Source: Desulfurococcales archaeon
Lineage (GTDB): Archaea; Thermoproteota; Thermoprotei_A; Sulfolobales; Acidilobaceae
NCBI GenBank assembly: GCA_015523445.1
Contig: WAKG01000085.1
Location: forward strand, 1 to 62,812
Length of the DNA: 62,812 bases
Reading direction: 5' to 3'
The notes below the pieces were generated by a model. That model was given only the letters and a program-made list of their open reading frames with translations, was not told where the DNA came from and did not search any database. How positions within the stretch are numbered: position 1 is the first letter of the stretch; each line of letters starts with the position of its first letter. Shown in pieces: positions 1 to 62,812 of the stretch. Made by a program: the position numbers and the translations under genes.

Positions 1-677
1 CCCCCAACCAGTATGATGGGTAGCCCCGTCTCCCTGCTCCTCACTGATAGAAACTCCACAACCGGATCTAGCTCCATTGTAAGTATCCTCCCGTCATGGT
101 AGTTCGCCATCCTGAAGTAGTCTGACTCGTATGGGAGCATGAACCCTATGATAATGTTTGAGCCCCGGGCCTGCATTACCCGGAATATCTCGGGATGCGT
201 CAGGTCTTCATCTATGTATACGCCCACCAGGCCCCTCCCCCTTATATTAAATACCTCAACACTGCGCCCGGGGCTAAGACCAGCCTCCACTTCCTTGCGT
301 GTCAACGTGATCTTCCTATACTTCCCCTCTATGGATCCGTCTGGGGCTATGTGGAGTATGGTTGAGTATAGCTTCGGCCCAGCCCTCTCCAGTATCGGGC
401 CAGCTATAATGTTGATTCCATAATCCTCGCTCCACTTGGATATTGTGACTATGCTCTGCCCCAGCGCGGTGCCCTTGCTACTAATCCTCTCGGCCATATT
501 CTTCATAGCCTGCCTCGTCCTGCTGGGCGGATAGTATCCTATTAGGGGGCCAGTGATGGGGTAGGCTGGAAGGATTACCAAGTCTATGTCGCTCCAGTTA
601 TCCATTATGTTGCCCAGCTCTAGGCCGATCCTCCTCAGGTTACCCCTCTTCGCCCCGATCTTAACCTTGGAGTGCAT
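1..677 (-). CDS. Carbon-nitrogen hydrolase (nitrilase superfamily)-like protein; 3' end runs off the window
   Basis: Not in the ORF track because there is no stop inside the window. My translation of the minus strand from ATG 677-675 reads MHSKVKIGAKRGNLRRIGLELGNIMDNWSDIDLVILPAYPITG...IIAGPILERAGPKLYSTILHIAPDGSIEGKYRKITL...GLVGVYIDEDLTHPEIFRVMQARGSNIII. The block order matches CN-hydrolase motifs (DLVVFPE / YRKxHL / GxxICYDxxFPE). The start overlaps the rgy stop by 17 nt. Confidence 0.6.
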   Translation of the reverse strand, partial: MHSKVKIGAKRGNLRRIGLELGNIMDNWSDIDLVILPAYPITGPLIGYYPPSRTRQAMKNMAERISSKGTALGQSIVTISKWSEDYGINIIAGPILERAGPKLYSTILHIAPDGSIEGKYRKITLTRKEVEAGLSPGRSVEVFNIRGRGLVGVYIDEDLTHPEIFRVMQARGSNIIIGFMLPYESDYFRMANYHDGRILTMELDPVVEFLSVRSRETGLPIILVG

Positions 678-3600
678 CACCGCTATCTTCAGGCTCAACC
701 TCTCCACCCGTCCCTACTATCACGTAGGCTCTGCGGATGCAGGCTGAGATCGGGGAAGTATCCGCCCCCCTCATAGCCTTATGGATGGCGTCATTTATAG
801 GCTGTGCTAGCCCCCGGATCTCATTATAGATATCGTCAAGCACGTCCCTCCTGCTACGCTTACCCTCCTCGATCTCCCTCATATACTCCTCTAGCCTCCT
901 CGTCCTCTCCTCCGATACCAGCCTGGGTATACCCTCGAGGTATCTCCGATCTATCCAGTCGGAGAGCCCGTCCTCCACCATAGCTATGTGGCCTGTGAGG
1001 TAGTGGTAGACGTGTTCGCCCCTGATAGTCGAGACCACGTAGTCCTCCCTAGCCCTGGGAGGCCTCACTATATACCTCCTCTTCAGCAGGGTATCCACTA
1101 TCTTAGCATAGGTACTAGGCCTCCCTATCCCCCTCTCCTTCATAACCTGTATAACCTCTCCCTGAGTGTAGGGCTGCACCCTAGATATCCTCAGCCTCTC
1201 CACCAGAACCTCTACATCCCTAGCATCTCCAGCCACCATCTGCTCTCTCAGGTAGGGCCAGACTAGTGCGAAGCCCCTGGAGGCCGGGTCCCCCTCCCTA
1301 CCTATACCGGAAATAACGTCCACATCAATAGCTACCTCGGCCTCAATTATGGCTACCCTGTACCTTGCCCTAGTAACCAGGGCCTCCCTCATCTGGCTGG
1401 CCATGAACCTCCTGAAGACTAGGTCGTAGAGCCTGAGATGCCTTAGCGTCAGCTCCCCGGCGAGCTCGATGGCCCCCTCCTCCACTAAGAGCCTAAGGGT
1501 ATCAGCATCTACCGGCCTCACCGGCCTTATAGCCTCGTGGGCTCCACCCTCCCCCCATGTCCTAGGCTTGAATAGGGCTAGAGCAAGGTCCTTGTACTTG
1601 TCCTCTAGCCACTGCCTGGCTACTTGTATCCCCCTATCGCTCACTCTGGTCGAGTCTGTCCTGTGGTACGTGATCAGTCCCCACTCGAAGAGGTCCTGGG
1701 CCAGCCTCATAGTCTCCGGGGCTCCTAGCCTGAGGTACCTGCTGGCATCAGCTATCAGGGCATCCGTAGAGTATGGTGGGGGCGGCTTGACCTCTTCATC
1801 CCGCTCATCCACCTTTTCTAGATTTACATGTAGTCTTACCTGCTTCTTCCCTCTGAATATACTAGCTAGCTCCCTTGCCTGCTTGGGGTCGATCTGGTCC
1901 TCCCTGAAGTATATCCGGAGGCCGTTGACCTCAAGCCTGTACGCGTTTATCCTCTCCTTCGCCTGCTTCGTCCTCTCAACTATCCAGCCTAGTGTTGGCG
2001 TCTGCACCCTGCCGGCGCTTAGGTTGTAATAGTACCTTCTGGCCCTGCACCTCTCGAGTTCATACTTGATGAATCTTCCCCCGGATTCGTCTCGGGATAT
2101 GGATAGTGTGGGGCAGTAGTAGCTGGGCCAGAAGTGGCACCATAGCAGGGGTGAGAGGGAGAACCCGATCCAGCGGTCCTCTACTCTCCTCACGATCTGT
2201 GCGTCAACTAGCCTTTGGTCGAAGTCTCTCAGGTTGGATAGCGCTGCCAGTATTGCCTTCCTAGTAACCTCATGGAACTCCAGCCTGGCTAAGGACCTGC
2301 TGTATGGTTTGAGGAGCACCGCTGTATCCCAACCTATCTTCTCTCCCTCGGTATCGGGATCGGTGCCAACTAGTACCATGTCTACCTCCCATGCTAGCCT
2401 CCTCAGGTCCTCAACCACGCTCCTCGTATCCCTGATCCTCCTGCTACCACATACAGGGCATGTGTCACGGTCTGCAGTGAACTGGTGGCCGCAGTCCATG
2501 CACCTCTTGATGCTGGTGTAGACCGGCAGGTACTCTCTGCCGTCCTCATTATTGAGGAGCATGACGCCGAAAATCCCGGCCTCAACCCTGCTAGTGGCTT
2601 GGGGCGGTATATCTTCCTCCCCGTGGCTTGGGGCTAGGTCGTAGATGTGGCCCCCGCTGGCGGTTATCGTCAGTATGTAGCCCCCGGTGGCCACCTCGTA
2701 GGCTCTAACACCGCTGGGAAGGAGCCTTATGCTTGGCTGCCCAAAGAAGCCTGCTATTGTCCTTGCCTTGTTGGGAGATTCCACTACTAGTAGGGCGGTC
2801 TTCACCAGGTCGCCTAGCCCGGGGCCTCCCTCCCTGAGTATCTTCCTGACCCTCTTGCGGTCCTCCTCTATCTCCTCTATTACCATGTCTAGGTCTAGGT
2901 CTTCCAGCTTCCTCCACTCGGTCTCCACCATAAGCCTGGTCCTCCTTACCAGGCCGTTAAACACCCTCTCATCATCCACGACAACAATGCTTAGGCCGAG
3001 CGTTATGCCCCCAGCGTAGAGCCTGCTCGTCCTACCACTGGCCTGTATATAGGTGGCGGGATCGGCGATCAGCATATACCTCCTACCATCCTCCACCACA
3101 ACTCCTATATCCCTCCTGGCCGCGAGGTGTTCCCAAACCTCGTCATCGCTTAGTGCCTGGCGTAGGAAGTTGTATGCCTCAGCAACTATCCTGGTTGGGC
3201 TGCCTGGCCCCTCAACGTCGCCCTCCATAACCTTCTCCGCTATGTAGTGAAGGGCTGCTGGGGACAGCCTCCGTGTGAGCTTCCTCACAGCTGAGAGGTG
3301 CCTCCTGGCCTCCTCAGCCAAGTCTAGCCTCGTCTCCGCTAGAACTGACAATAGCCTTATGAGCCTCGTCGGGTGGGGCTCCCCTACGTCTGCCGGGAAC
3401 TTGTGCCTGGGCGGCCCCGCAAACACGGCGTACTTGATCCTCTCAGGGTAATCAAGCCCCCTGACCAGGGTGCCATAGTAGTTGGCCACTCCGACAAGGG
3501 CGTCTAGGTCCCCGCTTAGGAAGGACTCAAGGACCTTAACAGGCTTCTTGGAGTGATACGCCTCCGCCCTAACTCCGGCCTCCCTTAGGAGGCCTGCAAG

Positions 3601-4734
3601 CCTCTCAGCCCCCTCAACGCCCCAGTCTATGGGGACGAAGACCAGCACACCGCTACCCAGCTTCTTGACTATGCCAACAACCTCCTCCTCTACACTGCCA
3701 CGGGGTATGGTATAGGAGTCTATAACCCTTCTCAGCCCTACATCACTCCTACCGCCAGCCTCGAAGCCGAGGAGAACCCTAAAAAGGCGGACCCTCTGCC
3801 CTCGGGGCCTTCCGGTGGCGCTACTAACAATCAGGCTAGCCGCTCTAGACCTAGACTCGTCTAGCCTTGCCCTGAGCTTAGAGAGCTCCTCCTCAACCCT
3901 CCTCAGCCTTGCCCTGAGCCCCTCATACTCCCTTCCAGCCTGCCTCGCTGCCTGGATCCTCCTGGCTATCGTTGCTGCTTCCCTCTGGAGGCGTAGCATC
4001 CTCATGCCTGCCTCAAGGTCCTCCTGCGTGAAGCCTGTTATCGATAGTATGGTGTCAACGCTCCTGCTACTCCTCAACACTGCATCAACGTCATCCACGA
4101 AGACGAGCCTGTAGCGGTGTCTCGACACTGCCTCCAGGTTTTTCCTGGCGAAGGCTGCGGTGGTTACGAGTACATGGAAGCTGCCGGAGTGTAGGGATTC
4201 CAGAGCCTCCTCTCTGGCCTTGCGGGACATCTTGCTGTGGAACCCGAGGATCCTTGGGGTGCAGGGGGCTGCTTGGGATAGCTTATCCAGCTTGGCTAGT
4301 ACTTGGAGGACTAGGGTTGTGGTTGGTAGTATTATGTAGCTCTTCTCGCCCCTACAGGCTAGGTATATTGCAGAGACTATCCCGAAAGTGGTTTTACCGG
4401 TGCCTGTTGGAGATATGATTGAGAAGCTGTCCCTCCTAGCCAGCCTCCTGATCCACGTCCTCTGGGCGCCCCATGGCGTGGAGCCTAGGAGCCTAGAGAA
4501 AAAATTGATCAGCTCTCGAGCCTCATGTTCCAGCTGGTATATATCCTTGTAGCCCTTTAGCCTGCCAAGCTTTCTGAGTGCCCTGTACACCTCATCCATG
4601 CCGCCACTAGGCTCCATACCTGGTGGTATACACCTCTCGCAGACCCCTAGGCTAGTTAGCCTAGCCTCGCTGGTGGCCCCCCCGCAGTTAGGGCATGAGT
4701 GCCTGTATACCCCTCTCCCTAGCGCTGCAGACAT
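661..4734 (-). CDS. rgy: Reverse gyrase (helicase-like domain fused to type IA topoisomerase)
   Basis: 1357-aa ORF. N-terminal Zn finger CPNCGG...CERC, Walker A SPTGTGKTT, DEAD-like VFVDDVD, then TOPRIM ESPNKARTIAGFFG and topo IA blocks (ITYHRTDSTRVS), with an internal Zn ribbon CMDCGH...CPVCG. Confidence 0.95.
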   Translation of the reverse strand: MSAALGRGVYRHSCPNCGGATSEARLTSLGVCERCIPPGMEPSGGMDEVYRALRKLGRLKGYKDIYQLEHEARELINFFSRLLGSTPWGAQRTWIRRLARRDSFSIISPTGTGKTTFGIVSAIYLACRGEKSYIILPTTTLVLQVLAKLDKLSQAAPCTPRILGFHSKMSRKAREEALESLHSGSFHVLVTTAAFARKNLEAVSRHRYRLVFVDDVDAVLRSSRSVDTILSITGFTQEDLEAGMRMLRLQREAATIARRIQAARQAGREYEGLRARLRRVEEELSKLRARLDESRSRAASLIVSSATGRPRGQRVRLFRVLLGFEAGGRSDVGLRRVIDSYTIPRGSVEEEVVGIVKKLGSGVLVFVPIDWGVEGAERLAGLLREAGVRAEAYHSKKPVKVLESFLSGDLDALVGVANYYGTLVRGLDYPERIKYAVFAGPPRHKFPADVGEPHPTRLIRLLSVLAETRLDLAEEARRHLSAVRKLTRRLSPAALHYIAEKVMEGDVEGPGSPTRIVAEAYNFLRQALSDDEVWEHLAARRDIGVVVEDGRRYMLIADPATYIQASGRTSRLYAGGITLGLSIVVVDDERVFNGLVRRTRLMVETEWRKLEDLDLDMVIEEIEEDRKRVRKILREGGPGLGDLVKTALLVVESPNKARTIAGFFGQPSIRLLPSGVRAYEVATGGYILTITASGGHIYDLAPSHGEEDIPPQATSRVEAGIFGVMLLNNEDGREYLPVYTSIKRCMDCGHQFTADRDTCPVCGSRRIRDTRSVVEDLRRLAWEVDMVLVGTDPDTEGEKIGWDTAVLLKPYSRSLARLEFHEVTRKAILAALSNLRDFDQRLVDAQIVRRVEDRWIGFSLSPLLWCHFWPSYYCPTLSISRDESGGRFIKYELERCRARRYYYNLSAGRVQTPTLGWIVERTKQAKERINAYRLEVNGLRIYFREDQIDPKQARELASIFRGKKQVRLHVNLEKVDERDEEVKPPPPYSTDALIADASRYLRLGAPETMRLAQDLFEWGLITYHRTDSTRVSDRGIQVARQWLEDKYKDLALALFKPRTWGEGGAHEAIRPVRPVDADTLRLLVEEGAIELAGELTLRHLRLYDLVFRRFMASQMREALVTRARYRVAIIEAEVAIDVDVISGIGREGDPASRGFALVWPYLREQMVAGDARDVEVLVERLRISRVQPYTQGEVIQVMKERGIGRPSTYAKIVDTLLKRRYIVRPPRAREDYVVSTIRGEHVYHYLTGHIAMVEDGLSDWIDRRYLEGIPRLVSEERTRRLEEYMREIEEGKRSRRDVLDDIYNEIRGLAQPINDAIHKAMRGADTSPISACIRRAYVIVGTGGEVEPEDSGDALQG

Positions 4735-5095
4735 ATTCGTCTCCTCACAACGCGGCCCGGCAGGCGAGGCACGTGTCGGCGCCTATTTATTATTATCTTA
4801 TACATGTATCGGGTTATATTTCCTCGGCAACCCGGCTAGCTACGTCTATAGTCTAATAGGTATATGGCAAAGCAATATATATGCTCGTCACTAGTGTAAA
4901 TATGGAGGGGGTGAGCGGGATGGAAAATGTAATACAGCTCGTGGGAGGCAGGCTCTCCTTCAAGGAGACCCTACAGGACAGGGTCGAGTACGAGTGGTAT
5001 CTGGCCCAGCAGGTTGGCCTGGGCAGCTAGCCTGACTAGTATCGGCAACCTATATATAAACCCGGCATGTACGGCTGCCTTCTAGGAATCAGAGG

Positions 5096-6241
5096 GTGGA
5101 TAGGAGAGGCACTCTAGCAGAGATACTCATGCTAGGCCTACCAGCCTATACATACTTCTACACAGTAGGCAGTGTAGGCTTCTGGCTTCCCCTATACGCC
5201 AAGGAACTTGGATGGAGCTACACGATCATAACACTACTGGCAACTGTATACTTCCTAGCAATAACTCCAAGCAACATACTGTCAGGGATACTTGCAGATG
5301 CCACTGGCAAGCCCTCCACTATACTAGCCATGGGCATGACCCTAAACGCAGCTGCAACTGCAGCAATGCCATACACCAGGGAGCCCGGGCTACTGATGGC
5401 TTTAAGGGTCATCCAGGGCCTCGGCCTCGCCACCAGCCTGCCAATGGCTCTGGGAAGCCTCTCGCTAGCCCACGGCATAACAAGGGGAGTCGGCGTCACC
5501 GTGGTTATGCAGGGACTCGGGATGGCCACGGGCTCCCTAGCAGGCGGGATATTGGTTGAGAGGCTGGGCTACGAGGGCCTATTCCACAGCGCCGCACTAC
5601 TAAGCCTACTATCAGCAATGCTAGCGTTAAGGTGGAGGATCGAGAAGCCACCGCAAGGAGCTGGAGTGCTCAGAGGACTTAGGAGGCTCCCACTCCCAGT
5701 CATAGTCGTGGCATCTGCACTGGCGGCTAGGAACATCTTCGCCTCAGGCGTATTCTCGATACTGACAATATTCTTCAATATGAGGATAGGGCTCAGCCTC
5801 GCAACTACCGGGGTGGCGCTGGCGCTAAACCCGATTATGCAGATGATAGCGGGGCTAACAGCACCCAGGCTTGTGACAGGAAGGGAGGTCCTAGCATACT
5901 CCACTGGCCTAGCCTCTACTAGCGTTGTATTCGCTATATACCTATACTCCACGGGACCCATGGAGGTATACGCCGCTCAGGCTCTCCTAGGCCTCCTATT
6001 CGGCGTGGCCTCTGTGGCGGGAAACATATATATTATAAGTAGGAGCCCCAGCGAGCTGAGATACACAGCGTCAAGCCTATTCTCGTTTGCATTCAACCTA
6101 GGCTGGATTCTGGGCACAACAGTGGCAGGGCCAGTTATGGATGCTTACGGGCCTGAGGCGTGGATAAAGGCGTCCATACCCGGGACCCTTATAGCGGGGG
6201 CCTCGGCCCTAGCCGCCCTCAAGCTAGAGGATAGAGGCTAG
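5096..6241 (+). CDS. Major facilitator superfamily (MFS) transporter
   Basis: 381-aa polytopic hydrophobic ORF with about 10-12 predicted TM segments. The loop motif GILADATGKP resembles the MFS D-R/K-x-G-R-K loop. GTG start. Confidence 0.7.
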   Translation: MDRRGTLAEILMLGLPAYTYFYTVGSVGFWLPLYAKELGWSYTIITLLATVYFLAITPSNILSGILADATGKPSTILAMGMTLNAAATAAMPYTREPGLLMALRVIQGLGLATSLPMALGSLSLAHGITRGVGVTVVMQGLGMATGSLAGGILVERLGYEGLFHSAALLSLLSAMLALRWRIEKPPQGAGVLRGLRRLPLPVIVVASALAARNIFASGVFSILTIFFNMRIGLSLATTGVALALNPIMQMIAGLTAPRLVTGREVLAYSTGLASTSVVFAIYLYSTGPMEVYAAQALLGLLFGVASVAGNIYIISRSPSELRYTASSLFSFAFNLGWILGTTVAGPVMDAYGPEAWIKASIPGTLIAGASALAALKLEDRG

Positions 6242-7134
6242 TGCCTGTTGTTGGATGCACGATAGTATGGTACTTGAGGTCTTGGTATGAACTCTACGCC
6301 AGGCCTCTGCTGGAGGGCTTGTGGGTATAGCTCCATGAGCTGGTAGACCTCTGGGGGCACCTCGGTGCTGACCGGGAGGCCCAGCTTCTTGGCCTCCTCA
6401 ACGGTTATAGGATAGTCATGCGTATAGTAGCCGCTGGTCAGCTTATCAGCAACAATCCTAGCCTTATCCTCCCCCATCTTATCCCTTAGTAGCTCGACTA
6501 TAAGCTCCTGCATCTCTCTTAGCGCCTTCTCGGCGACATCTGCATAGATTAGGGTTTCATCACTCGCCTTATCACCCTTCTCCCTAGCCACTTTGACTAG
6601 GCTGGGTGCTGGGAATGATCCTTTCGGTGTCTGAAGCTGAGGGTCTAGGGGGCCTAGGACCGCTGCAGGGTCCATGCGTATCTCATCCGCTGCCAATGCT
6701 ATCAGCGTGCCCCCGCTCATGGCGTAGTGTGGCACGATCACGATCTTCCTGCCCTCGTGCTTCTTAAGCGCACGTGCTATCTGAGATGCTGCCAGGACGA
6801 GGCCTCCGGGTGTGTGTAGAATGAGCGCTATAGTCTGCCCCTTTGGGGTGGTCCTTATCGCCCTTATCACAGCCTCCGAGTCTTCTATGTCGATGAACCT
6901 ATAGACTGGGACGCCGAGGAATCCTATCCTCTCCTGCCTGTGAATCATGGTGACTACACGCCACTTGTACCTATCCTCGATCATCTTGATCAACTTGAGC
7001 CTTGCAGACTGTAGACCTCTCATCTGTAGCTGGGGGTACATGATCATGTATAGGAATAGGAGCCAGAATAGCAGGCTTACAATGTCAAAACCCGGTACAT
7101 TCTCCATTAGATCCACCTCTATATCCTCATGCAT
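6238..7134 (-). CDS. Membrane-anchored ClpP-fold serine protease (S49 / SDH 'serine dehydrogenase proteinase' family, DUF114-like)
   Basis: N-terminal TM helix (IVSLLFWLLFLYMIMY), then ALILHTPGGLVLAASQIARALKKH...VIVPHYAMSGGTLIALAADEIRM, which is the typical SppA/SDH catalytic-serine region. Confidence 0.75.
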   Translation of the reverse strand: MHEDIEVDLMENVPGFDIVSLLFWLLFLYMIMYPQLQMRGLQSARLKLIKMIEDRYKWRVVTMIHRQERIGFLGVPVYRFIDIEDSEAVIRAIRTTPKGQTIALILHTPGGLVLAASQIARALKKHEGRKIVIVPHYAMSGGTLIALAADEIRMDPAAVLGPLDPQLQTPKGSFPAPSLVKVAREKGDKASDETLIYADVAEKALREMQELIVELLRDKMGEDKARIVADKLTSGYYTHDYPITVEEAKKLGLPVSTEVPPEVYQLMELYPQALQQRPGVEFIPRPQVPYYRASNNRH

Positions 7135-7240
7135 CGATTAAGCATTTTATACTTATTGTTGAGCTCAAGCATCTAGGCTAACAGGTAAATATTGAATATT
7201 CAAACTAATTTGTTATGGTTTATGAGTATAGGGGGCCGGT

Positions 7241-7906
7241 CTAGGGTTTTTCTTTGACCCTTATATCGTCGGGCTCGATTAGCCTAGCCCTGCCGCTAGC
7301 CTCATGCCTCTTCTTGAGCCTCCTCTCCTTAGCCTTCTTCTTCCACTTATACTTATGGGTGCCCTTCAGCCCCCTACTCTTCCTGAGGCCCCTCATCTTC
7401 TTCCCAGCGCTTGTGAGGCCCCTGAACGGCCTCCCCTTGTGCTTGCCCGAGGCCACCCAGCCCAGCTCCGGATCGCTCCTTATGGCAGGATGATGGGGAT
7501 CCACTAGTATGACCTCGTACCACTTATACTTGCCATCCTCACCCACATAGTAGCTGTTCAGGACGACCAGGTTAGGGTACTTCCTCTGCGCCCTCTCCTC
7601 GGCTATCAGCCTTATACTTTTGGCAGGGGCGAAGCCGTATACACCCATCCTCTTCGGCCTCCTGCCCTTGTTGGGCCTAGGCTTCCTCCTTCCACCCTTC
7701 CTAACCCTAACCCGGGCCACTATGACGCCCTGCTTAGCCTTGTACCCCAGCGCTCTGGCCCTATCAAGCCGGGTTGGCTTCTCCACCCTGACTATCGCTG
7801 GCTGCCTCCTCCACGCCATCAGCCTCTGCTTCATGACTAGGCCATGCTCCCCATCGTAGGGCCTCCTCCAGGCCTGCGCTATATAGTGGTACATCGACTG
7901 AGCCAT
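7241..7906 (-). CDS. rpl15e: 50S ribosomal protein L15e
   Basis: [12 protein letters not shown]...[51 protein letters not shown]...[24 protein letters not shown] is a diagnostic L15e sequence. There is a lysine-rich C-terminal tail. Confidence 0.95.
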
Positions 7907-7985
7907 GCCGTGGCACCCTCTAGCCTAATCCGAGTCCAGCGGGTACCCTGGCCTTATAGAGGCTAATAAACGTGACCTGGCAGGC

Positions 7986-9233
7986 ATGGTAAAAAGCGGG
8001 GCTAGAGGGATGGTTGAGGCATCCAACATACTTATCGGAGTCGTCGGCAAGACCAACGTAGGAAAGTCAACGTTCTTCTCAGCCGCCACGGAGGTGCCGG
8101 TGGAGATCGATAACAGGCCCTTCGTCACGATAGAGCCCAACGTAGGCGTGGCTTATGCAAGGAGCAGGTGCCCCCACATAGAGCTCGGCCTCCCCAGGTG
8201 TGATGCCAGGAATAGCGTGTGCATTGAGGGGTGGAGGATGATACCCGTCAGGATGATGGATGTTGCAGGCCTAGTTCCGGGTGCACATGAGGGTAGGGGG
8301 TTAGGGAACCAGTTCCTAGACCACCTCAGGAGGGCCGACGTGCTACTCCTAGTGGTGGATGCCAGCGGCTCTACGGGCCCTGAGGGAGTCCCCGCCAAGC
8401 CGGGGACCTTCGATCCAGTGGAGGAGGCAGAGTCCATGATCAGGGAGATCGATGAGTGGATGTACAGGATCATTAGCAGGGACTGGAGTAGATTCGCCAA
8501 GCAGATAGACACTGGCGGAGTTATCGATGTGCCCGGGGCTCTAGCCCAGAGGCTCTCCGGGCTAAGTATAAGGAAGAGCCACGTAATAGAGGCATTGGAG
8601 GCGACAGGCCTCATGGACAAGAAGCTTTCTACCTGGAGCAGCGAGGAGCTGAGGAGGTTCATAGTGGAGCTGAGGAGCAGGGCAAAGCCCATAGTCATAG
8701 TGGCGAATAAGGCTGACGTGCCAGCGGCTGAGGAGGGGGTTAAGAGGCTCAGGGAGAGGTTCGGCGATTCAGTGGTGCCCGCCAGCGCCTTGGCAGAGCT
8801 GCTGCTCAAGAGGCTAGCCAAGAAGGGTGTGGTGAGGTACATACCAGGAGATCCCGAATTCCAGATCCTAGACGGGTCCAAGATTGATCAGAAGACGAGG
8901 AGGCTCCTAGAGGGGGTTAGGGACTTGGTCCTCTCGAGGCTGGGCGGCACGGGGGTTCAGAGGGCTATAGATAAGGCTGTATTCGAGGTTCTAGGCCTTG
9001 TGCCAGTGTACCCGGTGGATGACCCAGGGAAGTATACAGATAAGGAGGGCAGGATACTGCCCGACGTGATCCTGCTCCCCCAGGGCTCGACTCCTAGGGA
9101 CCTAGCCTACAAGATCCACACGGATCTAGGGAAGGGATTCCTCTATGCGGTAAATGCTAGGAATGGGCAGAGGGTAGGTGAGTCCTACCAGCTGAGGCCT
9201 GGGGATGTGATAAAGATAGTCTCGGCCAGGTAG
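7986..9233 (+). CDS. Obg/YchF-family GTP-binding protein with C-terminal TGS domain
   Basis: G1 GVVGKTNVGKSTFF, G3 DVAGLVPGA, G4 ANKAD. The C-terminal TGS-like region is GSTPRDLAYKIHTDLGKGFLYA...GDVIKI. Confidence 0.85.
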   Translation: MVKSGARGMVEASNILIGVVGKTNVGKSTFFSAATEVPVEIDNRPFVTIEPNVGVAYARSRCPHIELGLPRCDARNSVCIEGWRMIPVRMMDVAGLVPGAHEGRGLGNQFLDHLRRADVLLLVVDASGSTGPEGVPAKPGTFDPVEEAESMIREIDEWMYRIISRDWSRFAKQIDTGGVIDVPGALAQRLSGLSIRKSHVIEALEATGLMDKKLSTWSSEELRRFIVELRSRAKPIVIVANKADVPAAEEGVKRLRERFGDSVVPASALAELLLKRLAKKGVVRYIPGDPEFQILDGSKIDQKTRRLLEGVRDLVLSRLGGTGVQRAIDKAVFEVLGLVPVYPVDDPGKYTDKEGRILPDVILLPQGSTPRDLAYKIHTDLGKGFLYAVNARNGQRVGESYQLRPGDVIKIVSAR

Positions 9234-9237
9234 AGGG

Positions 9238-9714
9238 CTAGCCTAGGAGGCGTTTAGCCCTCTTTATAGATCCCGTAACTGCTAGGGGTATCACTAAGAC
9301 CTTCGAGCCTCCTACGCGGCGCAGTAGGCCTAGTAGGCCCAGGACTTGGTACCTGTACTCCTGGCTTACCCTAACCACTCCCCGGCCCCGCTGCTTGTCG
9401 TAGTAGACTAGGGAGACCCCTGATGAGGCTAGCCCAGTCACCCCCAGGTATTCACGTACCAGCGCTTTGATTGCCTTCTCAACCTCATCAGCGGATAGAG
9501 GCTTCTCGGATACTAGCTCCACGACTATATACCTCCTTCTAGGCCTCCTGCCCAGCTTCTTGGTGGCACGGTTTATGTCCCTGTAGGTCCTCAGGGAGGA
9601 TAGGATGGCGTGGAGCCTCTTCTTCCACCTCCTCTCCTGGATTGTGTAGACTAGTGTGATGGATGTGATGGTGGAGAGTGCTATGCTGAGGACTATGGTC
9701 TCCCAGTCGGGCAT
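9238..9714 (-). CDS. rnp2: RNase P protein component 2 (Pop5/Rpp14 family) with N-terminal hydrophobic extension
   Basis: The C-terminal ~110 aa (RRRYIVVELVSEKPLSADEVEKAIKALVREYLGVTGLA...VVRVSQEYRYQVLGLL...VTGSIKRAKR) fit Pop5. The gene sits directly downstream of psmA, as in the archaeal superoperon. No alternative ATG/GTG/TTG lies between 9714 and the Pop5 core. Confidence 0.75.
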   Translation of the reverse strand: MPDWETIVLSIALSTITSITLVYTIQERRWKKRLHAILSSLRTYRDINRATKKLGRRPRRRYIVVELVSEKPLSADEVEKAIKALVREYLGVTGLASSGVSLVYYDKQRGRGVVRVSQEYRYQVLGLLGLLRRVGGSKVLVIPLAVTGSIKRAKRLLG

Positions 9715-9738
9715 TCCAGGGGCCTCTCCCCTGCCAGC

Positions 9739-10509
9739 CTAGCCCAGTAGCTTGTCCTTTATCTCATCAACGTACTCCTTGACTCTGCCTGGATCCATCA
9801 TTTTGAAGGTCCTATCCTCTACTGTTATGTAGCCTATCTCCACGAGGTTGTGGAGGTCCTTCACCAGCTCCTCGGGCTTCTCGTCGCCACCCCTGGCCCT
9901 ACTCTTAACTATTGCTGTTAGGACTAGCTTGACCATGTCGTCAAGGCTAAGGTCCTTCCTGTACTCCCTCTCGAAGAACTCGTTGACATGTGCATCACCC
10001 ATGCCTATGGCAACCGCGTAGTAGCTGAAGTACTGGCCCCCAGGGTCTGTGCGTATCAGCCTCGGGGTGCCATCAGGGTTTATGCCTCCAAAGATCAGGG
10101 CTACCCCGAAGGGCCTTACCCCGCCGTGCTGGGTGTAGACCTGCTTTAGGTCGGCTATCTGCTTGGCTAGGTAGTCAACGGTGGCGGCCTCACCGTAGAG
10201 TAGCCTGTGCCTTACCGCTACTAGCCTGGCATAGTCTATTAGCACCCTGCCGTCGCTGCCCATCCCGGCGAAGACTACTCCAACATGGTCGTCAACCTTA
10301 TAGATCTTATCTATACTGTCCAGGTCTAGGAGGGGGGAGAGCCTCCTCTTCTCAGCTGCTAACACAACTGCGTCCTTGCCGCGTACACCTATACTAGTCC
10401 AGCCCTTCTTAACCGCCTCGAATGCATACCTGACCTGGTAGAGGTCTCCCTCAGGGGAGAATATGATTGCAGCCCTGTCATACGCTGTCGGGGGCACGCC
10501 TAATGCCAT
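9739..10509 (-). CDS. psmA: Proteasome subunit alpha
   Basis: YDRAAIIFSPEGDLYQVRYAFEAVKKGWTSIGVRGKDAVVLAAEKR is the canonical alpha-subunit N-terminus. 256 aa. Confidence 0.95.
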   Translation of the reverse strand: MALGVPPTAYDRAAIIFSPEGDLYQVRYAFEAVKKGWTSIGVRGKDAVVLAAEKRRLSPLLDLDSIDKIYKVDDHVGVVFAGMGSDGRVLIDYARLVAVRHRLLYGEAATVDYLAKQIADLKQVYTQHGGVRPFGVALIFGGINPDGTPRLIRTDPGGQYFSYYAVAIGMGDAHVNEFFEREYRKDLSLDDMVKLVLTAIVKSRARGGDEKPEELVKDLHNLVEIGYITVEDRTFKMMDPGRVKEYVDEIKDKLLG

Positions 10510-10706
10510 ACCTCTACACCGCCAAGCCAGGAGGTAGCCTGGCAGGATTTAAAGCATGTACCATACGTGACATCCATCTGAGGTGGGCCTGTGACGAGGA
10601 GACCGACCAAGGATCCGGGCTGGGATGACGTGATCTTCTCTCAGCCGAGGCCCCTCATAGAAATAAACCCGGCACGGAGATACATATTCTAGAGTGGTAG
10701 GGATCC
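10510..10706. promoter_or_regulatory. Divergent intergenic/promoter region between psmA and the SBDS-exosome arm
   Basis: 197-nt non-coding gap between two divergently oriented, highly conserved operons. The A/T-rich element catagaaataaac lies about 40 nt upstream of ATG 10707. Confidence 0.4.
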
Positions 10707-11408
10707 ATGACGAGGAGGCATGACTACGTGGTGGCATGGATTGAGGTTAGGGGTCAGAGGTTCGAGATCCTTGTTAGGCCGGAGTACGCCTTCAGATACA
10801 AGGAGGGGGAGAAAGTAGATCTCGACGACGTGCTGTGGACAGACATCGTGTACAAGGATAGCAGGAAGGGTCTCAAGGCCAGCCCCGAGTCCCTCAAGAA
10901 AGCCTTCGGCACCACCGACATCAGGAGGATAGCGGAGAGGATACTACGGGAGGGCGAGATACAGCTAACGGAGGAGCAGAGGAGGAAGATGCTGGAGGCG
11001 AAGAGGAGGAAGATAATTAACTATATAGCCAAGAACGCTATAGACCCGGTCACAAAGAAGCCTATACCAGCGTCAAGGATAGAAGCGGCCATGGAGGAGG
11101 CGAGGATCGGCATAGACCTCTATAAGGACGCGGAGTCCCAGGCAGTGGAGATAGTCAGGAGGCTGGCCAGGATAATGAGAATAAAGCTGGCGAGGGCTGT
11201 GATAGAGGCCAGGATACCACCACCATATAGTGGGAGGGCCTACGGGGAGCTACAGAGAGTTGGGGAGTTGAAGAAGGCCGACTGGCTGCCTGACGGTAGC
11301 CTAAGGGTAGAGCTGGAGATACCAGCCGGGGCCCAGGTTGATGTCACAAGCAGGATCCAAAATATAGCCAGAGGCCAGGCCCAGGTTACAGTGAAATCGG
11401 TGGGCTGA
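10707..11408 (+). CDS. SBDS-family ribosome maturation protein (Sdo1 homologue)
   Basis: VVAWIEVRGQRFEILVRPEYAFRYKEG...VLWTDIVYKDSRKGLKAS is the SBDS/FYSH N-terminal domain. It occupies the conserved position ahead of rrp4. Confidence 0.9.
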   Translation: MTRRHDYVVAWIEVRGQRFEILVRPEYAFRYKEGEKVDLDDVLWTDIVYKDSRKGLKASPESLKKAFGTTDIRRIAERILREGEIQLTEEQRRKMLEAKRRKIINYIAKNAIDPVTKKPIPASRIEAAMEEARIGIDLYKDAESQAVEIVRRLARIMRIKLARAVIEARIPPPYSGRAYGELQRVGELKKADWLPDGSLRVELEIPAGAQVDVTSRIQNIARGQAQVTVKSVG

Positions 11409-11410
11409 CA

Positions 11411-12100
11411 TTGGCGAAGGGAAGGAGAATAGTAGCCCCAGGGGAACAGCTACCCCCAGACACAACGGGGCCAGAGGAGTATCTGGTAGACCACGGCGAA
11501 TGGAAGTCCCCGGCAACTCTGGGCATCGTCGATGAGAGGGACGGTAAACACGTCTTCATCCCGCTCCAGGGTGTATACGTGCCTAGGAAGGGTGACATAG
11601 TCATAGGCCTGATAACAGGTCAGGGAATAGTTAACTGGTTTGTTGACATAAACTCCCCCTACCAGGCCATACTGACTGTCCAAGACTTTCTGGGCAGACC
11701 CTTCAACCCGATGACAGACGACATGTCTAAGCTGCTCAGAATCGGGGACTACGTGAAGGCCCAGGTACAAGCCTTCGATAGGACCCGGAACCCAACCCTG
11801 ACAGTCCAGGGTGAGGGGCTGGGTAGGATAGTCGAGGGGAAGATAGTGGAGGTGCTCCCGAGTAGGATACCCAGGATAATAGGAAAGAAACATAGTATGA
11901 TCAACATGATCTCGGAGGAGACAGGGTGCGAGATCTATGCCGCTGTAAATGGGAGGATCCACCTCAAGTGCCCCAATGAGGATAGCGAGACCATAGCCAT
12001 ACTGGCGATAAAGAAGATCGAGAGGGAGACGCATACGGTAGGCTTAACAGAGAGAGTAAAGAGGCTTATACAAGAGGAGAAGAAGGTGAGGGGTGTCTAA
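11411..12100 (+). CDS. rrp4: Exosome complex RNA-binding subunit Rrp4 (S1 + KH)
   Basis: VAPGEQL...[15 protein letters not shown] (S1) and [21 protein letters not shown] (KH GxxG). TTG start 3 nt after the SBDS stop. Confidence 0.9.
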
Positions 12101-12105
12101 GTGGG

Positions 12106-12834
12106 ATGGCAAGGAAGGACGGCGTAACCCTATTCAGGGAGGACGGGACCAGGCTAGACGGGCGCAGGCCCGATGAGATGCGACCCATAAGGATGGAGGT
12201 TGGTGTGCTCGAGAACGCTGACGGATCGGCTATGGTAGAGTTCGGCAGGACCAAGGTCCTAGCGGCAGTGTATGGGCCTAGGGAGCCGGTGCAAAAGTAC
12301 ATAGCGATCCCCGACAAGGCGGTGCTGAGGGTAAGATACCACATGGCCCCCTTCTCCACCTCGGAGAGGAAAAGCCCAGCCCCGTCTAGGAGGGAGGTGG
12401 AGCTCTCTAAGGTCATCAGGGAGGCCCTGGAGCCTGTGGTACTAACCGACCAGTTCCCCAGGACTGCCATAGACGTCTTCATCGAGGTCCTGCAGGCCGA
12501 TGGTGGCACGAGGACCACGGGGCTCACAGCAGCCTCCCTAGCGCTGGCCGATGCAGGGATACCGATGAGGGCTCTCGTCGGAGGTGTTGCGGTGGGCAAG
12601 ATCCAGGACAAGCTCGTCCTGGATATAGACGAGTTCGAGGATAACTATGCTGAGGCCGATATGCCGGTGGGTGCAGCACCGGATATAGGCCTGGTGACCC
12701 TGTTCCAGATAAACGGAGTAATGACGAGGGAGGAGGTCATGAAAGGCCTGGACATGGCGCTCGAGGCAATAAACAAGATTGTTGAGATGGAGAAAGAAGT
12801 GCTCAAGTCCAAGTATGTGAAGGCGGAGGTGTAA
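12106..12834 (+). CDS. rrp41: Exosome complex exonuclease Rrp41 (RNase PH fold, catalytic)
   Basis: [45 protein letters not shown]...[25 protein letters not shown]. Confidence 0.95.
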
Positions 12835-12839
12835 GAAGG

Positions 12840-13676
12840 ATGAGCATGACGCCATTCAGGGTTCCGGTAGTCCCCACACTAAAGAAGGAAACCTTCATGA
12901 GTCTCTACCGTAAGGGGACGAGGCTGGATGAGAGAGACCTATTCACGCCGAGGAAGGTCGAAATCGAGACGGGAGTCATAGATAAGGCTGAGGGGTCAGC
13001 TCTGGTCAAGCTAGGTAACACCAAGGTCCTAGCCGGGGTTAAGATAGAGGTGGGCACGCCCTTCAGGGACACTCCAAACCAGGGGGTACTAACCGTTCAC
13101 GCCGAGTTCGTGCCCCTAGCCTCGCCAGTATTCGAGCCCGGGCCGCCTGATGAGAATGCCATAGAACTGGCAAGGGTGGTGGATAGGAGCTTGAGGGAAG
13201 TAGGCGTGGTGGATCTGGAGTCCCTGGTTATACGTGAGGGCGAGAAGGTGTGGATAGTATGGGTTGACCTCTACGTGATCGACCATGACGGGAATCTCTT
13301 CGACGCCAGTATGCTAGCAGCGATGGCGGCGCTCAAGACAGCAAGGCTGCCAGACTATGAGGAGTATGAGACTGGGGAGATCGAGGTCCTCAGAGACAAG
13401 AGCCAGGGCCCTCTCAAGCTGAACCACACTGTGGTGACGGTGACTACGGCCAAGGTGGGGGAGTATATAATAGTGGACCCTACGCTGGACGAGGAGACAA
13501 TATCAGACTCGAGGATGGTCGTGGCGGTGGATGAGCAGGGCAGGATAGTGGGCCTACAGAAGGTCGGTGAGGCAGGGTATACCAGGGAGGAGGTAGAGAA
13601 GGTGCTAAACATATCGCTGGGGGCCGCTAAGGTATACTTTAAATCCCTGGAGGAGGCGCTAGCCCGCAAGGGGTAG
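12840..13676 (+). CDS. rrp42: Exosome complex subunit Rrp42 (RNase PH fold, non-catalytic)
   Basis: RLDERDLFTPRKVEIETGVIDKAEGSALVKLGNTKVLAGVK...DGNLFDASMLAAMAALKTARLP. Confidence 0.95.
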   Translation: MSMTPFRVPVVPTLKKETFMSLYRKGTRLDERDLFTPRKVEIETGVIDKAEGSALVKLGNTKVLAGVKIEVGTPFRDTPNQGVLTVHAEFVPLASPVFEPGPPDENAIELARVVDRSLREVGVVDLESLVIREGEKVWIVWVDLYVIDHDGNLFDASMLAAMAALKTARLPDYEEYETGEIEVLRDKSQGPLKLNHTVVTVTTAKVGEYIIVDPTLDEETISDSRMVVAVDEQGRIVGLQKVGEAGYTREEVEKVLNISLGAAKVYFKSLEEALARKG

Positions 13677-13691
13677 AGGAGGCGCTGAGCT

Positions 13692-13955
13692 ATGGGGAGG
13701 ACAAAGATAGTAGGGCCAGCTGGTAGGTACGGGCCGAGGTACGGGGTCAGCGTTAGGAAGAGGGTAAGGGATATACTATTAAGGAAGCAGCAGAAGCACG
13801 AGTGCCCATTCTGTGGCTCCACAGGCACGGTATACAGGATCTCCGTGGGTATATGGGCCTGCAGGAAGTGCGGGGTCAAGTGGGCTGGGGCTGCGTATAC
13901 TCCACGCTCCGAGATAGCCCCCTACTTTAGGAAGGGCTACGTGGTAAGGGAGTAG
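13692..13955 (+). CDS. rpl37ae: 50S ribosomal protein L37Ae (eL43)
   Basis: GRTKIVGPAGRYGPRYG...CPFCG...WACRKCG Zn-ribbon. 87 aa. Confidence 0.95.
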   Translation: MGRTKIVGPAGRYGPRYGVSVRKRVRDILLRKQQKHECPFCGSTGTVYRISVGIWACRKCGVKWAGAAYTPRSEIAPYFRKGYVVRE

Positions 13956-13960
13956 CTGGG

Positions 13961-14515
13961 ATGCCCCCTGCCCCAACACCTCCTACACACATAATCATAA
14001 CGACTAGCAGGAGACCGTCGCCCAGGACTAGGTCCCTAGTTAAGGACCTAGCAGGGGTAATACCTGGGGCTACCAGGCTAACTAGGGGCCACCTAACATA
14101 CCAGGAGCTCTCCATAGAGGCGGCAACCCTGGGGGCAGACAGGGTGGTTGTGGTAGGGGAGAAGAGGGGTAATCCTAGCATAATGAGGATATACGAGCCT
14201 ATCCCGCCCAAGGGCTTAAACAATATTGTAACGCTCATAATCAAGGGGGTAAAGCTTGCTAGAGAGGCAGGGGTGCCCAGCAGGGCAAGAGCCCGGTTCC
14301 TCAGGGTAGAGCATGACGGGAGCGAGGATTCTATGGAGGTTGCGGAGGCCCTTGTTAGGGGGCTCCATGCTAGGCTAACACCTGTGGAGCCCAGCGTTGT
14401 AGCAAGGCTAGAATCCCGGGGTTACAGGGAGGTGCTCCTCACATTCACAAGTAACGGCTTAAGTGTGGGGCCGGTGCTCAGGATAGGCATACCGTGGAGG
14501 ATGATCAAGGGGTGA
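13961..14515 (+). CDS. Brix-domain (Imp4-like) ribosome biogenesis protein
   Basis: IIITTSRRPSPRTRSLVKDLAGVIPGATRLTRGH...VVVVGEKRGNPSIMRIY, in the conserved superoperon position. Confidence 0.85.
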   Translation: MPPAPTPPTHIIITTSRRPSPRTRSLVKDLAGVIPGATRLTRGHLTYQELSIEAATLGADRVVVVGEKRGNPSIMRIYEPIPPKGLNNIVTLIIKGVKLAREAGVPSRARARFLRVEHDGSEDSMEVAEALVRGLHARLTPVEPSVVARLESRGYREVLLTFTSNGLSVGPVLRIGIPWRMIKG

Positions 14516-14757
14516 ACAAGGCTACATACATTATTTGCATCCCCCACGCGGAAGAGGTGGAGAAGGCCCTAAGGGCGGAGCTGGGCCAGCCAGCACCCCA
14601 GAAGGGGAGGGTTAGGATCAGGGTTGAGGATGGATGCCTTGTCATAGAGATAGAGTCTCCCACACTAAGCGGCCTTAGGGCGCTGAGCAACTCATTCCTC
14701 TACCTGGCCCATGCAGCGTATAGCAGCCTTGAGGCCACCAGCAGTGAACCGAGCTAG
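14494..14757 (+). CDS. pcc1: KEOPS complex subunit Pcc1-like protein
   Basis: An ~80-aa protein (ATYIICIPHAEEVEKALRAEL...VEDGCLVIEIESPTLSGLRALSNSFLYL) with the Pcc1 beta-alpha layout, placed before prefoldin beta. An alternative GTG at 14512 overlaps the Brix TGA (GTGA). Confidence 0.65.
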   Translation: MEDDQGVNKATYIICIPHAEEVEKALRAELGQPAPQKGRVRIRVEDGCLVIEIESPTLSGLRALSNSFLYLAHAAYSSLEATSSEPS

Positions 14758-14809
14758 TTTAAAATCCCTGGGTGGCCCATGCCCTAGCCTGTGGCCTAAG
14801 GGAGGGTGC

Positions 14810-15187
14810 ATGAAGGTGGTGGAGAAGGTACCTGCAGATGTTGAAGCTAAGTACAACAAGTATATCCAGCTGAAGGAGACCCAGGCCGCCCTCAGCCAGG
14901 AGAGGATAATGCTCGAGGGGACTCTGGCTGAGATCGACTCCATCATAGAGAAGATAAAGGAGCTGGAAGATGACGTGGAGCTGTATAAGATGGTTGGAAA
15001 CGTGCTGGTGAAGTCGAGGAAGGACTCTATCCTTAAGGAGCTGGAGGACAGGAAGGAGGATCTGGAGATTAGGCTCAAGGCCATCAAGAGCCAGGAGGAC
15101 TCGATCAAGAAGGAGCTAGACCGCCTAGCAGAGGAGCTGAAGAGGCTCCTCGGAGGCGGCGGGGGCAAACCAGGTGCAGCAGGATGA
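14810..15187 (+). CDS. pfdB: Prefoldin subunit beta
   Basis: MKVVEKVPADVEAKYNKYIQLKETQAAL...MVGNVLVKSRKDSILKELEDRKEDLEIRL. I prefer the internal ATG 14810, preceded by GGAGGGTG, over the track start 14711. Confidence 0.85.
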   Translation: MKVVEKVPADVEAKYNKYIQLKETQAALSQERIMLEGTLAEIDSIIEKIKELEDDVELYKMVGNVLVKSRKDSILKELEDRKEDLEIRLKAIKSQEDSIKKELDRLAEELKRLLGGGGGKPGAAG

Positions 15188-15473
15188 AGTCATCGAAGAG
15201 GCCCTAGTAGCTGCTGAGGAGAAGGCTAGGGAAGTACTCGATAGGCTATTGGGGGATAGGTCCTCCACATACACCATACTACTCAGGCTAGAGGAGGACC
15301 CTAGGGGAGGGTATAGGCTGGGTATAGAGATAGAGGCCTCCAGGCCCAGGGCCAGGTGGATAAGGGAGATAGTGGAGGAGGCAACCCGTGAGGCAGCAAG
15401 AGAGTTCGAGAAGCGTCTTAGAGCGGCTAGGAAGCCTGGTCAAGGAGAGAAGGGTAGCAATACTGACACATAA
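15174..15473 (+). CDS. Small conserved-looking acidic/basic protein (possibly DUF3194-type superoperon member)
   Basis: 99-aa ORF with a GTG start overlapping the pfdB stop. It has coding-like composition and alpha-beta-alpha character. The family assignment is from memory only. Confidence 0.4.
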   Translation: MQQDEVIEEALVAAEEKAREVLDRLLGDRSSTYTILLRLEEDPRGGYRLGIEIEASRPRARWIREIVEEATREAAREFEKRLRAARKPGQGEKGSNTDT

Positions 15474-16407
15474 AAACGCAGATCCAGATGCAATAGCATC
15501 AGCAACTCTAGCCTCAAGACTAGTAGAGTGCTTAGGCGGGGCACCATGCATAGCACTGCCAGAGGGATTATCCCACCAGTCTAAGAGGCTAGTGGAGGGG
15601 CTAGGACTAAAACTGCCAGGGTGCACCGAACACCCAGAGCTGGTGCTCGTGGTAGACACTGCCAACCCGGCCCAGCTTGGCAGCCTCCAAGATATGCTTA
15701 GCAACCAACTAATCCTGATAGACCACCACACTCCGGGCCTCCTCGCGGAGAAGGCAACATGCAGGATAGTGGAGCCAGCTGCCTCCACCACCGAGATAGT
15801 AGCCAGCCTACTAGAAGAGGCCGGGTGCAGCTTGGATTGTGGCCAGGCAACACTAGGCCTAGCAGGCATAATCTATGATACTAAGAGGTTCCTACTGGCA
15901 ACCCCCAGGACCTTCCGGGCCACATACTGGCTAGCCAGCCAGGGGGGAAACTACCATAGGGCCCTCTCACTACTATCAAACCAGGGCCCAGCACCCATGC
16001 CAGAGAGGATGGCTAGGCTAAAGGCGGTCTCAAGGCTAAGGCTGGGTAGGGCCTGCAAGGATATACTGGTTGCGGTCACACACATAGGGAGCTACGAGTC
16101 CTCGGTGGCAAGGAGCCTAGTCGAGCTGGGCGCTGACGTGGCAGTGGTGCTAACTGAAAGGAGGGATGGCTATAGAGCCTCGATAAGGACCTCGAGGCTT
16201 GCCGAGGAGCATGGTGTCAGGGCTGATGCAGTGGCCAGGTACATGGCTGAGAAGTACGGAGGCCAGGGGGGAGGACACCCTGGAGCGGCTATGGCCCAGC
16301 TCCCCTTTATAGCACCGAGCGTCGAGGAGGCTACAGATATGGTGGCCAGGAGCCTCCCCGGGAAGGTTGCCCGGATGTGTACTAGGGGTGCAGAAGGTGT
16401 CGATTAG
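15388..16407 (+). CDS. DHH/DHHA1-family phosphoesterase (NrnA-like)
   Basis: Motifs HKNADPDAIAS, VVDTAN, LIDHH, and in DHHA1 GGGHPGAAMA. The only canonical start upstream of the DPD motif is GTG 15388. Confidence 0.85.
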   Translation: MRQQESSRSVLERLGSLVKERRVAILTHKNADPDAIASATLASRLVECLGGAPCIALPEGLSHQSKRLVEGLGLKLPGCTEHPELVLVVDTANPAQLGSLQDMLSNQLILIDHHTPGLLAEKATCRIVEPAASTTEIVASLLEEAGCSLDCGQATLGLAGIIYDTKRFLLATPRTFRATYWLASQGGNYHRALSLLSNQGPAPMPERMARLKAVSRLRLGRACKDILVAVTHIGSYESSVARSLVELGADVAVVLTERRDGYRASIRTSRLAEEHGVRADAVARYMAEKYGGQGGGHPGAAMAQLPFIAPSVEEATDMVARSLPGKVARMCTRGAEGVD

Positions 16408-17092
16408 GATCTACGCCGACATCCGGGAGGAGAAGAGCGGGATACCATCAATACTAGAGGCCTCAGGCCTAGTGGTGATAAGGAGGCAGCTACCTATAGG
16501 GGACTACATAGTATCAGACCAGGTTGTTATAGAGAGGAAGAGCGCATACGACTTCGCCAAGAGCCTGTTCGACGGGAGGCTGTTCGAGCAGGCCCGTAGG
16601 ATGAGCGAGTCCTACCCGATAATAATCTACATAGTTGAGGGGGACCCGGGCAGAATAAGGAGGTTCGCCGGGCTCCACAGGCAGCTCTACTCGGCTATGG
16701 CAACCCTGACAATAGACTATGACGCCAGGATACTGGTGAGCAACGGGCCTCAGGGCAGTGCGGAGCTGATAGCATCCATAGCCAGGAGGATCCAGAGTGA
16801 GGGAGGCGGGAGGGTTGTTATACACAAGAAGCCTAAGATGGATGATCTGGAGTCCTGGCAGCTATACGTGCTCCAGTCGTTCCCCCAGGTGGGGCCTAAG
16901 ACTGCGGAGAGGATCCTGGAAAGGTTTGGAACAGTGGAGAGGTTCTGCAGGGCGACCATGGCAGAGCTCTCCACGATACCAGGTCTCGGGGAGAAGAAGG
17001 CGGAGAACATAAGGAGAATACTCATAACACCCTATAGGAGTGGGAGGAAGAAGAGTCAGGGCACGCTGGACGAGTACACTGGCCAGGGGTAG
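16367..17092 (+). CDS. xpf: Short-form XPF/ERCC4 structure-specific endonuclease with (HhH)2
   Basis: ERCC4 core IYADIRE...LPIGDYIVSD..VIERKSAYDFAKSLFDGRLFEQ. HhH region SFPQVGPKTAERILERFG...LSTIPGLGEKKAENI. Size is typical of crenarchaeal XPF. Confidence 0.85.
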   Translation: MPGCVLGVQKVSIRIYADIREEKSGIPSILEASGLVVIRRQLPIGDYIVSDQVVIERKSAYDFAKSLFDGRLFEQARRMSESYPIIIYIVEGDPGRIRRFAGLHRQLYSAMATLTIDYDARILVSNGPQGSAELIASIARRIQSEGGGRVVIHKKPKMDDLESWQLYVLQSFPQVGPKTAERILERFGTVERFCRATMAELSTIPGLGEKKAENIRRILITPYRSGRKKSQGTLDEYTGQG

Positions 17093-17113
17093 CGGGGACG
17101 GGGATCGTCATCG

Positions 17114-17121
17114 CTTTATAA
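17114..17121 (+). promoter_or_regulatory. Candidate TATA box for the EF-2 gene
   Basis: CTTTATAA lies 45-60 nt upstream of the two candidate ATGs (17167 and 17182). Confidence 0.35.
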
Positions 17122-17166
17122 CCCCCATACGAGCCCCGGGAGTGTACCTGGAGTATTCCCCGGGAG

Positions 17167-19395
17167 ATGGGGTGTACCTGGATGGGTGCAAGGGTTAAGG
17201 TTGTGGCAGAGATCGAGAAGATCATGAGTAACATAGAGCAGATAAGGAACATAGGGATTATAGCCCACGTAGACCACGGCAAGACCACGACTAGCGACTC
17301 GCTACTAGCAGCCGCCGGGATAATATCGGAGAGAATAGCTGGAGAGGCACTAGTCCTAGACTATCTAAGCGTGGAGAAGCAGAGGGGTATAACGGTTAAG
17401 AGCGCCAACATAAGCCTATACCACGAGTATGAGGGCAAGCCATACGTGATCAACCTGATCGACACGCCTGGACACGTAGACTTCTCGGGCAAGGTTACCC
17501 GAAGCCTCAGGGTACTGGACGGGGCCATAGTTGTGGTAGACGCAGTCGAGGGCGTGATGACCCAGACGGAGACAGTCATAAGGCAGTCGCTGGAGGAGAG
17601 GGTTAGACCCCTACTCTTCATAAACAAGGTCGATAGGCTGATAAAGGAGCTGAAGCTGCCCCCCGAGAAGATCCAGGAGAGGTTCGTCGAGATAATCAGG
17701 GAGGTGAACAACCTGATAGACCTCTACGCCGAGCCGGAGTTCAGGAAGAAGTGGAAGCTAAACCCTGCTGATGGCACCGTTGCCTTTGGGAGTGCTAAGG
17801 ATAAGTGGGGCATAAGCATACCAATGGTCAAGAAGAAGGGGGTGACGTTCCAGGAGATCATAAAGGCCTATGATACGGGTGACAAGAGCCAGATAGCCCA
17901 GCTGGCAAAGAAGATGCCTCTACACGAGACCCTGCTCGACATGGTGGTCAAGTTCGTTCCCAACCCGAAGGAGGCCCAGAGGTATAGGATACCGAAGATC
18001 TGGAAGGGGGACCTGGACAGTGAGATAGGCAAGGCAATGATCGAGGCAGACCCCAACGGCCCCCTAGTATTCTACGTGAACGACATAAAGGTGGAGAAGA
18101 CCGGGCTAGTCGCTACTGGCAGGGTATTCTCAGGAACCCTAAGACCGGGTACAGAGGTGTACCTAGTCACGGCTGGCAAGAAGGGGAGAATACTCCAGGT
18201 CAGCCTCTACATGGGGCCCTTCAGAGAGGTCACGAAGGCTATACCAGCAGGAAACATAGGAGCGATTATGGGCCTAGAGGATGTGAGGGCTGGAGAGACT
18301 CTGGTAGATTTGACGCACCAGGAGCAGGGTGCACCATTCGAGCAGCTACGCTACGTGAGCGAGCCCGTGGTGACAATAGCCGTGGAGCCGAAGAAGATAC
18401 AGGACCTGCCAAAGATGATCGAGGCGCTGAGGAAGCTGACGATAGAGGACCCCAACCTTGTGGTGAAGATAAATGAGGAGACGGGCGAGTACCTGATAAG
18501 CGGTATGGGCCCACTGCACCTCGAGATAGCCCTAACCCTCCTAAAGGAGAGGTTCGGCATAGAGGTGAAGGCCAGCCCGCCTATAGTGGTCTACCGTGAG
18601 ACCGTCAGGTCGGAGAGCCAGGTATATGAGGGCAAGAGCCCCAACAAGCACAACAAGTTCTACATAAGCGTGGCTCCACTTAATGAAGAGACCATAGAGC
18701 TGATAGCTAGAGGCGTGGTGAACGAGAACCAGCACCCGAGGGACAGAGCCAAGATACTCAGGGACCAGGCTAGCTGGGACTATGATGAGGCCAGGAGGAT
18801 ATGGAGCATCGACGAGAACATAAACGTGTTCGTGGACAAGACAACTGGTGTACAGCACCTCAGGGAGGTCAAGGACACGATACTGGCAGCCTTCAGGCTA
18901 GCGATGAAGGAGGGCCCGCTCGCGGCGGAGCCCGTTAGAGGGGTCAAGGTGATCCTCCACGATGCCGTGATACATGAGGACCCTGTACACAGGGGCCCAG
19001 GACAGATATACCCGGCGGTGAGAAACGCTATATGGGCTGGTATAATAACTGCCAAGCCAACCCTGCTGGAGCCCCTGCAGAAGCTGGACATAAGGACGCC
19101 TATGGAGTATGTGAGCAACATTGCAGCGCTACTATCAAGAAAGAGGGGAAGAATACTAGAGGTCCTAAGCCAGGGCCCGGCAGCCAGGGTAATAGCAGAG
19201 GTTCCAGTCAGCGAGAGCTTCGACCTAGCGGCGGAGCTAAGGGGTGCAACAGCTGGGAGAGCATTCTGGGGAGTAGAGTTCAGCAGGTGGGCTCCAGTGC
19301 CAGACTCGATGCTTGACGACCTGATCAGGAAGATAAGGGAGAGGAAGGGGCTACCGCCAACACCGCCTAAGCTAAACGACCTGATAGGCCCCTAG
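17167..19395 (+). CDS. fusA: Translation elongation factor 2 (aEF-2)
   Basis: [32 protein letters not shown], and the diphthamide region [15 protein letters not shown]. The second ATG at 17182 ([15 protein letters not shown]...) is the more typical N-terminus. Confidence 0.95.
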
Positions 19396-19537
19396 CCACC
19401 TCCCCCATAACTCCCCGGCGTTGATATGGTAACACACGGCACACTCCCCTATTAACCCTGTCCGGCATGCAGTCTGTACGCTCGCCTCATAGCATCATTT
19501 ATACCATTCTAACTGTATATACAGTCCGGTGTAAGGC

Positions 19538-19945
19538 TTGCCGATAGACCCAGGCGACCCCCTGGTGAAGTCAGCCCTCACACTGGTGGTACTACCCCTC
19601 ATACTTACACTGGCGTTAGCGGGTGTCATATACTTCCTACGCATACTAACGCTCCAGTCCAGGGATGTGGAGGAGGCGGAGAAGTACAAGTATGAGAGGT
19701 TCGAGGCTGGGAACCCGCCTAAGGGTGAGGCTAGGAGGAAGGTTTCAATGCAGTACCTAGGCTACCTAATAATATTCCTAGCCGTCGAGCCAGCCGTGAT
19801 CCTAGTGGCTCTAACACTGGCAGCACCCAGGACAATGCTAAGCAACCTACTATATCTATACGCCGTATTCATAGCCGTTTACACTCCACTATTAGTATAC
19901 GCGTTGAGGGAGGCCAGGCGCGTGGAGGCCTGGACCCTCACATAG
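19538..19945 (+). CDS. nuoA: NADH-quinone oxidoreductase subunit A
   Basis: 3-TM protein with YERFEAGNPP...MQYLGYLIIFLAVEPAVIL. TTG start. Confidence 0.85.
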   Translation: MPIDPGDPLVKSALTLVVLPLILTLALAGVIYFLRILTLQSRDVEEAEKYKYERFEAGNPPKGEARRKVSMQYLGYLIIFLAVEPAVILVALTLAAPRTMLSNLLYLYAVFIAVYTPLLVYALREARRVEAWTLT

Positions 19946-19946
19946 C

Positions 19947-20561
19947 ATGGGGGTGGACGTGATGGAGGGTAACGGAGGCAACGGTGGGAGAGTCTATGTA
20001 GGCAACCTAGACAAGTCGGCTAAGAAGGCTAAGCAGCTAGTCATGGGCAAGCTGAGAATAGGCAAGGCAGTAGACTGGGCAACCGCCTTCAGCCTATGGC
20101 CAGTACACCTAACCACCAGCTGCTGTGGCTGCGAGTTCGCAGCAACCTGGAGCCCCAGGTTCGACGCCGAGCAGCACGGAGCCCTGCCATGGGTGGGGGC
20201 CAGGCAGACCAACATGATCCTAATAGAGGGGACAGTCACTAAGAAGATGGCATGTGCAGTAAGGGTCACCTGGGAGCAGATGCCATCACCCAAATTCGCC
20301 ATTGCCATGGGTGCATGTGCAATAGATGGCGGGATATTCTATAATAGCTACAACATAGTCAGGCCCTGGGAGATAATCCCGGTGGACGTCTATATACCGG
20401 GATGTCCCCCGAGGCCAGAGGCAGTGGCTAGAGCGATCATTGAGCTCCAGAGGAAGATTAGGAAGCAGAGGGTTGTCAGCAAGTGGATAGAGGAGGGCTG
20501 GAGGCCCGACAAGGAGTATGTTAAACCTAAAGAGGACCCGTGCTCATGGTGGAGGGGGTAG
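19947..20561 (+). CDS. nuoB: NADH-quinone oxidoreductase subunit B (N2 cluster)
   Basis: SCCGCEF...GACA...YIPGCPPRPEA cysteine pattern. Confidence 0.95.
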   Translation: MGVDVMEGNGGNGGRVYVGNLDKSAKKAKQLVMGKLRIGKAVDWATAFSLWPVHLTTSCCGCEFAATWSPRFDAEQHGALPWVGARQTNMILIEGTVTKKMACAVRVTWEQMPSPKFAIAMGACAIDGGIFYNSYNIVRPWEIIPVDVYIPGCPPRPEAVARAIIELQRKIRKQRVVSKWIEEGWRPDKEYVKPKEDPCSWWRG

Positions 20562-21057
20562 AATAGTGGACCTAGCCCAGGCCAGGAAGATCGTTGAGGA
20601 GGCGCTTAGCGGCATAGAGGCCCGTGTAGAGGAGGGGAGGGGGTTCATAGAGTTCATAGTATCTAAGGAGAACCTAGTGGAGGCGGCGTCCCGGCTTAAG
20701 AAGGCGGGCTTCGACCACGTGAAGAGCCTGACGGTTGTAGATTATAAGGCTGAGGGTAAGTTCAAGATAGTATACTATGTATCGAGCTACCTCAATGAGG
20801 ACCTAGCGGGGGTTATAGTTGGGATAGGGACAGAGGTGCCAAGGGACAACCCTAAGATGCCCACACTAGTATACGTGTGGAGAAGCGCCGAGTTCCAGGA
20901 AAGGGAGGTGTTCGAGTTCTTTGGCATAGACTTCGAGGACCATCCAGACCTAAGGCTCCTACTACTCACGCCTCAGGTGGCTGAGAAGAGGCCCCTCAGG
21001 AAGGACTTCATAGTAAAGGAGGAACCAATCATCAGGACCACGCCACCCACGGGGTGA
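20518..21057 (+). CDS. nuoC: NADH-quinone oxidoreductase subunit C (30 kDa)
   Basis: VWRSAEFQEREVFEFFGIDFEDHPDLRLLL. The likely true start is GTG 20566, after GGAGGGGG and 5 nt past the nuoB stop. Confidence 0.9.
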   Translation: MLNLKRTRAHGGGGRIVDLAQARKIVEEALSGIEARVEEGRGFIEFIVSKENLVEAASRLKKAGFDHVKSLTVVDYKAEGKFKIVYYVSSYLNEDLAGVIVGIGTEVPRDNPKMPTLVYVWRSAEFQEREVFEFFGIDFEDHPDLRLLLLTPQVAEKRPLRKDFIVKEEPIIRTTPPTG

Positions 21058-21063
21058 GAAGCA

Positions 21064-22302
21064 TTGAGTGTATGGGTATACGGGGAGCAGAAGTCTGAGC
21101 TCGGCCTCGAGGGGACGATAACCAGGAAGATCGAGGAGGATCTTTACGAGGTCTTCATAGGACCCCAACACCCTGGCTCTGGGCACATGAGGATAATCAT
21201 AAGGATAGATGGAGATATAATAGTAGAGGCGGACCCAGACATGGGCTATGTACATAGGACCATGGAAAAGCTGGCTGAGGGGAGAGAGTGGATAAAGAAC
21301 GTTCCACTCTTCGAGAGAATGGCAATCCAGGATGCATGTAACGTCACAGTATCATACATCATAGCGCTAGAGAGGATCCTGGACATAGAGCCACCGCCAA
21401 GGGCAAAATACCTTAGAACACTCCTATGCGAGATAAATAGGATAGCGGCCCACCTCTACGGCTTCGGAATATTCGGTGTATTCATAGGACATTCGACCAT
21501 GTATATGTGGAGCTTTGCAGACAGGGAGGTTATGGTGGAGCTGGCGGAGAGGCTAACTGGAGCCAGGCTAACCCACTCATATCCCATACCAGGAGGTGCT
21601 AGAAAGGATATACCCCAGGACTTTCCCCAGGCGGCTAGGAAGGCGGTAAGGTACTTCAGGAGGAGACTAGAAGAGTATAGGAAGATATTCTTGGACAACC
21701 CCGTCACTAGGAAGAGGCTGGAGGGTGTGGGAATTATACCCAAGAAGATAGCGGCGGAGCTGGGCGTTGTAGGCCCGGTGGCTAGGGCAAGCGGGATCAA
21801 GTATGATGCCAGGCTGGCTGAGCCCTACGACGCCTACGATGAGGTGGAGTTTGAGGTCCCGGTTTTCGAGGAGGGTGATGCGCTGGCCAGGGCATGGGTT
21901 AAGTTCGAGGAGATAAAGCAGAGCCTCAGGATAATAGAGCAGGCGGTGGACTGGCTGGAGAGGCATCCAAGGGAGGCCCCGATACACGACAGGTTCTGGG
22001 CCAAGTCACCGCCGCTCTGGAAGAAGGTGTTTGAGGCAGAGGGCAGGGTCAAGCTACTACCGCTAATGGCCAATATGAAGCTGCCTCCAGGCAGGGCTAT
22101 GGCCAGGAGCGAGACAGCACGGGGAGAAATAATTTATTATGTGGAGAGTGATGGTAAGAGCACCCCATATAGGGTCAGGATAGTGTCTCCCTCGGCAAGG
22201 AATGCTATAGTGTTCAAGTATATAGCACCCGGGTATAAGGTTATGGATCTACCTACGATATACGGTAGTATAGATTACTTCCCTCCGGAGGCTGATAGGT
22301 GA
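21064..22302 (+). CDS. nuoD: NADH-quinone oxidoreductase subunit D (49 kDa)
   Basis: FIGPQHPGSGHMRIIIRIDGDIIVEADPDMGYVHRTMEK...IDYFPPEADR. TTG start. Confidence 0.95.
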   Translation: MSVWVYGEQKSELGLEGTITRKIEEDLYEVFIGPQHPGSGHMRIIIRIDGDIIVEADPDMGYVHRTMEKLAEGREWIKNVPLFERMAIQDACNVTVSYIIALERILDIEPPPRAKYLRTLLCEINRIAAHLYGFGIFGVFIGHSTMYMWSFADREVMVELAERLTGARLTHSYPIPGGARKDIPQDFPQAARKAVRYFRRRLEEYRKIFLDNPVTRKRLEGVGIIPKKIAAELGVVGPVARASGIKYDARLAEPYDAYDEVEFEVPVFEEGDALARAWVKFEEIKQSLRIIEQAVDWLERHPREAPIHDRFWAKSPPLWKKVFEAEGRVKLLPLMANMKLPPGRAMARSETARGEIIYYVESDGKSTPYRVRIVSPSARNAIVFKYIAPGYKVMDLPTIYGSIDYFPPEADR

Positions 22303-23324
22303 TGGCAGGGATAATAGACCTAATATTATCCATAATATTCTATCCACCCATATACCAGCTTGTACTAGTGGGCCTTACAGGGTCCCTAGTAGTAGTAATA
22401 TTCATTATATGGTTTGAGAGGAAGGCCACAGCCAGGGTGCAGAGGAGGCTGGGCCCGTACCATATTGCACCGCGCCTTGCAGGCTTGCCACAGCTAGTTG
22501 CAGACCTGATAAGGTACGCCTTCCAGGAGGTGATAATACCTAGGACAGCTGATAGGGAGCTATTCGTCCTAGCCCCTATAGTGGCTACAGTACTATCAAT
22601 ACTACCCATAGCTGTCGTACCCCTAACCTCCAACCCTGCCTATTGGCCTATACCCATGGATTACAGCATACTCGTTGCACTAGCCTTAACCACAGTGTCA
22701 CCCATATTCCTTATAGTAGCTGGGTGGGCCAGCAACAACAAGTTCTCAATAATAGGTGGCGTCAGGGAGGCATTCGTTATAACAGCGTATGAGATGATAG
22801 CGATCATGAGTATACTATCAGCGTCAGCCGCCGTACTAACATTCAACCTAGTGGAGATAGTGGAGGCCCAGCGGATCTGGTACATACTTTTAAACCCAAT
22901 AGCGTTCCTGGCAGCATTCCTCTCTGTACTAATGGCTACCTCAGGCTTCCCATTCGAGATACCTGAGTCGGAGAACGAGGTTGTAGCTGGCCCCTTCACA
23001 GAGTACAGCGGCCTCCTCTACGGCCTAAACATGGGTGCGGCCTACATGAAGAGGTTCGCCTTCTCAATATTGATGGTGTTGGTATTCCTAGGCGGGTGGT
23101 CCCCCTACACGCCGGGGGAGGGTATACTCTCAGGCTATCTGATACCCTCACTCATAGTAGTTGCCAAGGCAGCTATTCTAATGATGATATTCAGTCTGAC
23201 AAGGTCTATATATGGAAGGTTTAGGCTGGACCAGGCCCTCGAGGGGGCCTGGAGACTCGTCTTCCCCATGGCCGTCCTGGGCTTCGGCCTGGCTCTACTC
23301 GAGGCATATCTGGGGGTGATGTAG
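22299..23324 (+). CDS. nuoH: NADH-quinone oxidoreductase subunit H
   Basis: ERKATARVQRRLGPY...PFEIPESENEVVAGPFTEYSG. Polytopic. Confidence 0.95.
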   Translation: MMAGIIDLILSIIFYPPIYQLVLVGLTGSLVVVIFIIWFERKATARVQRRLGPYHIAPRLAGLPQLVADLIRYAFQEVIIPRTADRELFVLAPIVATVLSILPIAVVPLTSNPAYWPIPMDYSILVALALTTVSPIFLIVAGWASNNKFSIIGGVREAFVITAYEMIAIMSILSASAAVLTFNLVEIVEAQRIWYILLNPIAFLAAFLSVLMATSGFPFEIPESENEVVAGPFTEYSGLLYGLNMGAAYMKRFAFSILMVLVFLGGWSPYTPGEGILSGYLIPSLIVVAKAAILMMIFSLTRSIYGRFRLDQALEGAWRLVFPMAVLGFGLALLEAYLGVM

Positions 23325-23325
23325 T

Positions 23326-23877
23326 GTGCCCGCGAGGCCAGTGGTAAAGAGGCTCCCGGCCCGTAGGGGCCTGTTCGCAGGTTTCAAGGGTAACGTAGAT
23401 GCTATAACAATTGGATTGAAGTACCTTGTAGACCCAAAGAGGATCACACTGATATATCCCAACGAGTATATAAAGCTGGACCCAGGCTATAGGGGCTTCA
23501 TAGTGCTCGAACCGAAGAAGTGCATCAACTGCTCCTCTTGCGCCAGGATCTGCCCTGCAGCCGCAATGAGGATGATAAGGAGGATGGAGGAGGACCCGAA
23601 GACTGGGAAGAAGAAGATGAAGCTGTGGCCAGTAATAAACTATCAGAGGTGTATCTTCTGCGGTTACTGTGTAGACGTGTGCCCCACCGAGGCCCTATAC
23701 ACGGTTCCGTACCACGATATAGTGTATGAGAATATGGCTGAGATGGACTGGGGCCTAGAGACGTTCGTTAAGCCACCCGAATATCCGACCGCCAAGGAGG
23801 GCATCCCCGTCAAGTACATAGTGGATGAGGAGAAGGGCCTAGTCAAGGTGCGCGCCGAAGAAGGTGAAGAAGAGTGA
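23326..23877 (+). CDS. nuoI: NADH-quinone oxidoreductase subunit I (2x[4Fe-4S])
   Basis: CINCSSCARICP and CIFCGYCVDVCP. Confidence 0.9.
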   Translation: MPARPVVKRLPARRGLFAGFKGNVDAITIGLKYLVDPKRITLIYPNEYIKLDPGYRGFIVLEPKKCINCSSCARICPAAAMRMIRRMEEDPKTGKKKMKLWPVINYQRCIFCGYCVDVCPTEALYTVPYHDIVYENMAEMDWGLETFVKPPEYPTAKEGIPVKYIVDEEKGLVKVRAEEGEEE

Positions 23878-24356
23878 TCGATATATACAAGCCGCTAATT
23901 GCAGGTATCCTAGCAGCTTTCATGGTACTAACATCATACCTAGTCGTGAGGAGCAGGGATCTAGTCTATGCAAGTGGCTCCCTAGCGGTCCTCGGCGTCC
24001 TTAACGCCGCACTACTAGCATTACTAGGCTACGGTATAGTAGCGGTGTTCCTAGTGGTGGTATATGTAGGGGCAGCAGTCATGTTCATAATAGTAGCAGT
24101 CTCAATGCTGGGAGGTGGGGGCCCTGAAAGATGGCAGCCAGAGAAGGGGGCATTTGCAGCGGCATCAGCCCTAGCAGTCCTACTAATCGTAGTGCTAGCA
24201 TCATCACTCTACACAGCCTACACGCAGCCCGAGAGTATAAGTCTGAAGAGCGTTTCGGGGATCCTAGTAGGGAAGTACCTGCCAGTCCTCGGCGTCATAT
24301 TCGTTGCACTAGCAGCAACCCTCATCGAGGCAATAGCCATAGCTAGGAAGAGGTGA
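23874..24356 (+). CDS. nuoJ: NADH-quinone oxidoreductase subunit J
   Basis: 160-aa, 5-TM protein in the conserved slot between nuoI and nuoK. It includes VVVYVGAAVMFIIV. Confidence 0.8.
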   Translation: MIDIYKPLIAGILAAFMVLTSYLVVRSRDLVYASGSLAVLGVLNAALLALLGYGIVAVFLVVVYVGAAVMFIIVAVSMLGGGGPERWQPEKGAFAAASALAVLLIVVLASSLYTAYTQPESISLKSVSGILVGKYLPVLGVIFVALAATLIEAIAIARKR

Positions 24357-24673
24357 ATACTGTGCCCGTAGATACGGCGCTGGGAGGGATCGCAGCTATA
24401 TCCGCAGCGCTCATGGCCTCAATAGGCGTCTACGGCTTGACCTCGTCGCAGAACCTGATACGCCAGTTACTCTCTATAGAGGTTCTGTTCAACGCTGTCC
24501 TAATCCTTGTGATAATACTTTTTTCTTTCAACCCTGTTAACGCTACACTCTTTGCAGTGACCCTGACAGCTGTTGTGTCTGGAGAGGTTATAGTGATCGT
24601 TGCGGTAGTGGTGAGCCTCTTCCGCAGGACTAGGAGCTTGGAGTCGATGGTGCTGGAGGAGGAGGGGGTGTAG
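24353..24673 (+). CDS. nuoK: NADH-quinone oxidoreductase subunit K
   Basis: 106-aa, 3-TM protein with LLSIEVLFNAV and SGEVIVIVAVV. Confidence 0.85.
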   Translation: MNTVPVDTALGGIAAISAALMASIGVYGLTSSQNLIRQLLSIEVLFNAVLILVIILFSFNPVNATLFAVTLTAVVSGEVIVIVAVVVSLFRRTRSLESMVLEEEGV

Positions 24674-24674
24674 T

Positions 24675-26225
24675 GTGGCGTATCTAGGGGCTCCTATACT
24701 TTGGATTACTATTCTGGCCCCTGTGGTTCTTGCAGTCGTAGGGCTACTATTGAGGGATAATAGTGGGAAGACTTATAGGTTTTTAGCATATACTGGGGCA
24801 TTCCTGCTCTTCATACCTGCAGTGCTGGTGCTCTATTACTCCTACACGGGGGCGCTGGCAGCTGGAATTATAGATCCTGTCATCGCGGATCTATCCAGCT
24901 ATAGGATCGGCAGGATGATGCTTGTCTTAGATGGCCTCTCTTCTCCCGTAGTGCTGGGAATATCGGTGGTGACAGCGCTTGTCTCGGTGTATAGCATACG
25001 GTACATGACTCATAGGATAAGGGAGATGGAGGAGCACGGTGAAAAGGTGCCAGGGTTCGAAGTGTACTACGCCCTCTACGCCGGCTTCGCGGCATCCATG
25101 CTGGGGATGGCCTATGCATCAAATCTAATCCTCTTCTTCATATTCCTAGAACTCAGTCTCCTAACATCCTTCGCCCTGATAGCATACTACGGCTATGGCG
25201 ATAGGGGGAGGATAAGCCTCCTATACTTCGTCTGGACCCACATAGCCGGGGCCCTATTCCTAGCTGGAGTCCTCTACTACGGCTTGAATAGGGGCACCTT
25301 TGACGTTGTAGTTGAGATGGATGGTGCAGTTGGCTATATAGCACCCTCACCCAGCTACCAGTACCTAGACCTGGCAGTAGCAGCGATCATACTGGGGCTT
25401 CTAGTCAAGATGGCGGTCTTCGGGGTCCACATGTGGCTCCCCTATGCTCACGCGGAGGCTCCAACACCCGTATCAGCACTACTATCCCCTAACCTAATCG
25501 GGATAGCTGGCTATGCGCTAGCCAGGTTCGTATACCCCCTCTTCCCAGGCATCATTGAGGGATACAAGACCCTCCTTCTTAGCATATCCATACTCACAAT
25601 TGTATATGGAGGCCTAGTAGCTCTCCGCCAGGTTGATTTCAAGAGGTTCCTAGCCTATTCGAGCGTTAGCCAGATGGGATACATGCTCCTAGGCCTAGCA
25701 ACTCTAACCAGCATGGGGATTGGGGGGGCTATGCTCCACTATCTGAGCCATGCTATAGGTAAGGCTGTACTCTTCATGGTGGCGGGGGTATTCATAACTG
25801 AGCTGGGCACGAGGGATATAACCAGGATGGGCGGGCTGGCTAGGCGCTACCCCATACTGGCTGCGGTTACCCTACTAGGATTCATGCACCTAGTCGGCAT
25901 ACCCCCAGCCCTGGGGATGTGGAGCGAGGTCCTAATAGTCTATGGCATATTCGATGGTGTACAGGTTACTGGGCAGGCCGTGCTATGGGGAATCACGCTG
26001 GTTCTAATACTGGCGTTTATGGTAACGGCTGCATACAGCTTCGTAGCGATGAGGAGGATATTCTTTGGCCCGCCTAGGATTGAGGCTAGCGAGTATATGG
26101 ACGACTTCAAGGCCACTATAGTCCTGGTGGGTGTCCTAGGCGTGTTCTTCTTCATATCAATAGGGACTCTCTCAGAGCCTCTCAGGGTAGCATCTGAGCT
26201 CCTAGTGAGAGTAATGGGGGGATGA
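24675..26225 (+). CDS. nuoM: NADH-quinone oxidoreductase antiporter-like subunit (NuoM-type)
   Basis: 516-aa Mrp-antiporter-like protein. It includes WLPYAHAEAPTPVSALLS and SSVSQMGYMLLG. Confidence 0.8.
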   Translation: MAYLGAPILWITILAPVVLAVVGLLLRDNSGKTYRFLAYTGAFLLFIPAVLVLYYSYTGALAAGIIDPVIADLSSYRIGRMMLVLDGLSSPVVLGISVVTALVSVYSIRYMTHRIREMEEHGEKVPGFEVYYALYAGFAASMLGMAYASNLILFFIFLELSLLTSFALIAYYGYGDRGRISLLYFVWTHIAGALFLAGVLYYGLNRGTFDVVVEMDGAVGYIAPSPSYQYLDLAVAAIILGLLVKMAVFGVHMWLPYAHAEAPTPVSALLSPNLIGIAGYALARFVYPLFPGIIEGYKTLLLSISILTIVYGGLVALRQVDFKRFLAYSSVSQMGYMLLGLATLTSMGIGGAMLHYLSHAIGKAVLFMVAGVFITELGTRDITRMGGLARRYPILAAVTLLGFMHLVGIPPALGMWSEVLIVYGIFDGVQVTGQAVLWGITLVLILAFMVTAAYSFVAMRRIFFGPPRIEASEYMDDFKATIVLVGVLGVFFFISIGTLSEPLRVASELLVRVMGG

Positions 26226-28282
26226 CGATGGTGGAGCCAGGGTACGTGGTCGAGGGATTCCTCCCCTGGAGTCTGGCATGGCTGGCCCCATACATAGGTG
26301 CATTCATCCTGGCGCTAGCCTACATAGCAGGCTCCAGGAATGACAAGCTATACTGGGGCGTAAGCCTAGTCTCGATACTGGCATCAGCTATAATCTCAAC
26401 CATAGCAGCGGCTAGAGTGCTTGGAGGGGAGCCTATATACGCTAAGGCAAGCGGCTACTGGTTCCCCTGGATCAAGGTCACGCTAGGCACCTACATAGAT
26501 GGGCTCTCAGCCGTGATGGCACTAGTAGTATCGTGGCTGAGCTTCCTGATAGCACTCTACAGCGTGAAGTACATGGAGGGTGACTGGGGCCTCCACAGGT
26601 ACTTCTTCTTCATAACATTCTTCGTGGGCAGTATGCAGCTAGTAGTCCTAGCAGACAACCTTCTACTCCTATTCATAGGCTGGGAGGGGACAGGTATAGC
26701 CAGCTACGCCCTAATAGGCCACTGGTACACAGACGAGGAGGAGTACTGGGTCGGAGTCCCAGGCAGGAGGGCCCTAGGCCAGCCAATGTACTTCGAGCCT
26801 AGCCACAGCGCGGTGAGGGCAATACTCTTCACGAGGATAGGGGACATAGGCCTGCTGGTAGGCACGGCAATAATCTACCTAACTGTAGGCACTATAACCA
26901 TACCAGAGCTAGTCCAGAACGCAGCGGCGTGGATAGGGGCCCTAGCTGCGAAGGGCATACTGCCTTCACTCCTACTTATATTCACCCTAGGGGCTCTGGG
27001 CAAGAGCGCCCAGTTCCCATTCCACGAGTGGCTCGTTACAGCGATGACTGGACCAACACCAGTATCAGCACTGATACATGCAGCCACCATGGTCAAGGCA
27101 GGAGTATACTTCATACTGAGGTTCGCCCCCATAATAATAGTCGGGGCCCTGGCCGCCGGGGAGGCTGCTAAGGCCCAGGCCCTGGACTACTTCACTATAG
27201 TAGCAGGGCTAGGGGCGGTAACTGCTTTCATGATGGCAACAATGGCTCTAGTATCGAACGAGCTAAAGCTGATACTAGCATACTCAACTGCTAGCCAGCT
27301 GGGATACATGTTCATAGCGGGGGCAGCCGCGGGTATAATAGCATACCACGGAGAGCTGGAGGCGGCTCTATCCAGCGTCATGGCAGGGCTAAGTCACCTG
27401 GTCAGCCACGCAGTCTTCAAGGCCAGCCTCTTCCTAATAGCCGGGTGGCTCATACACGTGGCCCATAACAGGTTCATAGACACGATGGGCAACTACGCCA
27501 AGTACATGAAGCTAACAGCATTCTCCCTATGGCTGGCAGGCCTCAGCCTAGCCGGGCTACCGCCATTCAGCGGCTTCTTCAGTAAAGAGCTAGTGATATA
27601 CTATGCCGAGGAGGCCGGGATAGGCCCGGTACTATGGCTTGCAGTGATAACTGCAGGGCTAACAGCCGCGTATACCCTCAGGATGATCATCAGGATACTC
27701 CACCTACCACCCCGAGAGGAGGGTCATGGGCATGAGCCGCATGAAGCCCACCCCATAATGCTGGGCCCATACCTGGTGCTTGCACTGGCATCCATAATAC
27801 TGGGCTTGGCCTGGGGCCAGGTGTCAGGCGTACTCTCTAAGGCGGCACAGCTGACCGCTGCAATAGGTGAGGCGGTGAGCCTCCAGGTCAAGTTCGCCGG
27901 GCTAACCTACATTGTGATCGGGCTAGTGCTTGCATCAATGGGTGTGGTAGGCTTCCTCTACATGGCTGCTAGGGTAGACTTTATGGGTATAGTAAGCAGG
28001 AGTACAGCCGCTAGGATGATCCACGACTTCCTCTACGACAGGTGGTACATAAACTCGATCTACTATATAGTATTCGTGGGAGGGTTCACCTATATAATGC
28101 TAAGCCTACAGCTAGTCGATAGCCTGATAGACCTACTATACCACTCTGCGATCCCGCTACTGGCAGCACTAGGCGCGGCTGCGCTTAGAACACTACACCG
28201 GGGCAGGACAGACTACTACCTGACGCTGTACATCTACTTCGCATCCTTAGCACTACTACTCATCTACCTATACTGGAGGTGA
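26222..28282 (+). CDS. nuoL: NADH-quinone oxidoreductase subunit L
   Basis: 686 aa, the longest antiporter-like subunit. It includes FIGWEGTGIASYALIGHWY, FHEWLVTAMTGPTPVSALIHAATMVKAG, and a C-terminal extension consistent with the lateral helix. Confidence 0.9.
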   Translation: MTMVEPGYVVEGFLPWSLAWLAPYIGAFILALAYIAGSRNDKLYWGVSLVSILASAIISTIAAARVLGGEPIYAKASGYWFPWIKVTLGTYIDGLSAVMALVVSWLSFLIALYSVKYMEGDWGLHRYFFFITFFVGSMQLVVLADNLLLLFIGWEGTGIASYALIGHWYTDEEEYWVGVPGRRALGQPMYFEPSHSAVRAILFTRIGDIGLLVGTAIIYLTVGTITIPELVQNAAAWIGALAAKGILPSLLLIFTLGALGKSAQFPFHEWLVTAMTGPTPVSALIHAATMVKAGVYFILRFAPIIIVGALAAGEAAKAQALDYFTIVAGLGAVTAFMMATMALVSNELKLILAYSTASQLGYMFIAGAAAGIIAYHGELEAALSSVMAGLSHLVSHAVFKASLFLIAGWLIHVAHNRFIDTMGNYAKYMKLTAFSLWLAGLSLAGLPPFSGFFSKELVIYYAEEAGIGPVLWLAVITAGLTAAYTLRMIIRILHLPPREEGHGHEPHEAHPIMLGPYLVLALASIILGLAWGQVSGVLSKAAQLTAAIGEAVSLQVKFAGLTYIVIGLVLASMGVVGFLYMAARVDFMGIVSRSTAARMIHDFLYDRWYINSIYYIVFVGGFTYIMLSLQLVDSLIDLLYHSAIPLLAALGAAALRTLHRGRTDYYLTLYIYFASLALLLIYLYWR

Positions 28283-28285
28283 TCA

Positions 28286-29707
28286 ATGGTGGAGGCAGTC
28301 CTATACCTGATGTATGCGACCCTCGCCTCCTCCCTCATAGTACCAGCCATAGCCTCGAGGGAGGAGGTAGGGGCTAGGCCAGTAATCGCTATCTCCCTAG
28401 CCGGAGTGACGGCTTACCTGGTAGGCTCGCTCCTACTAGTAGCGGAGGCCCAGGGCACCATAGTGGAGTACTATGATGGACTCGTCGTCCACGATAGCTT
28501 CTCAGCTATGATGACTCTGAGTGCTGGGGTTGTGGCGGCTGTGGCGCTACTAGCGGCTGCTAGGGAGCCAGCACTCTGGACAACCCACCCAGCATACTAT
28601 AGCCTGCTACCAATGTCCCTCTTCGGCGTATTCTTCCTAGCAGGAGCCATGGATGCCCTGGTAGTCCTAGCAGCATGGATGCTTGTATCAGTGATAAGCT
28701 ACGTCATCATAGCGCTCCCCGACGATAAGGAGAGTAGTAAGGCCGCTGTAAGGTACATATACGTGGGCGCTGTGGCAACTCTACTCCTAGGCCTCTGGGT
28801 TGCAAGCCAGGCCGTGGCGGCCGCTGACCTGGGCATACAGCCCCTGGGCCTGGCCCCAGCTATGGAGGGTACAGCTTCAGGCCTAGCGGCCAGCCTGATA
28901 CTGGCAGCCCTGGGATTCAAGCTGGGCTTGGTACCCTTCCACTGGTGGCTTCCAAGCGTCTACTCTAGGGCCCACGGCAGGGCGGTGGCACTGGTAGCGG
29001 GCCCCGTGAAGATAGGCTTCATAGCGCTACTAACAAGGATAATATACCAGGCATCCCAGCAACCCTTCGGCTTCGAGACACTAGCAGGGGGAACGCTCCT
29101 AGCAGGGGTCTTAGCAGTAGCCAGCATAGCTACCATGACGTATGGTAACATAGCGGCCCTTACCCCGAGGAACGTCCAGGCGATACTGGCCTACAGTAGC
29201 ATAGCGCACGTGGGCTACATACTAGCTGGCCTAGCAGCCCTAGCATACCTAAACACGGTAGATCCAGGCCTGGCAAGCCTAGCCCTGGCAGGAATAGTGA
29301 TCCAGTCACTGGCATACGGCCTATCAAAGGCGCCACTATTCAGCCTAGCCCCCGAGGCGGGCCAGGATCTAGACGACTGGAGGGGGCTGGCAGGGAGTAG
29401 CAGAGCCACCAGCGTCGGGGTAGCGGTGCTCCTACTAAGCCTTCTAGGAGTACCCCCACTACTAGGCTTCTGGGGCAAGCTCTACATATTCATAGCAGCA
29501 GCAAGCTACAGCATGCTACTAGTACTAATAGCACTAGTGAATAGTGGCGTAAGCTCGGCATACTACATAAGGGTCATGAGGGAGGTCCTAACAGGCAGCA
29601 GGGAGGAGGGGATCATAAGCGACGAGCTAAAAGCCGCAATCGTGCTAGCATCACTCCTAACGATAGCGCTGGGACTCCTAGCCCCCGCCCTCCTAAGCCT
29701 AATATAA
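28286..29707 (+). CDS. nuoN: NADH-quinone oxidoreductase subunit N
   Basis: 473-aa antiporter-like protein. It includes FHWWLPSVYSRAHG and AYSSIAHVGYILAG. Last gene of the operon. Confidence 0.85.
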   Translation: MVEAVLYLMYATLASSLIVPAIASREEVGARPVIAISLAGVTAYLVGSLLLVAEAQGTIVEYYDGLVVHDSFSAMMTLSAGVVAAVALLAAAREPALWTTHPAYYSLLPMSLFGVFFLAGAMDALVVLAAWMLVSVISYVIIALPDDKESSKAAVRYIYVGAVATLLLGLWVASQAVAAADLGIQPLGLAPAMEGTASGLAASLILAALGFKLGLVPFHWWLPSVYSRAHGRAVALVAGPVKIGFIALLTRIIYQASQQPFGFETLAGGTLLAGVLAVASIATMTYGNIAALTPRNVQAILAYSSIAHVGYILAGLAALAYLNTVDPGLASLALAGIVIQSLAYGLSKAPLFSLAPEAGQDLDDWRGLAGSSRATSVGVAVLLLSLLGVPPLLGFWGKLYIFIAAASYSMLLVLIALVNSGVSSAYYIRVMREVLTGSREEGIISDELKAAIVLASLLTIALGLLAPALLSLI

Positions 29708-29986
29708 TCTAATCCTAATCTTTGTAATATAAATTGTAAAATTTATAATTTATCAGATAACATCATAATTACAATAATTTTTAATTATATAATAAAAAAT
29801 TAAATAAAATATTTCTAAAGTCGCGGGGGTAGTTTACTTGCTTGCCTTGTTTTCACGTTACTAGATACTATAGACTTTTAGTTATTATGACTCTCTGTGG
29901 TTAAAGTTTAGACGACAAGTCACCTAGTGACCATTAATGCCCTTAACGCTACACGTAGGTATATAGTTGTAGGGGTGGCTATGTGA
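29708..29986. other. Extremely AT-rich non-coding left boundary of a low-GC insertion, containing a candidate promoter for the ATPase gene
   Basis: Composition collapses immediately after the nuoN stop (for example taaattgtaaaatttataatttatc and aataatttttaattatataataaaaaattaaataaaat). The element GTATATAG at 29959-29966 lies about 25 nt upstream of ATG 29987. Confidence 0.6.
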
Positions 29987-31480
29987 ATGACTAAGGCTAG
30001 GCATAAAGCCTCTAAGAAAAGGAAAACGAGTCCACTATATATGATATCAAAAATAAAAATAAAAAATTTTAAAAACATAAAAGAAACAGATATTACTCTA
30101 TTGCCTGGCGTAAATATTTTAGTGGGCCCTAATGCAAGTGGTAAAACTAGTATTTTGGAAGCAACATATTTCCTTTATAAAGCGTTAATAGATGCTGCCG
30201 AAAAGACTCCCTATCGCCCTCATATTCCTGAATATTGGAGTGGATTAGATCTCATACATGGCAAAGATCCAAATAAGAATATAGAAATAGGAATAACATT
30301 AAATGTATATTTACCATCTAATAAAAATGATAAATGGTGCCATGAAACGATAGAAGGAGTTGTGGTATTTGGATATGATGCACAGCGGGATACAATCTTG
30401 CCAATCGAATATAATTTTCTAATAAGTAATTATTTATATTTAAAAATAAATACTAACTCTATAGAAATTATAATGAATAAAGAATCCTGGGAAGCATCCG
30501 GCAAACCTGGCCGTAATAGTGCATCGTCAATAATTGAGAAAAAGAATAAAGTTATACTTACATATAATATAGATCCAAGAAGAATAACATCAGTCTTTCT
30601 TCATCCAAGAGCTATAATATCTATGTATGAAACAGATTTTCATATTATTAATTATGCAATTAAGAAGAAAGGTGATAACAGGTCATCTTATAAAGTTAGC
30701 TTTATAAGGTTTCCCCTCTTGGATATTGAAATACCTGTTGTGTTAAGGCCCTTTACTGAGTGTTCCGAAGAAGCCAAGGGAATACCCGTTTCATGGGACA
30801 ATATGTTGTTAAACTTTTTGCTTAGTAAGGTAGATTATCTAGATCCTTCACTTGCTATATCATTATTATTTGATGCCATTCGTAAAATTGTATTTTTGCG
30901 ACATCCCGATGCGGGTGCTCTTCGCGAGCCTAGGCCTTTTACTGGAAGCAATAGATTGAATCCAAGGGCTCAGAATCTCGCAGAAGTTCTCTTAACCCTT
31001 CATGGCAGGCTCGGACGTATGCCAGAGAGACTTGAGGAACTCATCTCTAAGGCATTTCCCGAATTTAGGGTTTGGGTTGACTCAAAGTTTGGCCGTGTCG
31101 TATTGATGTCTGAATGGAGAGGTATAGAGATGCCTCCTCCAAACCTTCCAGATGGCCTCATAAAAACTCTGGCAATAGGTGCGGCTATTGAGCTAGGTCC
31201 TAGTTTATTGCTTATAGATGAGATAGAGAACAGTCTGCATGCTAATCTATTAGAAATCATTATCGATGAATTAAACCAGTTACCGGTCCCCGTGATAGCA
31301 GCTACACATAGTCCTATTCCTGTTGATATTGTTGGACCTGAAAGGACTATTGTAGTCTTATCTGAAAGAGATGGAGTAGTAGTTGAGAGGATAAGAGATC
31401 CGGTGAAACTTAGAAAATCCTTAGCAGAGCATGGTGTTACTTTCAGTGACTATATTTATGGGGTGACAGTTAAAGATTGA
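29987..31480 (+). CDS. ABC/SMC-type P-loop ATPase (AAA_21/OLD-ATPase-like), candidate defence ATPase
   Basis: N-terminus MISKIKIKNFKNIKETDITLLPGVNILVGPNASGKTSILEA (Walker A at 30125-30151). Signature-like PDGLIKTLAIGAAI. Walker B SLLLIDEIENSLH (D at 31217-31219). H-loop IAATHSP. The likely true start is the internal ATG 30041. Confidence 0.8.
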   Translation: MTKARHKASKKRKTSPLYMISKIKIKNFKNIKETDITLLPGVNILVGPNASGKTSILEATYFLYKALIDAAEKTPYRPHIPEYWSGLDLIHGKDPNKNIEIGITLNVYLPSNKNDKWCHETIEGVVVFGYDAQRDTILPIEYNFLISNYLYLKINTNSIEIIMNKESWEASGKPGRNSASSIIEKKNKVILTYNIDPRRITSVFLHPRAIISMYETDFHIINYAIKKKGDNRSSYKVSFIRFPLLDIEIPVVLRPFTECSEEAKGIPVSWDNMLLNFLLSKVDYLDPSLAISLLFDAIRKIVFLRHPDAGALREPRPFTGSNRLNPRAQNLAEVLLTLHGRLGRMPERLEELISKAFPEFRVWVDSKFGRVVLMSEWRGIEMPPPNLPDGLIKTLAIGAAIELGPSLLLIDEIENSLHANLLEIIIDELNQLPVPVIAATHSPIPVDIVGPERTIVVLSERDGVVVERIRDPVKLRKSLAEHGVTFSDYIYGVTVKD

Positions 31481-32019
31481 ACTATAGTTTGCGTATAGTT
31501 GCTGTGGAGGATACGTATGGCGTCGGGTTCCACAATGAGCTGATATCGTGGCTTATAGGCTCGAGTATCTTGTGCAATAGCCGCCCTAGGATTAGAAGGA
31601 TGCCTGCTAAAAAGTGTAATCATGCTCTCTATAGAAAGCTTGTTGGCATAGCTCTGGCTAAAGCATTTAATAATTGGAAGATATTAGTTGTAATCGATTC
31701 TGAAGGCAGGGCCCCAGAGGAGGCTTCAAGGCAGGACGTATTATCCCACATTCAAAAAGGAGTTGAGGAGCACTTTCGCGTTGCCGTTGTAGAGCCCCTC
31801 CATGAAGCGTGGGTTTGTCTGGGTCTCGGAGGCCCTAGGGCCATCTGTAGATCTGGAAAGGGTGCTATCAGATTTATAGAGACTACTCTGGGAGTTAGGT
31901 ACGAGAAGAGATTACTCGAGAAGATACCGAAAATGCGGGAATTTACATTTTCAAGGCTTCTTGAGGAACGTGATTTTCAAGTATACATCCAAGGCTTGAA
32001 GTGGCTCCTGGATTGTTGA
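31477..32019 (+). CDS. Small TOPRIM-like (DUF4276/RloB/DUF4435-like) protein, putative nuclease partner of the ATPase
   Basis: TTG start overlaps the ATPase TGA (TTGA), preceded by GGGGTGA. Motif order: RIVAVEDTYG (E11 at 31507-31509), KILVVIDSEG (D74 at 31696-31698), VAVVEPLHEAWVCLG. This E...DxE/D...ExW arrangement is the pattern I recall for small TOPRIM-like partners of AAA_21 ATPases. Confidence 0.5.
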   Translation: MNYSLRIVAVEDTYGVGFHNELISWLIGSSILCNSRPRIRRMPAKKCNHALYRKLVGIALAKAFNNWKILVVIDSEGRAPEEASRQDVLSHIQKGVEEHFRVAVVEPLHEAWVCLGLGGPRAICRSGKGAIRFIETTLGVRYEKRLLEKIPKMREFTFSRLLEERDFQVYIQGLKWLLDC

Positions 32020-32159
32020 GAATATGCTAAATCAGTAGGTATCTTAGCTAGCCTTACATTTTTAGATTTAGATCTATAGTGTCTGTAGTTTTTAAGCTTG
32101 TGTTTACCAACTGTACATTTCCTACATGTCTCACTACTATAGCCCTTAGCCTGCTAATA

Positions 32160-33263
32160 GTGGCTGGGGGCTTAGAGTTGAGGCCTAGGGAGCTGCTGGA
32201 GAGGCTAGCCGATAAGGTGCGGGAGGACAAGGTTCTGGGGGGTATGACTCCTAGGCCGCCGCCTGACGTGTTGGAGGTTTGCCGTCTTTACTCTTGGCAG
32301 AATATGGGTGATCCCGAGTCTTACACGGCCTCTAGGGAGGCGGCTAGTTACATAGTCTCTACCGCGAGCCTAGCTGTGTTTGGCATGGAATATCCGGGCT
32401 GGGTGACCAGCGGGGCGAGCGAGGGGAACCTGCTGGCTCTTTATGCGCTCCGGGAGATGGGATACAGTAAGGTCCTCTACTTCCAGTCGGCTCACTACTC
32501 TATACCGAAATCTGCTAGGATACTCGGCATGAGGGCTGAGCCGCTACCCGTGGCAGGGGGCTACGAGCCGCTCCTAGGCGAGCTCAAGTCCAGGCTTAGG
32601 GAGGGTGACATAGTTGTGGCCACTGTGGGCACCACTGAGACCGGGTATATTGACCCGGTGCTTGAGGTGGCGGAGACTGCGGAGGCCCGGGGGGCTGTGG
32701 TCCATGTTGACGCGGCCTTCGCAGGCCCCATAATGCGATACCTAGGCGATGGTAAGGTGCCTAGGAGGCTGAGAGGGGCGGTTGCAAGTATTGTTATGGA
32801 TATGCATAAGATCCCGGAGGCCCCCGCAGGGGTCGGCCTACTGCTGGCTAGAGACAGGGAGTTTATAGAGTTCCTATACCATAGTGCGCCCTACATACCC
32901 TCGGGCCGCCAATTCGGGGTTCTCGGGACCAGGAATGGGGGTCCCGTGGTGGCTGCTGCCTACGCCCTCTCTAAGATGGTTGAGTATGGTGTTGAGAGGC
33001 TGGCCTCAGAGCTGATGAGGGCCTCCGAGACGCTGGTATCAGTGCTGGAGCCCCACGGTTATGGAGTGCTTCACGGGGTGGAGACACCTATACTATGCCT
33101 TATACACCCCAGCCACAACAGTGTCTTCATGAGGCTAGGTGAGATGGGCTATAGAGCCTACAGGTGCCTCGGCGGTAGGGGGGTTAGGATGGCTGTTATG
33201 CCACACCTACTACCTGAGCTCGGCGAGGTGGCTAGGATCCTTGCCAGGGCAGCAGGGGGATGA
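32160..33263 (+). CDS. mfnA: PLP-dependent group II decarboxylase (MfnA-like tyrosine/aspartate decarboxylase)
   Basis: GWVTSGASEGNLLAL, VHVDAAFAGP, and the lysine motif MDMHKIPEAPAGVGLL...GTRNGGP. The track ORF starts at 32079, but its first ~27 codons lie in AT-rich DNA. GTG 32160 or TTG 32178 are more plausible starts. Confidence 0.8.
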   Translation: MAGGLELRPRELLERLADKVREDKVLGGMTPRPPPDVLEVCRLYSWQNMGDPESYTASREAASYIVSTASLAVFGMEYPGWVTSGASEGNLLALYALREMGYSKVLYFQSAHYSIPKSARILGMRAEPLPVAGGYEPLLGELKSRLREGDIVVATVGTTETGYIDPVLEVAETAEARGAVVHVDAAFAGPIMRYLGDGKVPRRLRGAVASIVMDMHKIPEAPAGVGLLLARDREFIEFLYHSAPYIPSGRQFGVLGTRNGGPVVAAAYALSKMVEYGVERLASELMRASETLVSVLEPHGYGVLHGVETPILCLIHPSHNSVFMRLGEMGYRAYRCLGGRGVRMAVMPHLLPELGEVARILARAAGG

Positions 33264-33266
33264 GGT

Positions 33267-34028
33267 ATGGAGGGTTTGGACGAGTTCAAGAAGGCTATAG
33301 CTAAGTATGGCCACTTCTTCAAGCATGCTAGGGTTGATAAAGCCCAGGCCATAAGCGTGGAGGAGATCCAGCAGACCATCGCCTCCAGGGCCCGGGTAGA
33401 ACTGGATACAGGTAGAAGCCTCGAGGAGAACGTGGAATATCTTAACTCCAAGGGGCTCCTAGCCCAGTGGGCGGCTGAGATCGGTGGTAGAATAGGGGAT
33501 AAGGTGGATAACCCGGGTAAGGCCCTGGAGGCTGCGCTGGAGGGGAGGCTGGAGGAACAGGGGGCAAGGGCAATGCTACTGGCGATACAAGCAGTGGCCA
33601 GGTCCTATGCCGACAAGCTCCTAGAGAGGGGTGTAGGCTACGAGCCCTCTGCCAGATGCCCCGTGTGCGGCCTTGAGAGCAGGACCATGGTTAGGAGGGG
33701 TAGGTGGTTTAACATGATATGCCACTTCTGCGGGTACGAGTGGAGGGTGTCCAACAGGATGGTGTGCCCCTACTGTGGGGAATCCAACCCCGTGGCAGTG
33801 GGAGTCTATGGGGATAAGGCGAGGAGGGTTATGCTGGCCAAGTGCCACACCTGCAACTCTACCTGGAGGGTTGTTATGGACGAGACGATCAGAGCCCCCA
33901 GGATACTACTCCCCCTGATCGCCCTCAAGGCCGAGCAGTTCCAGGTCTTCGCCAACCTCGGCAGCGGTAGAGGAGACGCAGGCCTGGAATGGAGCCAGAT
34001 ACATGCCGAGGGTGGCTATGAAGAGTAG
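33267..34028 (+). CDS. FdhE-like four-CxxC zinc/iron-binding protein (paralogue 1)
   Basis: CPVCG-x19-CHFCGYEWRV-x5-CPYCG-x23-CHTCNSTWRV reproduces the FdhE rubredoxin-like arrangement (CPVCG...C..C..EW.V.R..C..C...C..C). Confidence 0.6.
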   Translation: MEGLDEFKKAIAKYGHFFKHARVDKAQAISVEEIQQTIASRARVELDTGRSLEENVEYLNSKGLLAQWAAEIGGRIGDKVDNPGKALEAALEGRLEEQGARAMLLAIQAVARSYADKLLERGVGYEPSARCPVCGLESRTMVRRGRWFNMICHFCGYEWRVSNRMVCPYCGESNPVAVGVYGDKARRVMLAKCHTCNSTWRVVMDETIRAPRILLPLIALKAEQFQVFANLGSGRGDAGLEWSQIHAEGGYEE

Positions 34029-34415
34029 CGGCCTATAGGCCTGGGAGCACCGCGTCTCTTCTAGGACCTTACCAGTCGTGTACTCCAGGGAGTCCTTGAG
34101 CACCTTGGCAATAAGCAGTACACCGGCTAGGGTGAAGAATAGCCCGGTTAAGGCGCTTGACACGAAAAGGTTCCTCAGAGTCCTAACCCTACCGGTCCTG
34201 GTAAGGTCCTCAAACCTCTTTACATGTAGCAGCGTATAGATCTCGAACATGCCCCCTACAAGGGCCATGCCCACAGAGGTAGATGTCAGTATAGACTGGA
34301 ACGGAGGACTGGGAAGTATTGACCCGAGGACGGCAACCCATATTGATGAGGCCATGAGTACTGGGCCAGCTATACTAGCCCTCTCCAGACCATATTCATC
34401 CACCCGCTCCACCAC
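33906..34415 (-). CDS. Small integral membrane protein (about 4 TM), last gene of the NurA/HerA/MBL operon
   Basis: Hydrophobic segments AGPVLMASSIWVAVLGSIL, VGMALVGGMFEIYTLL, SALTGLFFTLAGVLLIAKVL and LLFIATLGMYLAPF. The start overlaps the MBL gene end by 20 nt. The 3' end overlaps the convergent FdhE-like gene. Confidence 0.5.
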   Translation of the reverse strand: MVERVDEYGLERASIAGPVLMASSIWVAVLGSILPSPPFQSILTSTSVGMALVGGMFEIYTLLHVKRFEDLTRTGRVRTLRNLFVSSALTGLFFTLAGVLLIAKVLKDSLEYTTGKVLEETRCSQAYRPLLFIATLGMYLAPFQACVSSTAAEVGEDLELLGLEGDQGE

Positions 34416-35397
34416 CCACCACCGGCCTGGCGAAGGACCTTATACCTAGAACCCTCTCCAGGTATCTAGCTGTAAACCACGCGTCTTTCCCCCTATAAGC
34501 ATCCACTACAACCATTCTAGGCGAGGCCTCCCTCACGTACTCCACGATCTCCCTAAACGTGGCGTGGTCGCTGAAGGAGACATTATACACGTTATCCGCA
34601 ACCCTAGCGGCCGGGGCCCTCAGCTCCCACCCCGTCAACACTATATGGGTCCCTGGGAGCCTCCTCTTACCCCTAGACCTTGAGGCGTGCATGAAGAGGA
34701 CCACCGACTCCCCATGCTCCCTCCCAGTGTAAACCCTCACATCATCCAGCTGGTACCCGTAGAACTCCGCCGCGACCCTGGCGAGCTTCACGGTCTTCTC
34801 ATCAGCGATGAAGGGATAGGTTACACCCCGCCTCCTAAGCTCTACCATTACCTCCTGAAGCTTCCCATTGTACCCATAGACCCACACAGGGCCCCGGGAT
34901 ATGTTATCCTCTATCAGGCTCACCAGGGCTGCCAGGGCGTCCCACTCCCCCCACCTCCTCTGTAGCCTAGGGCTCCCATAGGTAGCGTCTATAACTAGCA
35001 CGTCGAGGCCTTGCATGGGAGGGGTGCCTGGCATCTTAAAGTCACCCGTATACCCTACCACTCCACCCCTGCACTCGACGAGGACCTGGCTACTACCCGC
35101 TATATGCCTGGCAATCTTTAGCTCTAGGACCTCGTCCTCCAAAGCTATCCTCCTATCATAGGGGAGCTCCAGCCTCTTCGCCTCTGGCACTTTCTGGCCA
35201 AGGATCTCGAGGAACCTGAAGGTAGTTGGCGTGGCTATTATGAAGAGGCTCTCCCTCACGCTCCTCGAGAGGCCCATAGTGTGGTCTGAGTGGGCGTGGG
35301 TGACGACCCTATAGGGCCTAGGCCAGAACGAGTCTGCAACCACCCCCTCCCCAAGCAGCACAGCACCCCTGCCAGCAACATCAGCAGTGCATGCCAT
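34396..35397 (-). CDS. Short beta-CASP-type metallo-beta-lactamase-fold nuclease
   Basis: HxHxDH as VVTHAHSDHTMG, later H (IARHIAGS) and D (YTGDFK). beta-CASP-like motif A is VIDATYGSP and motif B is SFSDHATFREIVEYV. 333 aa. Confidence 0.75.
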   Translation of the reverse strand: MACTADVAGRGAVLLGEGVVADSFWPRPYRVVTHAHSDHTMGLSRSVRESLFIIATPTTFRFLEILGQKVPEAKRLELPYDRRIALEDEVLELKIARHIAGSSQVLVECRGGVVGYTGDFKMPGTPPMQGLDVLVIDATYGSPRLQRRWGEWDALAALVSLIEDNISRGPVWVYGYNGKLQEVMVELRRRGVTYPFIADEKTVKLARVAAEFYGYQLDDVRVYTGREHGESVVLFMHASRSRGKRRLPGTHIVLTGWELRAPAARVADNVYNVSFSDHATFREIVEYVREASPRMVVVDAYRGKDAWFTARYLERVLGIRSFARPVVGGGAGG

Positions 35398-35457
35398 AGC
35401 TACTATCCGCCCCAGGTTGGCATAAGGGGCCCCCGGTAGTTATATGGGGTGAAACAC

Positions 35458-37614
35458 CTATCCCGCCAGCCTCAGCCTATCCACCATAACCAGTAGGGGT
35501 ACCCGCCTCTCTGGCGCTGCCAGGCCGGTTACAAGTGCCTCCCCCATACTAGGCTCTAGGTCGGGTAGCCTATCGACTATATCGCTAGCAGCACTCTCTA
35601 CCCCCCTCTTTATCGTTGACAGGTCGTCAGGGTTAGTTGTCCTCAAGAGTATGCTGGACGCCGTCTGGCTAAGCACGCCGGGGTCCACGAAGGCTGGCCT
35701 CTGGGTTACTAGCCACATACTCAACCCCCACTTCCTCCCCTCCCTGGCTACCCGTAGGAGTGATGCCTTGCTGGCCCTCTCCACCCCGGCCGGGGCTAGG
35801 TTGTGTGCCTCCTCCACGACAAGCACGGTTAGCCTCCTAGGATCGTAATCTCCCACGTGTAGATTGAACAGCCTCCTTATCAGGGTTGAGAGTAGCAGAT
35901 CCACGTTGCCAGTGCTGGGCGGGGCTAGGTGCACTATGGAGAAGCCCTCCATAAGCCTGCTCATAAGTGCATCGAATATGAGAGGATCCACCACGTCGCT
36001 GGTCATACCAGCTACCTTACGGAGCCTCCTGAGCACTCCACTCAATATGTGATCACTGTACTCGGTAGTCCTCAGATAGTATATAGCATCAGACAGCCGT
36101 GCCCTCGCCTCCCCCACGCCATCTGGGCTCCCAAGGAGGCTACAGAGCGCCTGCTTCTCCCCCGCTCTGGCTGGATCGGCGTATCCAAGCCTGTAGGAGA
36201 GCCAGGCAAGGTAGCGGAGGAGGGGGAAGAAGTACTTCCTGCCGCTCTTGGCATCTCCAGCCAGTATGATGCCCAGCTCGTCTTCAGGCTTCTTATCTTG
36301 GGCGCCGCACCAAAGTATCATAGCGTCGAGGATCTTCCCAGCCCTACCTTCGGCGTCTCTCCTGGTCGATATGCCTCCGGTGAGCCTTCTGTTGAGGTGT
36401 GCATCTAGCAGAGCGTTCATGAGGGTGACCCCATAGATGTCATGGCCACTGTAGAGGTCTAGGGCTGATGCTAGGTCGGATACTATTAGGGGGAAGTACT
36501 CGCTGGTGGCCCCGCTAACCTCGATCATCTCCTCCACATCCATGAAGCCGGGCAGGGGGAGGAGTATAACCAGGCTCCTGCTATCCCTGATCAGCCTGTA
36601 AGCATCATTATACCTAGCCTTGGAGGGCTGGAGCCCCGAGCAGCCTGGGGTGGCCCTTGACATAGCCCTATCCTTGTCGAAAAAGGCCAGCACATCTACA
36701 CTCGAGCCTAGCCTTGGGGTCAGGGAGAGGCTGCAGGCCATATCAGCAAGTCCATTCCACAGGTACTCCCTCTGCACTTGAGCTCCTGCACGGGAGGCCT
36801 CGTATGGTACTATGATAGTGAGGCGCCCCGGCTGCCTGCCTCCGCCATACTTCTCTGGCATCATCACAGCGTCTAGGAGGGGCACCGTGTCCTCCCTTAG
36901 GTAGGGGTACCCGGTGTATTCCCCGGCTATGTCGAATACTATTATCCCGCCCCTAGGGTAGCCTATCCTATCCCTCCTCGAGGAGACCTCGTATACCAGC
37001 CTCTTCACGGTCTCCGTCTTACCGCTACCCGTCTGGCCCAGTATTGATAGGTGGGTTGTTAGCCTGTCTGGGTTCAGGTAGATCCTGACCTCCCTATTGT
37101 AGCTTAGCCTGCCCAGGTAGAGGCCGCTCTCAGAGTAGTCCCCTCCGAGCCGGTGGTGGAGGAGGCTCTCAAGCCTCAAAGGGTCGGGATACTGGATCCT
37201 GCTGAAGGGCCGGGGCGGCCTGTCATAGGGTTCCAGCCTCTCCCCATCGCCAGCCCTTACGACGTGGCCTAGGACGTTCAGCTCGACCTTCATTATACTG
37301 CTCCACCTGACTAGCTCCTGGCCGGGGCTCATTATCTCCTCCAGCACCCTGACAGCATCCTCCAGCCTGGTGGCTCCTATGGACTCGTAGATCCTTCTGA
37401 GCCTCTCAACGTCTAGGGCCGGGTGGGGAGTCTCCTCCTTCACATCTGTGATCATGGCTAGGTACCTGTCCCCCGAGGTCCTATCGCTGACCTCGACGAG
37501 CGTGCCGTACCTTACCACAGCCTCGGCCGGCCTCAGGAGTATGCCCTGCACGCGGCCATAAGCCTCTATACTAGTCGTGAAGCCAGTAAGCCTATCCTCA
37601 GCCACGATACCCAC
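35458..37614 (-). CDS. HerA/DUF87-family (FtsK-HerA superfamily) ATPase, long form
   Basis: Walker A ILGQTGSGKTE (aa 191-201), HerA-typical IIVFDIAGEY, Walker B LTVLVVEEAHNLAP (aa 595-608), then REGRKWGLSMWLVTQRP. N-terminal HAS-barrel-like region. Confidence 0.85.
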   Translation of the reverse strand: MGIVAEDRLTGFTTSIEAYGRVQGILLRPAEAVVRYGTLVEVSDRTSGDRYLAMITDVKEETPHPALDVERLRRIYESIGATRLEDAVRVLEEIMSPGQELVRWSSIMKVELNVLGHVVRAGDGERLEPYDRPPRPFSRIQYPDPLRLESLLHHRLGGDYSESGLYLGRLSYNREVRIYLNPDRLTTHLSILGQTGSGKTETVKRLVYEVSSRRDRIGYPRGGIIVFDIAGEYTGYPYLREDTVPLLDAVMMPEKYGGGRQPGRLTIIVPYEASRAGAQVQREYLWNGLADMACSLSLTPRLGSSVDVLAFFDKDRAMSRATPGCSGLQPSKARYNDAYRLIRDSRSLVILLPLPGFMDVEEMIEVSGATSEYFPLIVSDLASALDLYSGHDIYGVTLMNALLDAHLNRRLTGGISTRRDAEGRAGKILDAMILWCGAQDKKPEDELGIILAGDAKSGRKYFFPLLRYLAWLSYRLGYADPARAGEKQALCSLLGSPDGVGEARARLSDAIYYLRTTEYSDHILSGVLRRLRKVAGMTSDVVDPLIFDALMSRLMEGFSIVHLAPPSTGNVDLLLSTLIRRLFNLHVGDYDPRRLTVLVVEEAHNLAPAGVERASKASLLRVAREGRKWGLSMWLVTQRPAFVDPGVLSQTASSILLRTTNPDDLSTIKRGVESAASDIVDRLPDLEPSMGEALVTGLAAPERRVPLLVMVDRLRLAG

Positions 37615-37618
37615 ACCC

Positions 37619-39223
37619 CTACGACATATACCTTCTCCGGGTGGCGAAGTCTCTTATGAAAGTGGAGTAGGGCACTATCCTCCTCCCCAGGCTCTCTAGG
37701 AGGCTGGCCAGGGCCGCGGCCTCCCACTCGTTAACCCTACTCCTCTGGTCAACAACTATAAGGGGGGAGGGTACGCCGAAGTGTGTGGCCTGGCTCTGCG
37801 TGTATATATGCCTGGCAAGGTCTACACTGTCCCCACCGGGGATATACTCGAGCCTTATGGGGTGCCTGACCTGCACCAGCTCGGCCAGCTCCCTCGGCGT
37901 CATGCCCATCCTCTCGGCATGCCTTGCCAGGGTCTGGCATGAGGGTATGCGGTCTGTGAAGATGTATGTGAACATGACCTCCGGCAGGCCGGAGAGGCTC
38001 CTCTCAGCCGGGATTCCAGTGGCGTCCTCCAGCCTGTTCGACCCGTAGCTAGCCACTGCGGGAGGCTCGACCAGGGTCTTCTTGCTGAGTGGAGGGGTCC
38101 CAGCCAGCTCCTCCGGGCCGAATAGGTACCTGTACAGCATCATGACGTCAACATCACTCTTAACACCAAGCCTCTCAAGAGCCTGGCCACGGTATATTGC
38201 TAGGACGAGATCGCCCCTACCCTGCTTGGAGGCCTCCTCCTCCAACACCTCCCAGGGCGGCCTAGAGGAGGAGAAGAGGCTGGCCAGCATGGATTCTAGG
38301 AGCGCAGCCATATCATGGGCAGTCCTGCCAGGCTCCTCCACGAGGTCCTCGGCACACCCAGCTCTGGATATAGCCCTCTTTATAAGGGCATCAGCGTGGA
38401 GCCCCCGCGGGTACGACTCCATAACTCCGAGTAGCGTGTAGGTTGAGAGCTGCCTACTCCTACTAAGATCCTCAGAGACAGCTGCAATAGTGGCCCCGTC
38501 AACTCTGCCTAGCCTGGAGAGGAGGGCCACCGCCGCCAGCCCGGGGTTGCACGCCTCGCCATGACCACCCCTCCTAACTATAGACTCGTCCCTAACACTA
38601 TACACGACCTCCAGGGGAAGGCCAGAGTATCTGAGCACAGCCTCCACACTCCTACACGGCATGTCGAAGACCCTATTGAAGTACGTGCCAAACTGCTGTA
38701 ACAGGGCCCCATGCCTCACGACAAGCCTACGCCCCCCAGGCGAGCCAGGAGGCTGCTCGCCCAGAGCTATTGAGAGCATTATACCCAGCTCGGCTAGGTA
38801 GAGGCTGGCCTGCCTCTGCCTCTCGCCCCCCACAACGGGTAGGAAGGAGTAGCCCCCACTACCGATCAAGGGGTAGAGGATGCGCTCTCTAACCCTATCC
38901 CCTGCCCAACACCTCTCCAGCACTGCAGCCTTGAGCACGAAGCCCTCAACACCGCCACGAGTCCCCCTATACCCCCTGGCTCCCACATCTATGAAGTACT
39001 CGCACTCCCACCTAACCCCGAGAAGAGGCTCTACTTGGCCAAGACCGCTCCAGCCACCCCGGATCAGGCTAGCCCCGCCAAACTCCTCCACACCCCTAGC
39101 GGCTAGTGCCAGGGCAAGCCCTCCCCACTCCGGCGAAGCATCGCCAAGCTCTGTATACGCCAATTCCATAAACCCCCAATAAGGTGAGTATGGATGATTA
39201 AGGATAATTAGGAAATCCAACAC
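37619..39223 (-). CDS. NurA-like nuclease-domain protein (tentative), upstream partner of the HerA-like ATPase
   Basis: Stop lies 4 nt before the HerA-like start. C-terminal THFGVPSPLIVVDQRSRV resembles the NurA GYPYxLxxAHxxA block. Candidate N-terminal YFIDVGARG and central RRLVVRHGALLQQF resemble the NurA xDGS / DGSL strands, but with substitutions. The call is by context plus weak motifs. Confidence 0.4.
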   Translation of the reverse strand: MLDFLIILNHPYSPYWGFMELAYTELGDASPEWGGLALALAARGVEEFGGASLIRGGWSGLGQVEPLLGVRWECEYFIDVGARGYRGTRGGVEGFVLKAAVLERCWAGDRVRERILYPLIGSGGYSFLPVVGGERQRQASLYLAELGIMLSIALGEQPPGSPGGRRLVVRHGALLQQFGTYFNRVFDMPCRSVEAVLRYSGLPLEVVYSVRDESIVRRGGHGEACNPGLAAVALLSRLGRVDGATIAAVSEDLSRSRQLSTYTLLGVMESYPRGLHADALIKRAISRAGCAEDLVEEPGRTAHDMAALLESMLASLFSSSRPPWEVLEEEASKQGRGDLVLAIYRGQALERLGVKSDVDVMMLYRYLFGPEELAGTPPLSKKTLVEPPAVASYGSNRLEDATGIPAERSLSGLPEVMFTYIFTDRIPSCQTLARHAERMGMTPRELAELVQVRHPIRLEYIPGGDSVDLARHIYTQSQATHFGVPSPLIVVDQRSRVNEWEAAALASLLESLGRRIVPYSTFIRDFATRRRYMS

Positions 39224-39548
39224 TAGCCTGAGGCTACTATACCATTACATCAAAACAAAGGTAATACCGGCAAGCCTATGCAACATAGACCTAGAGCATC
39301 TTTAACAAGTCTACGGAAAGAAGTATCAAAGCCCATAAACTAAGCTTCTACCTAATAATGCAAGGGTAGATAGATGAATAGGAGATTAGTAATGATTTAG
39401 CGGGTTTTTGGCCTGAAGTTACCCATAGATCACTTGAACTATACTTTCATCTGGCCTCCTTCTGTATCTTAAAGATGGTTACTTCAGCTGTAATTTCAGG
39501 TATCCGTTTAAGGGAAAGTTTTTAAGGGCTCAACGTAAATACATTCGA
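39224..39548. promoter_or_regulatory. AT-rich divergent intergenic region between the NurA/HerA operon and the 609-aa wHTH gene
   Basis: 325 nt of non-coding, low-GC sequence separating two divergent transcription units, with several A/T-rich TATA-like elements (for example cctaataatg and gtttttaaggg). Confidence 0.45.
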
Positions 39549-41378
39549 ATGGCGAGCACGCTCTGGTGTGATCGGGGTGAAAATAGCGTGAGTAAGAGTA
39601 AGAAGACAAGTAAGATAACACTAGGCGAGGCACATGCCCGGATAATCCTAGCCGTGGGCGCATACCAGGAGCTGGGTGTAGAGCCGGAATACGGCGATAT
39701 CGCGAGGGCCACGAACAGGAGCCTCTCTAGGATCAGGGCAGTAGTCTCGGAGCTACTAAGGAGCAACCATAATCTTATCAAGAAGGTACCCGACACCCCA
39801 GTCAAGATACTCCTCACCGAGAAGGGGAAGAGGGTATACAAGGAGCTGAAGGCATCAATCTTGAAGAACGCAGAGGAGGTAATCGAGCCATCCAAGCTAA
39901 TCAAACTATTCGAAGACAGAATATATACTGATAGCAGGCAGAAGAAGTCCTTCGGTTCCGTGGAGGTAGCAATAGATACCGTAGTCCCTGCACTGAAGCT
40001 TAGGGAAGTCACGGAGAACCTGAAGAGAGGCTTCGGCCCAAGCCTACTGTACGGGTTATCGATAGAACTGGCAACAGCAACTCAGATAGCATCAGCCTCT
40101 GGTATAGGAAGTATAAGCTTTAACGAGCTATCGAGGCAGGTGATCAACGTCCCAATCAGGGTGGCCCGCGTCACGGATGTATCACTGCCACCACATATAG
40201 AGGGGAGCATAATCCCCATGGAGAGGGCGCGCGGGGCACTACGCTCCGTAACTATATGGCCGGAAAAGTCTAGGGGACGTGACATATACAGCTACGCCGT
40301 TGAGGCCGATGCCCTCGGGCTAGTTAAAGTAGCTAAAAGCGGGAAAGACGAGGTATACCTACAGCCCAAGCTCAATACTGGAATAGACGTCATAGACAAG
40401 CTCTCGGCCATAGGTTTCGATGTACTAGCATCTAATCCGACAAGGGCATGGCTACCCATACTATCAGTATACGGCGATGTAACCACACAGTTCCCAACAA
40501 AAGAAGAAGTGCTCAGCGGGAGCACACCCCTACTCGGCATACTCGGCGATGTAGTAGGCCCTAGCAAGGTGGAGAGATGGACCAAACACATGCTTGGACT
40601 CCAGAAAAGCCTCAATATACCGGCCCTAAACGTAGGGGCACCATATAAGACACTCGGCATAATCGATGTTATCAAGGTTGGCGACGAGAGCAGACTATTA
40701 TCACTCACGGTAGCACGTAGGATTATCGGAAGAAATGTAAAAAACCTACTAGAAGAAGAAGGATACAACATTAATCAGATATACAGGACAGTTGAGGAGA
40801 AGATCAGGAGGATCCTAGAGGATACAGGAGCATACGCCTATGTACTAAAAGAGTTTATAAGGAATGGGTTCATGGATAGAATCCAAGCTCTAGAGGTAGC
40901 AAGGCGACACATAGACAGCAACCCGGAGAGGATCCTAAAAGACCTAGAGAAGCTGGGGTTCATCTACTCAGTCGGGACCGGATACTATAGCGCATGGACC
41001 ATAACACCGATATACTACGAGGAGGATGAGACTCTGAGGACTCTACTGGCTTGGCTGTCAAAGGAGCTAAGAAGCTTTGGGAACGAGATGTACGAGGAAA
41101 TAATAAGGAAATTAATAGAGAATGGAGAAGTTGATATAGTAAACTTAGAATCCAGAACTTTAATTAGGGTAGTACGTGGTCTATCTATACTAGAAAAAAT
41201 GGGTTTAGTACAATTCATAGGAGATGAAACAGTAAAAGTAACAAGCGATAAGGCTCGCAAACTACTGACAACCGCATATATCGAGAAGAAGCTAGGTGTG
41301 GAAATTGGCTCAATAACACCATACGAACGTAAAAAACTACCTGATATAAAAGAAACTATTATAGATAAACTAAAGTAA
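39549..41378 (+). CDS. Large orphan protein with N-terminal winged-helix (MarR/TrmB-like) DNA-binding domain and further wHTH-like repeats
   Basis: N-terminus EAHARIILAVGAYQELGVEPEYGDIARATNRSLSRIRAVVSELLRSNHNLIKKV...LTEKGKRVYKEL has a wHTH pattern. C-terminal segments (ILKDLEKLGFIYSVG and VVRGLSILEKMGLVQFIG) look like additional winged helices. I see no enzymatic motif. Confidence 0.55.
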   Translation: MASTLWCDRGENSVSKSKKTSKITLGEAHARIILAVGAYQELGVEPEYGDIARATNRSLSRIRAVVSELLRSNHNLIKKVPDTPVKILLTEKGKRVYKELKASILKNAEEVIEPSKLIKLFEDRIYTDSRQKKSFGSVEVAIDTVVPALKLREVTENLKRGFGPSLLYGLSIELATATQIASASGIGSISFNELSRQVINVPIRVARVTDVSLPPHIEGSIIPMERARGALRSVTIWPEKSRGRDIYSYAVEADALGLVKVAKSGKDEVYLQPKLNTGIDVIDKLSAIGFDVLASNPTRAWLPILSVYGDVTTQFPTKEEVLSGSTPLLGILGDVVGPSKVERWTKHMLGLQKSLNIPALNVGAPYKTLGIIDVIKVGDESRLLSLTVARRIIGRNVKNLLEEEGYNINQIYRTVEEKIRRILEDTGAYAYVLKEFIRNGFMDRIQALEVARRHIDSNPERILKDLEKLGFIYSVGTGYYSAWTITPIYYEEDETLRTLLAWLSKELRSFGNEMYEEIIRKLIENGEVDIVNLESRTLIRVVRGLSILEKMGLVQFIGDETVKVTSDKARKLLTTAYIEKKLGVEIGSITPYERKKLPDIKETIIDKLK

Positions 41379-41514
41379 AACTTTATTTATTATTAATTTA
41401 TAATAAATTAAAATTTTTATATAATCATTTTAACTATTCATATTAGTATTAATGATGGATATGACGGGCTTCTTAGCTAGTCGTGGTATATGATGTCTTA
41501 TAATGAGTTTTTAA
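41379..41514. other. AT-rich spacer with T-tracts (likely terminator) and a 7-bp inverted repeat AATTTAT-a-ATAAATT at 41395-41409
   Basis: The sequence taaaactttatttattattaatttataataaattaaaatttttat lies directly after the stop at 41376-41378. Archaeal terminators are oligo-T tracts. Confidence 0.4.
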
Positions 41515-42108
41515 TTGTATGTGGTGTTTGATGACTTGTCTCCACTATATACTCTGGAGTGGCACTTGGGTCGTGGTGGTGGTTGGCTTCATTGTAGGTG
41601 TTTATGGGTGATTGGGGATGCTAGGCTGTTGTTGCTACTTCCCTGCAATCCGGGGGTTAGGATGGGGGACTATACCCTTGGCCAGAACTGGAGGGTTGTG
41701 CTAGGTGTTGTGGATGACCTAGTAGGCTCCGGCATACTCGACCTTGCAGCAATCGATAGCTGCAAGCCGGGAGTTGTAAGGTGGGGGGAGGAGCATGTGT
41801 ATAGGTGGTGTGATGTGAGGCCCCTGTGGCACGAACTCTATAAGAGGGAGCCCTGGAGGCTGGAGCTGCTGGTGGCTGGGGTTGCTGAGGACCTTAGGAG
41901 TCTGGCCCTAGAGTATAGGGCTCTGGCGGCCTACGTCAATGTGAGGGCCTATAGGACCGCCTTGGAGCTTGCCATGGCCAGGTCTGGGGTTAAGGTCCAC
42001 ATCTTGGGGCCCCCTAGGCTGAGCCCCCTGAGCTATAGGAGTAGGAGGAGCCTGGAGGCGCTGCGCAGGGGGCTCATGGGCCTGGCTAGGGCTACGGTCA
42101 CGCTCTAG
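41515..42108 (+). CDS. Hypothetical protein, upstream partner of the TGT/DpdA-like gene
   Basis: GC-rich 197-aa ORF (TTG start). The internal ATG 41662, preceded by GGGGG, would give 148 aa. It is separated from the next gene by 9 nt containing GGGGTGG. No recognisable motif. Confidence 0.45.
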   Translation: MYVVFDDLSPLYTLEWHLGRGGGWLHCRCLWVIGDARLLLLLPCNPGVRMGDYTLGQNWRVVLGVVDDLVGSGILDLAAIDSCKPGVVRWGEEHVYRWCDVRPLWHELYKREPWRLELLVAGVAEDLRSLALEYRALAAYVNVRAYRTALELAMARSGVKVHILGPPRLSPLSYRSRRSLEALRRGLMGLARATVTL

Positions 42109-42117
42109 GGGTGGGTT

Positions 42118-42891
42118 GTGGTGGTCAGGGTCTTCCTTGTGTTGCCGGATCTCTCACGCTCTAAGGCGGAGGCTCTGGCTAGGCTGGGCGGGGTGGATGT
42201 GCTTCTTAGCTATACTATATTGAGGTGGAAGCCCTCGGCCCTAGAGAGGCTCCGGGTGTTGAGGAGTAGGCTGGGAGATGTTATGCTAGACTCCGGGGCC
42301 TACCACCAGGGGAGGGGTGAGGCATGGGTGGACCCTGCCAGCTATGCTAGCTTCATCCAGGATAATAGGGGTCTCTTCGCCTACGTGGTCGCCCCCGACC
42401 ATCCCGGGGATCCAGGGGAGACGCTTGCCAGGACTCTCAGCTTCATGGAGCACTACCACGGGGAGTTCATACCCGTAGTCCAGCCCGGCCCGGGTCACGG
42501 GCCCCACACTCATATAGCGATGGTGGAGGAGCTTGACCGCGCCGGGATACTGGACAGGGCTCCTAGGGTAGGAGGAGGAGTACTGGTAGGGGTTGGGGGC
42601 CTTGACGGGGAGAGGAGGAGGGTGAGCTACGTGGCAACCCTTGTGGGAGAGGCTGGTAGGGAGTATCCATGGCTCAGGCTCCATCTATTCGGGGCGGGAG
42701 CTAGGATCCTAGGAGGCCTGGCAAGGAGGGGGCTACTAGATCAGGTTTACAGCGTTGACTCCAGCGGGTGGCTCGCGGAGATCATGTGGAGGAGGCGCAC
42801 GGTGCACAATGCAGATACGCCGCTAGAGGCTAACACTAGGGCTATAGAGACATATATAGAGAAGGTTAGGCAGGCGATAGAGGAGGCCTAG
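42118..42891 (+). CDS. tRNA-guanine-transglycosylase-fold protein resembling DpdA (7-deazaguanine DNA/RNA transglycosylase)
   Basis: VMLDSGAYHQG...VDPASYASFIQDN...YVVAPDHPGD compares with the DpdA MGDCGAFSY...Y..F.......VSVDH pattern and the TGT DSGGFQ motif. LRLHLFGAGAR compares with HLLGxG, and VYSVDSSGWL with the second catalytic-Asp block (FDSxS). 257 aa, short for a tRNA TGT. Confidence 0.5.
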   Translation: MVVRVFLVLPDLSRSKAEALARLGGVDVLLSYTILRWKPSALERLRVLRSRLGDVMLDSGAYHQGRGEAWVDPASYASFIQDNRGLFAYVVAPDHPGDPGETLARTLSFMEHYHGEFIPVVQPGPGHGPHTHIAMVEELDRAGILDRAPRVGGGVLVGVGGLDGERRRVSYVATLVGEAGREYPWLRLHLFGAGARILGGLARRGLLDQVYSVDSSGWLAEIMWRRRTVHNADTPLEANTRAIETYIEKVRQAIEEA

Positions 42892-43097
42892 CCTCTATGT
42901 TCTCCACCTATGCATCCACTGTCTATGATCTTCTTGAGCCTGGCCAACTCGTCATATATCTCCTCGATCCAGGAGAGGACCGCTAGGGCCTCACCTCGTA
43001 GCTCTGGCTTAGATAGTATCGGGGTTAGGCTCTTCTCGAGCATCTCCATCCTTACGTAGATCCTATCCAGCGCCTCCCCGGGGCTGCATTCCGCCAC
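42888..43097 (-). CDS. Small helical hypothetical protein
   Basis: 69-aa ORF whose start abuts the stop of the upstream gene at 43097. Helical/coiled-coil composition. No motif. Confidence 0.35.
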   Translation of the reverse strand: MAECSPGEALDRIYVRMEMLEKSLTPILSKPELRGEALAVLSWIEEIYDELARLKKIIDSGCIGGEHRG

Positions 43098-43873
43098 TAT
43101 TCCCCGCCCTCCGCCAAGGCGTTAAGTATCTCCACCGCCGCCAGGTAGAGGACTGACTCCATCCTGGACTCCTGCTTCACCGATTTCAGGTAGACCTCTG
43201 CACTAGGCTCGAGGGGGGACAGGTGGCTGCTGTATTGGCTGTAGAGTGTCACCAGGGATAGGGCTTCTAGCCTGGGATACCTGTACTGGAGGCTGTATAG
43301 GGGGGCTGTGAGGCTGTCAACAGCATATACGCCCTCCACGCCTATGTAACGCTCTACATCCCCATAGCTCCAGGGGAGCCTAGGATGGTCTACGGTCACG
43401 CTCATCCCCACAACGTACTCGAAGTCTGCAAACCTAACCTCGAGTATGTTGGTTGCCACCCCGAGCAGCCTGGATGAGGCTAGCACTGGGAGCCCTGGCT
43501 CGATGAGCCTAGTGCTGGAAGAGTCACGGGGCACTGCAGCCCTAGCTATCAGTACAAGGTCCTGGCTAAGCCCCCTCCTAACCCTATACCCTCTATGGAT
43601 AAGTATAACCCTCCTAACACCCATAGAGTACAGCTCCGACACGGCCTCCACGACGGCCTGGGGATAGGGGGGCACAAGCTGGATTACTAGCTCTAGGCCT
43701 AGCTGGGTGCCGACTAGGCTCTTGAAGCCAGGTATGCCCTCATACTCCCCTATAATCCTTTCGATACCCCTCTTGGCCCCGTTGAACGCCTCTATACTGT
43801 CAAGGATCACAGCGTTTGCCCCAGCCAGCGAGCCGTGGATACCGGTTACTGGGCCTATTCCGGTGGCCGACAC
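43097..43873 (-). CDS. Nucleoside phosphorylase-fold (PNP/UDP family)-like protein
   Basis: The pattern AVILDS...GTQLGLELVIQLV....AVVEAVSELYSMGVRRVILIHRGYRVRRGLSQ-DLVLIARAAVPRDSSS follows the PNP_UDP_1 beta-alpha layout (G..v.v...G.G...a....EL...Gv..ii..G..G.l....gD.v....A). Recognition by eye only. Confidence 0.4.
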   Translation of the reverse strand: MSATGIGPVTGIHGSLAGANAVILDSIEAFNGAKRGIERIIGEYEGIPGFKSLVGTQLGLELVIQLVPPYPQAVVEAVSELYSMGVRRVILIHRGYRVRRGLSQDLVLIARAAVPRDSSSTRLIEPGLPVLASSRLLGVATNILEVRFADFEYVVGMSVTVDHPRLPWSYGDVERYIGVEGVYAVDSLTAPLYSLQYRYPRLEALSLVTLYSQYSSHLSPLEPSAEVYLKSVKQESRMESVLYLAAVEILNALAEGGE

Positions 43874-43953
43874 CTACTACCCCTCCGGGGGTCAATACTT
43901 TTATTTCTAGCAATATATGCTAGGATGGGGGTATATAAGGAGGGGGGTGAGTT

Positions 43954-44334
43954 TTGACACAGGTAATAGAGAGGATCAAGGAAACGCCACGGGTCGTAGG
44001 GACACATGTATACGGCAACCTGGTGGGATGCCGGAACACAGGTCTGCTCAGGGACATAGAGGGGCTGAAACAGTTGGTTGTGGAGGCAGCTGGTAAGGGT
44101 AACATGACGGTGCTAGACGTGAAGGCGTGGAGGATAGGTGAGGGGGCCAGCGTCGTAGCCATAATACTAGAGAGCCACATAACAGTACATACATGGCCCG
44201 AGTTCAACTACGCCACCGTAGACGTCTACAGCTGCGGGGCCCACACCAACCCGCTGGAGGCATTCAACCACATAGTGGCAGCCCTAAGACCCATCAGGGT
44301 AGAGAGGGGCATGGCAGACAGGAGCCTGGAATAG
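43954..44334 (+). CDS. Pyruvoyl-dependent AdoMetDC-family proenzyme (S-adenosylmethionine decarboxylase or crenarchaeal arginine decarboxylase paralogue)
   Basis: [11 protein letters not shown]...[29 protein letters not shown] carries the self-cleavage E-S site and the HTWPE motif of class 1b AdoMetDC. TTG start after GGAGGGGGGTGA. Confidence 0.85.
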
Positions 44335-44338
44335 TAAC

Positions 44339-44408
44339 GCCCCCCGGGGGGCATACTGCCCCGGGGGGCACCATACAGCGGGAGCAACAAGGGGAATCAA
44401 CACCCCTT
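44339..44408. repeat. G/C homopolymer palindromes plus a stem-loop downstream of the AdoMetDC-like gene
   Basis: A perfect 14-nt palindrome GCCCCCCGGGGGGC (44339-44352). A second copy CCCCGGGGGGCA, each followed by (C)CATAC. A hairpin AAGGGG-aatcaaca-CCCCTT (44389-44408) followed by CTTTCCCTC. Confidence 0.7.
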
Positions 44409-44471
44409 CTTTCCCTCATACACGCCAGGCCAGCTACACCTATATGCAGGGCCTAGACGGGTGTCAACGAT

Positions 44472-45344
44472 TTGCCCCTATGCATAGTGCTTGCTGGAGG
44501 CGCCTCCCTCCGCTTCCCCGGGGGGAAACTATCATCGAGGCTGCTGGGCGAGCCCCTACTCCTTAGAGTGGTTAGGGCCCTTGAGTCGAGTGGCCTCTGT
44601 AGGGAGCTAGCAGTTTCAACTAGCCCAGTAGCTCTAGGGGAGGTGGATAGACTGCTAGAAGGCGCCTACGACGTGGTCGTAGACTATAGCTGGCTGCCCT
44701 GCAGGGGGCCCTCGAGGGGAATCGCCTCCGCAACAATCCACTACGCCCCACGGGAGATACTGCTGGCTGCAGGAGACATGGCGTGGCTCACCCCCCAGCC
44801 ACTGGAGGCTCTAGTAGATGAGGCTAGGAGGAGGGGGGCCACTGCAGCGGCTCCAATGTGGGCCACTGGCTTCCTACAGACGCTGGCAGGATATATACGG
44901 GAGCCTTGGCTGGCTGTGGAGTCCTGCCTTAGGAGGGGCCGCTTGGCGAGGCCTAGTGACGTGTATCGATCCGCCTCGAAGCCTCTCGTGATAGGCTCGG
45001 CCCATCTGGGGGATAGGGATGGTAGGACCTTCATGAGTGTAAACACTGTGGAGGAGATGCTTAGGCCCCGGCCCGACCCTCCAGGTCATAGTGTTACTGA
45101 TGCCTCTGAGGCATCCGGGATTCATAGGATGGCCCTGGCCAGGTCCTCCGCCAGCCTGGCTGGAGGCCTCGTGTACTACTGGCTGGAGGCGCGGTGGTAT
45201 AGAGAGGCTGGGATCCTCCACCTTGCCCGGCACGCTTGGCAGGATTACTGCTGGGCCCTGCATGCTGCTGGGTATAGTGGTGGGCCTTCCGGTAGATCCT
45301 CGTTAATGCCTTGCAGAGTTAGGACCTTGCAAGCTACCGGATAG
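44472..45344 (+). CDS. mobA: Molybdenum cofactor guanylyltransferase MobA with ~90-aa C-terminal extension
   Basis: N-terminus PLCIVLAGGASLRFPGGKL is the MobA LAGGxSxRxG motif, followed by LLAAGDMAWL. TTG start. The 3' end overlaps the convergent fdhD by 42 nt. Confidence 0.75.
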   Translation: MPLCIVLAGGASLRFPGGKLSSRLLGEPLLLRVVRALESSGLCRELAVSTSPVALGEVDRLLEGAYDVVVDYSWLPCRGPSRGIASATIHYAPREILLAAGDMAWLTPQPLEALVDEARRRGATAAAPMWATGFLQTLAGYIREPWLAVESCLRRGRLARPSDVYRSASKPLVIGSAHLGDRDGRTFMSVNTVEEMLRPRPDPPGHSVTDASEASGIHRMALARSSASLAGGLVYYWLEARWYREAGILHLARHAWQDYCWALHAAGYSGGPSGRSSLMPCRVRTLQATG

Positions 45345-46079
45345 CAGGACTATGCCCCTTCCCCTACCATTCTTGGCATTGGAGACTAGTGTGAGGCCCA
45401 GCCTCCTAGCGGCCTCGACCCCACTCATCAGGGGGCCCCTCATAGTTACTATCAGCCCTACTCCAGCACTGGCTAGCCTGTAGACCATGTCTGCCGAGGC
45501 CCTCCCGGTTGTCACGGCAGCTAGGCGGGGCTTATCTAGCAGCCCGTGTACCAGGGCTAGCCCTATAGCCTTGAGCACAGCCGTATGCCTACTAGTATCG
45601 TGGGCCACCACTGTGACCCCCTCGTCTAGGCTGTATATTGCAGCTGTATGGGCTGAGATCCTGTACCTTACCCCGGCCGTCCTACCCGAGAAGTCCTTGA
45701 ATAGATGCATAACGTCGCCCCACGTATATAGATCCCTGGCCAGGGGCTTGTATGTCGCTATGCCCGCTGGCGCCCCGCACTCACCCGGGTTTAGTAGCAT
45801 GGGCTTGGGAGCTATCGCCCTTAGCCCCATCACCTTTATGGAGCCCCCTAGGACCTCCACCCTCACTCGGCTAGGATCTATGCCGGGATGCTCACCCGCT
45901 GCCAGGCCTAGGCCTGCCTCCTCGAGGTTGACCGGCATCGCCACTATATCTCCGTAGAGTACTCCATCAACGTATACCTTGTAAAGAGAGTCGATCGCTA
46001 TCCTGACACCCTCGATCTCCCTGTAGAAGACCCCTGTCTCTCCTTCTACCCTAAACTTGGTGACGCTACTCAGGCTCAC
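45303..46079 (-). CDS. fdhD: Formate dehydrogenase accessory sulfurtransferase FdhD
   Basis: HDTSRHTAVLKAIGLAL...VTTGRASADMVYRLASAGVGLIVTMRGPLMSGVEAARRLGLTLV, the typical FdhD C-terminal half. Confidence 0.85.
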   Translation of the reverse strand: MSLSSVTKFRVEGETGVFYREIEGVRIAIDSLYKVYVDGVLYGDIVAMPVNLEEAGLGLAAGEHPGIDPSRVRVEVLGGSIKVMGLRAIAPKPMLLNPGECGAPAGIATYKPLARDLYTWGDVMHLFKDFSGRTAGVRYRISAHTAAIYSLDEGVTVVAHDTSRHTAVLKAIGLALVHGLLDKPRLAAVTTGRASADMVYRLASAGVGLIVTMRGPLMSGVEAARRLGLTLVSNAKNGRGRGIVLLSGSLQGPNSARH

Positions 46080-46083
46080 GGCT

Positions 46084-46680
46084 CTAGCCCCCCAGAAGCA
46101 TTGTGACTAGTAGCACCTCAACCTGCCTGGGCCTCACACTAGTTACTACTAGCCTGTACCCGCAGGACCTGCACTCCCTCACCTCTAGTACCCCTGGCTG
46201 GACTATGTAGATGTTGAAGAAGCCTCTGCCACGGGATCCACATGAAGGGCACTCCCACTCATCCACCCTCCACTCCATCCCACAGGCGCATCTAGCTGTC
46301 GGCGTGTAGCCATCGAATATGCCCTGGTTAACCCTAGAGAGTGTTATGAGCCTGGGGGTGGAGCCGCATACAGAGCACCTCGCTCCCTTAGGCCTTGGTG
46401 CATGGGCCCGTAGGTCTAGGTATATCCTCCTGGCCACCAGGTACCTTGCCAGCTCCATGCTTCCAGTTACCTCTCCGGCTACACTCAGGAGCTCGTCTAG
46501 GTTGGAGACCCTGGAGGCTAGCGGAGCCCCGCCACCCGGCTCCAGTCTAGGTTGGGGTAGCTTTGATGCTAGGCTCTCTAGCTCCTCCGCCTCCCTGGCT
46601 AGGCTCTCTAGGTCCTCACTGCAGCTATCGCTACATAGCTTGGCTAGGCCCCTGAGGAGGGGGTATCTCAGGGCGTTCAC
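46084..46680 (-). CDS. fdhE: FdhE-like protein (paralogue 2, short, degenerate second Cys pair)
   Basis: CSVCG...ARCACGMEWRV...CPSCG...CRSCGYRL. It lies between the cytochrome b subunit and fdhD. Confidence 0.65.
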   Translation of the reverse strand: MNALRYPLLRGLAKLCSDSCSEDLESLAREAEELESLASKLPQPRLEPGGGAPLASRVSNLDELLSVAGEVTGSMELARYLVARRIYLDLRAHAPRPKGARCSVCGSTPRLITLSRVNQGIFDGYTPTARCACGMEWRVDEWECPSCGSRGRGFFNIYIVQPGVLEVRECRSCGYRLVVTSVRPRQVEVLLVTMLLGG

Positions 46681-47384
46681 TCCTCGCCTCCCCTGACTCC
46701 TAGGTGCTCGGCTGCCCAGTCCTCTGGCACCTCTCCGCTGGTGAACATTGCCCTAAGTAGGGGCCTGTTGGATGGGTGTAGGGTGGCGTATGTGTGGAGT
46801 AGTAGGAAGCCCAGTGCTAGGGCGAAGCCTATGTCGTGTAGGGCGTACATGAGCCTGGTGGTTGATAGGCTTAGGCCTAACTGCTCCTTGTATAGTAGTG
46901 CTACTCCGCTTATGGATAGGAGTATTGTTGAGGCGAGTAGAAGTATGAAGAGCCAGCCGGTGAGGACGTTGTACCTGCCCATTCTAGCCTTTACCTCCCA
47001 TGGTATGGGCTTGCCTAGCGTGTAGTGCTTGACTAGCGCCGCTGCTTCCCTAGCCTGCTCGCCTAGGCTCCTGGCTATGGCTTTGAGTATGTGGAACTTC
47101 CTGTTGAATGACAAGTAGTAGACTAGGTATACTACCACGAAGGCGCCCCAGGCTAGGCCTACTACCCTATGCCAGGTCCTAGCCCACTGGATCCCCACAA
47201 CGACGGGGTCTGCATCCACGCCCTCCAGGGTTGATAGGGGCTGGCCTATTGCTAGGGCTATCCACGACGTCGCGTCGGAGGCGAACAGCATGAGGCCAGA
47301 CACTATTAGGGAGATGAATAGTATAAGGTTGACTAGGTGTCCTGCCCTATAGGCCAAGTCCATCACCCTTATCCTCCTACTCAC
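46677..47384 (-). CDS. Formate dehydrogenase cytochrome b (gamma) subunit, FdnI/Ni-Fe hydrogenase b-type cytochrome family
   Basis: 235-aa, 4-5-TM protein with conserved His in TM segments (RAGHLVNL, WHRVVG, ALHDIGFA, LLLHTYATLH). It overlaps the beta subunit stop. Confidence 0.7.
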   Translation of the reverse strand: MSRRIRVMDLAYRAGHLVNLILFISLIVSGLMLFASDATSWIALAIGQPLSTLEGVDADPVVVGIQWARTWHRVVGLAWGAFVVVYLVYYLSFNRKFHILKAIARSLGEQAREAAALVKHYTLGKPIPWEVKARMGRYNVLTGWLFILLLASTILLSISGVALLYKEQLGLSLSTTRLMYALHDIGFALALGFLLLHTYATLHPSNRPLLRAMFTSGEVPEDWAAEHLGVRGGEE

Positions 47385-48199
47385 TCCTCACCACCTCCCT
47401 CCTCCCCAGGCTTCTGCCTAGAGGCCCTCCACGATACTAGGCCTAGGACTGCCAAGGCTGCCAGGGCAGCAGTGCCCCCATACTTCACCACGCCCTGCAG
47501 CGTCTCCCTGATTGACTGAGAGGCCACGCTGGCATCCTCGGGGAAGTGATCCTTCAGGACCTGCGACTTCTCGCCTGATACAGCATAGATCCACCTGGTA
47601 TACCCTCCAACGTAGTCGGGCAGGTCTAGGCCGTAGACCTCCTTACCCTCGCCCTTGAGCCTGGAGGCCTCTGCCCTAACCTCCTCTATGGGGCCGAAGA
47701 TGAACACGCCGGTGGGGCAGACCTCGACACACGCTGGCTCGAGGCCCTCCTGTAGCCTATCTACGCAGAACGTGCACTTGTAATACTTCCCCGTGTCCTC
47801 GCTCCTCCTGGGTATGTTGTATGGGCATGCTGCCTCGCAGTAGCCGCAGCCTATGCAGTCTGGCTCGTTGATCACCACTGCGCCCTCCTTGGTGGTTATT
47901 ATTGCCCCGACCGGGCAAGCCCTCTCGCAGGGGGCGTCGGCGCAGTGGAGGCAGTTGTATGGGAGGGGCTGTATGTAGGGGTCTTCGAAGCCCGAGAGGT
48001 AAAGGATCCTGACCTCCTTGAATATAACCAGCTTCCAGGTGTTGGCGTCCAGGTCTGGGGGGCTGGTTATCCCTGCATCCGTTGGCCAGGCGAAGGATAG
48101 GGTCTCAGCGGGCCTGCCGTTCCACTCCTTACACGCTACCTGGCAGGCCCTGCACCCTATGCACTTGTCCAGGTCCACAAGTATACCATAGCCCTGCAC
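47381..48199 (-). CDS. Formate dehydrogenase iron-sulfur (beta) subunit, 4x[4Fe-4S], C-terminal TM anchor
   Basis: CIGCRACQVACKEWN, CLHCADAPCERACP, CIGCGYCEAACP, CTFCVDRL...CVEVCP. C-terminal helix TAALAALAVLGLVSW. Confidence 0.9.
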   Translation of the reverse strand: MQGYGILVDLDKCIGCRACQVACKEWNGRPAETLSFAWPTDAGITSPPDLDANTWKLVIFKEVRILYLSGFEDPYIQPLPYNCLHCADAPCERACPVGAIITTKEGAVVINEPDCIGCGYCEAACPYNIPRRSEDTGKYYKCTFCVDRLQEGLEPACVEVCPTGVFIFGPIEEVRAEASRLKGEGKEVYGLDLPDYVGGYTRWIYAVSGEKSQVLKDHFPEDASVASQSIRETLQGVVKYGGTAALAALAVLGLVSWRASRQKPGEEGGGEE

Positions 48200-51100
48200 T
48201 ACCTACCACCCCCAGCCCTCCTTATCTTAGCAATAAACGCCTTCGACTCCTGGATCGTTGTCTTAACATCCACCACGTCTGGAACCGCGAAGTTTGCTTG
48301 AGGCCCGGCCTTGCGACCGGCGAAGCTGAAGCTCCAGTGCATGCTTATGACGGGCACCTTCTTGCCGTCTACGTCTAGGTAGGCTATGCCACTAGTTACC
48401 CATGCCCTCATCCTGATCGTGCCCCTAGCCGTCTCTATCTCGACCCAGTCGCCACTCCTTACCCCGATCTTCTCTGCTAGCTCCCTGGGTATCTGCACGT
48501 AGGCGTCAGGCACCAACTCGAGTAGGTAGGGCACGTTCCTGGACATGGCGCCTGAGTGCCATGTCTCCGTCATCCTGTGGGTTGTGACAACTGTGAGCTC
48601 GCCCTCGACACCCTCGAGCGCCTTGGGGTCGAAGGCGACTCCAACGGGTTTGCCCTTCACGACATCGGGCTCCTCGTAGAGGACCTTAAGGTTGTGGGGG
48701 TGTAGCCACGCTATGGTGGGATACTCTAGCTGGAGGTCGAAGACTGGGGACTCCACTGGCTCGGTGTGGAGGGGCCACTGGAAGTTGTAGCCTGGGTACC
48801 AGCGGCCATGCTTCTCTATAACTCTCCTCACAGCCTCAGCCGTATCTCCTGTCTCCTGATAGAATCTCTTGAAGTCGTTCTTGAACTCCTGTAGCTTGGC
48901 CTTGGCCTCTCTGTAGGGTGACCCGGAGAAGAAGGGCCTCTTCACGCTGGCCTTAGCTATGCCCTGGACATCATCGTCTATATATAGGGTGTCGTTGGCC
49001 CATAGATACTTCATACCAGTCTTCCTTGCATACTCCTCGAATGTATATGACTTAACCGCGCCATCCTCCTCAACCACGAACCTGCCCTCGACCCTGGGCT
49101 CCCCGCTCCTCACGAACTCCACTAGGTCTATCCCGCCGAATAGGTCGGCGACGCCGCTAAGCCTCCTCTTGAACACCTTGGGTATGTAGAAGTTGTGGCC
49201 TGGAAGTGCGAATGGCCTGTACTCGCCCGTGTACTCATCTATTATCTCACCCGTCTCCCCGGTTACACGCCACTCTCTCCCTGCAGCTCTGACAGTCTCC
49301 TCCCTGCCTAGCACCGCCTTAAGGCTGTCTAGGTTGTACATTAGCCTAACGTTCATGGGCCAGCTCCAGCCCCAGTCCTTGTATATATTGAACTCGCTAC
49401 TGAACACCCCATCTATTTCCCCCGGCCTCCTCAGTCTATTGCTCCTCCTCATAGGCGTGAACTCGTCTCTGACAGGATCCCACATCCCCTGGTAGATGAG
49501 CATGTTGAAGTTGATCTCCCTAGCCATGATCCTGGGGTTCGCCTCCGCCTCCACCGGGCTCACGGGAGTAGCGGAGCCGGTGCCGCCGGTATAGTCCCAG
49601 CTCCTGTCTGGCTTGAGCCTCCTCTCCCATACCAGGACCTTCTCCCCCCTCTTCTCGAATATAACCCTCTCCCTCTCCACCCCGGCATACTCGCTGGGGA
49701 GCCTGATCACTCCGTACCTCCTAAGGTACTCGTATAGCTTGGTGTAGATCCAGTAGTCGGGTCTTGCCAGTCTACGGGGCTCCCTGGCCTTGTAGGTCCA
49801 CTGTATAACCCTGTTGCCATCAGTCATTGTACCCTCTCTCTCGAACCACGCTGCGGCTGGGAGGAGCACGTCGGCGAACCAGGCCGTCTCGGTCTCGAAT
49901 AGGTCTGCGACGACGAGCAGGTCTAGGCTTGCCAGCGCGGCGTATATAATCTTGGCGTTGGGATTGGTAACCGCTGGGTTCTCGCCGAATATGAAGGCGG
50001 CCCTGATCTCTCCTGCCAGTGCCCTGCGTGGCCACACCGTCTCGCTACTACCGCCACCCAATGGTATATCACTCACAACCACGCCATTCACGGGGTCATC
50101 CTCTGGTATGGTGCCCATGAATATGCCCCAAGTCAGCTCATGCCTCCTCCACCCATTGAAGATCCATGCCCTGAGGGCCTTTGCGAGGTCAGCCTCGCCC
50201 CTCAGCGGCTTCTTTATCGCGCTGAAGGGAGGCTTGTCCCTGGCCCACTCAGGGACCTCCCAGTTCCAGGCGTCTGGCATCCCCTGGAGCTTCCAGTCCT
50301 GGTAGACCCTGATCTCTAGGGGTGACTTGGGGACAGCTGGGTAGCCGGGCAGGCCTCCGGGGCCGAACTGTACATCGGTGACTCCCTGCACGTTGCTATG
50401 GCCCCTGAAGGGGTGAGTACCACCACCCGGGTACCCCACGTTGCCTAGGAGTAGCTGGACCACCGCGGCGGACCTGATTATGTTTACCGAGGCGTTGGTG
50501 TGCTGTGTCATGCCCATAGCCCACTGTATTATGCCGTGCCTCTTATGGCCGCTAACAACCCCGCTATTCTCTACGAACCACTCAGCCGCCTTCCTAAGCT
50601 TCTCCGCTGGCACTCCGGTTATCCTCGAGGCTGTGGCCGCGTCGTACTCCTTGATCACCTCTTTAAGGTCCTCAAGATCCTCTTTAGTTATGTTCCACCT
50701 TTCCATGAGCCTGGAGAACTCGGGCAGCTGGTCTATCGGCGGGCTCCTCTCGTAGAAGGCATAATAGAGCACGTACCACAGTATAGCCGTTTCCGTACCG
50801 CTCCTGAAGGGGAGCCATAGGTCTGCGTATGTGGCGGTTCTCGAGAACCTGGGGTCTGCCACGATGAACTTCCCGCCCTTCTCCTTGGCCTTGAGGAAGT
50901 AGTAGAAGGATAGGGGATGAGCCTCGGCAGGGTTGCTGAAGAAGAAGACTACACTGGCTAGGGCTACATCCTCTATGCTAGCAGTCTCCGCGCCCCACCC
51001 GTAGGTTGTGGCTAGGGCCGTGACGGTAGAGCTGTGGCATTTCCTGTACTGACTGTCGAAGTTGTTAGTGCCAAGGAAGGCGGCTATCTTGTTGCTCAGG

Positions 51101-51735
51101 TATCCTGCCTCATTAGTCATAACGGAGGAACCAATCATCTGGACCGGCGTCTCGGCTCCTCGGTAATAGTAGCCATCCTCGAAGGCGGGGGCGCCAGTAG
51201 AGGCCCTATAGTCGTCCATTATAGCCTTTATCCTCTCTGCGATGAACCTGAAAGCCTCATCCCACTCGACCTCTCTCCACTTGGGAGGATACCTCTTTAC
51301 AAGCTCCACCAGCTCGCCCCAGGACCTAGCCGAGAGTATCTCCTCAACAGGGGGCTTAGGGCCAGTCCTTATCCTGGGTTTAAGCACCCTCAGATCATTA
51401 TCGCCCAGCTGGTATGCTGCCTTACCCTTAGGGCAGAGCCTGCCTAGGTTTATATATGAATCCGTGGAGCCACGGGTATGTACAACCTGGTCACCCACGG
51501 TGTAAACGTCTATAGAACACCCCATAGAGCAGTAGGGGCATATAGAGGGGGTCACCTTGGCATTGACGATATCAGTCTTCCCACCAATCTCGCCGAGCCT
51601 CCACTCCCTCTTAACCCTCTTGAATGGGGGCAACGCCGCCCTGGCTATCCCAGCCGAGCCAGCGCCTAGTGCAATGGAGGCTAGTGCCCCCAGCTTGATG
51701 AATTCCCTTCTAGATACCTTGCCCATATACCTCAC
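48199..51735 (-). CDS. Tat-exported molybdopterin (bis-MGD) oxidoreductase catalytic subunit, formate dehydrogenase-N alpha-like, Cys type
   Basis: Twin-arginine signal KVSRREFIKLGALASIALGAGSAGIARA. FS0 motif CPYCSMGCS...CPKG. Active-site block QYRKCHSSTV, equivalent to the R-(U/C)-H-xPTV motif of FdnG. Cys233 codon TGC at 51037-51039. 1178 aa. Confidence 0.85.
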   Translation of the reverse strand: MRYMGKVSRREFIKLGALASIALGAGSAGIARAALPPFKRVKREWRLGEIGGKTDIVNAKVTPSICPYCSMGCSIDVYTVGDQVVHTRGSTDSYINLGRLCPKGKAAYQLGDNDLRVLKPRIRTGPKPPVEEILSARSWGELVELVKRYPPKWREVEWDEAFRFIAERIKAIMDDYRASTGAPAFEDGYYYRGAETPVQMIGSSVMTNEAGYLSNKIAAFLGTNNFDSQYRKCHSSTVTALATTYGWGAETASIEDVALASVVFFFSNPAEAHPLSFYYFLKAKEKGGKFIVADPRFSRTATYADLWLPFRSGTETAILWYVLYYAFYERSPPIDQLPEFSRLMERWNITKEDLEDLKEVIKEYDAATASRITGVPAEKLRKAAEWFVENSGVVSGHKRHGIIQWAMGMTQHTNASVNIIRSAAVVQLLLGNVGYPGGGTHPFRGHSNVQGVTDVQFGPGGLPGYPAVPKSPLEIRVYQDWKLQGMPDAWNWEVPEWARDKPPFSAIKKPLRGEADLAKALRAWIFNGWRRHELTWGIFMGTIPEDDPVNGVVVSDIPLGGGSSETVWPRRALAGEIRAAFIFGENPAVTNPNAKIIYAALASLDLLVVADLFETETAWFADVLLPAAAWFEREGTMTDGNRVIQWTYKAREPRRLARPDYWIYTKLYEYLRRYGVIRLPSEYAGVERERVIFEKRGEKVLVWERRLKPDRSWDYTGGTGSATPVSPVEAEANPRIMAREINFNMLIYQGMWDPVRDEFTPMRRSNRLRRPGEIDGVFSSEFNIYKDWGWSWPMNVRLMYNLDSLKAVLGREETVRAAGREWRVTGETGEIIDEYTGEYRPFALPGHNFYIPKVFKRRLSGVADLFGGIDLVEFVRSGEPRVEGRFVVEEDGAVKSYTFEEYARKTGMKYLWANDTLYIDDDVQGIAKASVKRPFFSGSPYREAKAKLQEFKNDFKRFYQETGDTAEAVRRVIEKHGRWYPGYNFQWPLHTEPVESPVFDLQLEYPTIAWLHPHNLKVLYEEPDVVKGKPVGVAFDPKALEGVEGELTVVTTHRMTETWHSGAMSRNVPYLLELVPDAYVQIPRELAEKIGVRSGDWVEIETARGTIRMRAWVTSGIAYLDVDGKKVPVISMHWSFSFAGRKAGPQANFAVPDVVDVKTTIQESKAFIAKIRRAGGGR

Positions 51736-51947
51736 CTCCGGAAGATGCTCCCGGAGCCGTATCTCTTGTCCCTCCTACCCTTGATCCTCTTCGCCGTGAA
51801 GCAGGTCACATCCTCTCCGCCATCCAGGATGGAGTATAGCCCATCGACTGCATCAGCTCCCAGCTCAGCCTCGAGGAGTTCTATATCCTGGGTAACCTTA
51901 TCGGCCTGAGGGGGAGGCCTGGACCTAGGATTAGTCATGGGGCCCAC
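51732..51947 (-). CDS. Small hypothetical protein at the head of the fdh operon
   Basis: 71-aa ORF whose stop overlaps the alpha-subunit ATG by 4 nt. Acidic central region. No motif. Confidence 0.3.
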   Translation of the reverse strand: MGPMTNPRSRPPPQADKVTQDIELLEAELGADAVDGLYSILDGGEDVTCFTAKRIKGRRDKRYGSGSIFRR

Positions 51948-52144
51948 CTGCCAGGAGTCTTAATTGTATGATAAACAATACAGAGTTTATATCTAAATTT
52001 ATAAGGGTTTCACTGTTAAATACCGTGTTTAAATAAAACCATACATATAATAATATAAGAATAAACCGCCGAGTCAAGAGAAGCGGGTATAATACCCCGC
52101 GCACCACATCCATCCCTAGGGCATGCGGGGGGTGTTATATTCCC
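51948..52144. promoter_or_regulatory. AT-rich divergent promoter region between the fdh operon and the AOR gene
   Basis: A low-GC gap containing AAATTTATAAGG and TTTAAATAAAA TATA-like elements, flanked by oppositely oriented genes. Confidence 0.5.
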
Positions 52145-53998
52145 ATGGCATGGGTGAACGGTAAGGTCCTACACATAAACCTTACAGGAGAGGACCTAGA
52201 GGCTAGTGCTAGCGAGCTAAGCATAGAAACACTGAGAATACTCGGAGGAGGCAGGGGGCTAGCAGCCCTCCTATACTCCTGGAGCGTGGAGGAGCCTCCA
52301 GAACCCCTCTCACCCCACAACCCCCTAGTAATCGCTCCAGGCCTACTACTAGGATCCAAGCTCACGACAGCCTCGAAGACTGTGGTCATGGCCAGGAGCC
52401 CCAAGACTGGATTCCTTGGGAGGAGTAGTGTGGGGGCCCGCATGGGGCTTGAGATCAGGAGGGCTGGATATGATGCAGTAGTAATCAAGGGCAGGGCCAG
52501 CAGCCCCTCAGTACTACTGATAGACTGTGACGGGGCCCGCATCGAGCCAGCCCAGGACCTGTGGGGCCTCAAGGTGGGTGAGGCCAGGGCCAGGCTATCC
52601 AAGATGTACCCTGGCTACGCCGACGCTATAATAGGCCCGGCAGGGGAGAGGCTCTCGGCCATGGCTACCATAGACGCCAACGGCAGGCAGGCTGGAAGGA
52701 CTGGTACGGGGGCAGTTATGGGGTCTAAGGGGTTGAAGGCAATAATGGTTAAGGGATGTAAGGACCCTGCTCCAAGCGATCCAGGCGAGGCTAGGAGGCT
52801 CGCGCTTGAACTTACAAGGCTAACCCATAAGCACCCGTCGAGCAAGAACCTGATAGAGTATGGAACACCCCTCATGATGGAGCTGACTAACAAGGTGCAC
52901 GGCGTCTTCCCAAGCCTTAACTGGAGGAGATCCACGATCTCATGGTGCCCCGACCCTGAGAGGAGGCACGAGGAGCTGTCCAGGTTCGCCCCGAAGATGA
53001 GAGTGGCCAGGAACCCCTGCACCGGGTGCTGGAGGGTCTGCAGCCAAGTGGTCAAGGCCAGAGGCGTGGAGACCGATGGGCCAGAGTATGAGAGCCTCTA
53101 CTCCCTAGGTCCTATAGTAGGTCTGTGCGATATAGAGGAGGTGGCCTACCTAAACTATCTAGCCGATGAGCTCGGGCTAGACACGATCAGCCTGGGACTG
53201 ACGATAGCCTGGGCAATAGAGGCCGGAGAGAGGGGCATACTCAAGAATGCCCCTAGCTGGGGCGAGTTTGAGGCTATAGCGAGGCTGGTGGAGGATATAG
53301 CCTATAGGAGGGGCCTCGGCGACCTACTAGCTGACGGTGTAAATAAGGCGGTGGAGAAGATTGGTGCGGGGGATGAATTCGCCATCCACTCCAAGGGCCT
53401 CGAGCTGCCTGCATACGATGCCAGGGGCCTTAAGGGGATGGCGGTCGGCTACGCTGTCTCCAGCAGGGGCGGAGACCACTTGACTAGCGGCATGTATGCT
53501 CTCGAGCTTACTGGGAAGCTGTGGAAGTTTGAGGGGGTGAACAGGCTTAGCTACGAGGGTAAGGGGATCATGGTGAAGGCTATGGAGGACCTTATGGCTT
53601 ACTTCGACTCCATGGGTATATGCAAGTTCAGCAGGTACACTCTCACCCCGGAGAACGTGGCGCCCCTGGTCAGGGCGCTCACGGGCTGGGATGTAACCCC
53701 TGGGGACCTGGTCAGGATGGGTGAGAGGGCGGTGAACCTGGAGAGGCTCCTGAACATATCCATGGGCCTTAAACACAGGGACGACTGGCTGCCCAAGAGA
53801 CTCCTAGAGGAGCCCATACCAGACGGCCCCAGCCAGGGAGAGCTTGTGGACGGTGAGAAGCTGAGGAGGGAGATACAGGCCTACTACCAGGCCCGCGGCT
53901 GGAGCCCTGAGGGGAGGCCCTACAGGGCCCAGCTCCATATACTAGACCTAGAGCGCCTCCTGCCCGAGTGGCTCCTCAAGCACTCTGAGTCAGGGTAG
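52145..53998 (+). CDS. aor: Tungsten-containing aldehyde:ferredoxin oxidoreductase (AOR family)
   Basis: MAWVNGKVLHINLT...GGRGLAA...SPLTGFLG-like SPKTGFLGRSSVGARMG...VIKG...GPAGE. C-terminal domain DxxGxC-type MGICKFS. 617 aa. Confidence 0.9.
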   Translation: MAWVNGKVLHINLTGEDLEASASELSIETLRILGGGRGLAALLYSWSVEEPPEPLSPHNPLVIAPGLLLGSKLTTASKTVVMARSPKTGFLGRSSVGARMGLEIRRAGYDAVVIKGRASSPSVLLIDCDGARIEPAQDLWGLKVGEARARLSKMYPGYADAIIGPAGERLSAMATIDANGRQAGRTGTGAVMGSKGLKAIMVKGCKDPAPSDPGEARRLALELTRLTHKHPSSKNLIEYGTPLMMELTNKVHGVFPSLNWRRSTISWCPDPERRHEELSRFAPKMRVARNPCTGCWRVCSQVVKARGVETDGPEYESLYSLGPIVGLCDIEEVAYLNYLADELGLDTISLGLTIAWAIEAGERGILKNAPSWGEFEAIARLVEDIAYRRGLGDLLADGVNKAVEKIGAGDEFAIHSKGLELPAYDARGLKGMAVGYAVSSRGGDHLTSGMYALELTGKLWKFEGVNRLSYEGKGIMVKAMEDLMAYFDSMGICKFSRYTLTPENVAPLVRALTGWDVTPGDLVRMGERAVNLERLLNISMGLKHRDDWLPKRLLEEPIPDGPSQGELVDGEKLRREIQAYYQARGWSPEGRPYRAQLHILDLERLLPEWLLKHSESG

Positions 53999-54018
53999 GA
54001 GATAAAGGCCCGGCCCCG

Positions 54019-55326
54019 GTGCATATCAGCATGGTGCACAGGCTAATGCCCTACGACTACGTGGTCCTGGGAGCCGGGATCGTCGGCTTAGCTACTGCGT
54101 ATCACCTCAAGAGGCTCAATCCCCGGGCTAGCGTGCTACTTGTGGATAAGGGACACGGGCCCGGCGCGGGGGATACGGGGAAGAGTGCCGCCGCCTTCAG
54201 GGCATTCTTCACTAGCAGGATAAACATGAGCCTGGCAAAGACTAGTATAGAGTTCTACAGGAGCGTCCAGGAGGAGGGATTCGACCTTGGTATGAGGTTC
54301 GTGGGTTACCTATTCCTCCTCGATAAGAAGCTGAAGAGGGCTGCGAGGAAGGGGCTGGAGGAGGCTAAGAGGCTGGGTCTTGGCTATGAGGTACTAGACC
54401 CGGGCACTCTAGAGGAGAGGCTGGGCATTAGGACTAGGGTGGAGGAACTAGAGGAGGCCGAGCTAATAGGTGCTGGAGACGTGGAGGAGGGGATCCTAGT
54501 TAGGGAGGCTGGTATAATAGCGGCTGAGAAGCTAGTGGAGTACTACTATACTAGGATAACCTCGATGGGTGTAGAGACGAGCTTCAACACGCTAGTCACA
54601 GGCTTCGAGATCAAGCCTAGGAGGCCTCTAGGCGTGGAGGGCGAGCCATTCCCATGGCAGGACTCGAGGATATCAGGGGTTGAGACTAGCAGGGGCATGA
54701 TACATGCTAGGAGGAAGGTGATAGCCTCCTTGGGGGCATGGTCCAGCAAGGTCCTTAACCCGGTAGGCGTGGACTCATACACGAGGCCTAAGAAGAGGCA
54801 GGTGTTCAGCGTTAGGGCTGAGGGTTCCCTTGCTAAGACCCTTCACGCTAGGGGCTTGAACAAGTATAACCTGAGCCCTATGCTGATATTCCCACGCAAG
54901 GCCTTCGCTAGGCCGGAGCCGGGAGAGGGTGCATTCTGGGTTGGCATAAGCGACCATCTTGGGAGGCCCTTCACACTAGATGAGGACCCGGCGCCGGAGG
55001 AGCAGTTCTACAACCTGGGGGTTCTCCCGGTCCTGAGCCTATATCACCCCGGCTTCGAAGGGGCAGTGCCCCACTCATCCTGGGCTGGTAACTATGATAT
55101 AAGCTTCGACGGCGCCCCGATAATCTATGAGCCCTACGGGAGCGACCTGATAGTTAGTGCTGGTACCAGTGGTAGCGGGATTATGAAGGCCGACGCCATA
55201 GGCAGGATCACGGCCTCGCTAGCGCTAGGCCTAGAGGAGGCGGAGCTGTACGGGGGAGAGAGTATTAGGGTTGAGAGGCTAGGCCTGGAGAGGAGGATGA
55301 TTGAGCCTGAGGAGCTAGTGATATAG
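54019..55326 (+). CDS. FAD-dependent oxidoreductase (DAO/sarcosine-oxidase-beta-like family)
   Basis: Rossmann dinucleotide motif YDYVVLGAGIVGLATAYHL...VLLVDK. 435 aa. GTG start. Confidence 0.75.
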   Translation: MHISMVHRLMPYDYVVLGAGIVGLATAYHLKRLNPRASVLLVDKGHGPGAGDTGKSAAAFRAFFTSRINMSLAKTSIEFYRSVQEEGFDLGMRFVGYLFLLDKKLKRAARKGLEEAKRLGLGYEVLDPGTLEERLGIRTRVEELEEAELIGAGDVEEGILVREAGIIAAEKLVEYYYTRITSMGVETSFNTLVTGFEIKPRRPLGVEGEPFPWQDSRISGVETSRGMIHARRKVIASLGAWSSKVLNPVGVDSYTRPKKRQVFSVRAEGSLAKTLHARGLNKYNLSPMLIFPRKAFARPEPGEGAFWVGISDHLGRPFTLDEDPAPEEQFYNLGVLPVLSLYHPGFEGAVPHSSWAGNYDISFDGAPIIYEPYGSDLIVSAGTSGSGIMKADAIGRITASLALGLEEAELYGGESIRVERLGLERRMIEPEELVI

Positions 55327-55503
55327 CCAGGGGTCGGCCAAGGCTAAACACCTCATAGAGCATCCCTCGGCTCCGCCTGGGGACCTCATCCCCCAGCACT
55401 TCACTCCTGCCTTGAGGATATTATGGCTGCAACTCCAGGGGTTTAAGGTATAGATCCTAGGGGCATGTATCGTTTAAACCCCCTAACGCTACTATGAGCA
55501 TAG

Positions 55504-56655
55504 GTGCCTCCTAGCATGGTGGACCTGGATAGCCTCCAGGTTATAAGGAATAGTGTGGAGGAGTTCGCCTCAGAGCTGGAGCCCTACGCCCAACTCATAG
55601 ACAGGGAGAACCGGGTGCCAGAGGATGTGCTGGCAAGGATAGCTGACATGGGCTACTTCGCCCTCAGAGTGCCGGAGGAGTATGGGGGCCCCGGCCTCAG
55701 CCTCCTCGAGAGCGTGGTGGTTGTAGAGGAGCTGGCCAGGGTTAGCAGCGCTATAGCTATAATGGCCACAGTGAGCGGGAGCATGGTCCCGTACCCCCTG
55801 GTCCACTACGCCAGCGAGGAGCTAAAGAAGGAGTACCTGGGCAGGCTGGCCGAGGGTAAGCTAGGTGCCTTCGCCCTAACAGAGCCCTGCTGCGGGAGCG
55901 ATGCTGCGGCGCTGATGACCAGGGCCACGCCGGAGGGCGGAGAGTATGTTGTAGATGGGGAGAAGGTCTTCATAACCAACGCTCCCTACGCCGACTTCTT
56001 CATAGTAGCCGCTAGGACTGGGAGACCTGAGGATAGGCACAGGGGTATATCGCTCCTCGTGGTTGATAATGGGCCTTGCGTCGAGGTGTCTAAGCTTGAG
56101 ATGATGGGTTATAGGGGTAGTGGGACGAGCCTGGTTAGGTTCAATGAGTGCAGGGTGCCCAGGGAGAATATGATAGGAGAGCCTAACACCGGTTTCAAGA
56201 AGGTGATGATGACGCTGAATGAGGGTAGGATCACCACGTCGGCCACTGGCCTGGGCATAATGCAGGCCGCCTTTGACGATGCGTTTGAGTATGCGAGGCA
56301 GAGGGAGAGCATGGGGAAGCCCCTGGTGGAGCACCAGATGGTGCAGTATATGCTGGCGGAGATGAAGGTCCTGCTAGAGACGTCCAGGCTCCTCGTATAT
56401 ACAGCGGCTGAGAAGCTGGACGAGGGATCTGAGGACCTACCCCTATACTCGAGCATGGCTAAGCTCCACACGGCAAAGGCGGGGGTGGACTTGGTTAGGA
56501 TGGCCATGCAGATACTGGGCGGCACCGGCTATAGTAAGGATAGCAGGGTGGAGAGGCTCTACAGGGATATAAAGATGATCGAGATCGGCGATGGTACCAA
56601 CGAGGTTCAGAGGATGGTTATTGTTAAGAGTCTGCTGGGCAAGATAAGAGTCTAG
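55504..56655 (+). CDS. Acyl-CoA dehydrogenase
   Basis: GAFALTEPCCGSDAAAL, FITNA, and the C-terminal QILGGTGYSKDSRVERLYRDIKMIEIGDGTNEVQ with the catalytic Glu region. Confidence 0.9.
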   Translation: MPPSMVDLDSLQVIRNSVEEFASELEPYAQLIDRENRVPEDVLARIADMGYFALRVPEEYGGPGLSLLESVVVVEELARVSSAIAIMATVSGSMVPYPLVHYASEELKKEYLGRLAEGKLGAFALTEPCCGSDAAALMTRATPEGGEYVVDGEKVFITNAPYADFFIVAARTGRPEDRHRGISLLVVDNGPCVEVSKLEMMGYRGSGTSLVRFNECRVPRENMIGEPNTGFKKVMMTLNEGRITTSATGLGIMQAAFDDAFEYARQRESMGKPLVEHQMVQYMLAEMKVLLETSRLLVYTAAEKLDEGSEDLPLYSSMAKLHTAKAGVDLVRMAMQILGGTGYSKDSRVERLYRDIKMIEIGDGTNEVQRMVIVKSLLGKIRV

Positions 56656-56750
56656 CTGTGTACAAGCGTTCCCCGCCTAGGCCATATTCATATCCTTTAT
56701 ACACCTAGAGCTGCATGGATGTAGGGAAATATTTATAAGTGCTGGGACGC

Positions 56751-56776
56751 ACGTTTAAGGGATCAGCTTTAAACGT
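56751..56776. promoter_or_regulatory. Perfect 8-bp inverted repeat ACGTTTAA-N10-TTAAACGT upstream of the 2-oxoacid dehydrogenase operon
   Basis: Arms at 56751-56758 and 56769-56776. The repeat sits between two TATA-like elements (AAATATTTATAAG at ~56728 and ATATTTACATATA at ~56846), about 100-125 nt upstream of GTG 56878. Confidence 0.4.
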
Positions 56777-56877
56777 AAAGAGAGGTCCCACAACTTTTAA
56801 TAGAACCCTATATATTTTAATGGGTGAAGCAAGCTATTATAACCCATATTTACATATACTGACAAGGTGCCCGATCC

Positions 56878-58014
56878 GTGGAGGTCCTAGGGAGGAGAGA
56901 CATCCTTAACATAGATAGGGCTCTAGGCCTATATAGGGTCCTGGACGAGGACGGGAACCCCGTAGCAGGGGAACCCAGCCTCCCAGACAAGCTCCTACTT
57001 GACATGTATACATACATGGTAAGGGCTAGGATACTAGACGGGTGGCTCCTTAAACTCCAGAGGATGGGCAGGGTAGCGCTTCACGCACCCAACAAGGGGC
57101 AGGAGGCTGCGGCGGTAGGGGCAACACTAGCCCTCAAGAGGGAGGACTGGCTCTTCCCCAGCTACAGGGAGCTGGGCGCCCTCCTCGTCAGGGGCATGAC
57201 CGAAGAGGAGATACTCGACAGGGCCCTAACCACAATAGACGATCCACTGAAGGGCAGCGACTTCGCGATCTATGGCCACAGGAAGTACAATATAGTCCCA
57301 GCACCGGTGCCAGTGGCAAACCAGATCCCCCACGCAGTGGGGGCTGCGCTGGCTGCGAAAATCATGGGGGACAAGATCGTCACCATGACATTCTTCGGGG
57401 ACGGATCCACAAGCAGGGGCGACTTCCACACAGGCCTAAACTTCGCAGGCGTCTTCAAGGCACCCGTAGTCTTCGTGAACCAGAACAACCAGTGGGCAAT
57501 ATCAGTGCCCCTCAAGAGGCAGACAGCCTCACCAACAATAGCAATCAAGGGAGTAGCCTACGGTGTCCCAGGAATCAGGGTGGATGGAAACGATGTGATA
57601 GCAGTATACACAGTGGCAATGGAGGCGGTGGAGAGGGCCAGAAGCGGCGAGGGACCCACACTAATAGAGGCAGTAACCTACAGGCTAGGCCCCCACACCA
57701 CTGCCGACGACCCCACAAGGTACAGGGTGGAGGAGGAGGTCAGGGAGTGGGAGAGAAAGGAGCCCCTCAGGAGGATGAGGAGATACCTCATCTCCCGGGG
57801 GCTACTGACCGAGGAGGAGGATAAGGCGCTGTGGAGCGAGTGGGAGAAGAGGATAGAGGAGACAGTGGTCAAGGTGCTCGAGAAGCCGCCGTTACCACCC
57901 GAAGTCGTTCTGGAGGACGTTTACGAGGAGCCACCGTGGAACCTGAGGGAGCAGATGAGGGAGCTGAGGGATAGCATTAGGCTGCTCAAGGAGCTCGGCG
58001 TCGAGCTAGAGTAG
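56878..58014 (+). CDS. 2-oxoacid dehydrogenase E1 component, alpha subunit (TPP-binding)
   Basis: FFGDGSTSRGDFHTGLNFAGVFKAPVVFVNQNNQWAIS is the TPP GDG...NN motif. 378 aa. GTG start. Confidence 0.9.
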   Translation: MEVLGRRDILNIDRALGLYRVLDEDGNPVAGEPSLPDKLLLDMYTYMVRARILDGWLLKLQRMGRVALHAPNKGQEAAAVGATLALKREDWLFPSYRELGALLVRGMTEEEILDRALTTIDDPLKGSDFAIYGHRKYNIVPAPVPVANQIPHAVGAALAAKIMGDKIVTMTFFGDGSTSRGDFHTGLNFAGVFKAPVVFVNQNNQWAISVPLKRQTASPTIAIKGVAYGVPGIRVDGNDVIAVYTVAMEAVERARSGEGPTLIEAVTYRLGPHTTADDPTRYRVEEEVREWERKEPLRRMRRYLISRGLLTEEEDKALWSEWEKRIEETVVKVLEKPPLPPEVVLEDVYEEPPWNLREQMRELRDSIRLLKELGVELE

Positions 58015-58023
58015 CCCCTAGGG

Positions 58024-59010
58024 GTGATCTCGGTGCCGGTCATGAACATGGTGCAGGCCCTAAATCAGGCCCTAAGGGAGGAGATGGCTAGGGATCCGAG
58101 GGTTGTAGTGCTGGGAGAGGATGTAGGCAGAAGGGGTGGAGTATTCCTCGTGACGGAGGGCCTCATCGACGAGTTCGGCGAGATGAGGGTGATCGATACG
58201 CCGCTCACCGAGATGGGTATAATAGGCGTTGCCATAGGCATGGCCCTCTACGGGCTGAGGCCTGTTGCAGAGATACAGTTTATCGACTTTGTCTACGAGG
58301 CGTTCGACCAGATCGTTAGTAACATGGCGAAGATAAGGTACAGGAGCGGTGGCATGTATAGTGTGCCCATGGTGCTCAGGAGCCCCTGCTGCGGCGGCAT
58401 AAGGGGAGGGATGCACCATAGCCAGAGCCCGGAGGCATACTTCATGCACACCGCTGGCCTAATCACGGTTATGCCATCAACTCCATACGACGCTAAGGGG
58501 CTACTCAAGGCCTCTATAAGGAGCAATGACCCCGTGATCTTCCTAGAGCCTAAGAGCGTCTACAGGACGATAAAGGAGGAGGTGCCCGATAGGGACTACA
58601 CAGTGCCCCTAGGCAAGGCCAGGCTTGTCAGGGAGGGTAGTGATGTGACGATAGTTACTTGGGGTGCAATGGTGTACCAGTCCCTGGAGGCGGCTAAGCT
58701 GGTTGAGGAGAGGCATGGGTGGAGCGTCGAGGTGATCGACCTCAGAACCCTATTCCCCTTCGACAGGGATGCGATAGTGGAGAGCCTGGAGAAGACGGAG
58801 AGGCTTGTAATAGTGCATGAAGCCCCGAAGACAGTGGGCCCGGGGGCTGAGATAGCCGCTTACATAGCGGAGAACCACATAGAACTGCTCAGAGGCCCCA
58901 TAGCCAGGGTAACAGGATTCGACACACCATTCCCCCTAGCCCACGAGAAGCTATACATGCCCAACATAGCAAGGATCTACATGGCCCTCAAGAAGGTCAT
59001 GCAGTACTAG
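58024..59010 (+). CDS. 2-oxoacid dehydrogenase E1 component, beta subunit
   Basis: MVQALNQALREEMARDPRVVVLGEDVG..GGVF..T.GL...FG..RVIDTPL.E.GI.G. Confidence 0.9.
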   Translation: MISVPVMNMVQALNQALREEMARDPRVVVLGEDVGRRGGVFLVTEGLIDEFGEMRVIDTPLTEMGIIGVAIGMALYGLRPVAEIQFIDFVYEAFDQIVSNMAKIRYRSGGMYSVPMVLRSPCCGGIRGGMHHSQSPEAYFMHTAGLITVMPSTPYDAKGLLKASIRSNDPVIFLEPKSVYRTIKEEVPDRDYTVPLGKARLVREGSDVTIVTWGAMVYQSLEAAKLVEERHGWSVEVIDLRTLFPFDRDAIVESLEKTERLVIVHEAPKTVGPGAEIAAYIAENHIELLRGPIARVTGFDTPFPLAHEKLYMPNIARIYMALKKVMQY

Positions 59011-59016
59011 CCTAGG

Positions 59017-60276
59017 GTGGGAGCCATGCCAGTGGTGCAGGTAAAGCTACCCGATATAGGAGAGGGGATAGCGGAGGGCGAGATAGTAAGGTGGCTAGTA
59101 AAGGAGGGTGAAGCGGTCAAGAGGTTCCAGCCGATAGTAGAGGTCCTAACCGCTAAGGCGACAGTGGAGATACCCTCACCCTACACGGGCAGAATACACA
59201 GGCTACTAGCATCAGAGGGTGACACCGTCAGGGTTGGGCAGCCAATAGTAGAGATCGAGACAGACACGGCTGAGCCTGGCGAGCCCCAGGAGCCTGTGGA
59301 GAAGGTAAGGGAGCAGACCGTGGAGGCTAAGACCATGCAGGAAGCCCCGGCTAGGGGGCCCACTGCACCTCCAAGCCAGGGCACTGCCAGGGTCAGGGCG
59401 CCCCCAAGCGTGAGGCTACTGGCCAGGAAGCTGGGGATAGACCTGTCCAAGGTTAAGGGTACCGGGCCACGCGGAGTAGTGACTAAGAATGATGTGCTGG
59501 CCTACGCCGAGGCTCAGAGGAGTGCACCCCAGCCTGCCATGCAGGTGGCCAGGGAGGTAGGTGTCCAGGAGGAGAGGATACCCCTCAGGGGAGTCAAGAA
59601 GGTCATGGCTGAGAGGATGGTTGAGGCGAAGACTAGGATACCCCACGCCTACGTGGTTGAGGAGGTGGATATAACAGAGCTACTAGCTGTTAGGGAGAAG
59701 CTGAAGCCCCTGGCTGAGGAGAAGGGTGTGAAGCTCACCGTGCTCCCATTCATCATGAAGGCCGTGGTCAAGGCGATACGGGAGTACCCCCTCATGAACT
59801 CCAGCCTAGATGAGGAGAGGGGGGAGATAGTTGTCAGGAAGACTGTGAACCTGGGCTTTGCCGTGGACACGCCCCACGGCCTCATGGTGCCAGTAATAAA
59901 GAACGCTGACTCCAAGGGCCTCTTCCAGCTGGCAAGGGAGGTGAGGGAGCTAGCCGCTAGGGCCAGGGAGGCTAAGCTGGGCCTGGACGAGGTTAGGGGC
60001 AGTACATTCTCCATATCAAACTACGGCTCCATAGGGGGAGTGCTGGGCATACCGGTCATAAACCCGCCTGAGGCAGCCATCCTAGGTGTGGGCAGGATCA
60101 GGAGGGAGCCCAGGATCAGGGATGGCAGGATCGAGGAGAGGAGCCTAGTATACCTAACCCTGAGCTTCGACCATAGGATACTGGAGGGTGGATATGCCAC
60201 CAGGTTCCTGGTTAGGGTTAAGGAGCTGCTGGAGAACCCAATACTACTCCTAGCAGGGGACGGGGAGTTGGATTAG
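59017..60276 (+). CDS. 2-oxoacid dehydrogenase E2 component (dihydrolipoamide acyltransferase)
   Basis: Lipoyl domain LPDIGEGIAEGEIVRWLVKEGE...VEVLTAKATVEIPS (lipoyl-Lys in TAKAT). E3-binding domain PSVRLLARKLGIDLSKVKGTGPRG. Catalytic domain SFDHRILEGG. Confidence 0.9.
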   Translation: MGAMPVVQVKLPDIGEGIAEGEIVRWLVKEGEAVKRFQPIVEVLTAKATVEIPSPYTGRIHRLLASEGDTVRVGQPIVEIETDTAEPGEPQEPVEKVREQTVEAKTMQEAPARGPTAPPSQGTARVRAPPSVRLLARKLGIDLSKVKGTGPRGVVTKNDVLAYAEAQRSAPQPAMQVAREVGVQEERIPLRGVKKVMAERMVEAKTRIPHAYVVEEVDITELLAVREKLKPLAEEKGVKLTVLPFIMKAVVKAIREYPLMNSSLDEERGEIVVRKTVNLGFAVDTPHGLMVPVIKNADSKGLFQLAREVRELAARAREAKLGLDEVRGSTFSISNYGSIGGVLGIPVINPPEAAILGVGRIRREPRIRDGRIEERSLVYLTLSFDHRILEGGYATRFLVRVKELLENPILLLAGDGELD

Positions 60277-60289
60277 AGAGGGAGCGGCG

Positions 60290-61666
60290 GTGGCCGAGAG
60301 GTATGATGTTGCAGTCGTGGGCGGCGGCCCCGGCGGGTACCCTGCAGCGATAAGGGCGGCCCAGCTGGGAGCCAGGGTAGCGCTCGTGGAGGAGGATAGG
60401 CTGGGGGGTGAGTGCACCAACTACGGGTGCATACCGACCAAGGCAATGGTTAGGCCCCTGGAAGCAATCCACAGGGCGGCCAGCCTCTCATTCACCAGGG
60501 GCGGCTTGGAGGTTGACTTCGAGGCGTTGATGGAGTGGGTCGGCAGCGTGGTGAGCCAGGTTTCGGGTGGAGTGGAGACGCTGCTCAAGGGGTATGATGT
60601 GGAGGTCATAAGGGGCAGGGCCAGGCTCGTCAGCTCCACTGCCCTGGAGGTTGATGGAGGGAAGATCTGGGCTAACCGGATAGTTATAGCTACGGGAACG
60701 AGCCCCTCCAGCATTCCAGGGCTGAGCGTGGACGGGGAGGTTGTACACAACAACAGGACCATACTGGGGCTCAGGAGGAAGCCGGGGAGCATGCTGATCA
60801 TAGGAGGCGGCTACATAGGTGTGGAGTACGCCAACGTCATGGCCAAGCTCGGGGTGGAGGTTAGCATTGTGGAGATGATGCCCCGCCTCCTACCAGGCAT
60901 GGACAAGGACCTAGCGCGGGTGGCCCAGAGGAGGCTGAAGAAGCTGGGTGTAGAGGTACACACCAACACAATGGTCAAGGAGATTAAGACCGGTGAGGGC
61001 GGGGCCGTGGCTACACTCTCAAGCGGGGTCAAGTTGGAGGCGGAGAAGGTCCTAGTAGCTGTGGGTAGGAGGCCCAACACCAGGGGCCTGGGGCTAGAGA
61101 ACGCAGGGGTGAGCCTTGACGAGAGGGGTTATATAAGGGTAGACGATGGGATGGCGACAAGCAACCCCAGGATATATGCCAGCGGTGACGTGGCAGGGCC
61201 CCCACTGCTAGCCCACAAGGCATTCCTCCAGGGTGCAGTAGCTGGGGAGAACGCCGCTGGTGGAGACGCTGTCTACCAGCCCCGTGCAGTCCCAGCCGTG
61301 GTATACACGGAGCCGGAGCTAGCCTCGGTGGGCTATACGCTGGATGAGGCTAGGGAGGCCGGGTTCAACGCCGGGGAGAAGAGGTATCCCCTAGGCGGCC
61401 TGGCGATGGCTAGGATAGAGGATGCAACCGACGGCATGATCAAGCTGGTATATGATGTTGATAGCCAGCAGATACTGGGAGTGCACATAGCGGCGCCCCA
61501 TGCGGGGGAGATTATAGCTGGGCTAACCCTAGCACTAGAATACGGGGCGACGCTGGAGGACCTAGCACTAACGATACACCCCCACCCCTCGATAGTGGAG
61601 GCTGTGAGGGAGGCGGCTGAGCTGGTGCTGGGGAAGCCGATACACTACATACTCAGGAGGGGCTAG
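60290..61666 (+). CDS. lpdA: Dihydrolipoamide dehydrogenase (E3)
   Basis: YDVAVVGGGPGGY, redox disulfide GGECTNYGCIPTK, second Rossmann IIGGGYIGVE, C-terminal HPHPSIVE. Confidence 0.9.
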   Translation: MAERYDVAVVGGGPGGYPAAIRAAQLGARVALVEEDRLGGECTNYGCIPTKAMVRPLEAIHRAASLSFTRGGLEVDFEALMEWVGSVVSQVSGGVETLLKGYDVEVIRGRARLVSSTALEVDGGKIWANRIVIATGTSPSSIPGLSVDGEVVHNNRTILGLRRKPGSMLIIGGGYIGVEYANVMAKLGVEVSIVEMMPRLLPGMDKDLARVAQRRLKKLGVEVHTNTMVKEIKTGEGGAVATLSSGVKLEAEKVLVAVGRRPNTRGLGLENAGVSLDERGYIRVDDGMATSNPRIYASGDVAGPPLLAHKAFLQGAVAGENAAGGDAVYQPRAVPAVVYTEPELASVGYTLDEAREAGFNAGEKRYPLGGLAMARIEDATDGMIKLVYDVDSQQILGVHIAAPHAGEIIAGLTLALEYGATLEDLALTIHPHPSIVEAVREAAELVLGKPIHYILRRG

Positions 61667-61971
61667 GCCCCGCCGGGCGGCGAGAGGAGCCCCCGGATCA
61701 CCTTTATATTCTCCTCTATGATAGCCCTGGTGTCATCGGGTAGGCTAGACCTGTCGATGTAGACCCTTCCATCGGGCAGGGTGGAGGCTAGCCCGCGGGA
61801 CACCATGGATCTTACCGTATCCTCGACATCCTCCCACCCGCCGACAACGTGGAGCCCCCTGACAACGAGGAATCTGTAGTATAGCTTGAGCTCCTCGAGG
61901 GTTAAGGGCCTAGCTGATAGGAGCGTTAGGGCCAGCTCCATAGAGGTCATATATCTCCTCCAGGCCACCAC
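61663..61971 (-). CDS. Small hypothetical protein (possibly winged-helix-like)
   Basis: 102-aa ORF whose stop overlaps the lpdA stop region. No diagnostic motif. Confidence 0.3.
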   Translation of the reverse strand: MVAWRRYMTSMELALTLLSARPLTLEELKLYYRFLVVRGLHVVGGWEDVEDTVRSMVSRGLASTLPDGRVYIDRSSLPDDTRAIIEENIKVIRGLLSPPGGA

Positions 61972-62037
61972 GGCAACACCAGGATATCGGTAGGCGTGTC
62001 GGGAGTTAAGCTAGCCCCAGGCCGGTGATACAGTGGC

Positions 62038-62812
62038 CTATAGCCTCCGTATTACCTCGCTGATCGAGGGCCTGCTCCACGGCTCGGCCTGAAGCATCTC
62101 GCCCACAAGATCCCTCAGCCCGGGATCCACGCCTCCTAGCAGGGCATCAAGCTCGGCCCTACTCATGCCAACCCTACGGCTCCCATCCAGAACCTTACCG
62201 GTGGAGGCCTCAAGGATCAGGACTCCAAGCTGGTACACGTCAACCCTATCCTCATACCCTAGCCTGCTAGCCCTAGCCGCCAGGTCGGCGTATACCTGCT
62301 CCGGCGCGCAATAGCCGGGGGTACAGTGGATCCTCACACTAGGCCCCAGGCTGGCTCTCTCAGCCTCCTCCAGTAGGCTCCTAACACTGCTATAATCCCC
62401 CAGCTTCAACACGCCGGAGGAGACGAGCACGTTCTCCGGCTTCACATCTCCATGCACCAGCCCCCTGCTGTGGAGGAACCTGAGCCCGCTGGCCACGTGG
62501 AGCGCTGCACCCCTAACCAGAGCCGCACTCAGCCTGGCCCTAGGTATCCACCTCCTCAAGCTACCACCGTCAGCATATTCATAGACAGCCACGGGGAGGA
62601 CCCTCGAGTAGCCCAGCACCCTAACCAGGTTGGGGTGGACGAGCTTGTAGAGCCATGAGGCCTCGGGGGTCAATGCTCCCTCGGCAACTGTGGGTAGGGG
62701 CTCTCCTCCCTCTAGAGCACCTGAGAGGCTTTTGGAGGCCTTCAGGGCATAAACTCCGGTGGGGGTGGTGCACCTGTATACGCATCCCCAGCCTCCGCAG
62801 CCTAGGAGGCAG
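62038..62812 (-). CDS. Eukaryotic-type Ser/Thr protein kinase; 5' end beyond the window
   Basis: Catalytic loop LVHGDVKPENVLV, then DYSS (DFG-like) and APE (YCAPEQ). The frame stays open upstream of the track start to the window edge and encodes the glycine loop and VAIK lysine: ...LGCGGWGCVYRCTTPTGVYALKA... Confidence 0.85.
   Translation of the reverse strand, partial: CLLGCGGWGCVYRCTTPTGVYALKASKSLSGALEGGEPLPTVAEGALTPEASWLYKLVHPNLVRVLGYSRVLPVAVYEYADGGSLRRWIPRARLSAALVRGAALHVASGLRFLHSRGLVHGDVKPENVLVSSGVLKLGDYSSVRSLLEEAERASLGPSVRIHCTPGYCAPEQVYADLAARASRLGYEDRVDVYQLGVLILEASTGKVLDGSRRVGMSRAELDALLGGVDPGLRDLVGEMLQAEPWSRPSISEVIRRL

Follow-up and report, generated by a model that had tools for sequence, protein, structure and literature searches.

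Among the listed defence systems are ATPases of the AAA15/21 type whose partner is a Toprim, DUF4276 or RloB effector (PMC11464382). HEC-01 (PADLOC 'Hma-embedded candidate 01') consists of an ABC ATPase (HEC-01A) and a small TOPRIM protein (HEC-01B), and its definition is based on genes that lie inside Hma systems of bacteria. In E. coli it gave no protection from any of the phages tried, and it is itself unvalidated (bioRxiv 10.1101/2024.01.29.577857). PARIS, class 4 of the OLD systems, consists of AriA and the DUF4435 Toprim nuclease AriB, encoded by two adjacent genes, and provides a mechanistic template in which the nuclease is set free once the ATPase scaffold has sensed a trigger from the virus; it is often borne by phages or satellites. 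The MADS system of P. aeruginosa has eight genes and includes an AAA_15/21 ABC ATPase (MAD3) and a DUF4276-type protein (MAD4), both accessory, whereas MAD6-8 are mandatory; deletions of mad3 and mad4 reportedly lower MADS protection. ATPase and Toprim domain are fused in one polypeptide in OLD class 1 (P2 Old, Thermus OLD) and in class 2 (Gabija GajA), the latter needing the adjacent UvrD-like helicase GajB, and the partner of PtuA in Septu and retron systems is the HNH nuclease PtuB. AbiL and RloA-RloB, in which an ATPase of the AAA_21 type is combined with an RloB-like protein, are further systems with which the locus described here has to be compared.

The window, i.e., the whole stretch of 62,812 nt from an archaeon of the Acidilobaceae that was analysed, contains a variable cassette of low G+C content that is predicted to encode an ABC ATPase (ORF-A) and a Toprim-like protein (ORF-B; Table 1). 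At ~29720-32087 the G+C fraction is 0.374, which is the minimum in the window for that length (mean 0.553, SD 0.038; ~4.7 SD below). An earlier note on this DNA had described a drop in G+C after nuoN and a recovery at the mfnA-like gene, and our recount reproduced both (37/60 at 29641-29700 and 13/60 at 30061-30120; 0.59 in the decarboxylase gene). The note had also counted exactly two genes in the insertion, and ORF-A and ORF-B are indeed the only long ORFs in the gap. All motifs quoted for them were found (GPNASGKTS, LLLIDEIENSLH, ATHSP, VAVEDTYG, VVIDSEG and EPLHEAW), and direct reading of the sequence bore out the proposed TTGA overlap behind a Shine-Dalgarno-like GGGGTGA. Third-position G+C was 0.27 in ORF-A and 0.46 in ORF-B, compared to 0.60-0.72 in the flanking genes.

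Table 1. Features of the cassette and its right flank (positions in the window; residues numbered within each protein)
Feature	Position	Strand	Description
Variable low-G+C cassette	29720..32087	+	Between nuoN and the PLP-decarboxylase (mfnA-like) gene; about 2.37 kb
AT-rich upstream spacer	29720..29986	+	29% G+C; promoter-like part at ~29930-29986
ORF-A	29987..31480	+	Predicted ABC-type ATPase, AAA_15/AAA_21 clade, 497 aa
ORF-A motifs			Walker A G47-S55 (K53); signature-like PDGLIK; Walker B D411-E412; H-loop H441
ORF-A β-rich insert	residues about 95-270
Translational-coupling junction	31460..31480	+	GGGGTGA 31460-31466; ORF-B TTG 31477-31479; ORF-A TGA 31478-31480
ORF-B	31477..32019	+	180 aa, predicted Toprim-like (DUF4276/RloB/MAD4-related), putative metal-dependent nuclease
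ORF-B residues			Predicted catalytic: E11(D12), D74-S-E76, E110; also conserved: C47, H91, W112, C114
Right flank, outside the cassette	32088..32180	+	Promoter-like TTTTTAAG; probable decarboxylase start TTG 32178

In DNA alignments with two related loci, L001 and L007, the flank common to the relatives stops ~15 nt past the nuoN stop codon and restarts at GTTTTTAAGC (32088). The promoter-like part of the upstream spacer is kept in L001 and the remaining spacer varies in length. The promoter-like part includes TATATA at 29960-29965, ~24 nt 5′ of ATG 29987, which may constitute a TATA-like box with a putative role as promoter and would fit a leaderless start at this ATG. Every homologue of ORF-A aligns from residue 19-22 onward only, so that M19 (ATG 30041; 479 aa) may be the true start. 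On the other side of the cassette, the right flank with its promoter-like element is kept regardless of the cargo in L001 and L007 as well as in the window, and the decarboxylase ORF of L007 begins at the homologous position. The ORF at 32079-33263 over-calls the decarboxylase gene, the start of which is more likely at the TTG listed in Table 1 or at ATG 32244. The upstream spacer contained no Rfam family and no tRNA; likewise, no tRNA, integrase or Rfam family and no convincing flanking direct or inverted repeats were found as signs of a mobile element at the cassette. Its immediate surroundings in the window are housekeeping genes (nuo operon, decarboxylase) and not a defence island.

Profile matches and an AF2 model (pLDDT 89.5) place ORF-A as a predicted ABC ATPase of the AAA_15/AAA_21 (OLD/PtuA/AriA-like) clade with a head fold split by an insert. 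Both Pfam AAA_21 (70.6 bits, 3e-19; cutoff 27) and AAA_15 (58 bits, 1.6e-15; cutoff 32.1) score above the gathering score and the motifs are intact, in agreement with the SMC/ABC layout that had been suggested for this protein. The best of the PADLOC models was HEC-01A (1.2e-21), followed by AriA (2.4e-20) and AbiLi (1.4e-18), and mad3 and PtuA matched as well. The motifs GxNxxGK, DGxxK, DE-x-ENS-x-H and HSP are invariant across 47 homologues and all present in the window protein; the family comprises at least 162 cluster representatives, mostly from thermophilic archaea. Foldseek searches identified PtuA, OLD, Rad50 and GajA as the nearest solved structures (prob 1.0, E 1e-11 to 1e-9), and sequence searches against the PDB returned PtuA (2.5e-14), OLD 6p74 (1.4e-13), GajA (about 3e-6) and, more distantly, AriA (3.4e-5). 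The TM-scores of 0.35-0.44 to PtuA, OLD and GajA indicate that only the ABC head is common to these proteins, and Foldseek returned no solved structural counterpart of the β-rich insert.

Searched alone, the ORF-B protein of the window gave weak matches, to HEC-01B (E 0.007, 14.4 bits) and MAD4 (E 0.029), which are below every curated threshold. HEC-01B was its sole PADLOC match and aligned in register. There was no match to Pfam, with DUF4276 (PF14103) not appearing at E<=1, and none to RloB or AbiLii; membership of the window protein in Pfam DUF4276 at the gathering score of 30.2 bits was rejected. The family of ORF-B comprises about 155 cluster representatives, again mostly from thermophilic archaea. 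Among the 114 members scanned, 47 matched mad4 (best 1.5e-8), at least 26 HEC-01B, 22 DUF4276 (E<=0.01), 12 RloB and 6 AbiLii, with the best DUF4276-tagged relative reaching 29.6 bits against the PF14103 gathering score and the RloB (PF13707) matches at most 23.9 bits against a gathering score of 31.5. Alignment of profiles by hhalign linked the close clade of the window protein (A1) to the PF14103-tagged clade (A6) with a probability of 98.2% (E 3.5e-14, 151 columns), and a search with the profile of clade A2 recovered proteins tagged PF14103 and PF13707. Thus, with respect to the families named in the earlier note, ORF-A falls into AAA_21/AAA_15 and ORF-B is linked to DUF4276 and RloB at the family level.

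DUF4276 and RloB have been placed in the Toprim superfamily, which is defined by a catalytic Glu after β1 and a DxD-type motif at the end of β3, and ORF-B has E11, D74-x-E76 and E110 at the matching positions (PMC12065111). E11 is found in 105 of 113 sequences (Asp in six more), D74 in 113 of 114 and Glu or Asp at position 76 in 106 of 113; taken together, E11, D74, the acidic residue 76 and E110 are kept in 93-100% of the family members. This conservation and the significant profile link uphold the view that the small protein is TOPRIM-like. The AF2 model (pLDDT 91.9) has a β-α-β-α-β-α-β core in which β1 (5-10) is followed by E11, β3 (67-74) ends in D74-S-E76, and E110 comes after β4. Along the chain, the order of these elements fits a putative Toprim fold, in which three α/β layers would be built around a β2-β1-β3-β4 sheet and the acidic residues would cluster. 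The best Foldseek match in BFVD was a phage RloB-like protein (E 1.5e-3, prob 1.0, TM 0.54). Against the PDB there was no match at E<=1e-3 and the top matches were generic Rossmann-like folds, so that solved structures give no structural proof of a Toprim domain; the non-significant matches included retron Eco2 (E 0.099, TM 0.46) and chain 8ux9_A of the PARIS complex (E 0.14). Comparison of the family profile with PDB sequences yielded only noise (uL4, ORC4), and AriB was not matched by the A2 profile. Judged by its sequence relationships, ORF-B is predicted to be a remote homologue within the DUF4276/RloB Toprim-like superfamily.

Related loci were scanned with the A1 profile, the alignment of 114 sequences being too divergent. 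A homologue of ORF-A (33-47% identity) immediately precedes the ORF-B homologue on the same strand at 20 of 20 further loci, and such a gene is likewise located upstream at L105. The two genes adjoin each other at 21 of 21 loci that are independent and differ in their flanks, and the pair alone is common to the 20 other loci. At nearly all 21 loci the two genes overlap or are separated by a gap of at most about 25 nt, and the junction in L001 is identical to that in the window. Other copies are located among toxin-antitoxin (DUF4258/DUF2283), PaREP1 and STAND-like genes or near a HEPN fragment, and the ATPase is fragmented at the homologous locus L005. Viral contigs scanned with the A1 profile contained no virus-borne relatives, and PHROGs yielded only a weak match, phrog_1960.

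The cassette shares the two-gene architecture and gene order with HEC-01, including the adjacency of the two genes, and the predicted effector of both is a Toprim metal-site nuclease; by model scores HEC-01A is the best PADLOC match of ORF-A, and the match of ORF-B is sub-threshold. Unlike HEC-01, the pair is stand-alone, archaeal and situated between housekeeping genes, and the insert of its ATPase is β-rich with no solved counterpart. The MAD3 and MAD4 models of NCBIfam scored far under their equivalog cutoffs (66 vs 420 bits for ORF-A, 14.5 vs 160 bits for ORF-B), and membership in MADS, which requires MAD6, MAD7 and MAD8 within about 10 genes, was rejected: the 13 neighbouring ORFs scanned gave no match to MAD6 or MAD7, and a HerA-like gene with a secondary match to mad8 is independent of the cassette. 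ORF-A matches AriA in models and, distantly, in sequence; neither ORF-B nor its family matched DUF4435 or AriB in Pfam or PADLOC, membership in PARIS was rejected, and no viral copies of the cassette family were found, in contrast to the frequent carriage of PARIS by phages and satellites. ORF-A also matches AbiLi, and the best BFVD match of the ORF-B model is RloB-like; membership in AbiL/RloAB was rejected on the missing RloB and AbiLii matches of ORF-B and the RloB scores below gathering in its family, and no type I restriction-modification locus is adjacent to the cassette. With OLD class 1, GajA and PtuA, ORF-A has the ABC ATPase head clade in common, but the cassette has two separate ORFs, no helicase, and nuoN and the decarboxylase gene as flanks, unlike OLD class 1 or Gabija, and its effector is a separate, DUF4276/RloB-like protein with Toprim-like features and no HNH match, unlike the PtuB of Septu and retron I-A.

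The junction between nuoN and the decarboxylase gene exists in three states among the relatives. It holds the pair in the window and in L001, other cargo with a PD-(D/E)xK-like gene in L007, which is 95-96% identical to L001, and is empty in the Acidilobaceae relative L009. Thus the pair is not fixed at this locus and occurs elsewhere in unrelated contexts. The site polymorphism, the G+C content of 0.37 vs 0.55 for the window and the varied contexts elsewhere support the horizontal acquisition proposed earlier. A very recent acquisition was rejected, since dS of ORF-A and ORF-B between the window and L001 (0.43-0.59) is similar to that of the flanks; the cassette co-diverged with its flanks and is not a recent arrival. 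In the same comparison ω was 0.14 for ORF-A and 0.07 for ORF-B, i.e., both genes are under purifying selection. Within the insert of the ATPase ω was higher, at 0.25, as expected for a sensor surface.

[quoted passage not shown] We regard the module as real and functional, and most likely as a HEC-01-like or PARIS-like candidate for which we infer a defence function; by analogy it is most likely comparable in function to PARIS, AbiL, MAD3-MAD4 and HEC-01. Both proteins would be co-translated and form a complex, in which the ATPase might use its variable β-rich insert to sense a cue from the invader, either a protein or a nucleic acid. Binding or hydrolysis of ATP would release or activate ORF-B, which may then cut nucleic acid, DNA or RNA, by metal-dependent Toprim chemistry at its acidic residues. 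A further-reaching version is one we hold only tentatively and consider rather unlikely as a whole: this mostly archaeal clade would act on its own in hyperthermophiles as an abortive-infection system resembling PARIS, with the insert as a new sensor of archaeal-virus proteins and ORF-B as a thermostable nuclease with a new target and additional conserved Cys/His/Cys residues, and the nuoN/decarboxylase junction would be a dedicated, integrase-free cassette-exchange hotspot for defence genes in the Acidilobaceae.

Unlikely, although the most credible of the rivals, is a selfish addiction module resembling toxin-antitoxin systems, in which a toxic nuclease ORF-B would be restrained by ORF-A and the pair would be kept since its loss is harmful, with no net antiviral benefit. 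The Pfam label of AAA_21 ('putative AbiEii toxin, type IV TA system'), the tight coupling of the operon, its patchy distribution, the copies beside DUF4258/DUF2283 toxin-antitoxin genes in accessory regions and the lack of a phage phenotype for HEC-01 all agree with it. However, L007 lost or replaced the cassette at 95-96% identity to L001, and therefore loss was tolerated. Moreover, the elevated ω of the insert in the ATPase is more in keeping with a sensor caught in an arms race than with a simple antitoxin, and the boundary between toxin-antitoxin and abortive-infection systems is blurred, PARIS acting as both.

We regard as very unlikely that the two genes form a housekeeping pair for DNA repair or recombination, like RecF with RecR or Rad50-type complexes. 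It is established that RecF/RecR likewise combines an ABC ATPase with a small Toprim protein, the ABC head has Rad50 as one of its best structural matches, and the RecF and Rad50 models of NCBIfam match the Walker A region of ORF-A; yet these matches span only about 45 N-terminal residues and are far under the curated cutoffs, the pair is missing from the close relatives L009 and L007 with the same flanks, its composition is foreign, and its genomic context differs from locus to locus. More improbable still is a fragment of a larger system, MADS-like or similar to restriction-modification-linked RloAB, with other parts nearby. ORF-A matches mad3 and the NCBIfam MAD3 model, members of the ORF-B family match mad4, and mad8 is a secondary match (E 1.4e-20) of a HerA-like gene located 3.4 kb downstream. 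Against this, MADS requires MAD6, MAD7 and MAD8, the 13 neighbouring ORFs scanned with PADLOC had no match to MAD6, MAD7, a methyltransferase or other defence models, generic HerA is by far the better match for the HerA-like gene (5.7e-38), and the 20 other loci have nothing but the pair in common. The HerA-like gene is 92-94% conserved in L007; a link of the cassette to the downstream HerA-like pair was rejected, since L007 has neither ORF-A nor ORF-B and yet conserves that pair, which is thus independent of the cassette. That the cassette is what remains of an old integration, decaying and without function, is scarcely credible. The missing integrase, tRNA and flanking repeats and the fragmented ATPase of L005 could point to it, but the window and L001 both have intact ORFs despite a dS of about 0.5, with ω of 0.07-0.14 and all catalytic motifs intact.

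Antiviral immunity of Archaea beyond CRISPR is poorly charted, and our literature search found no ABC-ATPase/Toprim pair tested in a hyperthermophile. As the family does not reach the thresholds set in Pfam, NCBIfam and PADLOC, it is probably overlooked by standard defence finders, and its sequences would allow the DUF4276 and RloB models to reach archaea. With only two proteins, the pair represents a compact and thermostable system in which to study the gating of Toprim nucleases by ABC ATPases, and even if its function were not defence, a widespread and conserved accessory operon is documented here. For the Acidilobaceae, the locus with its three states offers a natural case for the turnover of cassettes without an integrase.

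The cassette between nuoN and the mfnA-like decarboxylase gene has the lowest G+C content of any 2.36-kb stretch in the 62.8-kb window (0.374; window mean 0.553, SD 0.038), and DNA alignments among the loci of relatives place its edges at ~29720 and ~32087. Third-position G+C was 0.27 in ORF-A, which encodes an ABC-type ATPase, and 0.46 in ORF-B, which encodes a small Toprim-like protein, compared with 0.60–0.72 in the flanking genes. The earlier note had described a collapse in composition after nuoN, an insertion of two genes and a TTGA overlap of the A stop with the B start behind a GGGGTGA element; our recount gave exactly the same 37/60 and 13/60 G+C, ORF-A and ORF-B were the genes present between the nuoN-like ORF and the decarboxylase gene, and the overlap is seen in the sequence, with GGGGTGA 11–17 nt upstream. 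Searches of the cassette for tRNAs, Rfam families and flanking repeats revealed no tRNA, no Rfam family and no convincing repeat. The box opening the right flank is likely the TATA box of the decarboxylase gene. The mechanical ORF 32079–33263 extends this gene too far upstream; judged by homology with the related loci L007 and L001, it probably starts at TTG 32178 or ATG 32244.

Coordinates of the cassette, its neighbours and the corresponding sites in two relatives
Feature	Position	Strand	Remarks
nuoN-like ORF	end 29707		followed by a 279-nt spacer, 29% G+C
ORF-A	29987–31480	+	497 aa
ORF-B	31477–32019	+	180 aa, TTG start
TTTTTAAG	32089–32096		conserved, at start of right flank (DNA alignments)
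PLP-dependent decarboxylase (mfnA-like) gene	downstream of ORF-B		
Metallo-β-lactamase/RMMBL protein	34396–35397	-	333 aa
HerA-like ATPase	35458–37614	-	718 aa; PADLOC HerA 5.7e-38
Partner of HerA-like ATPase	37619–39223	-	534 aa; no detectable domain
L007 cargo	L007:1820–3120 (JALUDK010000140.1)		homologous to window 29720–32087
L009 empty site	L009:2289–2417 (JALWGG010000141.1)		no AT-rich spacer, no TTTTTAAG box

We compared this junction among Acidilobaceae MAGs found by NuoN. Four loci with a NuoN 91% identical to that of the window (L001, L002, L003 and L008) carry the same A+B cassette at the same low G+C, L007 (NuoN 92%) holds a different cargo of ~1.2 kb, and L009 (NuoN 66%) is without insert, nuoN and the decarboxylase gene being almost contiguous. 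The L007 cargo contains a 247-aa ORF (L007:2252–2995) with a weak PD-(D/E)xK match (E 0.0066) and the motif IVEIKRNRG; it had no match in PADLOC, PHROG or PDB. The pair is accessory: with different cargo in L007, none in L009 and a composition that is not host-like, it is not fixed at this junction, in keeping with the acquired insertion proposed earlier. The different cargo of L007, whose flanking genes are 95–96% identical to those of the A+B carrier L001, suggests that the junction is a cassette-exchange hotspot. Since the flanking genes of the window are 82–85% identical to both, the simplest reading is that A+B is the ancestral state in this group, with a recent replacement in L007. Compared between the window and L001, A has a dS of 0.43 and B one of 0.59, values close to those of the flanks (0.63–0.87); ω (a dN/dS-type selection ratio) was 0.14 and 0.07, respectively. 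Thus, the cassette is an old resident maintained by purifying selection.

Further downstream, the proteins encoded at 34396–39223 are 92–95% conserved in L001 and L007 (those each locus covers), regardless of cassette state; these genes may represent either a housekeeping HerA or a HerA-based system. A second low-G+C patch (40900–41450, ~0.32) spans the AT-rich spacer downstream of a 609-aa ORF (39549–41378) together with the 3′ end of that ORF, and may be another variable spot. Searches with this ORF gave nothing in Pfam, PADLOC, PHROG or PDB, and tblastn against the L001 locus was equally negative.

ORF-A scored above the Pfam cutoffs of AAA_21, AAA_15 and AAA_23; it encodes an ABC ATPase that belongs to the AAA_15/AAA_21 clade associated with defence. 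Its best PADLOC models were HEC-01A (1.2e-21), PDC-M25A, AriA, AbiLi, mad3, PtuA, Old and GajA; NCBIfam matches (MAD3, RecF, PtuA, Rad50) lay far under equivalog cutoffs and mostly covered the Walker A region only. The 162 homologues, all named solely “AAA family ATPase”, come mainly from thermophilic archaea (Vulcanisaeta, Desulfurococcales, Caldarchaeum, Hodarchaeota), and Walker A, a signature-like DGxxK, Walker B DE, ENSxH and the H-loop HSP are invariant in 47 of them. Every homologue aligns from residue 19–22 onwards, so translation may start at M19 (30041) instead of ATG 29987; the latter is preceded at 24 nt by a TATATA box, which would be compatible with a leaderless start there. In the confident AlphaFold model (pLDDT 89.5, pTM 0.90), a largely β-stranded insert splits the ABC head in two. 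PtuA (Septu, retron I-A), Thermus OLD, Rad50 and GajA were the nearest structures by Foldseek and PDB profile search, with TM-scores of only 0.35–0.44, which confines the likeness to the ABC head; the insert had no structural match. This insert (residues 76–290, window 30212–30856) has the lowest G+C (~0.30) and the highest ω (0.25, vs 0.05–0.10 in the head), and many homologues align well over the C-terminal 40% only (52–60% identity), which suggests a sensor region that evolves fast or recombines.

Searched alone, ORF-B of the window had no Pfam match and hit only HEC-01B (sub-threshold, E 0.007) and MAD4 (E 0.029), both alignments being in register. A word-indexed search found six homologues, an exhaustive profile search 155 cluster representatives. 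Among 114 aligned family members, 47 matched PADLOC mad4 (best 1.5e-8), at least 26 HEC-01B, 22 DUF4276, 12 RloB, and six each ATPase-Toprim_I-B and AbiLii; the family profile also recovered proteins already tagged PF14103 and PF13707. DUF4276 and RloB have been placed in the Toprim superfamily (PMC12065111), in which the Glu and DxD positions correspond to E11 and D74-S-E76 of ORF-B. The Toprim-like partner postulated in the earlier note found support in a profile–profile match between A1, the close clade of window B, and the disjoint DUF4276-tagged clade A6 (98.2% probability, E 3.5e-14, 151 columns) and in the 93–100% conservation of the E11, D74, E76 and E110 positions across the 114 sequences. 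VEDTYG, DADD and EIEEWICYS are motifs common to A6. Even A6 proteins reach 29.6 bits against a DUF4276 cutoff of 30.2, which leaves the whole group formally outside current Pfam models; by strict Pfam membership, B is neither DUF4276 nor RloB. From these profiles, we predict that ORF-B is Toprim-like and belongs to a clade lying between the two that existing models do not cover. Its AlphaFold model is confident (pLDDT 91.9, pTM 0.87) and shows a β-α-β-α-β-α-β core and, after it, a helical C-terminal region, with E11 after β1, D74-S-E76 at the end of β3 and E110 after β4. The best BFVD match, an RloB-like phage protein (E 1.5e-3, prob 1.0, TM 0.54), lends the modelled Toprim fold partial support; the PDB search with this model gave no significant match. 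C47, H91 and C114, present in 103, 101 and 103 of the 114 members (~90%), could form a metal site or disulfide. To our knowledge, such a Cys/His/Cys set has not been described for canonical Toprim domains.

In all 20 further B-encoding loci (B homologues of 33–47% identity, locus G+C 0.36–0.64), an A homologue lies directly upstream on the same strand, as it does in the related locus L105, and nearly all junctions overlap or are at most ~25 nt apart. The flanks vary: among them are a PheRS and a HEPN fragment as well as glycosyltransferases with DUF4258/DUF2283 toxin-antitoxin genes, PaREP1 and STAND-like ATPases. A and B are thus a fixed pair in changing surroundings, and their linkage is obligatory. 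In the metagenomic homologue L005:1–1502, the ATPase upstream of an intact B gene is in fragments, either because the copy is decaying or because of an assembly error.

The evidence best supports a two-gene module of ATPase plus nuclease like PARIS, AbiL, MAD3–MAD4 and HEC-01, in which A would be the sensor or gate and Toprim-like B the effector; we infer complex formation, a trigger, a substrate and a defence phenotype. The presumed working mode resembles PARIS, HEC-01 and MAD3-4, yet the pair falls outside PARIS (B not being DUF4435), Gabija and OLD (A and B are unfused and without helicase), Septu (no HNH) and the eight-gene MADS, whose mandatory genes are missing: among thirteen neighbouring ORFs scanned with PADLOC, none matched MAD6 or MAD7, and the nearby HerA-like gene, a secondary mad8 match, is conserved in L007, which is free of the A+B cassette. 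HEC-01, a PADLOC candidate, is the closest architectural match; with the B match below threshold, the pair can be called no more than a possible member. As it gave no protection in E. coli (bioRxiv 10.1101/2024.01.29.577857), we advance a defence role as a hypothesis, albeit one we consider somewhat probable. Considerably less probable is an addiction or toxin-antitoxin-like module, a concept with some overlap with abortive infection. We consider a RecF/RecR-like or Rad50-like housekeeping role unlikely: the pair is missing from close relatives and foreign in composition, and ORF-A matches RecF and Rad50 over the P-loop only. The low ω of both genes and their intact motifs make a decaying remnant highly improbable.

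The favoured ATPase-plus-nuclease pair is a divergent, mostly archaeal clade missed by current models. It will hardly surprise a specialist in defence systems; its usefulness lies in archaeal instances without prior tests and in a clean three-state locus.

Follow-up and report, generated by a model that had tools for sequence, protein, structure and literature searches.

Genes and features of the locus

The window, a 62,812-nucleotide stretch of DNA from a hyperthermophilic Desulfurococcales archaeon, contains four closely spaced ORFs on the minus strand. The first ORF, X, encodes a predicted NurA-fold protein (37619-39223; 534 aa when read from the first in-frame GTG). It is followed by genes encoding a long HerA-type hexameric ATPase/translocase (35458-37614; 718 aa), an SNM1/Apollo-type beta-CASP metallo-beta-lactamase exonuclease, hereafter MBL (34396-35397; 333 aa), and a small membrane protein (33906-34415; 169 aa). 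X and HerA are separated by 4 nt and HerA and MBL by 60 nt, and the MBL and membrane-protein genes overlap by 20 nt. The ORF list confirmed this layout as the initial annotation had described it, and the motifs quoted there for HerA and MBL are present in the ORFs. The four ORFs are real genes and not chance ORFs, because conserved homologues of all four exist elsewhere. The 534-aa frame of X does exist, but translation more likely begins at 39169 with an ATG, for a product of 516 aa; this ATG is kept in the closest relative, locus L010, and X homologues in databases are called with 513-525 aa. A convergent gene on the plus strand (33267-34028), which shares 123 nt with the membrane-protein gene, encodes a double Zn-ribbon protein that is Lar/PriA-CRR-like (Lar family, 1.4e-7).

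On the other side of X, two genes are encoded on the plus strand. Y (~41533-42108) encodes a small Cys-containing protein of ~165-190 aa; its mechanically called ORF starts at 41515, within an insertion, and its start is taken as approximate. Z (42118-42891; 257 aa) lies 9 nt 3' of Y and encodes a putative minimal member of the TGT/DpdA transglycosylase superfamily. The divergent promoters of Y-Z and X-HerA are separated by this insertion of ~2.2 kb (~39291-41532, approximate ends). The insertion is specific to this genome: L010 and L011, two relatives at ~85% nucleotide identity that are colinear with the window apart from it, lack it. Its GC content is 0.44, compared with 0.58-0.60 for the flanking genes, and it carries a plus-strand ORF (39549-41378; 609 aa) with no Pfam match and no phage or plasmid match. 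It splits an ancestral intergenic region of ~190 nt. Thus the 325-nt AT-rich promoter region proposed for the minus-strand genes is mostly insertion and not ancestral, and only ~120 nt 5' of X are conserved. These contain a TATA/BRE-like box, CTAATTATCCTTAAT (39197-39211, minus strand, 28-42 nt 5' of the X ATG), which is kept in L010 and is a candidate promoter element of X, judged from its position and conservation. A second TATA-like box, CACTATATAC (41543-41552, plus strand), lies 5' of Y, is common to the window and L010, and is a putative promoter element of Y. Both flanks of the X-HerA locus are insertion hot spots. No cas genes, CARF genes or CRISPR arrays were found within the window.

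X and the long HerA ATPase

X matched none of the Pfam, NCBIfam and PADLOC HMMs, including those of NurA. An AF2 model of X built from 38 sequences (pLDDT 90.4, pTM 0.89) was compared with the PDB by Foldseek, and the best 10 matches were all NurA from Sulfolobus, Pyrococcus and Thermococcus (probability 0.99-1.00), led by 2ygk_A (E 1.1e-6, target-normalised TM 0.54). NurA was followed by RNase H and then by Argonaute PIWI domains, and an earlier low-confidence model ranked the matches identically. This bears out the proposal that X is NurA-like. In the numbering of the 514-aa form, both alignments of the family have D59, E125, E231 and D472 invariant, and in one of them H151 is nearly so. Five NurA motifs are colinear with X (D59~D63, E125~E119, H151~D143, E231/D232~K192/R193 and D472~D326), and the C-terminal motif of X by itself matches NurA with an hhalign E of 3.3e-4. 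However, motif III has His in X and Asp in NurA, and motif IV is acidic in X and basic in NurA. Because of these departures and the failed NurA HMMs, catalysis by X is only plausible. By structure and sequence comparison, X is a putative nuclease with a strongly diverged, RNase H-like NurA fold.

The 718-aa protein matches Pfam DUF87 (3.5e-15), HerA_C, weakly the HAS-barrel, and PADLOC HerA (5.7e-38). Its closest sequence matches in the PDB are T. kodakarensis HerA, HerA proteins of defence systems and Sulfolobus HerA. The motifs GQTGSGKTE and VVEEAHNLAP are invariant in 20 clade members, and both Walker A and Walker B are intact. Between these two motifs, the protein is ~140 residues longer than T. 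kodakarensis HerA. Judged by its sequence, it is a HerA-family ATPase with an enlarged inter-Walker domain, in agreement with its initial assignment.

X lies directly 5' of the long HerA in all 31 recovered loci and in every locus of this HerA clade with upstream sequence. All of these loci are from Desulfurococcales or other Thermoproteota. In the ordinary arrangement, seen in ~45 other loci, a HerA of ~500-560 aa is instead followed by a Pfam-positive NurA, and X is never part of it. The actual unit is probably a two-gene motor-nuclease consisting of X and HerA. The X-HerA family is small, patchy and narrow in its spread, with 44 clusters among 1.84 billion representatives, and some single MAGs carry 2-3 diverged copies. 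An Aeropyrum MAG carries the pair; no A. pernix protein was among the HerA search matches. Neither Mre11 nor Rad50 is present in any annotated X-HerA neighbourhood, which supports the claim that the pair is distinct from the resection set linked to these proteins. The neighbours vary and include Cas1/Csa1, Csx1, Cas_APE2256, toxin-antitoxin genes (PIN, ParE, MazE and CcdA) and an N6/N4 methyltransferase island. X-HerA of the Pyrodictiaceae branch is partnered by CARF proteins (Crn1-like and Csx1), and all eight subclade-B loci with enough flanking sequence have a Crn1-like CARF gene. Relatives do sit among defence genes, in line with the defence-like company noted for the window. Judged by gene context, X-HerA, a rare and unannotated gene pair, is probably a lineage-restricted accessory module and not the housekeeping resection machine.

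End resection is the classical assignment of canonical HerA-NurA. By extension, X-HerA could be a second end-processing or crosslink-repair machine of these hyperthermophiles, maybe acting with the SNM1-like exonuclease and having no role in defence. The GC content of X, HerA, Y and Z is typical of the genome and the genes are stable inside the genus, an SNM1/Apollo-family nuclease adjoins X-HerA in several lineages, and many subclade-A neighbourhoods consist of ordinary metabolic genes, all of which would fit such a machine. Yet the patchy and narrow spread, the diverged multiple copies, the tie of a related branch to CARF/Csx1 amid toxin-antitoxin genes and the linkage to a TGT-like, modification-type gene argue against it. 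Furthermore, a separate, ordinary HerA-NurA pair is widespread in the same order as the X-HerA hosts. We therefore consider a housekeeping repair role unlikely.

Neighbouring genes: Y-Z, MBL and the membrane protein

The recurrent partners of X-HerA in the window's branch are Y-Z and not MBL and the membrane protein. Y and/or Z are present at 15 of the 31 loci, and about half of the loci have neither within reach. Y has invariant residues Cys44, Cys83 and Cys99 and a D-x-C-K-P-G motif in the alignment, and it has no match in Pfam, NCBIfam, PADLOC or the PDB. Z matches Pfam DpdA (three of eight members, E 0.019) and TgtA (E 0.033) weakly. Outside its own family, the Z profile finds its best match in a Pfam-positive TGT-like protein (E 0.0021, hhalign probability 63%), and the columns DSG, D.P..P, GGL, H..G and S.D are invariant when Z is aligned with such proteins. 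Z lacks the Zn-binding subdomain, a feature of tRNA TGTs. The weak HMM scores together with the colinear motifs suggest that Z is a TGT/DpdA-like base-exchange enzyme.

Y-Z and X-HerA might be independent genes that share a variable region, as happens in defence islands, and are mechanistically uncoupled. Besides the loci lacking Y-Z and the insertion hot spots on both flanks, this is supported by Y-Z pairs that occur without X-HerA, either beside a type IIG-like methyltransferase-motif protein or in mobile-element-like contexts. Where Y, X and HerA are all missing, Z homologues with ~43% identity are found beside rpl2, MoeA and SAM synthetase, a synteny that looks like housekeeping. Against a chance neighbourhood, Y/Z are tightly juxtaposed with X-HerA on the same strand in L025 (HerA-Y-Z), L001, L006 and L031 (Z-Y-CARF-X-HerA, on a single strand). 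The linkage spans both subclades and has outlasted rearrangement into four arrangements: divergent upstream, same-strand downstream, convergent downstream and same-strand upstream. Moreover, at other X-HerA loci (L035, L028, which equals L088, and L023) a second, Pfam-positive TGT-like family takes the place of Z; in L086 this family adjoins an ordinary HerA-NurA pair. Mere coincidence of the two gene pairs thus appears rather improbable.

MBL has the motifs HAHSDH, DATYG and SDHA. The solved structures nearest to it by sequence are Apollo/SNM1B (6e-8), SNM1A and Artemis, and it matches TIGR04122 (ligase-associated exonuclease) across nearly the whole family length (3.9e-19). The initial annotation regarded X, HerA, MBL and the membrane protein as one dedicated system with two nucleases, one motor and a membrane anchor. 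The common strand and tight spacing in the window, L010 and L011, the position of MBL directly after HerA in the more distant L016 (HerA 55% identical to that of the window) and the DNA-type, SNM1/Apollo-like character of MBL are in line with this. The neighbourhood check, however, found MBL within 10 kb of X-HerA in only 6 of 31 loci, directly adjoining in four, and the membrane protein in 4 of 31. The four loci with adjoining MBL represent two lineages, and a common function in repair might lie behind this. In L008 the MBL-membrane-protein pair is set apart, 2.6 kb upstream of X-HerA with another gene in between, and in L129 HerA and MBL lie on either side of a 9-kb defence island. The MBL family has >361 members, including Aeropyrum pernix, Stetteria, Acidilobus and Pyrodictium proteins, against the 44-45 clusters of X-HerA. 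In Stetteria, MBL retains the Zn-ribbon gene (36% identity, E 2e-45) and Mrp genes as neighbours, with no X-HerA within 6 kb; the Zn-ribbon gene is thus a core syntenic neighbour of MBL. MBL also evolves more slowly than the pair, as the identities between the window and L008 are 68% for MBL, 48% for HerA and 39% for X. The membrane protein, which has at least three strongly hydrophobic 19-residue segments, has homologues only in L008, L010 and L011 and partners MBL, not HerA. Neither MBL nor the membrane protein is a conserved component of the X-HerA system, and a dedicated four-part system is very unlikely. Both are core genes next door, MBL being widespread and probably no dedicated component, although they may be co-transcribed with X-HerA in this genome. 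Of the specialised HerA module first proposed, the accessory X-HerA pair stands and the four-gene unit does not, and the Y-Z partners beyond the 2.2-kb insertion had been overlooked.

Proposed function of X-HerA

On balance, we lean towards the reading that X-HerA is an accessory DNA-degrading module, likely defensive, in which Y-Z may mark self and MBL and the membrane protein lie outside the system. Solved HerA-NurA complexes suggest, by analogy, that an X dimer caps the HerA hexamer. ATP hydrolysis would drive duplex DNA through the HerA ring and into the nuclease sites of X, where it would be degraded processively from its ends. Gene context suggests that the DNA destroyed is most likely foreign. 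Co-evolution of HerA/NurA pairs with type III CRISPR has been described (PMC6546367), an antiviral role has been proposed for T. kodakarensis HerA-NurA (PMC12977600), and further precedents are Dpd and defence systems that combine HerA/FtsK with TGT (PMC12839542).

Control of the nuclease appears to be branch-specific. CARF proteins flank X-HerA in the Pyrodictiaceae relatives, which suggests that X-HerA is controlled there by cyclic-oligoadenylate signalling of type III CRISPR. In the window's branch, Y and Z would put a 7-deazaguanine-type base on self DNA or, alternatively, on a protein. In the latter case, a Cap10-like Z would conjugate deazaguanine to X, HerA or Y and thereby prime or restrain the nuclease, leaving DNA unmarked. 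Cap10, a TGT-family enzyme of type IV CBASS that performs nucleobase-protein conjugation (10.1101/2025.04.06.647259), is the only semi-specific PDB match of the Z profile, with colinear DSGxY and H.FG...D..W motifs, and the missing Zn-binding subdomain of Z agrees with this, but the match is not significant (E 1.3), a QueC-like (Cap9) partner was not detected, Y matches nothing, and for three Z members Pfam DpdA, which represents the DNA-modifying branch, is a slightly better fit, so that modification of a protein seems very doubtful. Under the favoured reading, in which self DNA carries the base mark, unmarked DNA alone would be attacked by X-HerA. In summary, X-HerA is probably an accessory, defensive nuclease module that is possibly guided by TGT-type modification.

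A NurA-fold protein paired with a long HerA ATPase

The window is part of a hyperthermophilic archaeal chromosome encoding reverse gyrase, EF-2, Mrp/complex I subunits and tungsten or molybdenum enzymes, and its nearest relatives are MAGs of the Acidilobaceae (Desulfurococcales). Scans of the window for tRNAs, Rfam families and tandem-repeat/CRISPR arrays brought up nothing of interest. The initial annotation had described four tightly packed minus-strand genes as one system. These encode a 534-aa protein, here called X (37619-39223), a 718-aa HerA ATPase (35458-37614), a 333-aa MBL protein (34396-35397) and a 169-aa membrane protein (33906-34415). Their positions and spacing, namely a 4-nt gap, a 60-nt gap and a 20-nt overlap, were reproduced, and they are real genes because homologues of all four exist elsewhere. 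Translation of X probably starts at the ATG at 39169 (516 aa), which is kept in the nearest relative along with a TATA-like box 28-42 nt upstream.

The HerA clade was used as bait and gave 31 distinct loci, the window included. All 31 have an X-family ORF (488-561 aa) directly preceding the long HerA gene on the same strand. Ordinary pairs have the reverse order; in about 45 other Thermoproteota loci (L036-L086 of those fetched from other genomes), HerA (about 500-560 aa) comes first and a Pfam-positive NurA (about 370-410 aa) second. No mixture of the two arrangements was seen in the loci compared. The conserved unit is the X-HerA pair, not the quartet. Mre11 and Rad50 domains were found neither in the window ORFs scanned nor in the annotated neighbourhoods of 13 related loci, in agreement with the view that the pair is not linked to Mre11-Rad50. 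Two ordinary HerA-NurA loci (L056 and L083) were also checked, and neither has an adjacent Mre11 or Rad50 gene. Ordinary HerA-NurA is widespread in Thermoproteota, and these organisms may therefore carry several HerA-NurA systems.

HMM scans with Pfam, NCBIfam and PADLOC gave no match to X or to 10 diverse relatives of X, and PF09376 missed all of these proteins even at E <= 1. A profile of X against PDB sequences returned noise only, and X was not found in a scan of viral contigs. While a word-index search retrieved only 8 homologues, an exhaustive profile search defined the family as 44 clusters among 1.84 billion representatives and revealed no bridge to canonical NurA. The first AF2 model of X, built from 8 sequences, was poor (pLDDT 55), and NurA already ranked first among its structural matches. 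A second model from 38 family members reached a pLDDT of 90.4 and a pTM of 0.89. When it was compared with the PDB by Foldseek, the best ten matches were NurA proteins from Sulfolobus, Pyrococcus and Thermococcus (probability 0.99-1.00), with 2ygk_A at the top (E 1.1e-6, target-normalised TM 0.54), and the list continued with RNase H and Argonaute PIWI domains. X is thus modelled with a NurA-type RNase H-like fold. The NurA fold suggested earlier for the 534-aa protein is borne out by this high-confidence model, the NurA HMM itself being unmatched.

NurA binds metal through an Asp in strand 1, a Glu in helix 1, an Asp after strand 4 and a His or Asp in the C-terminal motif. For comparison, we collected 24 Pfam-positive NurA proteins whose genes follow an ordinary HerA gene in other loci fetched. 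Profile-profile alignment of the X family with this set was significant over the C-terminal motif only (E 3.3e-4, probability 38%). Under a permissive alignment, all five NurA motifs were found in order, pairing D59 of X with D63 of NurA, E125 with E119, H151 with D143, E231/D232 with K192/R193, and D472 with D326. Of these residues, D59, E125 and D472 do not vary within the X family, and the third motif position is His151 (Asp in one member) where NurA has Asp143. Since the motifs are colinear and the acidic residues invariant, with His at the third position, X belongs to the NurA fold as a distant, remodelled member. As a putative nuclease, it is probably active.

The 718-aa protein exceeds the Pfam cut-offs for DUF87 (PF01935 family; 57 bits against 23.2) and HerA_C (24.7 against 22), and it matches the PADLOC HerA model at 5.7e-38. 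The HAS barrel PF09378 matches weakly (E 0.045, 14.3 bits against a cut-off of 25.2). GQTGSGKTE and VVEEAHN, the Walker A and Walker B motifs, are invariant in the long-HerA clade, and about 140 extra residues lie between the Walker motifs in the HerA of the window. Among proteins of solved structure, its best matches are HerA of T. kodakarensis, several HerAs of anti-phage systems and HerA of Sulfolobus. Curated equivalogs for DSB-repair HerA (NF040937, NF040819) and anti-phage HerA (NF042943, NF042944) scored 80-99 bits against cut-offs of 800-970. By its sequence, the 718-aa protein is classed as a HerA that belongs to none of these named subfamilies.

The MBL block and the surroundings of the pair

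The 333-aa protein contains the motifs HAHSDH, DATYG and SDHA. It is matched by Apollo at 6e-8 over residues 31-298 and by TIGR04122 at 3.9e-19 over residues 22-306, that is, nearly its full length, and weakly by RMMBL and DRMBL. Its layout of about 330 aa, with HxHxDH and beta-CASP motifs, is like that of SNM1/Apollo/Artemis and of the bacterial ligase-associated exonuclease of TIGR04122. Unlike the latter, it stays far under the equivalog cut-off (68.6 bits against 325) and no ligase or Lhr helicase gene is nearby. These motif and profile matches identify it as a beta-CASP MBL of the DNA-acting SNM1/Apollo/Artemis type. At least three membrane-type segments are present in the hydrophobic 169-aa protein.

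The two genes seldom accompany the pair. The MBL gene is near X-HerA in 6 of the 31 loci and the membrane protein gene in 4, which does not fit the proposal that the four genes form one operon and one system. The MBL gene lies directly downstream of HerA in the window, in L010 and L011, which are of the same genus, and in L016. In L008 it is 2.6 kb upstream of the pair with another gene between, and in L129 it is 9 kb downstream, past an island of methyltransferase and toxin-antitoxin genes. The MBL family is large (more than 361 proteins) and includes members from Aeropyrum pernix, Stetteria, Acidilobus, Caldisphaera and Pyrodictium. In the Stetteria locus, MBL has the same convergent Zn-ribbon neighbour and Mrp genes, and X-HerA is absent within 6 kb. 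Compared with L008, MBL has also diverged more slowly (68% identity) than X (39%) and HerA (48%). Because MBL is rarely beside the pair, belongs to a large family, has its own synteny and diverges more slowly, the genes for MBL, the membrane protein and the Zn-ribbon protein (33267-34028, plus strand) make up a core syntenic block. We conclude from these comparisons that this block happens to abut X-HerA in the lineage of the window. MBL itself appears to be a conserved core gene of Desulfurococcales. Tight gene spacing in a single genome can mislead operon-based inference.

Several further features were observed around this block. The genes for the membrane protein and the convergent Zn-ribbon protein overlap by 123 nt at their 3' ends (33906-34028). 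Overlaps of a similar kind (about 70-100 nt) exist in L008 and L010, and in both proteins conservation is lowest in the overlapping tails. The 9-kb island between HerA and MBL in L129 (12920-21087) contains genes for an N6/N4 DNA methyltransferase and a CcdA/PIN toxin-antitoxin pair along with several large ORFs that have no annotation, from which the HerA-MBL junction would seem to be a hot spot for insertions. On the other side of the block, a 37%-GC island (29720-32088) with ORFs at 29987-31480 and 31477-32019 on the plus strand encodes an ATPase of the AAA_15/AAA_21 (AbiEii/OLD-like) kind and, overlapping it, a 180-aa partner that weakly matches HEC-01B and MAD4. The island looks like a two-gene defence system; L010 has it too, and L011 has different sequence in its place. 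The PLP enzyme at 32079-33263 (plus strand) was considered as a DndA/SspA-type partner and rejected, as an MfnA-type decarboxylase fits far better (6e-43 against 2e-10). This decarboxylase gene, syntenic with the Zn-ribbon gene in close relatives, is probably metabolic and not involved in DNA sulfur modification.

The closest relatives, L010 and L011 (about 85% nucleotide identity), are colinear with the window in the order Mrp, PLP-decarboxylase, Zn-ribbon protein, membrane protein, MBL, HerA, X, Y and Z, the last two being neighbour genes discussed in the next section. A segment of about 2.2 kb (about 39291-41532, 44% GC) is absent from both relatives. It carries a single 609-aa ORF (39549-41378, plus strand) with a faint winged-helix hint at the N-terminus and no Pfam, phage or plasmid match, and nothing convincing was found in the way of target-site duplications or terminal repeats around it. 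The insertion sits in the middle of the divergent intergenic region between Y and X, which is about 190 nt in the relatives, and splits the promoter region of Y-Z and X-HerA. The conserved TATA-like boxes of both operons are intact beside it. Since the segment is missing from both relatives, the 325-nt AT-rich region that had been read as a promoter is largely the edge of this insertion.

Neighbouring Y and Z genes and a TGT-like link

Clustering of all neighbours of the X-HerA pair identified two uncharacterised families, Y (about 165-195 aa; about 41533-42108, plus strand, in the window) and Z (about 252-284 aa; 42118-42891, plus strand, 257 aa). The partners named in the initial quartet have to be revised accordingly, as Y and Z, which it missed, recur beside the pair more often than MBL. 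Y and/or Z are present in 15 of the 31 loci, in four arrangements. One or both are divergent upstream of X in the window, L010, L011 and L129; on the same strand directly downstream of HerA in L001, L006 and L025 (HerA-Y-Z); convergent downstream in L003, L012, L015, L017-L019 and L021; and on the same strand upstream in L031, where Z-Y-CARF-X-HerA occupy one strand. In L012, L015 and L017-L019 (e.g., L017:12256-12606, minus strand), HerA and Y are separated by the gene for a conserved protein (about 116 aa) for which no family was detected; the window does not have it.

Y has no match in Pfam, NCBIfam, PADLOC or PDB. It contains three invariant cysteines and a D-x-C-K-P-G motif. Z gave sub-threshold matches to Pfam DpdA (E 0.019, in 3 of 8 members), archaeal TgtA (E 0.033) and Cap10 in the PDB (E 1.3), and Z profiles had no significant match among PDB sequences. 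Among the fetched ORFs, the best outside match of the Z profile was a Pfam-positive TGT-like protein (E 0.0021, hhalign 63%). The columns that Z shares invariantly with two Pfam-TGT-positive proteins are D58-S59-G60, D94/P96/P99, G160-G161-L162, H189/G192 and S212/D214, and these motifs (DSG, D.P..P, GGL, H..G and S.D) stay conserved over 18 diverse Z members. In TGT enzymes, the functional motifs are DSGG[FY], a substrate-binding Asp, GGL, xLxGxG and a nucleophile Asp. Z is therefore likely to be a minimal transglycosylase of the TGT/DpdA superfamily without the Zn subdomain.

A second, Pfam-positive TGT-like family (about 346-369 aa) is encoded near X-HerA in three loci (L035:12755-13810, L028:15703-16812, which is the same as L088:16447-17556, and L023:7501-8121) and beside ordinary HerA-NurA in L086 (565-1605). 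The L023 member looks fragmented. With this family also lying by HerA-NurA genes, the association of TGT and HerA-NurA is independently repeated.

The link also has exceptions in both directions. When Z was used as bait, homologues with at least 50% identity were found to adjoin X-HerA. Homologues about 43% identical (L098, L100-L103, L107, L121) lie in a conserved housekeeping-like block without Y, X or HerA, the order of which, read by eye, is ribosomal protein L2 (rpl2), a kinase-like gene, MoeA, Z, SAM synthetase, MobA-like and Orc1/Cdc6. In the window, Z is also near MobA-like, FdhD and molybdoenzyme genes (44472-51735). The block and these molybdoenzyme neighbours hint that the Z family may have a non-defence role in some lineages. 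Some Y-Z pairs adjoin a large protein with an NPPW methyltransferase motif, again read by eye, others are in contexts resembling mobile elements, and only one distant Z relative was found in a scan of predicted viral contigs. About half of the X-HerA loci are without Y or Z within the flanks at hand. As Y-Z occurs without X-HerA and X-HerA without Y-Z, their linkage is suggestive and not obligatory.

Distribution, related systems and a possible function

The long-HerA/X family is very small and occurs only in Desulfurococcales and a few other Thermoproteota. Proteins of A. pernix were absent among the HerA matches, while an Aeropyrum MAG carries the pair. Three MAGs have two or three diverged copies of the long-HerA clade on different contigs (L011 and L032, with HerA 93% and 56% identical to that of the window; L014 and L026, 57% and 35%; L031, L033 and L034, 35%, 54% and 33%), which could be true paralogy or binning contamination. 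X-HerA is an accessory pair by distribution. A housekeeping role in repair, possibly together with the SNM1-like nuclease encoded next to it in the window, is nevertheless a serious rival to a role in defence. The role of archaeal HerA-NurA in end resection was recently questioned (PMC12977600). HerA-NurA of T. kodakarensis was found to break down both strands and may act against viruses (PMC12977600), which makes a defensive role of the paralogous pair more plausible.

In the more distant branch of the clade, subclade B (HerA 33-40% identical, mainly Pyrodictiaceae), CRISPR-signalling genes flank the pair. A small Crn1-like CARF protein is encoded in all eight subclade B loci with enough flank (PADLOC CARF 6.5e-38, cas_Crn1 3.7e-26). 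Csx1 (CARF-HEPN) and Cas_APE2256 are found in Pyrodictium delaneyi, with Cas1 and Csa1 nearby, and in a Pyrodictiaceae MAG. Several of these loci also have toxin-antitoxin genes around them. In the 62.8 kb of the window, neither cas nor CARF genes nor a repeat array were found. Crenarchaeal HerA/NurA pairs 'coevolved' with type III CRISPR have been published as uncharacterised clusters 57/58 (PMC6546367), and a Pyrobaculum nurA-csm6-herA cluster has been cited (PMC12977600). The subclade B pairs match both, being non-canonical pairs beside CARF proteins, with the layout CARF-X-HerA-Csx1 in Pyrodictiaceae. In contrast, CARF and cas genes are missing from the locus of the window and from its entire subclade, none of the PADLOC models matches X, and a TGT-like gene link is absent from the published description. 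The PADLOC 'Type III coevolved' HerA model matches the HerA of the window at 2.1e-18, a lower score than other HerA models give.

Canonical archaeal HerA-NurA (S. solfataricus 2YGK/4D2I, P. furiosus 3TAI, T. kodakarensis 9X1L) has in common with X-HerA the RNase H-like fold predicted for the nuclease, the HerA partner with its RecA-like core and a putative HAS barrel, weakly matched in the window, and the adjacency of the two genes. From this adjacency, a motor-nuclease complex is predicted. The differences are that X is 10-12% identical to canonical NurA, is about 120-190 residues longer, is missed by Pfam NurA, and has His for Asp in motif III and Glu-Asp for Lys-Arg in motif IV, and that HerA of the long clade is larger (710-770 aa, where canonical HerA has about 500-590 aa). 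The gene order is also reversed, the nuclease preceding HerA, and Mre11 and Rad50 are not adjacent. In the anti-phage systems SIR2-HerA and DUF4297-HerA, a HerA hexamer also works with an effector, and their HerAs are among the best PDB sequence matches (5e-41 to 1e-32). The present pair differs in its predicted NurA-fold effector, in its archaeal, hyperthermophilic host and in its longer HerA.

TdpAB (HerA-like TdpA and NurA-like TdpB of thermophiles, phosphorothioate-dependent; 8WET/8WFD) combines a restriction module with a DNA-modification gene, the same logic as that proposed below, although the modification chemistry would differ. The similarity is distant; TdpA matches the HerA of the window at 2e-9, and TdpB was found by Foldseek at E 0.35 with the first low-confidence model of X and lies outside the top 50 of the good model. 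The BRC system contains HerA/FtsK, TGT, GNAT and PglZ, and the Dpd system contains the TGT-like DNA transglycosylase DpdA (PMC12839542), with DpdB, DpdC and restriction genes. As in these systems, a TGT-superfamily enzyme would be encoded with a DNA-translocating or nuclease restriction machine, and Z matches Pfam DpdA weakly. Unlike them, the loci lack PglZ, BrxC-like and STAND components, neither Y nor Z has a significant match to any Pfam, NCBIfam or PADLOC model, those for Dpd included, Z is predicted to be a minimal 257-aa barrel, and Y is a new family.

By analogy with solved HerA-NurA complexes, an X dimer would sit on a HerA hexamer, and the ATPase would thread DNA through its ring for degradation by X. 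The genomic context suggests that the target would be foreign DNA. The same context suggests that self and foreign might be told apart by cyclic-oligoadenylate signalling in the CARF branch and by TGT-type base exchange in the branch of the window. The exchange could take place on DNA, as in Dpd, or on protein, as by Cap10 in type IV CBASS (10.1101/2025.04.06.647259). It is possible, if on balance doubtful, that X-HerA and Y-Z form an undescribed archaeal system resembling restriction-modification, in which Z with Y would install a 7-deazaguanine-type mark on the host DNA or on the machine, the NurA-fold/HerA pair would degrade the unmarked invader, and sister lineages would instead or additionally be gated by CARF proteins (type III cyclic oligoadenylate). 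What survives of the initial annotation is the NurA-like fold, the non-canonical HerA module and the suggestion of defence; the four-gene composition does not.

X-HerA is a HerA-nuclease module related to the CRISPR-associated HerA/NurA pairs, and what is new is the unannotated nuclease family and the link to TGT-like genes. A NurA-fold family wholly missed by current annotation libraries is now defined, as is the long HerA dedicated to it. The uncharacterised type III CRISPR-associated HerA/NurA pairs are tied to a wider family that is also found without CRISPR. The connection between TGT-type base-exchange chemistry and HerA-NurA nucleases is a testable one. If it holds, it would provide the first mechanism by which an archaeal HerA-NurA discriminates self from foreign DNA, and, if the proposed system is real, deazaguanine-based immunity would reach hyperthermophilic archaea.

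Follow-up and report, generated by a model that had tools for sequence, protein, structure and literature searches.

The window (the whole stretch of 62,812 nucleotides that was analyzed) contains two tightly spaced genes on the forward strand. The upstream one (41608..42108) codes for a small alpha/beta protein of 166 aa, hereafter the partner, and the downstream one (42118..42891, GTG start) for a predicted minimal TIM-barrel transglycosylase of 257 aa resembling DpdA, assigned to its superfamily by profile comparison and hereafter called the enzyme. The reading frame and motifs that a preliminary description of this DNA had listed for the enzyme are all present, namely LDSGAY (42286-42303), VDPASYASFI (42328-42357), APDH (42391-42402), HLFGAGAR (42682-42705) and VDSSGW (42754-42771). 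They are invariant across 41 homologues and in register with the active-site motifs of DpdA, so that the likeness is not due to chance. The protein contains no cysteine at all, which makes a Zn subdomain impossible, and no conserved Cys was found anywhere in its family. The absence of a PUA domain, also pointed out before, was confirmed from the sequence; a single helix follows beta-8. The AF2 model (pLDDT 95.1, pTM 0.92) has eight beta-strands alternating with helices, that is, a TIM barrel.

Direct searches with the enzyme returned very little. It matched no Pfam family at E<=1, falling below the thresholds of PF23859 (DpdA) and PF01702 (TGT); NCBIfam and PADLOC were also empty, and the precomputed Pfam field was blank for all 45 homologues found. 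PHROG 887 was matched with an E of 1.6e-4 over residues 22-130 only. Searching the PDB with the sequence and with a narrow family profile found neither DpdA nor TGT, and tblastn against 50,697 phage records gave one marginal match, a Mycobacterium phage 'queuine tRNA-ribosyltransferase' (E 0.4). The relationship to TGT and DpdA deduced earlier from the motifs did not appear in these direct comparisons, but it was borne out by profile-profile, transitive and fold searches, and on the DpdA side. Searched against 1.84 billion proteins, the family profile (A1) collected 800 with E<=1e-3. When 68 of its distant matches were examined, 18 matched PF23859, four PF01702 and 61 the PHROG families annotated as 'queuine tRNA-ribosyltransferase'. 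Aligned by hhalign with six PF23859-positive proteins, A1 gave a probability of 99.6% and an E of 1.6e-24; the alignment spans 203 columns and keeps all the motifs in register. A wider profile (A2) recovered from the PDB the crystal chain of the Salmonella enterica Montevideo DpdA (7ui4, E 3.6e-13) and no tRNA TGT, besides a marginal match to the Cap10 structure 9ntn (E 0.029). In a fold search of BFVD with the model of the enzyme, the best matches were phage 'queuine tRNA-ribosyltransferase' proteins of the DpdA type (E 2e-9, TM 0.65), and archaeal rudivirus proteins were also among the matches. Foldseek against the PDB listed generic TIM barrels only among the top 50; the aldolase-type barrels found there were rejected as functional leads, the conserved residues being DpdA-like and not aldolase-like. 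These data place the 257-aa protein in the TGT/DpdA superfamily as a divergent member, nearer to DpdA than to the tRNA TGTs.

The residues expected at the active site are intact. D58, D94, Q122, G160-G161-L162 and D214 are invariant in the 41 homologues, and also in a clade that has no partner gene nearby (see below). Among 69 distant relatives (20-30% identity) D58, D94 and G160 do not vary, and conservation is at least 90% at D214, H189 and S212. In the alignment with 7ui4, D58, D94, G160 and D214 of the enzyme coincide with D95, D130, G206/207 and D256 of DpdA, so that equivalents of the catalytic aspartates are present and in register. These DpdA residues are essential by mutagenesis, D256 being the nucleophile, D95 the general acid/base and D130 the one involved in base recognition (PMC10164549). 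By analogy, D58 (in LDSGAY) is predicted to be the general acid/base, D94 (in APD) to recognize the base together with Q122 and G160-G161-L162, and D214 (in VDSSGW) to be the nucleophile. All the conserved residues lie at the C-terminal ends of the barrel strands in the AF2 model.

Between the last nucleotide of the partner ORF (42108) and the GTG of the enzyme there are 9 nt. The preliminary description had given this ORF as 197 or 148 aa; the gene and the 9-nt gap held, and neither length is the probable one. The frame is open from a TTG at 41515, but a 197-aa product starting there is unlikely, as the homologues have 160-183 aa, while the internal Met that yields 148 aa would delete the most conserved motif. 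We place the start at the GTG at 41608 because conservation begins at 'ARLLLLLPCN', the size then agrees with that of the homologues, the database gene call (P0189) has 166 aa from this same codon, an AGGTG is found 8 nt upstream and a TATA-like box, CCACTATATAC (41542-41552, forward strand), lies about 56 nt upstream. The box, a putative promoter element, is shared with L009, a syntenic locus, and in the window it remains just downstream of a 2.3-kb insertion described below. The recognizable motifs of the partner are LLLLLPCNPG (41626-41655), DSCKPG, GEE, WCD, YVNVRAY and SPLSYRS, of which the distant homologues keep only LPCN, GEE and YxNVKAY.

Scans of Pfam, NCBIfam and PADLOC, sequence and profile searches of the PDB and tblastn against the same 50,697 phage records all returned nothing for the partner. 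The fold was more informative. The AF2 model (pLDDT 90.4) had a sole match at E<=1e-3 in the PDB by Foldseek, 2q07 (AF0587; E 5e-4, probability 1.00, TMq 0.56, 151 columns), followed by weak matches to the UDG superfamily. AF0587 contains PCTARKPYLTSRTH, which is the ArcS motif, and was also the sole PDB match of ArcS2 from the virus STSV2; it thus represents the ArcS/ArcS2 (DUF5591) core. In the structure prediction that had been proposed for this protein, the fold thus resembles the ArcS/ArcS2 core (DUF5591, PF17884). Its sequence has diverged considerably. While the full ArcS signature PC-X3-KPY-X2-S-X2-H is present in AF0587 and STSV2 ArcS2, all that the partner retains of it is 'PC', where beta-1 ends ("LLLPC"); KPY-x2-S-x2-H is absent, and the consensus of the partner at this place is L-P-C-N-x-(C/G)-V-R-x-G-D-Y. 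The DUF5591 and DUF6884 HMMs found no match at E<=1 in 30 partner homologues. The hhalign comparisons were not significant with a 4-sequence ArcS2 alignment (E 0.7), with STSV2_16 (ArcS2; E 0.068, limited to the LLLPC stretch), or with a DpdA-DUF6884 fusion (P0148) and two other multidomain relatives. The four cysteines of the partner were considered as an Fe-S or Zn site like that of family-4 UDGs and discarded, since C16 is missing in the clade of the window, and C52 and C68 are missing in the distant locus L032 and in the fusion protein P0052.

The unknown gene upstream turned out to be a true partner of the enzyme, as had been suspected. Both genes are adjacent, in either order, in 28 of the 42 informative dereplicated loci, and they are fused in one metagenomic protein (P0052). 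Besides, in L032 the partner is retained beside a relative of the enzyme with only 25% identity. In 13 informative loci, mostly from one hot-spring clade, there was no partner within 1.5-8 kb, with all the invariant residues of the enzyme conserved; the partner is accordingly neither universal nor obligatory in cis. The family was found in uncultured Acidilobaceae/Desulfurococcales only. A scan of 185,579 species genomes located 22 loci, all of them in uncultured MAGs and none in the genomes of cultured species, a patchy distribution that is unlike that of a housekeeping tRNA enzyme. The carrier of the locus in the window is an uncultured archaeon from a hot vent. The genomic contexts of the enzyme family are variable and non-syntenic. 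No relative of the enzyme or of the partner was found among the IMG/VR viral contigs, indicating that the window locus is not a provirus. An RNA-seq search for the locus found it in DNA metagenome runs only.

Upstream of the pair and divergent from it are two genes that recur with it elsewhere. A HerA/FtsK-type ATPase (718-aa ORF, 35458..37614, reverse strand; PF01935 E 3.5e-15, HerA_C, PADLOC HerA E 5.7e-38) is preceded directly, and in the same operon, by a protein without family (534-aa ORF, called as 514 aa in the database; 37619..39223, reverse strand). The HerA gene is found beside the pair in about 12 loci, divergent or convergent, and the 514-534-aa gene co-occurs with it in 11. About a dozen lineages have both of them beside the pair, in non-syntenic contexts and in both arrangements, which amounts to about half of the partner-bearing lineages; in nearly half of the pair-bearing loci they are not nearby. 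A DUF87 ATPase adjoins the distant pair of L032. The 534-aa protein had no match in Pfam (including ten homologues), NCBIfam, PADLOC or a profile search of the PDB, did not appear as a NurA, and gained no annotation from a search of 5.8 billion proteins. Its homologues form eight clusters, several of them on contigs of the same lengths as those of partner or DpdA-like matches, and from these sequences the family appears to be restricted to pair-bearing contigs. It is a candidate effector or nuclease of the system. A stretch 'IDxGS ... EGFVLK' could be read by eye in its consensus.

Two other neighbors seem to be of a different nature. The divergent intergenic region between the HerA operon and the pair is split by an insertion of 2.3 kb and low GC (0.44) at 39212..41532, with a 609-aa ORF (39549-41378, forward strand). 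In the syntenic loci L001, L009 and L010 the insertion is missing, and about 100 bp are found in its place. The ORF had no family match in Pfam, NCBIfam, PADLOC or PHROG scans, and a search for terminal repeats found none. As a recent low-GC insertion missing from syntenic relatives, it was rejected as a component of the system. Downstream of HerA and co-directional with it there is a beta-CASP/metallo-beta-lactamase nuclease-like gene (34396..35397, reverse strand; Lactamase_B_2 and RMMBL, TIGR04122 E 3.9e-19, below cutoff), which is a lineage-specific add-on, being present in the closest relatives only. Hence, of the link that had been proposed with the adjacent nuclease and ATPase genes, what stands is the recurrence of HerA and the 514-534-aa gene, while the gene immediately adjacent had to be dropped.

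The bacterial Dpd system is one of the closest references for these genes. The S. enterica Montevideo DpdA (7ui4, PF23859) and the enzyme have in common the TIM-barrel core, the acid/base Asp, the base-recognition Asp, the GG loop, the HxxG strand and the nucleophile Asp, and both belong to multi-gene loci with ATPase and nuclease-type genes. However, the archaeal protein is much shorter (257 aa) than DpdA (about 414 aa), has neither Ins1-3 nor the Zn-bearing Ins8 of 128 residues, and carries Q122 where DpdA has H181. The Zn site is also partly missing in phage DpdAs, so it is not universal to DpdA (PMC5699537). PADLOC and Pfam scans for Dpd components near the pair (the ParB-like ATPase DpdB, DpdC with DUF328, DpdD-K) gave HerA-type models only; instead of them we find the ArcS-core-like protein, HerA and the 514-534-aa protein. 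The architecture of the pair itself is similar to that of viral modules made up of DpdA and ArcS2, also of two genes, with a DpdA of about 260-290 aa and a single-domain ArcS-core fold of about 165-185 aa that overlap or are tightly spaced. In the Sulfolobus virus STSV2, genes 15 and 16 overlap and code for a DpdA of 291 aa and an ArcS2 of 185 aa. The partner has in common with this ArcS2 the 'LLLPC' motif of beta-1 and a collinear stretch 'S..P.(I/V)V...E.E'. In contrast with the viral pairs, the module here is cellular and chromosomal, and its partner is not recognized by the DUF5591 HMM and is devoid of KPY-x2-S-x2-H. A1 aligned with the STSV2 DpdA by hhalign at an E of only 0.004, and nothing equivalent to the association with HerA and the 514-534-aa protein was seen in the part of STSV2 that was examined. 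The BREX-related capture systems (BRC; HerA/FtsK, GNAT and TGT) also combine, archaea included, a TGT-family gene and a HerA/FtsK translocase in a putative defense locus, but their description mentions neither the partner nor the 514-534-aa protein (PMC12839542), and no PglZ, DUF6079/BrxC-like protein, STAND NTPase, DUF4007 or GNAT was found in the families and neighbors examined here.

On balance, we favor with some reserve the reading that the pair (41608-42108/42118-42891) is a chromosomal two-gene module of DpdA and ArcS2-like proteins for 7-deazaguanine modification of DNA. It seems to represent, in a cellular archaeon, a form of the bacterial and viral DNA-marking systems that had not been described before, and possibly the restriction-linked marking half of a system based on HerA. 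Archaea generally make preQ0 for archaeosine. By analogy with the S. Montevideo DpdA, the enzyme would act as a minimal guanine transglycosylase in which D58 serves as the general acid/base while D94, Q122 and the backbone of G160-G161-L162 read the guanine or 7-deazaguanine face, and it would insert a free 7-deazaguanine base, most likely preQ0. No preQ0-synthesis (que) or transporter (yhhQ) genes were detected among the approximately 36 ORFs of the window that were scanned; the one direct link with the pathway comes from a relative, on contig L034, in which a member of the enzyme family and a paralogue lie near a gene for a queuosine-precursor transporter (see below). The partner, translationally coupled through the 9-nt gap, would most likely bind the same flipped base and convert or lock preQ0 once inserted, the role of ArcS2 beside the viral DpdA and of DpdC beside the bacterial one. 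In the Vibrio phage nt-1, DpdA2 alone leads to dPreQ0 and, together with ArcS, to dG+ (PMC10516641). Since the KPY..S..H part of the signature is absent, the product of the partner probably does not arise by canonical ArcS chemistry. In a self/non-self system like Dpd, restriction or 'capture' would fall to HerA and the 514-534-aa protein. That the four genes form an undescribed archaeal system of the restriction-modification type, in which 7-deazaguanines placed by a non-canonical ArcS-like chemistry mark the host DNA and a HerA-driven effector destroys unmarked DNA, is a tentative proposal that we would rather doubt than assume.

Bacteria (Dpd islands), phages and archaeal viruses are documented to carry DNA modified by 7-deazaguanines, and our search of the literature found no case in cellular crenarchaea. 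If the four-gene system were true, a cellular archaeon would for the first time be known to have 7-deazaguanine in its own genomic DNA, and no smaller DNA transglycosylase would be on record. If the module marks host DNA, epigenetic self-marking by base exchange would reach hyperthermophilic archaea, a metal-free scaffold of about 250 aa would be available to study or engineer DNA transglycosylation at high temperature, the ArcS core would have a new signature-less branch, presumably with different chemistry, and a function would be gained for a HerA paralogue and an orphan family of 514-534 aa. It would also be relevant to the arms race with crenarchaeal viruses that carry their own DpdA/ArcS2 pairs.

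The pair could act instead on tRNA or other RNA, as a split and minimal system of the arcTGT/ArcS type that places preQ0 at position G15 or completes archaeosine and takes over from ArcS, QueF-L or Gat-QueC in these lineages. The enzyme belongs to the same superfamily and has the same pocket logic (D/D/Q/GGL/D). Canonical ArcS joins a TGT-like domain and a C1 domain bearing DUF5591, and some archaea have separate genes for these parts (PMC10516641, PMC5699537); the partner fold matches the ArcS core. In one locus (L004) the pair lies beside Pus10, a KsgA-like gene and other tRNA/rRNA-modification genes, and no canonical arcTGT was found in the approximately 0.75 Mb of loci examined, a small fraction of each genome. 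However, the profile and PDB matches point to DpdA and not to TGT, arcTGT or ArcS, and the enzyme itself has no match to PF01702 or to a TGT in the PDB. The enzyme lacks the Zn subdomain and the C1, C2 and PUA domains that bind tRNA, and by retaining the catalytic Asp pair it must be something other than a mere binding domain. Neither the patchy distribution, with the family missing from every cultured species genome scanned (arcTGT is near-universal), nor the recurrent linkage with a DNA translocase such as HerA, nor the variable, non-syntenic contexts, more typical of a mobile module, fit an RNA-modification enzyme, and we consider this reading quite improbable. A role for the partner as a subunit without enzymatic activity, which binds the nucleic acid or flips the base in a module acting on DNA, replacing the Zn subdomain/Ins8 and DpdB, is also unlikely, though it deserves slightly more credit. 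The enzyme has none of the DNA-binding insertions of bacterial DpdA, the natural fusion and the tight translational coupling agree with a subunit, the ArcS residues KPY..S..H are gone with only LPCN, GEE and YxNVKAY kept in distant homologues, and the weak fold likeness is to UDG-superfamily proteins that flip bases. Against it, the clade with a fully conserved active site has no partner nearby, whereas the linkage should have persisted if the subunit were obligatory; besides, the conserved Cys that closes beta-1 coincides with the 'PC' position of ArcS, which suggests that a catalytic role has been retained.

Two further alternatives depart more from the DNA-marking module that we prefer. Modification of a protein, as in the nucleobase-protein conjugation by Cap10 of type IV CBASS, is hardly credible. 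Cap10 shows that a protein can become the target of enzymes of the TGT family (bioRxiv 10.1101/2025.04.06.647259), and it is likewise a TGT-family barrel in a defense context. However, the match of A2 to 9ntn is marginal and far weaker than that to DpdA (E 0.029 vs E 3.6e-13), and no QueC-like Cap9, CD-NTase or CBASS effector appeared in any locus. It is very improbable as well that the module works as an antiviral device, in which the reversible TGT reaction swaps the 7-deazaguanines of viral DNA for guanine or an aberrant base and exposes it to HerA-linked degradation. We know of no precedent for a TGT-family enzyme used in this way. Crenarchaeal viruses (Ligamenvirales, Bicaudaviridae) do carry DpdA and ArcS (PMC6884629), host enzymes that target 7-deazaguanine DNA are known to evolve (bioRxiv 10.1101/2025.10.29.685425), and the linkage of the module with HerA would suit such a role. 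What argues for insertion rather than removal of the base is an 8.8-kb contig (L034), possibly viral, in which about 3.7 kb separate a member of the enzyme family (E 1.3e-67) from a gene for a queuosine-precursor transporter. Besides, a more distant paralogue of the enzyme is located on it only two genes away from this same transporter (TIGR00697, 80.7 bits vs a cutoff of 51).

Two ORFs in the same direction, 41515-42108 and 42118-42891, could be read from the window with the 9-nt gap claimed in the preliminary description, and all the motifs it had listed for the DpdA-like enzyme (LDSGAY, VDPASYASFI, APDH, HLFGAGAR and VDSSGW) are present in the 257-aa product of the second. GGGGTG lies immediately upstream of the GTG start of this gene. 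The product of the upstream gene (here the partner) had been given 197 or 148 aa. The homologue lengths (160-183 aa) and the conserved N-terminus, where conservation begins at ARLLLLLPCN, indicate that a 166-aa product starting at GTG 41608 is most likely instead. This start is preceded by AGGTG, and the database gene call (P0189) is the 166-aa form. A CCACTATATAC box at 41542-41552 is common to the window and a related locus (L009).

Direct scans of the enzyme against Pfam, NCBIfam and PADLOC gave no match, the sole direct hit being a weak one to PHROG 887, 'queuine tRNA-ribosyltransferase' (E 1.6e-4). The expected similarity to the TGT (PF01702) and DpdA families was thus not seen directly, but it did appear by profile-profile comparison. 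We found 45 close homologues, every one from uncultured Desulfurococcales/Acidilobaceae, whose alignment (A1) contains 35 invariant positions and yields a confident AlphaFold2 model of an eight-stranded TIM barrel (pLDDT 95.1). Searching 1.84 billion representative proteins with A1 gave 800 matches at E<=1e-3. Among 68 of the more distant ones, 18 carried PF23859 (DpdA), 4 carried PF01702 and 61 matched three PHROG 'queuine tRNA-ribosyltransferase' families; NCBI calls one homologue (P0021) a 'queuine tRNA-ribosyltransferase family protein'. Against six PF23859-positive proteins, A1 aligned over 203 columns (probability 99.6%, E 1.6e-24) with the motifs in register: MLDSGAYH/MIDSGAYD, APD/SMD, PVxQG, GVGGL/GIGSL, HLFG/HxFG and SVDSxxW/SFDSFSW. 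When a wider profile (A2) was compared with the PDB, one convincing family was recovered, 7ui4_A 'DNA-guanine transglycosylase' (DpdA, E 3.6e-13), and no tRNA TGT was among the matches. Foldseek placed phage DpdA-type proteins on top among viral models (E 2e-9, TM about 0.65), with Sulfolobales and Acidianus rod-shaped virus proteins also listed. Against the PDB it returned only generic TIM barrels, and the narrow A1 profile alone found no relative there. Taken together, these searches indicate a relationship to DpdA that is remote yet statistically solid, and the enzyme stands, as had been proposed, closer to DpdA than to the tRNA TGTs.

The active site is preserved. In the DpdA of S. Montevideo, D95 is the general acid/base and D256 the nucleophile, the base is read by D130, H181 and G206-G207, and D95A or D256A abolishes exchange (PMC10164549). 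By alignment, the equivalents in the enzyme are D58 and D214, and D94, Q122 and G160-G161, each at the C-terminal end of a barrel strand in the model. Relatives only 20-30% identical keep D58, D94 and G160 without exception, and D214, H189 and S212 are at least 90% conserved among them; the active-site residues were unaltered in all clades examined. The build is minimal, and its size sets the enzyme apart from the known members of the superfamily. Having no cysteine, it lacks the Zn site, and since a single helix and nothing more follows beta-8, it also lacks the DpdA insertions and the C1/C2/PUA domains of arcTGT (PMC5699537), in agreement with the earlier remark that a PUA domain was missing.

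The partner (32 homologues, with motifs LLxLPCN, GDY, NWR, DSCKPG, GEE, WCD, YVNVKAY and PLSYRS) gave no family match and no PDB sequence match. Its AlphaFold2 model (pLDDT 90.4) had a single PDB match at E<=1e-3, A. fulgidus AF0587 (2q07; E 5e-4, TMq 0.56), followed by scattered weak matches to the uracil-DNA-glycosylase superfamily. The ArcS2 of Sulfolobus virus STSV2, placed in DUF5591, the archaeosine synthase catalytic core (PMC10516641), likewise has 2q07 as its sole PDB match (E 3.6e-8). From this common match, the predicted fold of the partner is that of the ArcS core. Its sequence does not place it in that family (hhalign was not significant): the signature PC-X3-KPY-X2-S-X2-H is found in STSV2 ArcS2 and 2q07, and what the partner has in common with the core is 'LLLPC' at the end of beta-1 and a collinear S..P.(I/V)V...E.E stretch. 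In its more distant homologues (locus L032 and the fusion P0052) LPCN, GEE and YxNVKAY alone remain.

In a dereplicated set of 55 genomic and metagenomic loci, the partner adjoins the enzyme, upstream or downstream, in 28 and lies 2.4 kb away in one; 13 have no partner with at least 700 bp present on each side, and 13 are truncated and uninformative. In the metagenomic P0052 (L031, 481-1737) an N-terminal partner and the enzyme barrel form one seamless 418-aa ORF with no linker, which may be an assembly or frameshift artefact since the contig is only 1.9 kb. The partner-less loci are mostly from one hot-spring Desulfurococcaceae lineage (L025, L043, L045-L047, L049, L053, L054 and L066) that retains all the invariant and active-site residues. 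There the enzyme gene lies, in conserved synteny, 4-74 nt downstream of a MoeA-type molybdopterin molybdotransferase gene (overlapping it in L054). The existence of lineages without partner favours an accessory, tailoring role for it rather than an obligatory structural one. A distant DpdA-like protein of the representative library (P0148, 415 aa) is fused at its C-terminus to DUF6884, a putative base-flipping domain related to YaaA/DpdC, a further case of a DpdA barrel with a small base-handling domain.

The evidence best fits base exchange of the DpdA type: the enzyme would insert 7-deazaguanine, and the ArcS-core-like partner would further process or bind the inserted base. A direct precedent is STSV2, with DpdA (291 aa) and ArcS2 (185 aa) encoded by overlapping genes. 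In phage nt-1, DpdA2 alone gives dPreQ0 in DNA and, with its ArcS, dG+ (PMC10516641); the bacterial DpdA works alongside DpdC, which likewise acts on the nitrile once it is in place. As the main rival reading, the pair may instead serve tRNA in the archaeosine pathway, and one locus lies among RNA-modification genes. The affinity to DpdA, the missing tRNA-binding domains, the linkage to HerA and the patchy distribution (22 loci in 185,579 species genomes, none from a cultured species) suggest DNA as the substrate.

A HerA ATPase gene (35458-37614) and, upstream of it, the gene of a 514-534-aa protein (37619-39223) accompany the pair at a distance of a few kb in about 12 loci whose flanks are otherwise unrelated, in divergent or convergent arrangement. 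Homologues known for the 514-534-aa protein seem to be encoded on contigs that also carry the pair, and a DUF87 ATPase adjoins the very distant pair of L032. On the favoured reading, the pair would in many lineages form one unit with a HerA-driven effector, similar to Dpd or to the recently described HerA/TGT BRC systems (PMC12839542). The parts are recognisable in kind (DpdA, ArcS core, HerA). Their combination is not: the barrel is minimal and free of metal, the ArcS-core relative lacks the signature, the hosts are cellular archaea, and the 514-534-aa companion is an orphan; we found no paper on the enzyme family or on this combination.

The scanned ORFs of the window, which comes from a hydrothermal-vent metagenome, include no que or precursor transporter gene. 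Since the locus is flanked by core housekeeping genes (exosome, proteasome, SBDS, L15e, Mrp-type antiporter and formate-dehydrogenase-type oxidoreductase), it is chromosomal, and neither enzyme nor partner was found in IMG/VR viral contigs. An 8.8-kb metagenomic contig (L034, JGI 3300020567; noted ORFs 549-1373, 1595-2269, 4052-4793 and 5966-6697) encodes an evident member of the family (E 1.3e-67 against A1), a more distant paralogue (P0057), a protein that scores 80.7 bits with TIGR00697 'queuosine precursor transporter' (curated threshold 51) and a glycosyltransferase; two further ORFs match the rudivirus coat protein (PF12193) weakly. The contig may be part of a mobile element or virus of crenarchaea that carries the enzyme family. 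A dCTP deaminase gene lies near the pair in two unrelated loci (L002, 9594-10076; L032, 3533-4066) and about 12 kb from dpdA/arcS2 in STSV2 (L035, 27693-28211), a proximity that may be coincidence.

The divergent promoter region that separates the pair from the HerA operon contains a 2.3-kb low-GC insertion (39212-41532; 0.44 vs 0.55), missing from the syntenic L001, L009 and L010 (80-85% identical), in which neither target-site duplication nor terminal inverted repeats were seen. Its single ORF (39549-41378, +, 609 aa) belongs to no known family and has only weak winged-helix-like matches. After HerA, on the same strand, come a beta-CASP/metallo-beta-lactamase nuclease-like gene (34396-35397, -; TIGR04122 'ligase-associated exonuclease', E 3.9e-19, below cutoff) and the gene of a 169-aa protein of no named family (33906-34415, -), both confined to the closest relatives (L001, L009 and L010). 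Near the window end, a Ser/Thr protein-kinase domain ORF (62038-62673, -) has MAD6, a kinase of the MADS defence system, as its best NCBIfam match (E 7.7e-20, far short of the cutoff). Finally, a GC 0.39 island at 29987-32019, between the Mrp-type antiporter genes and a PLP-dependent decarboxylase, encodes a 497-aa AAA_15/AAA_21 ABC-type ATPase, with an N-terminus like those of MAD3, PtuA and RecF, and an overlapping 180-aa ORF, and resembles an acquired defence cassette of two genes.
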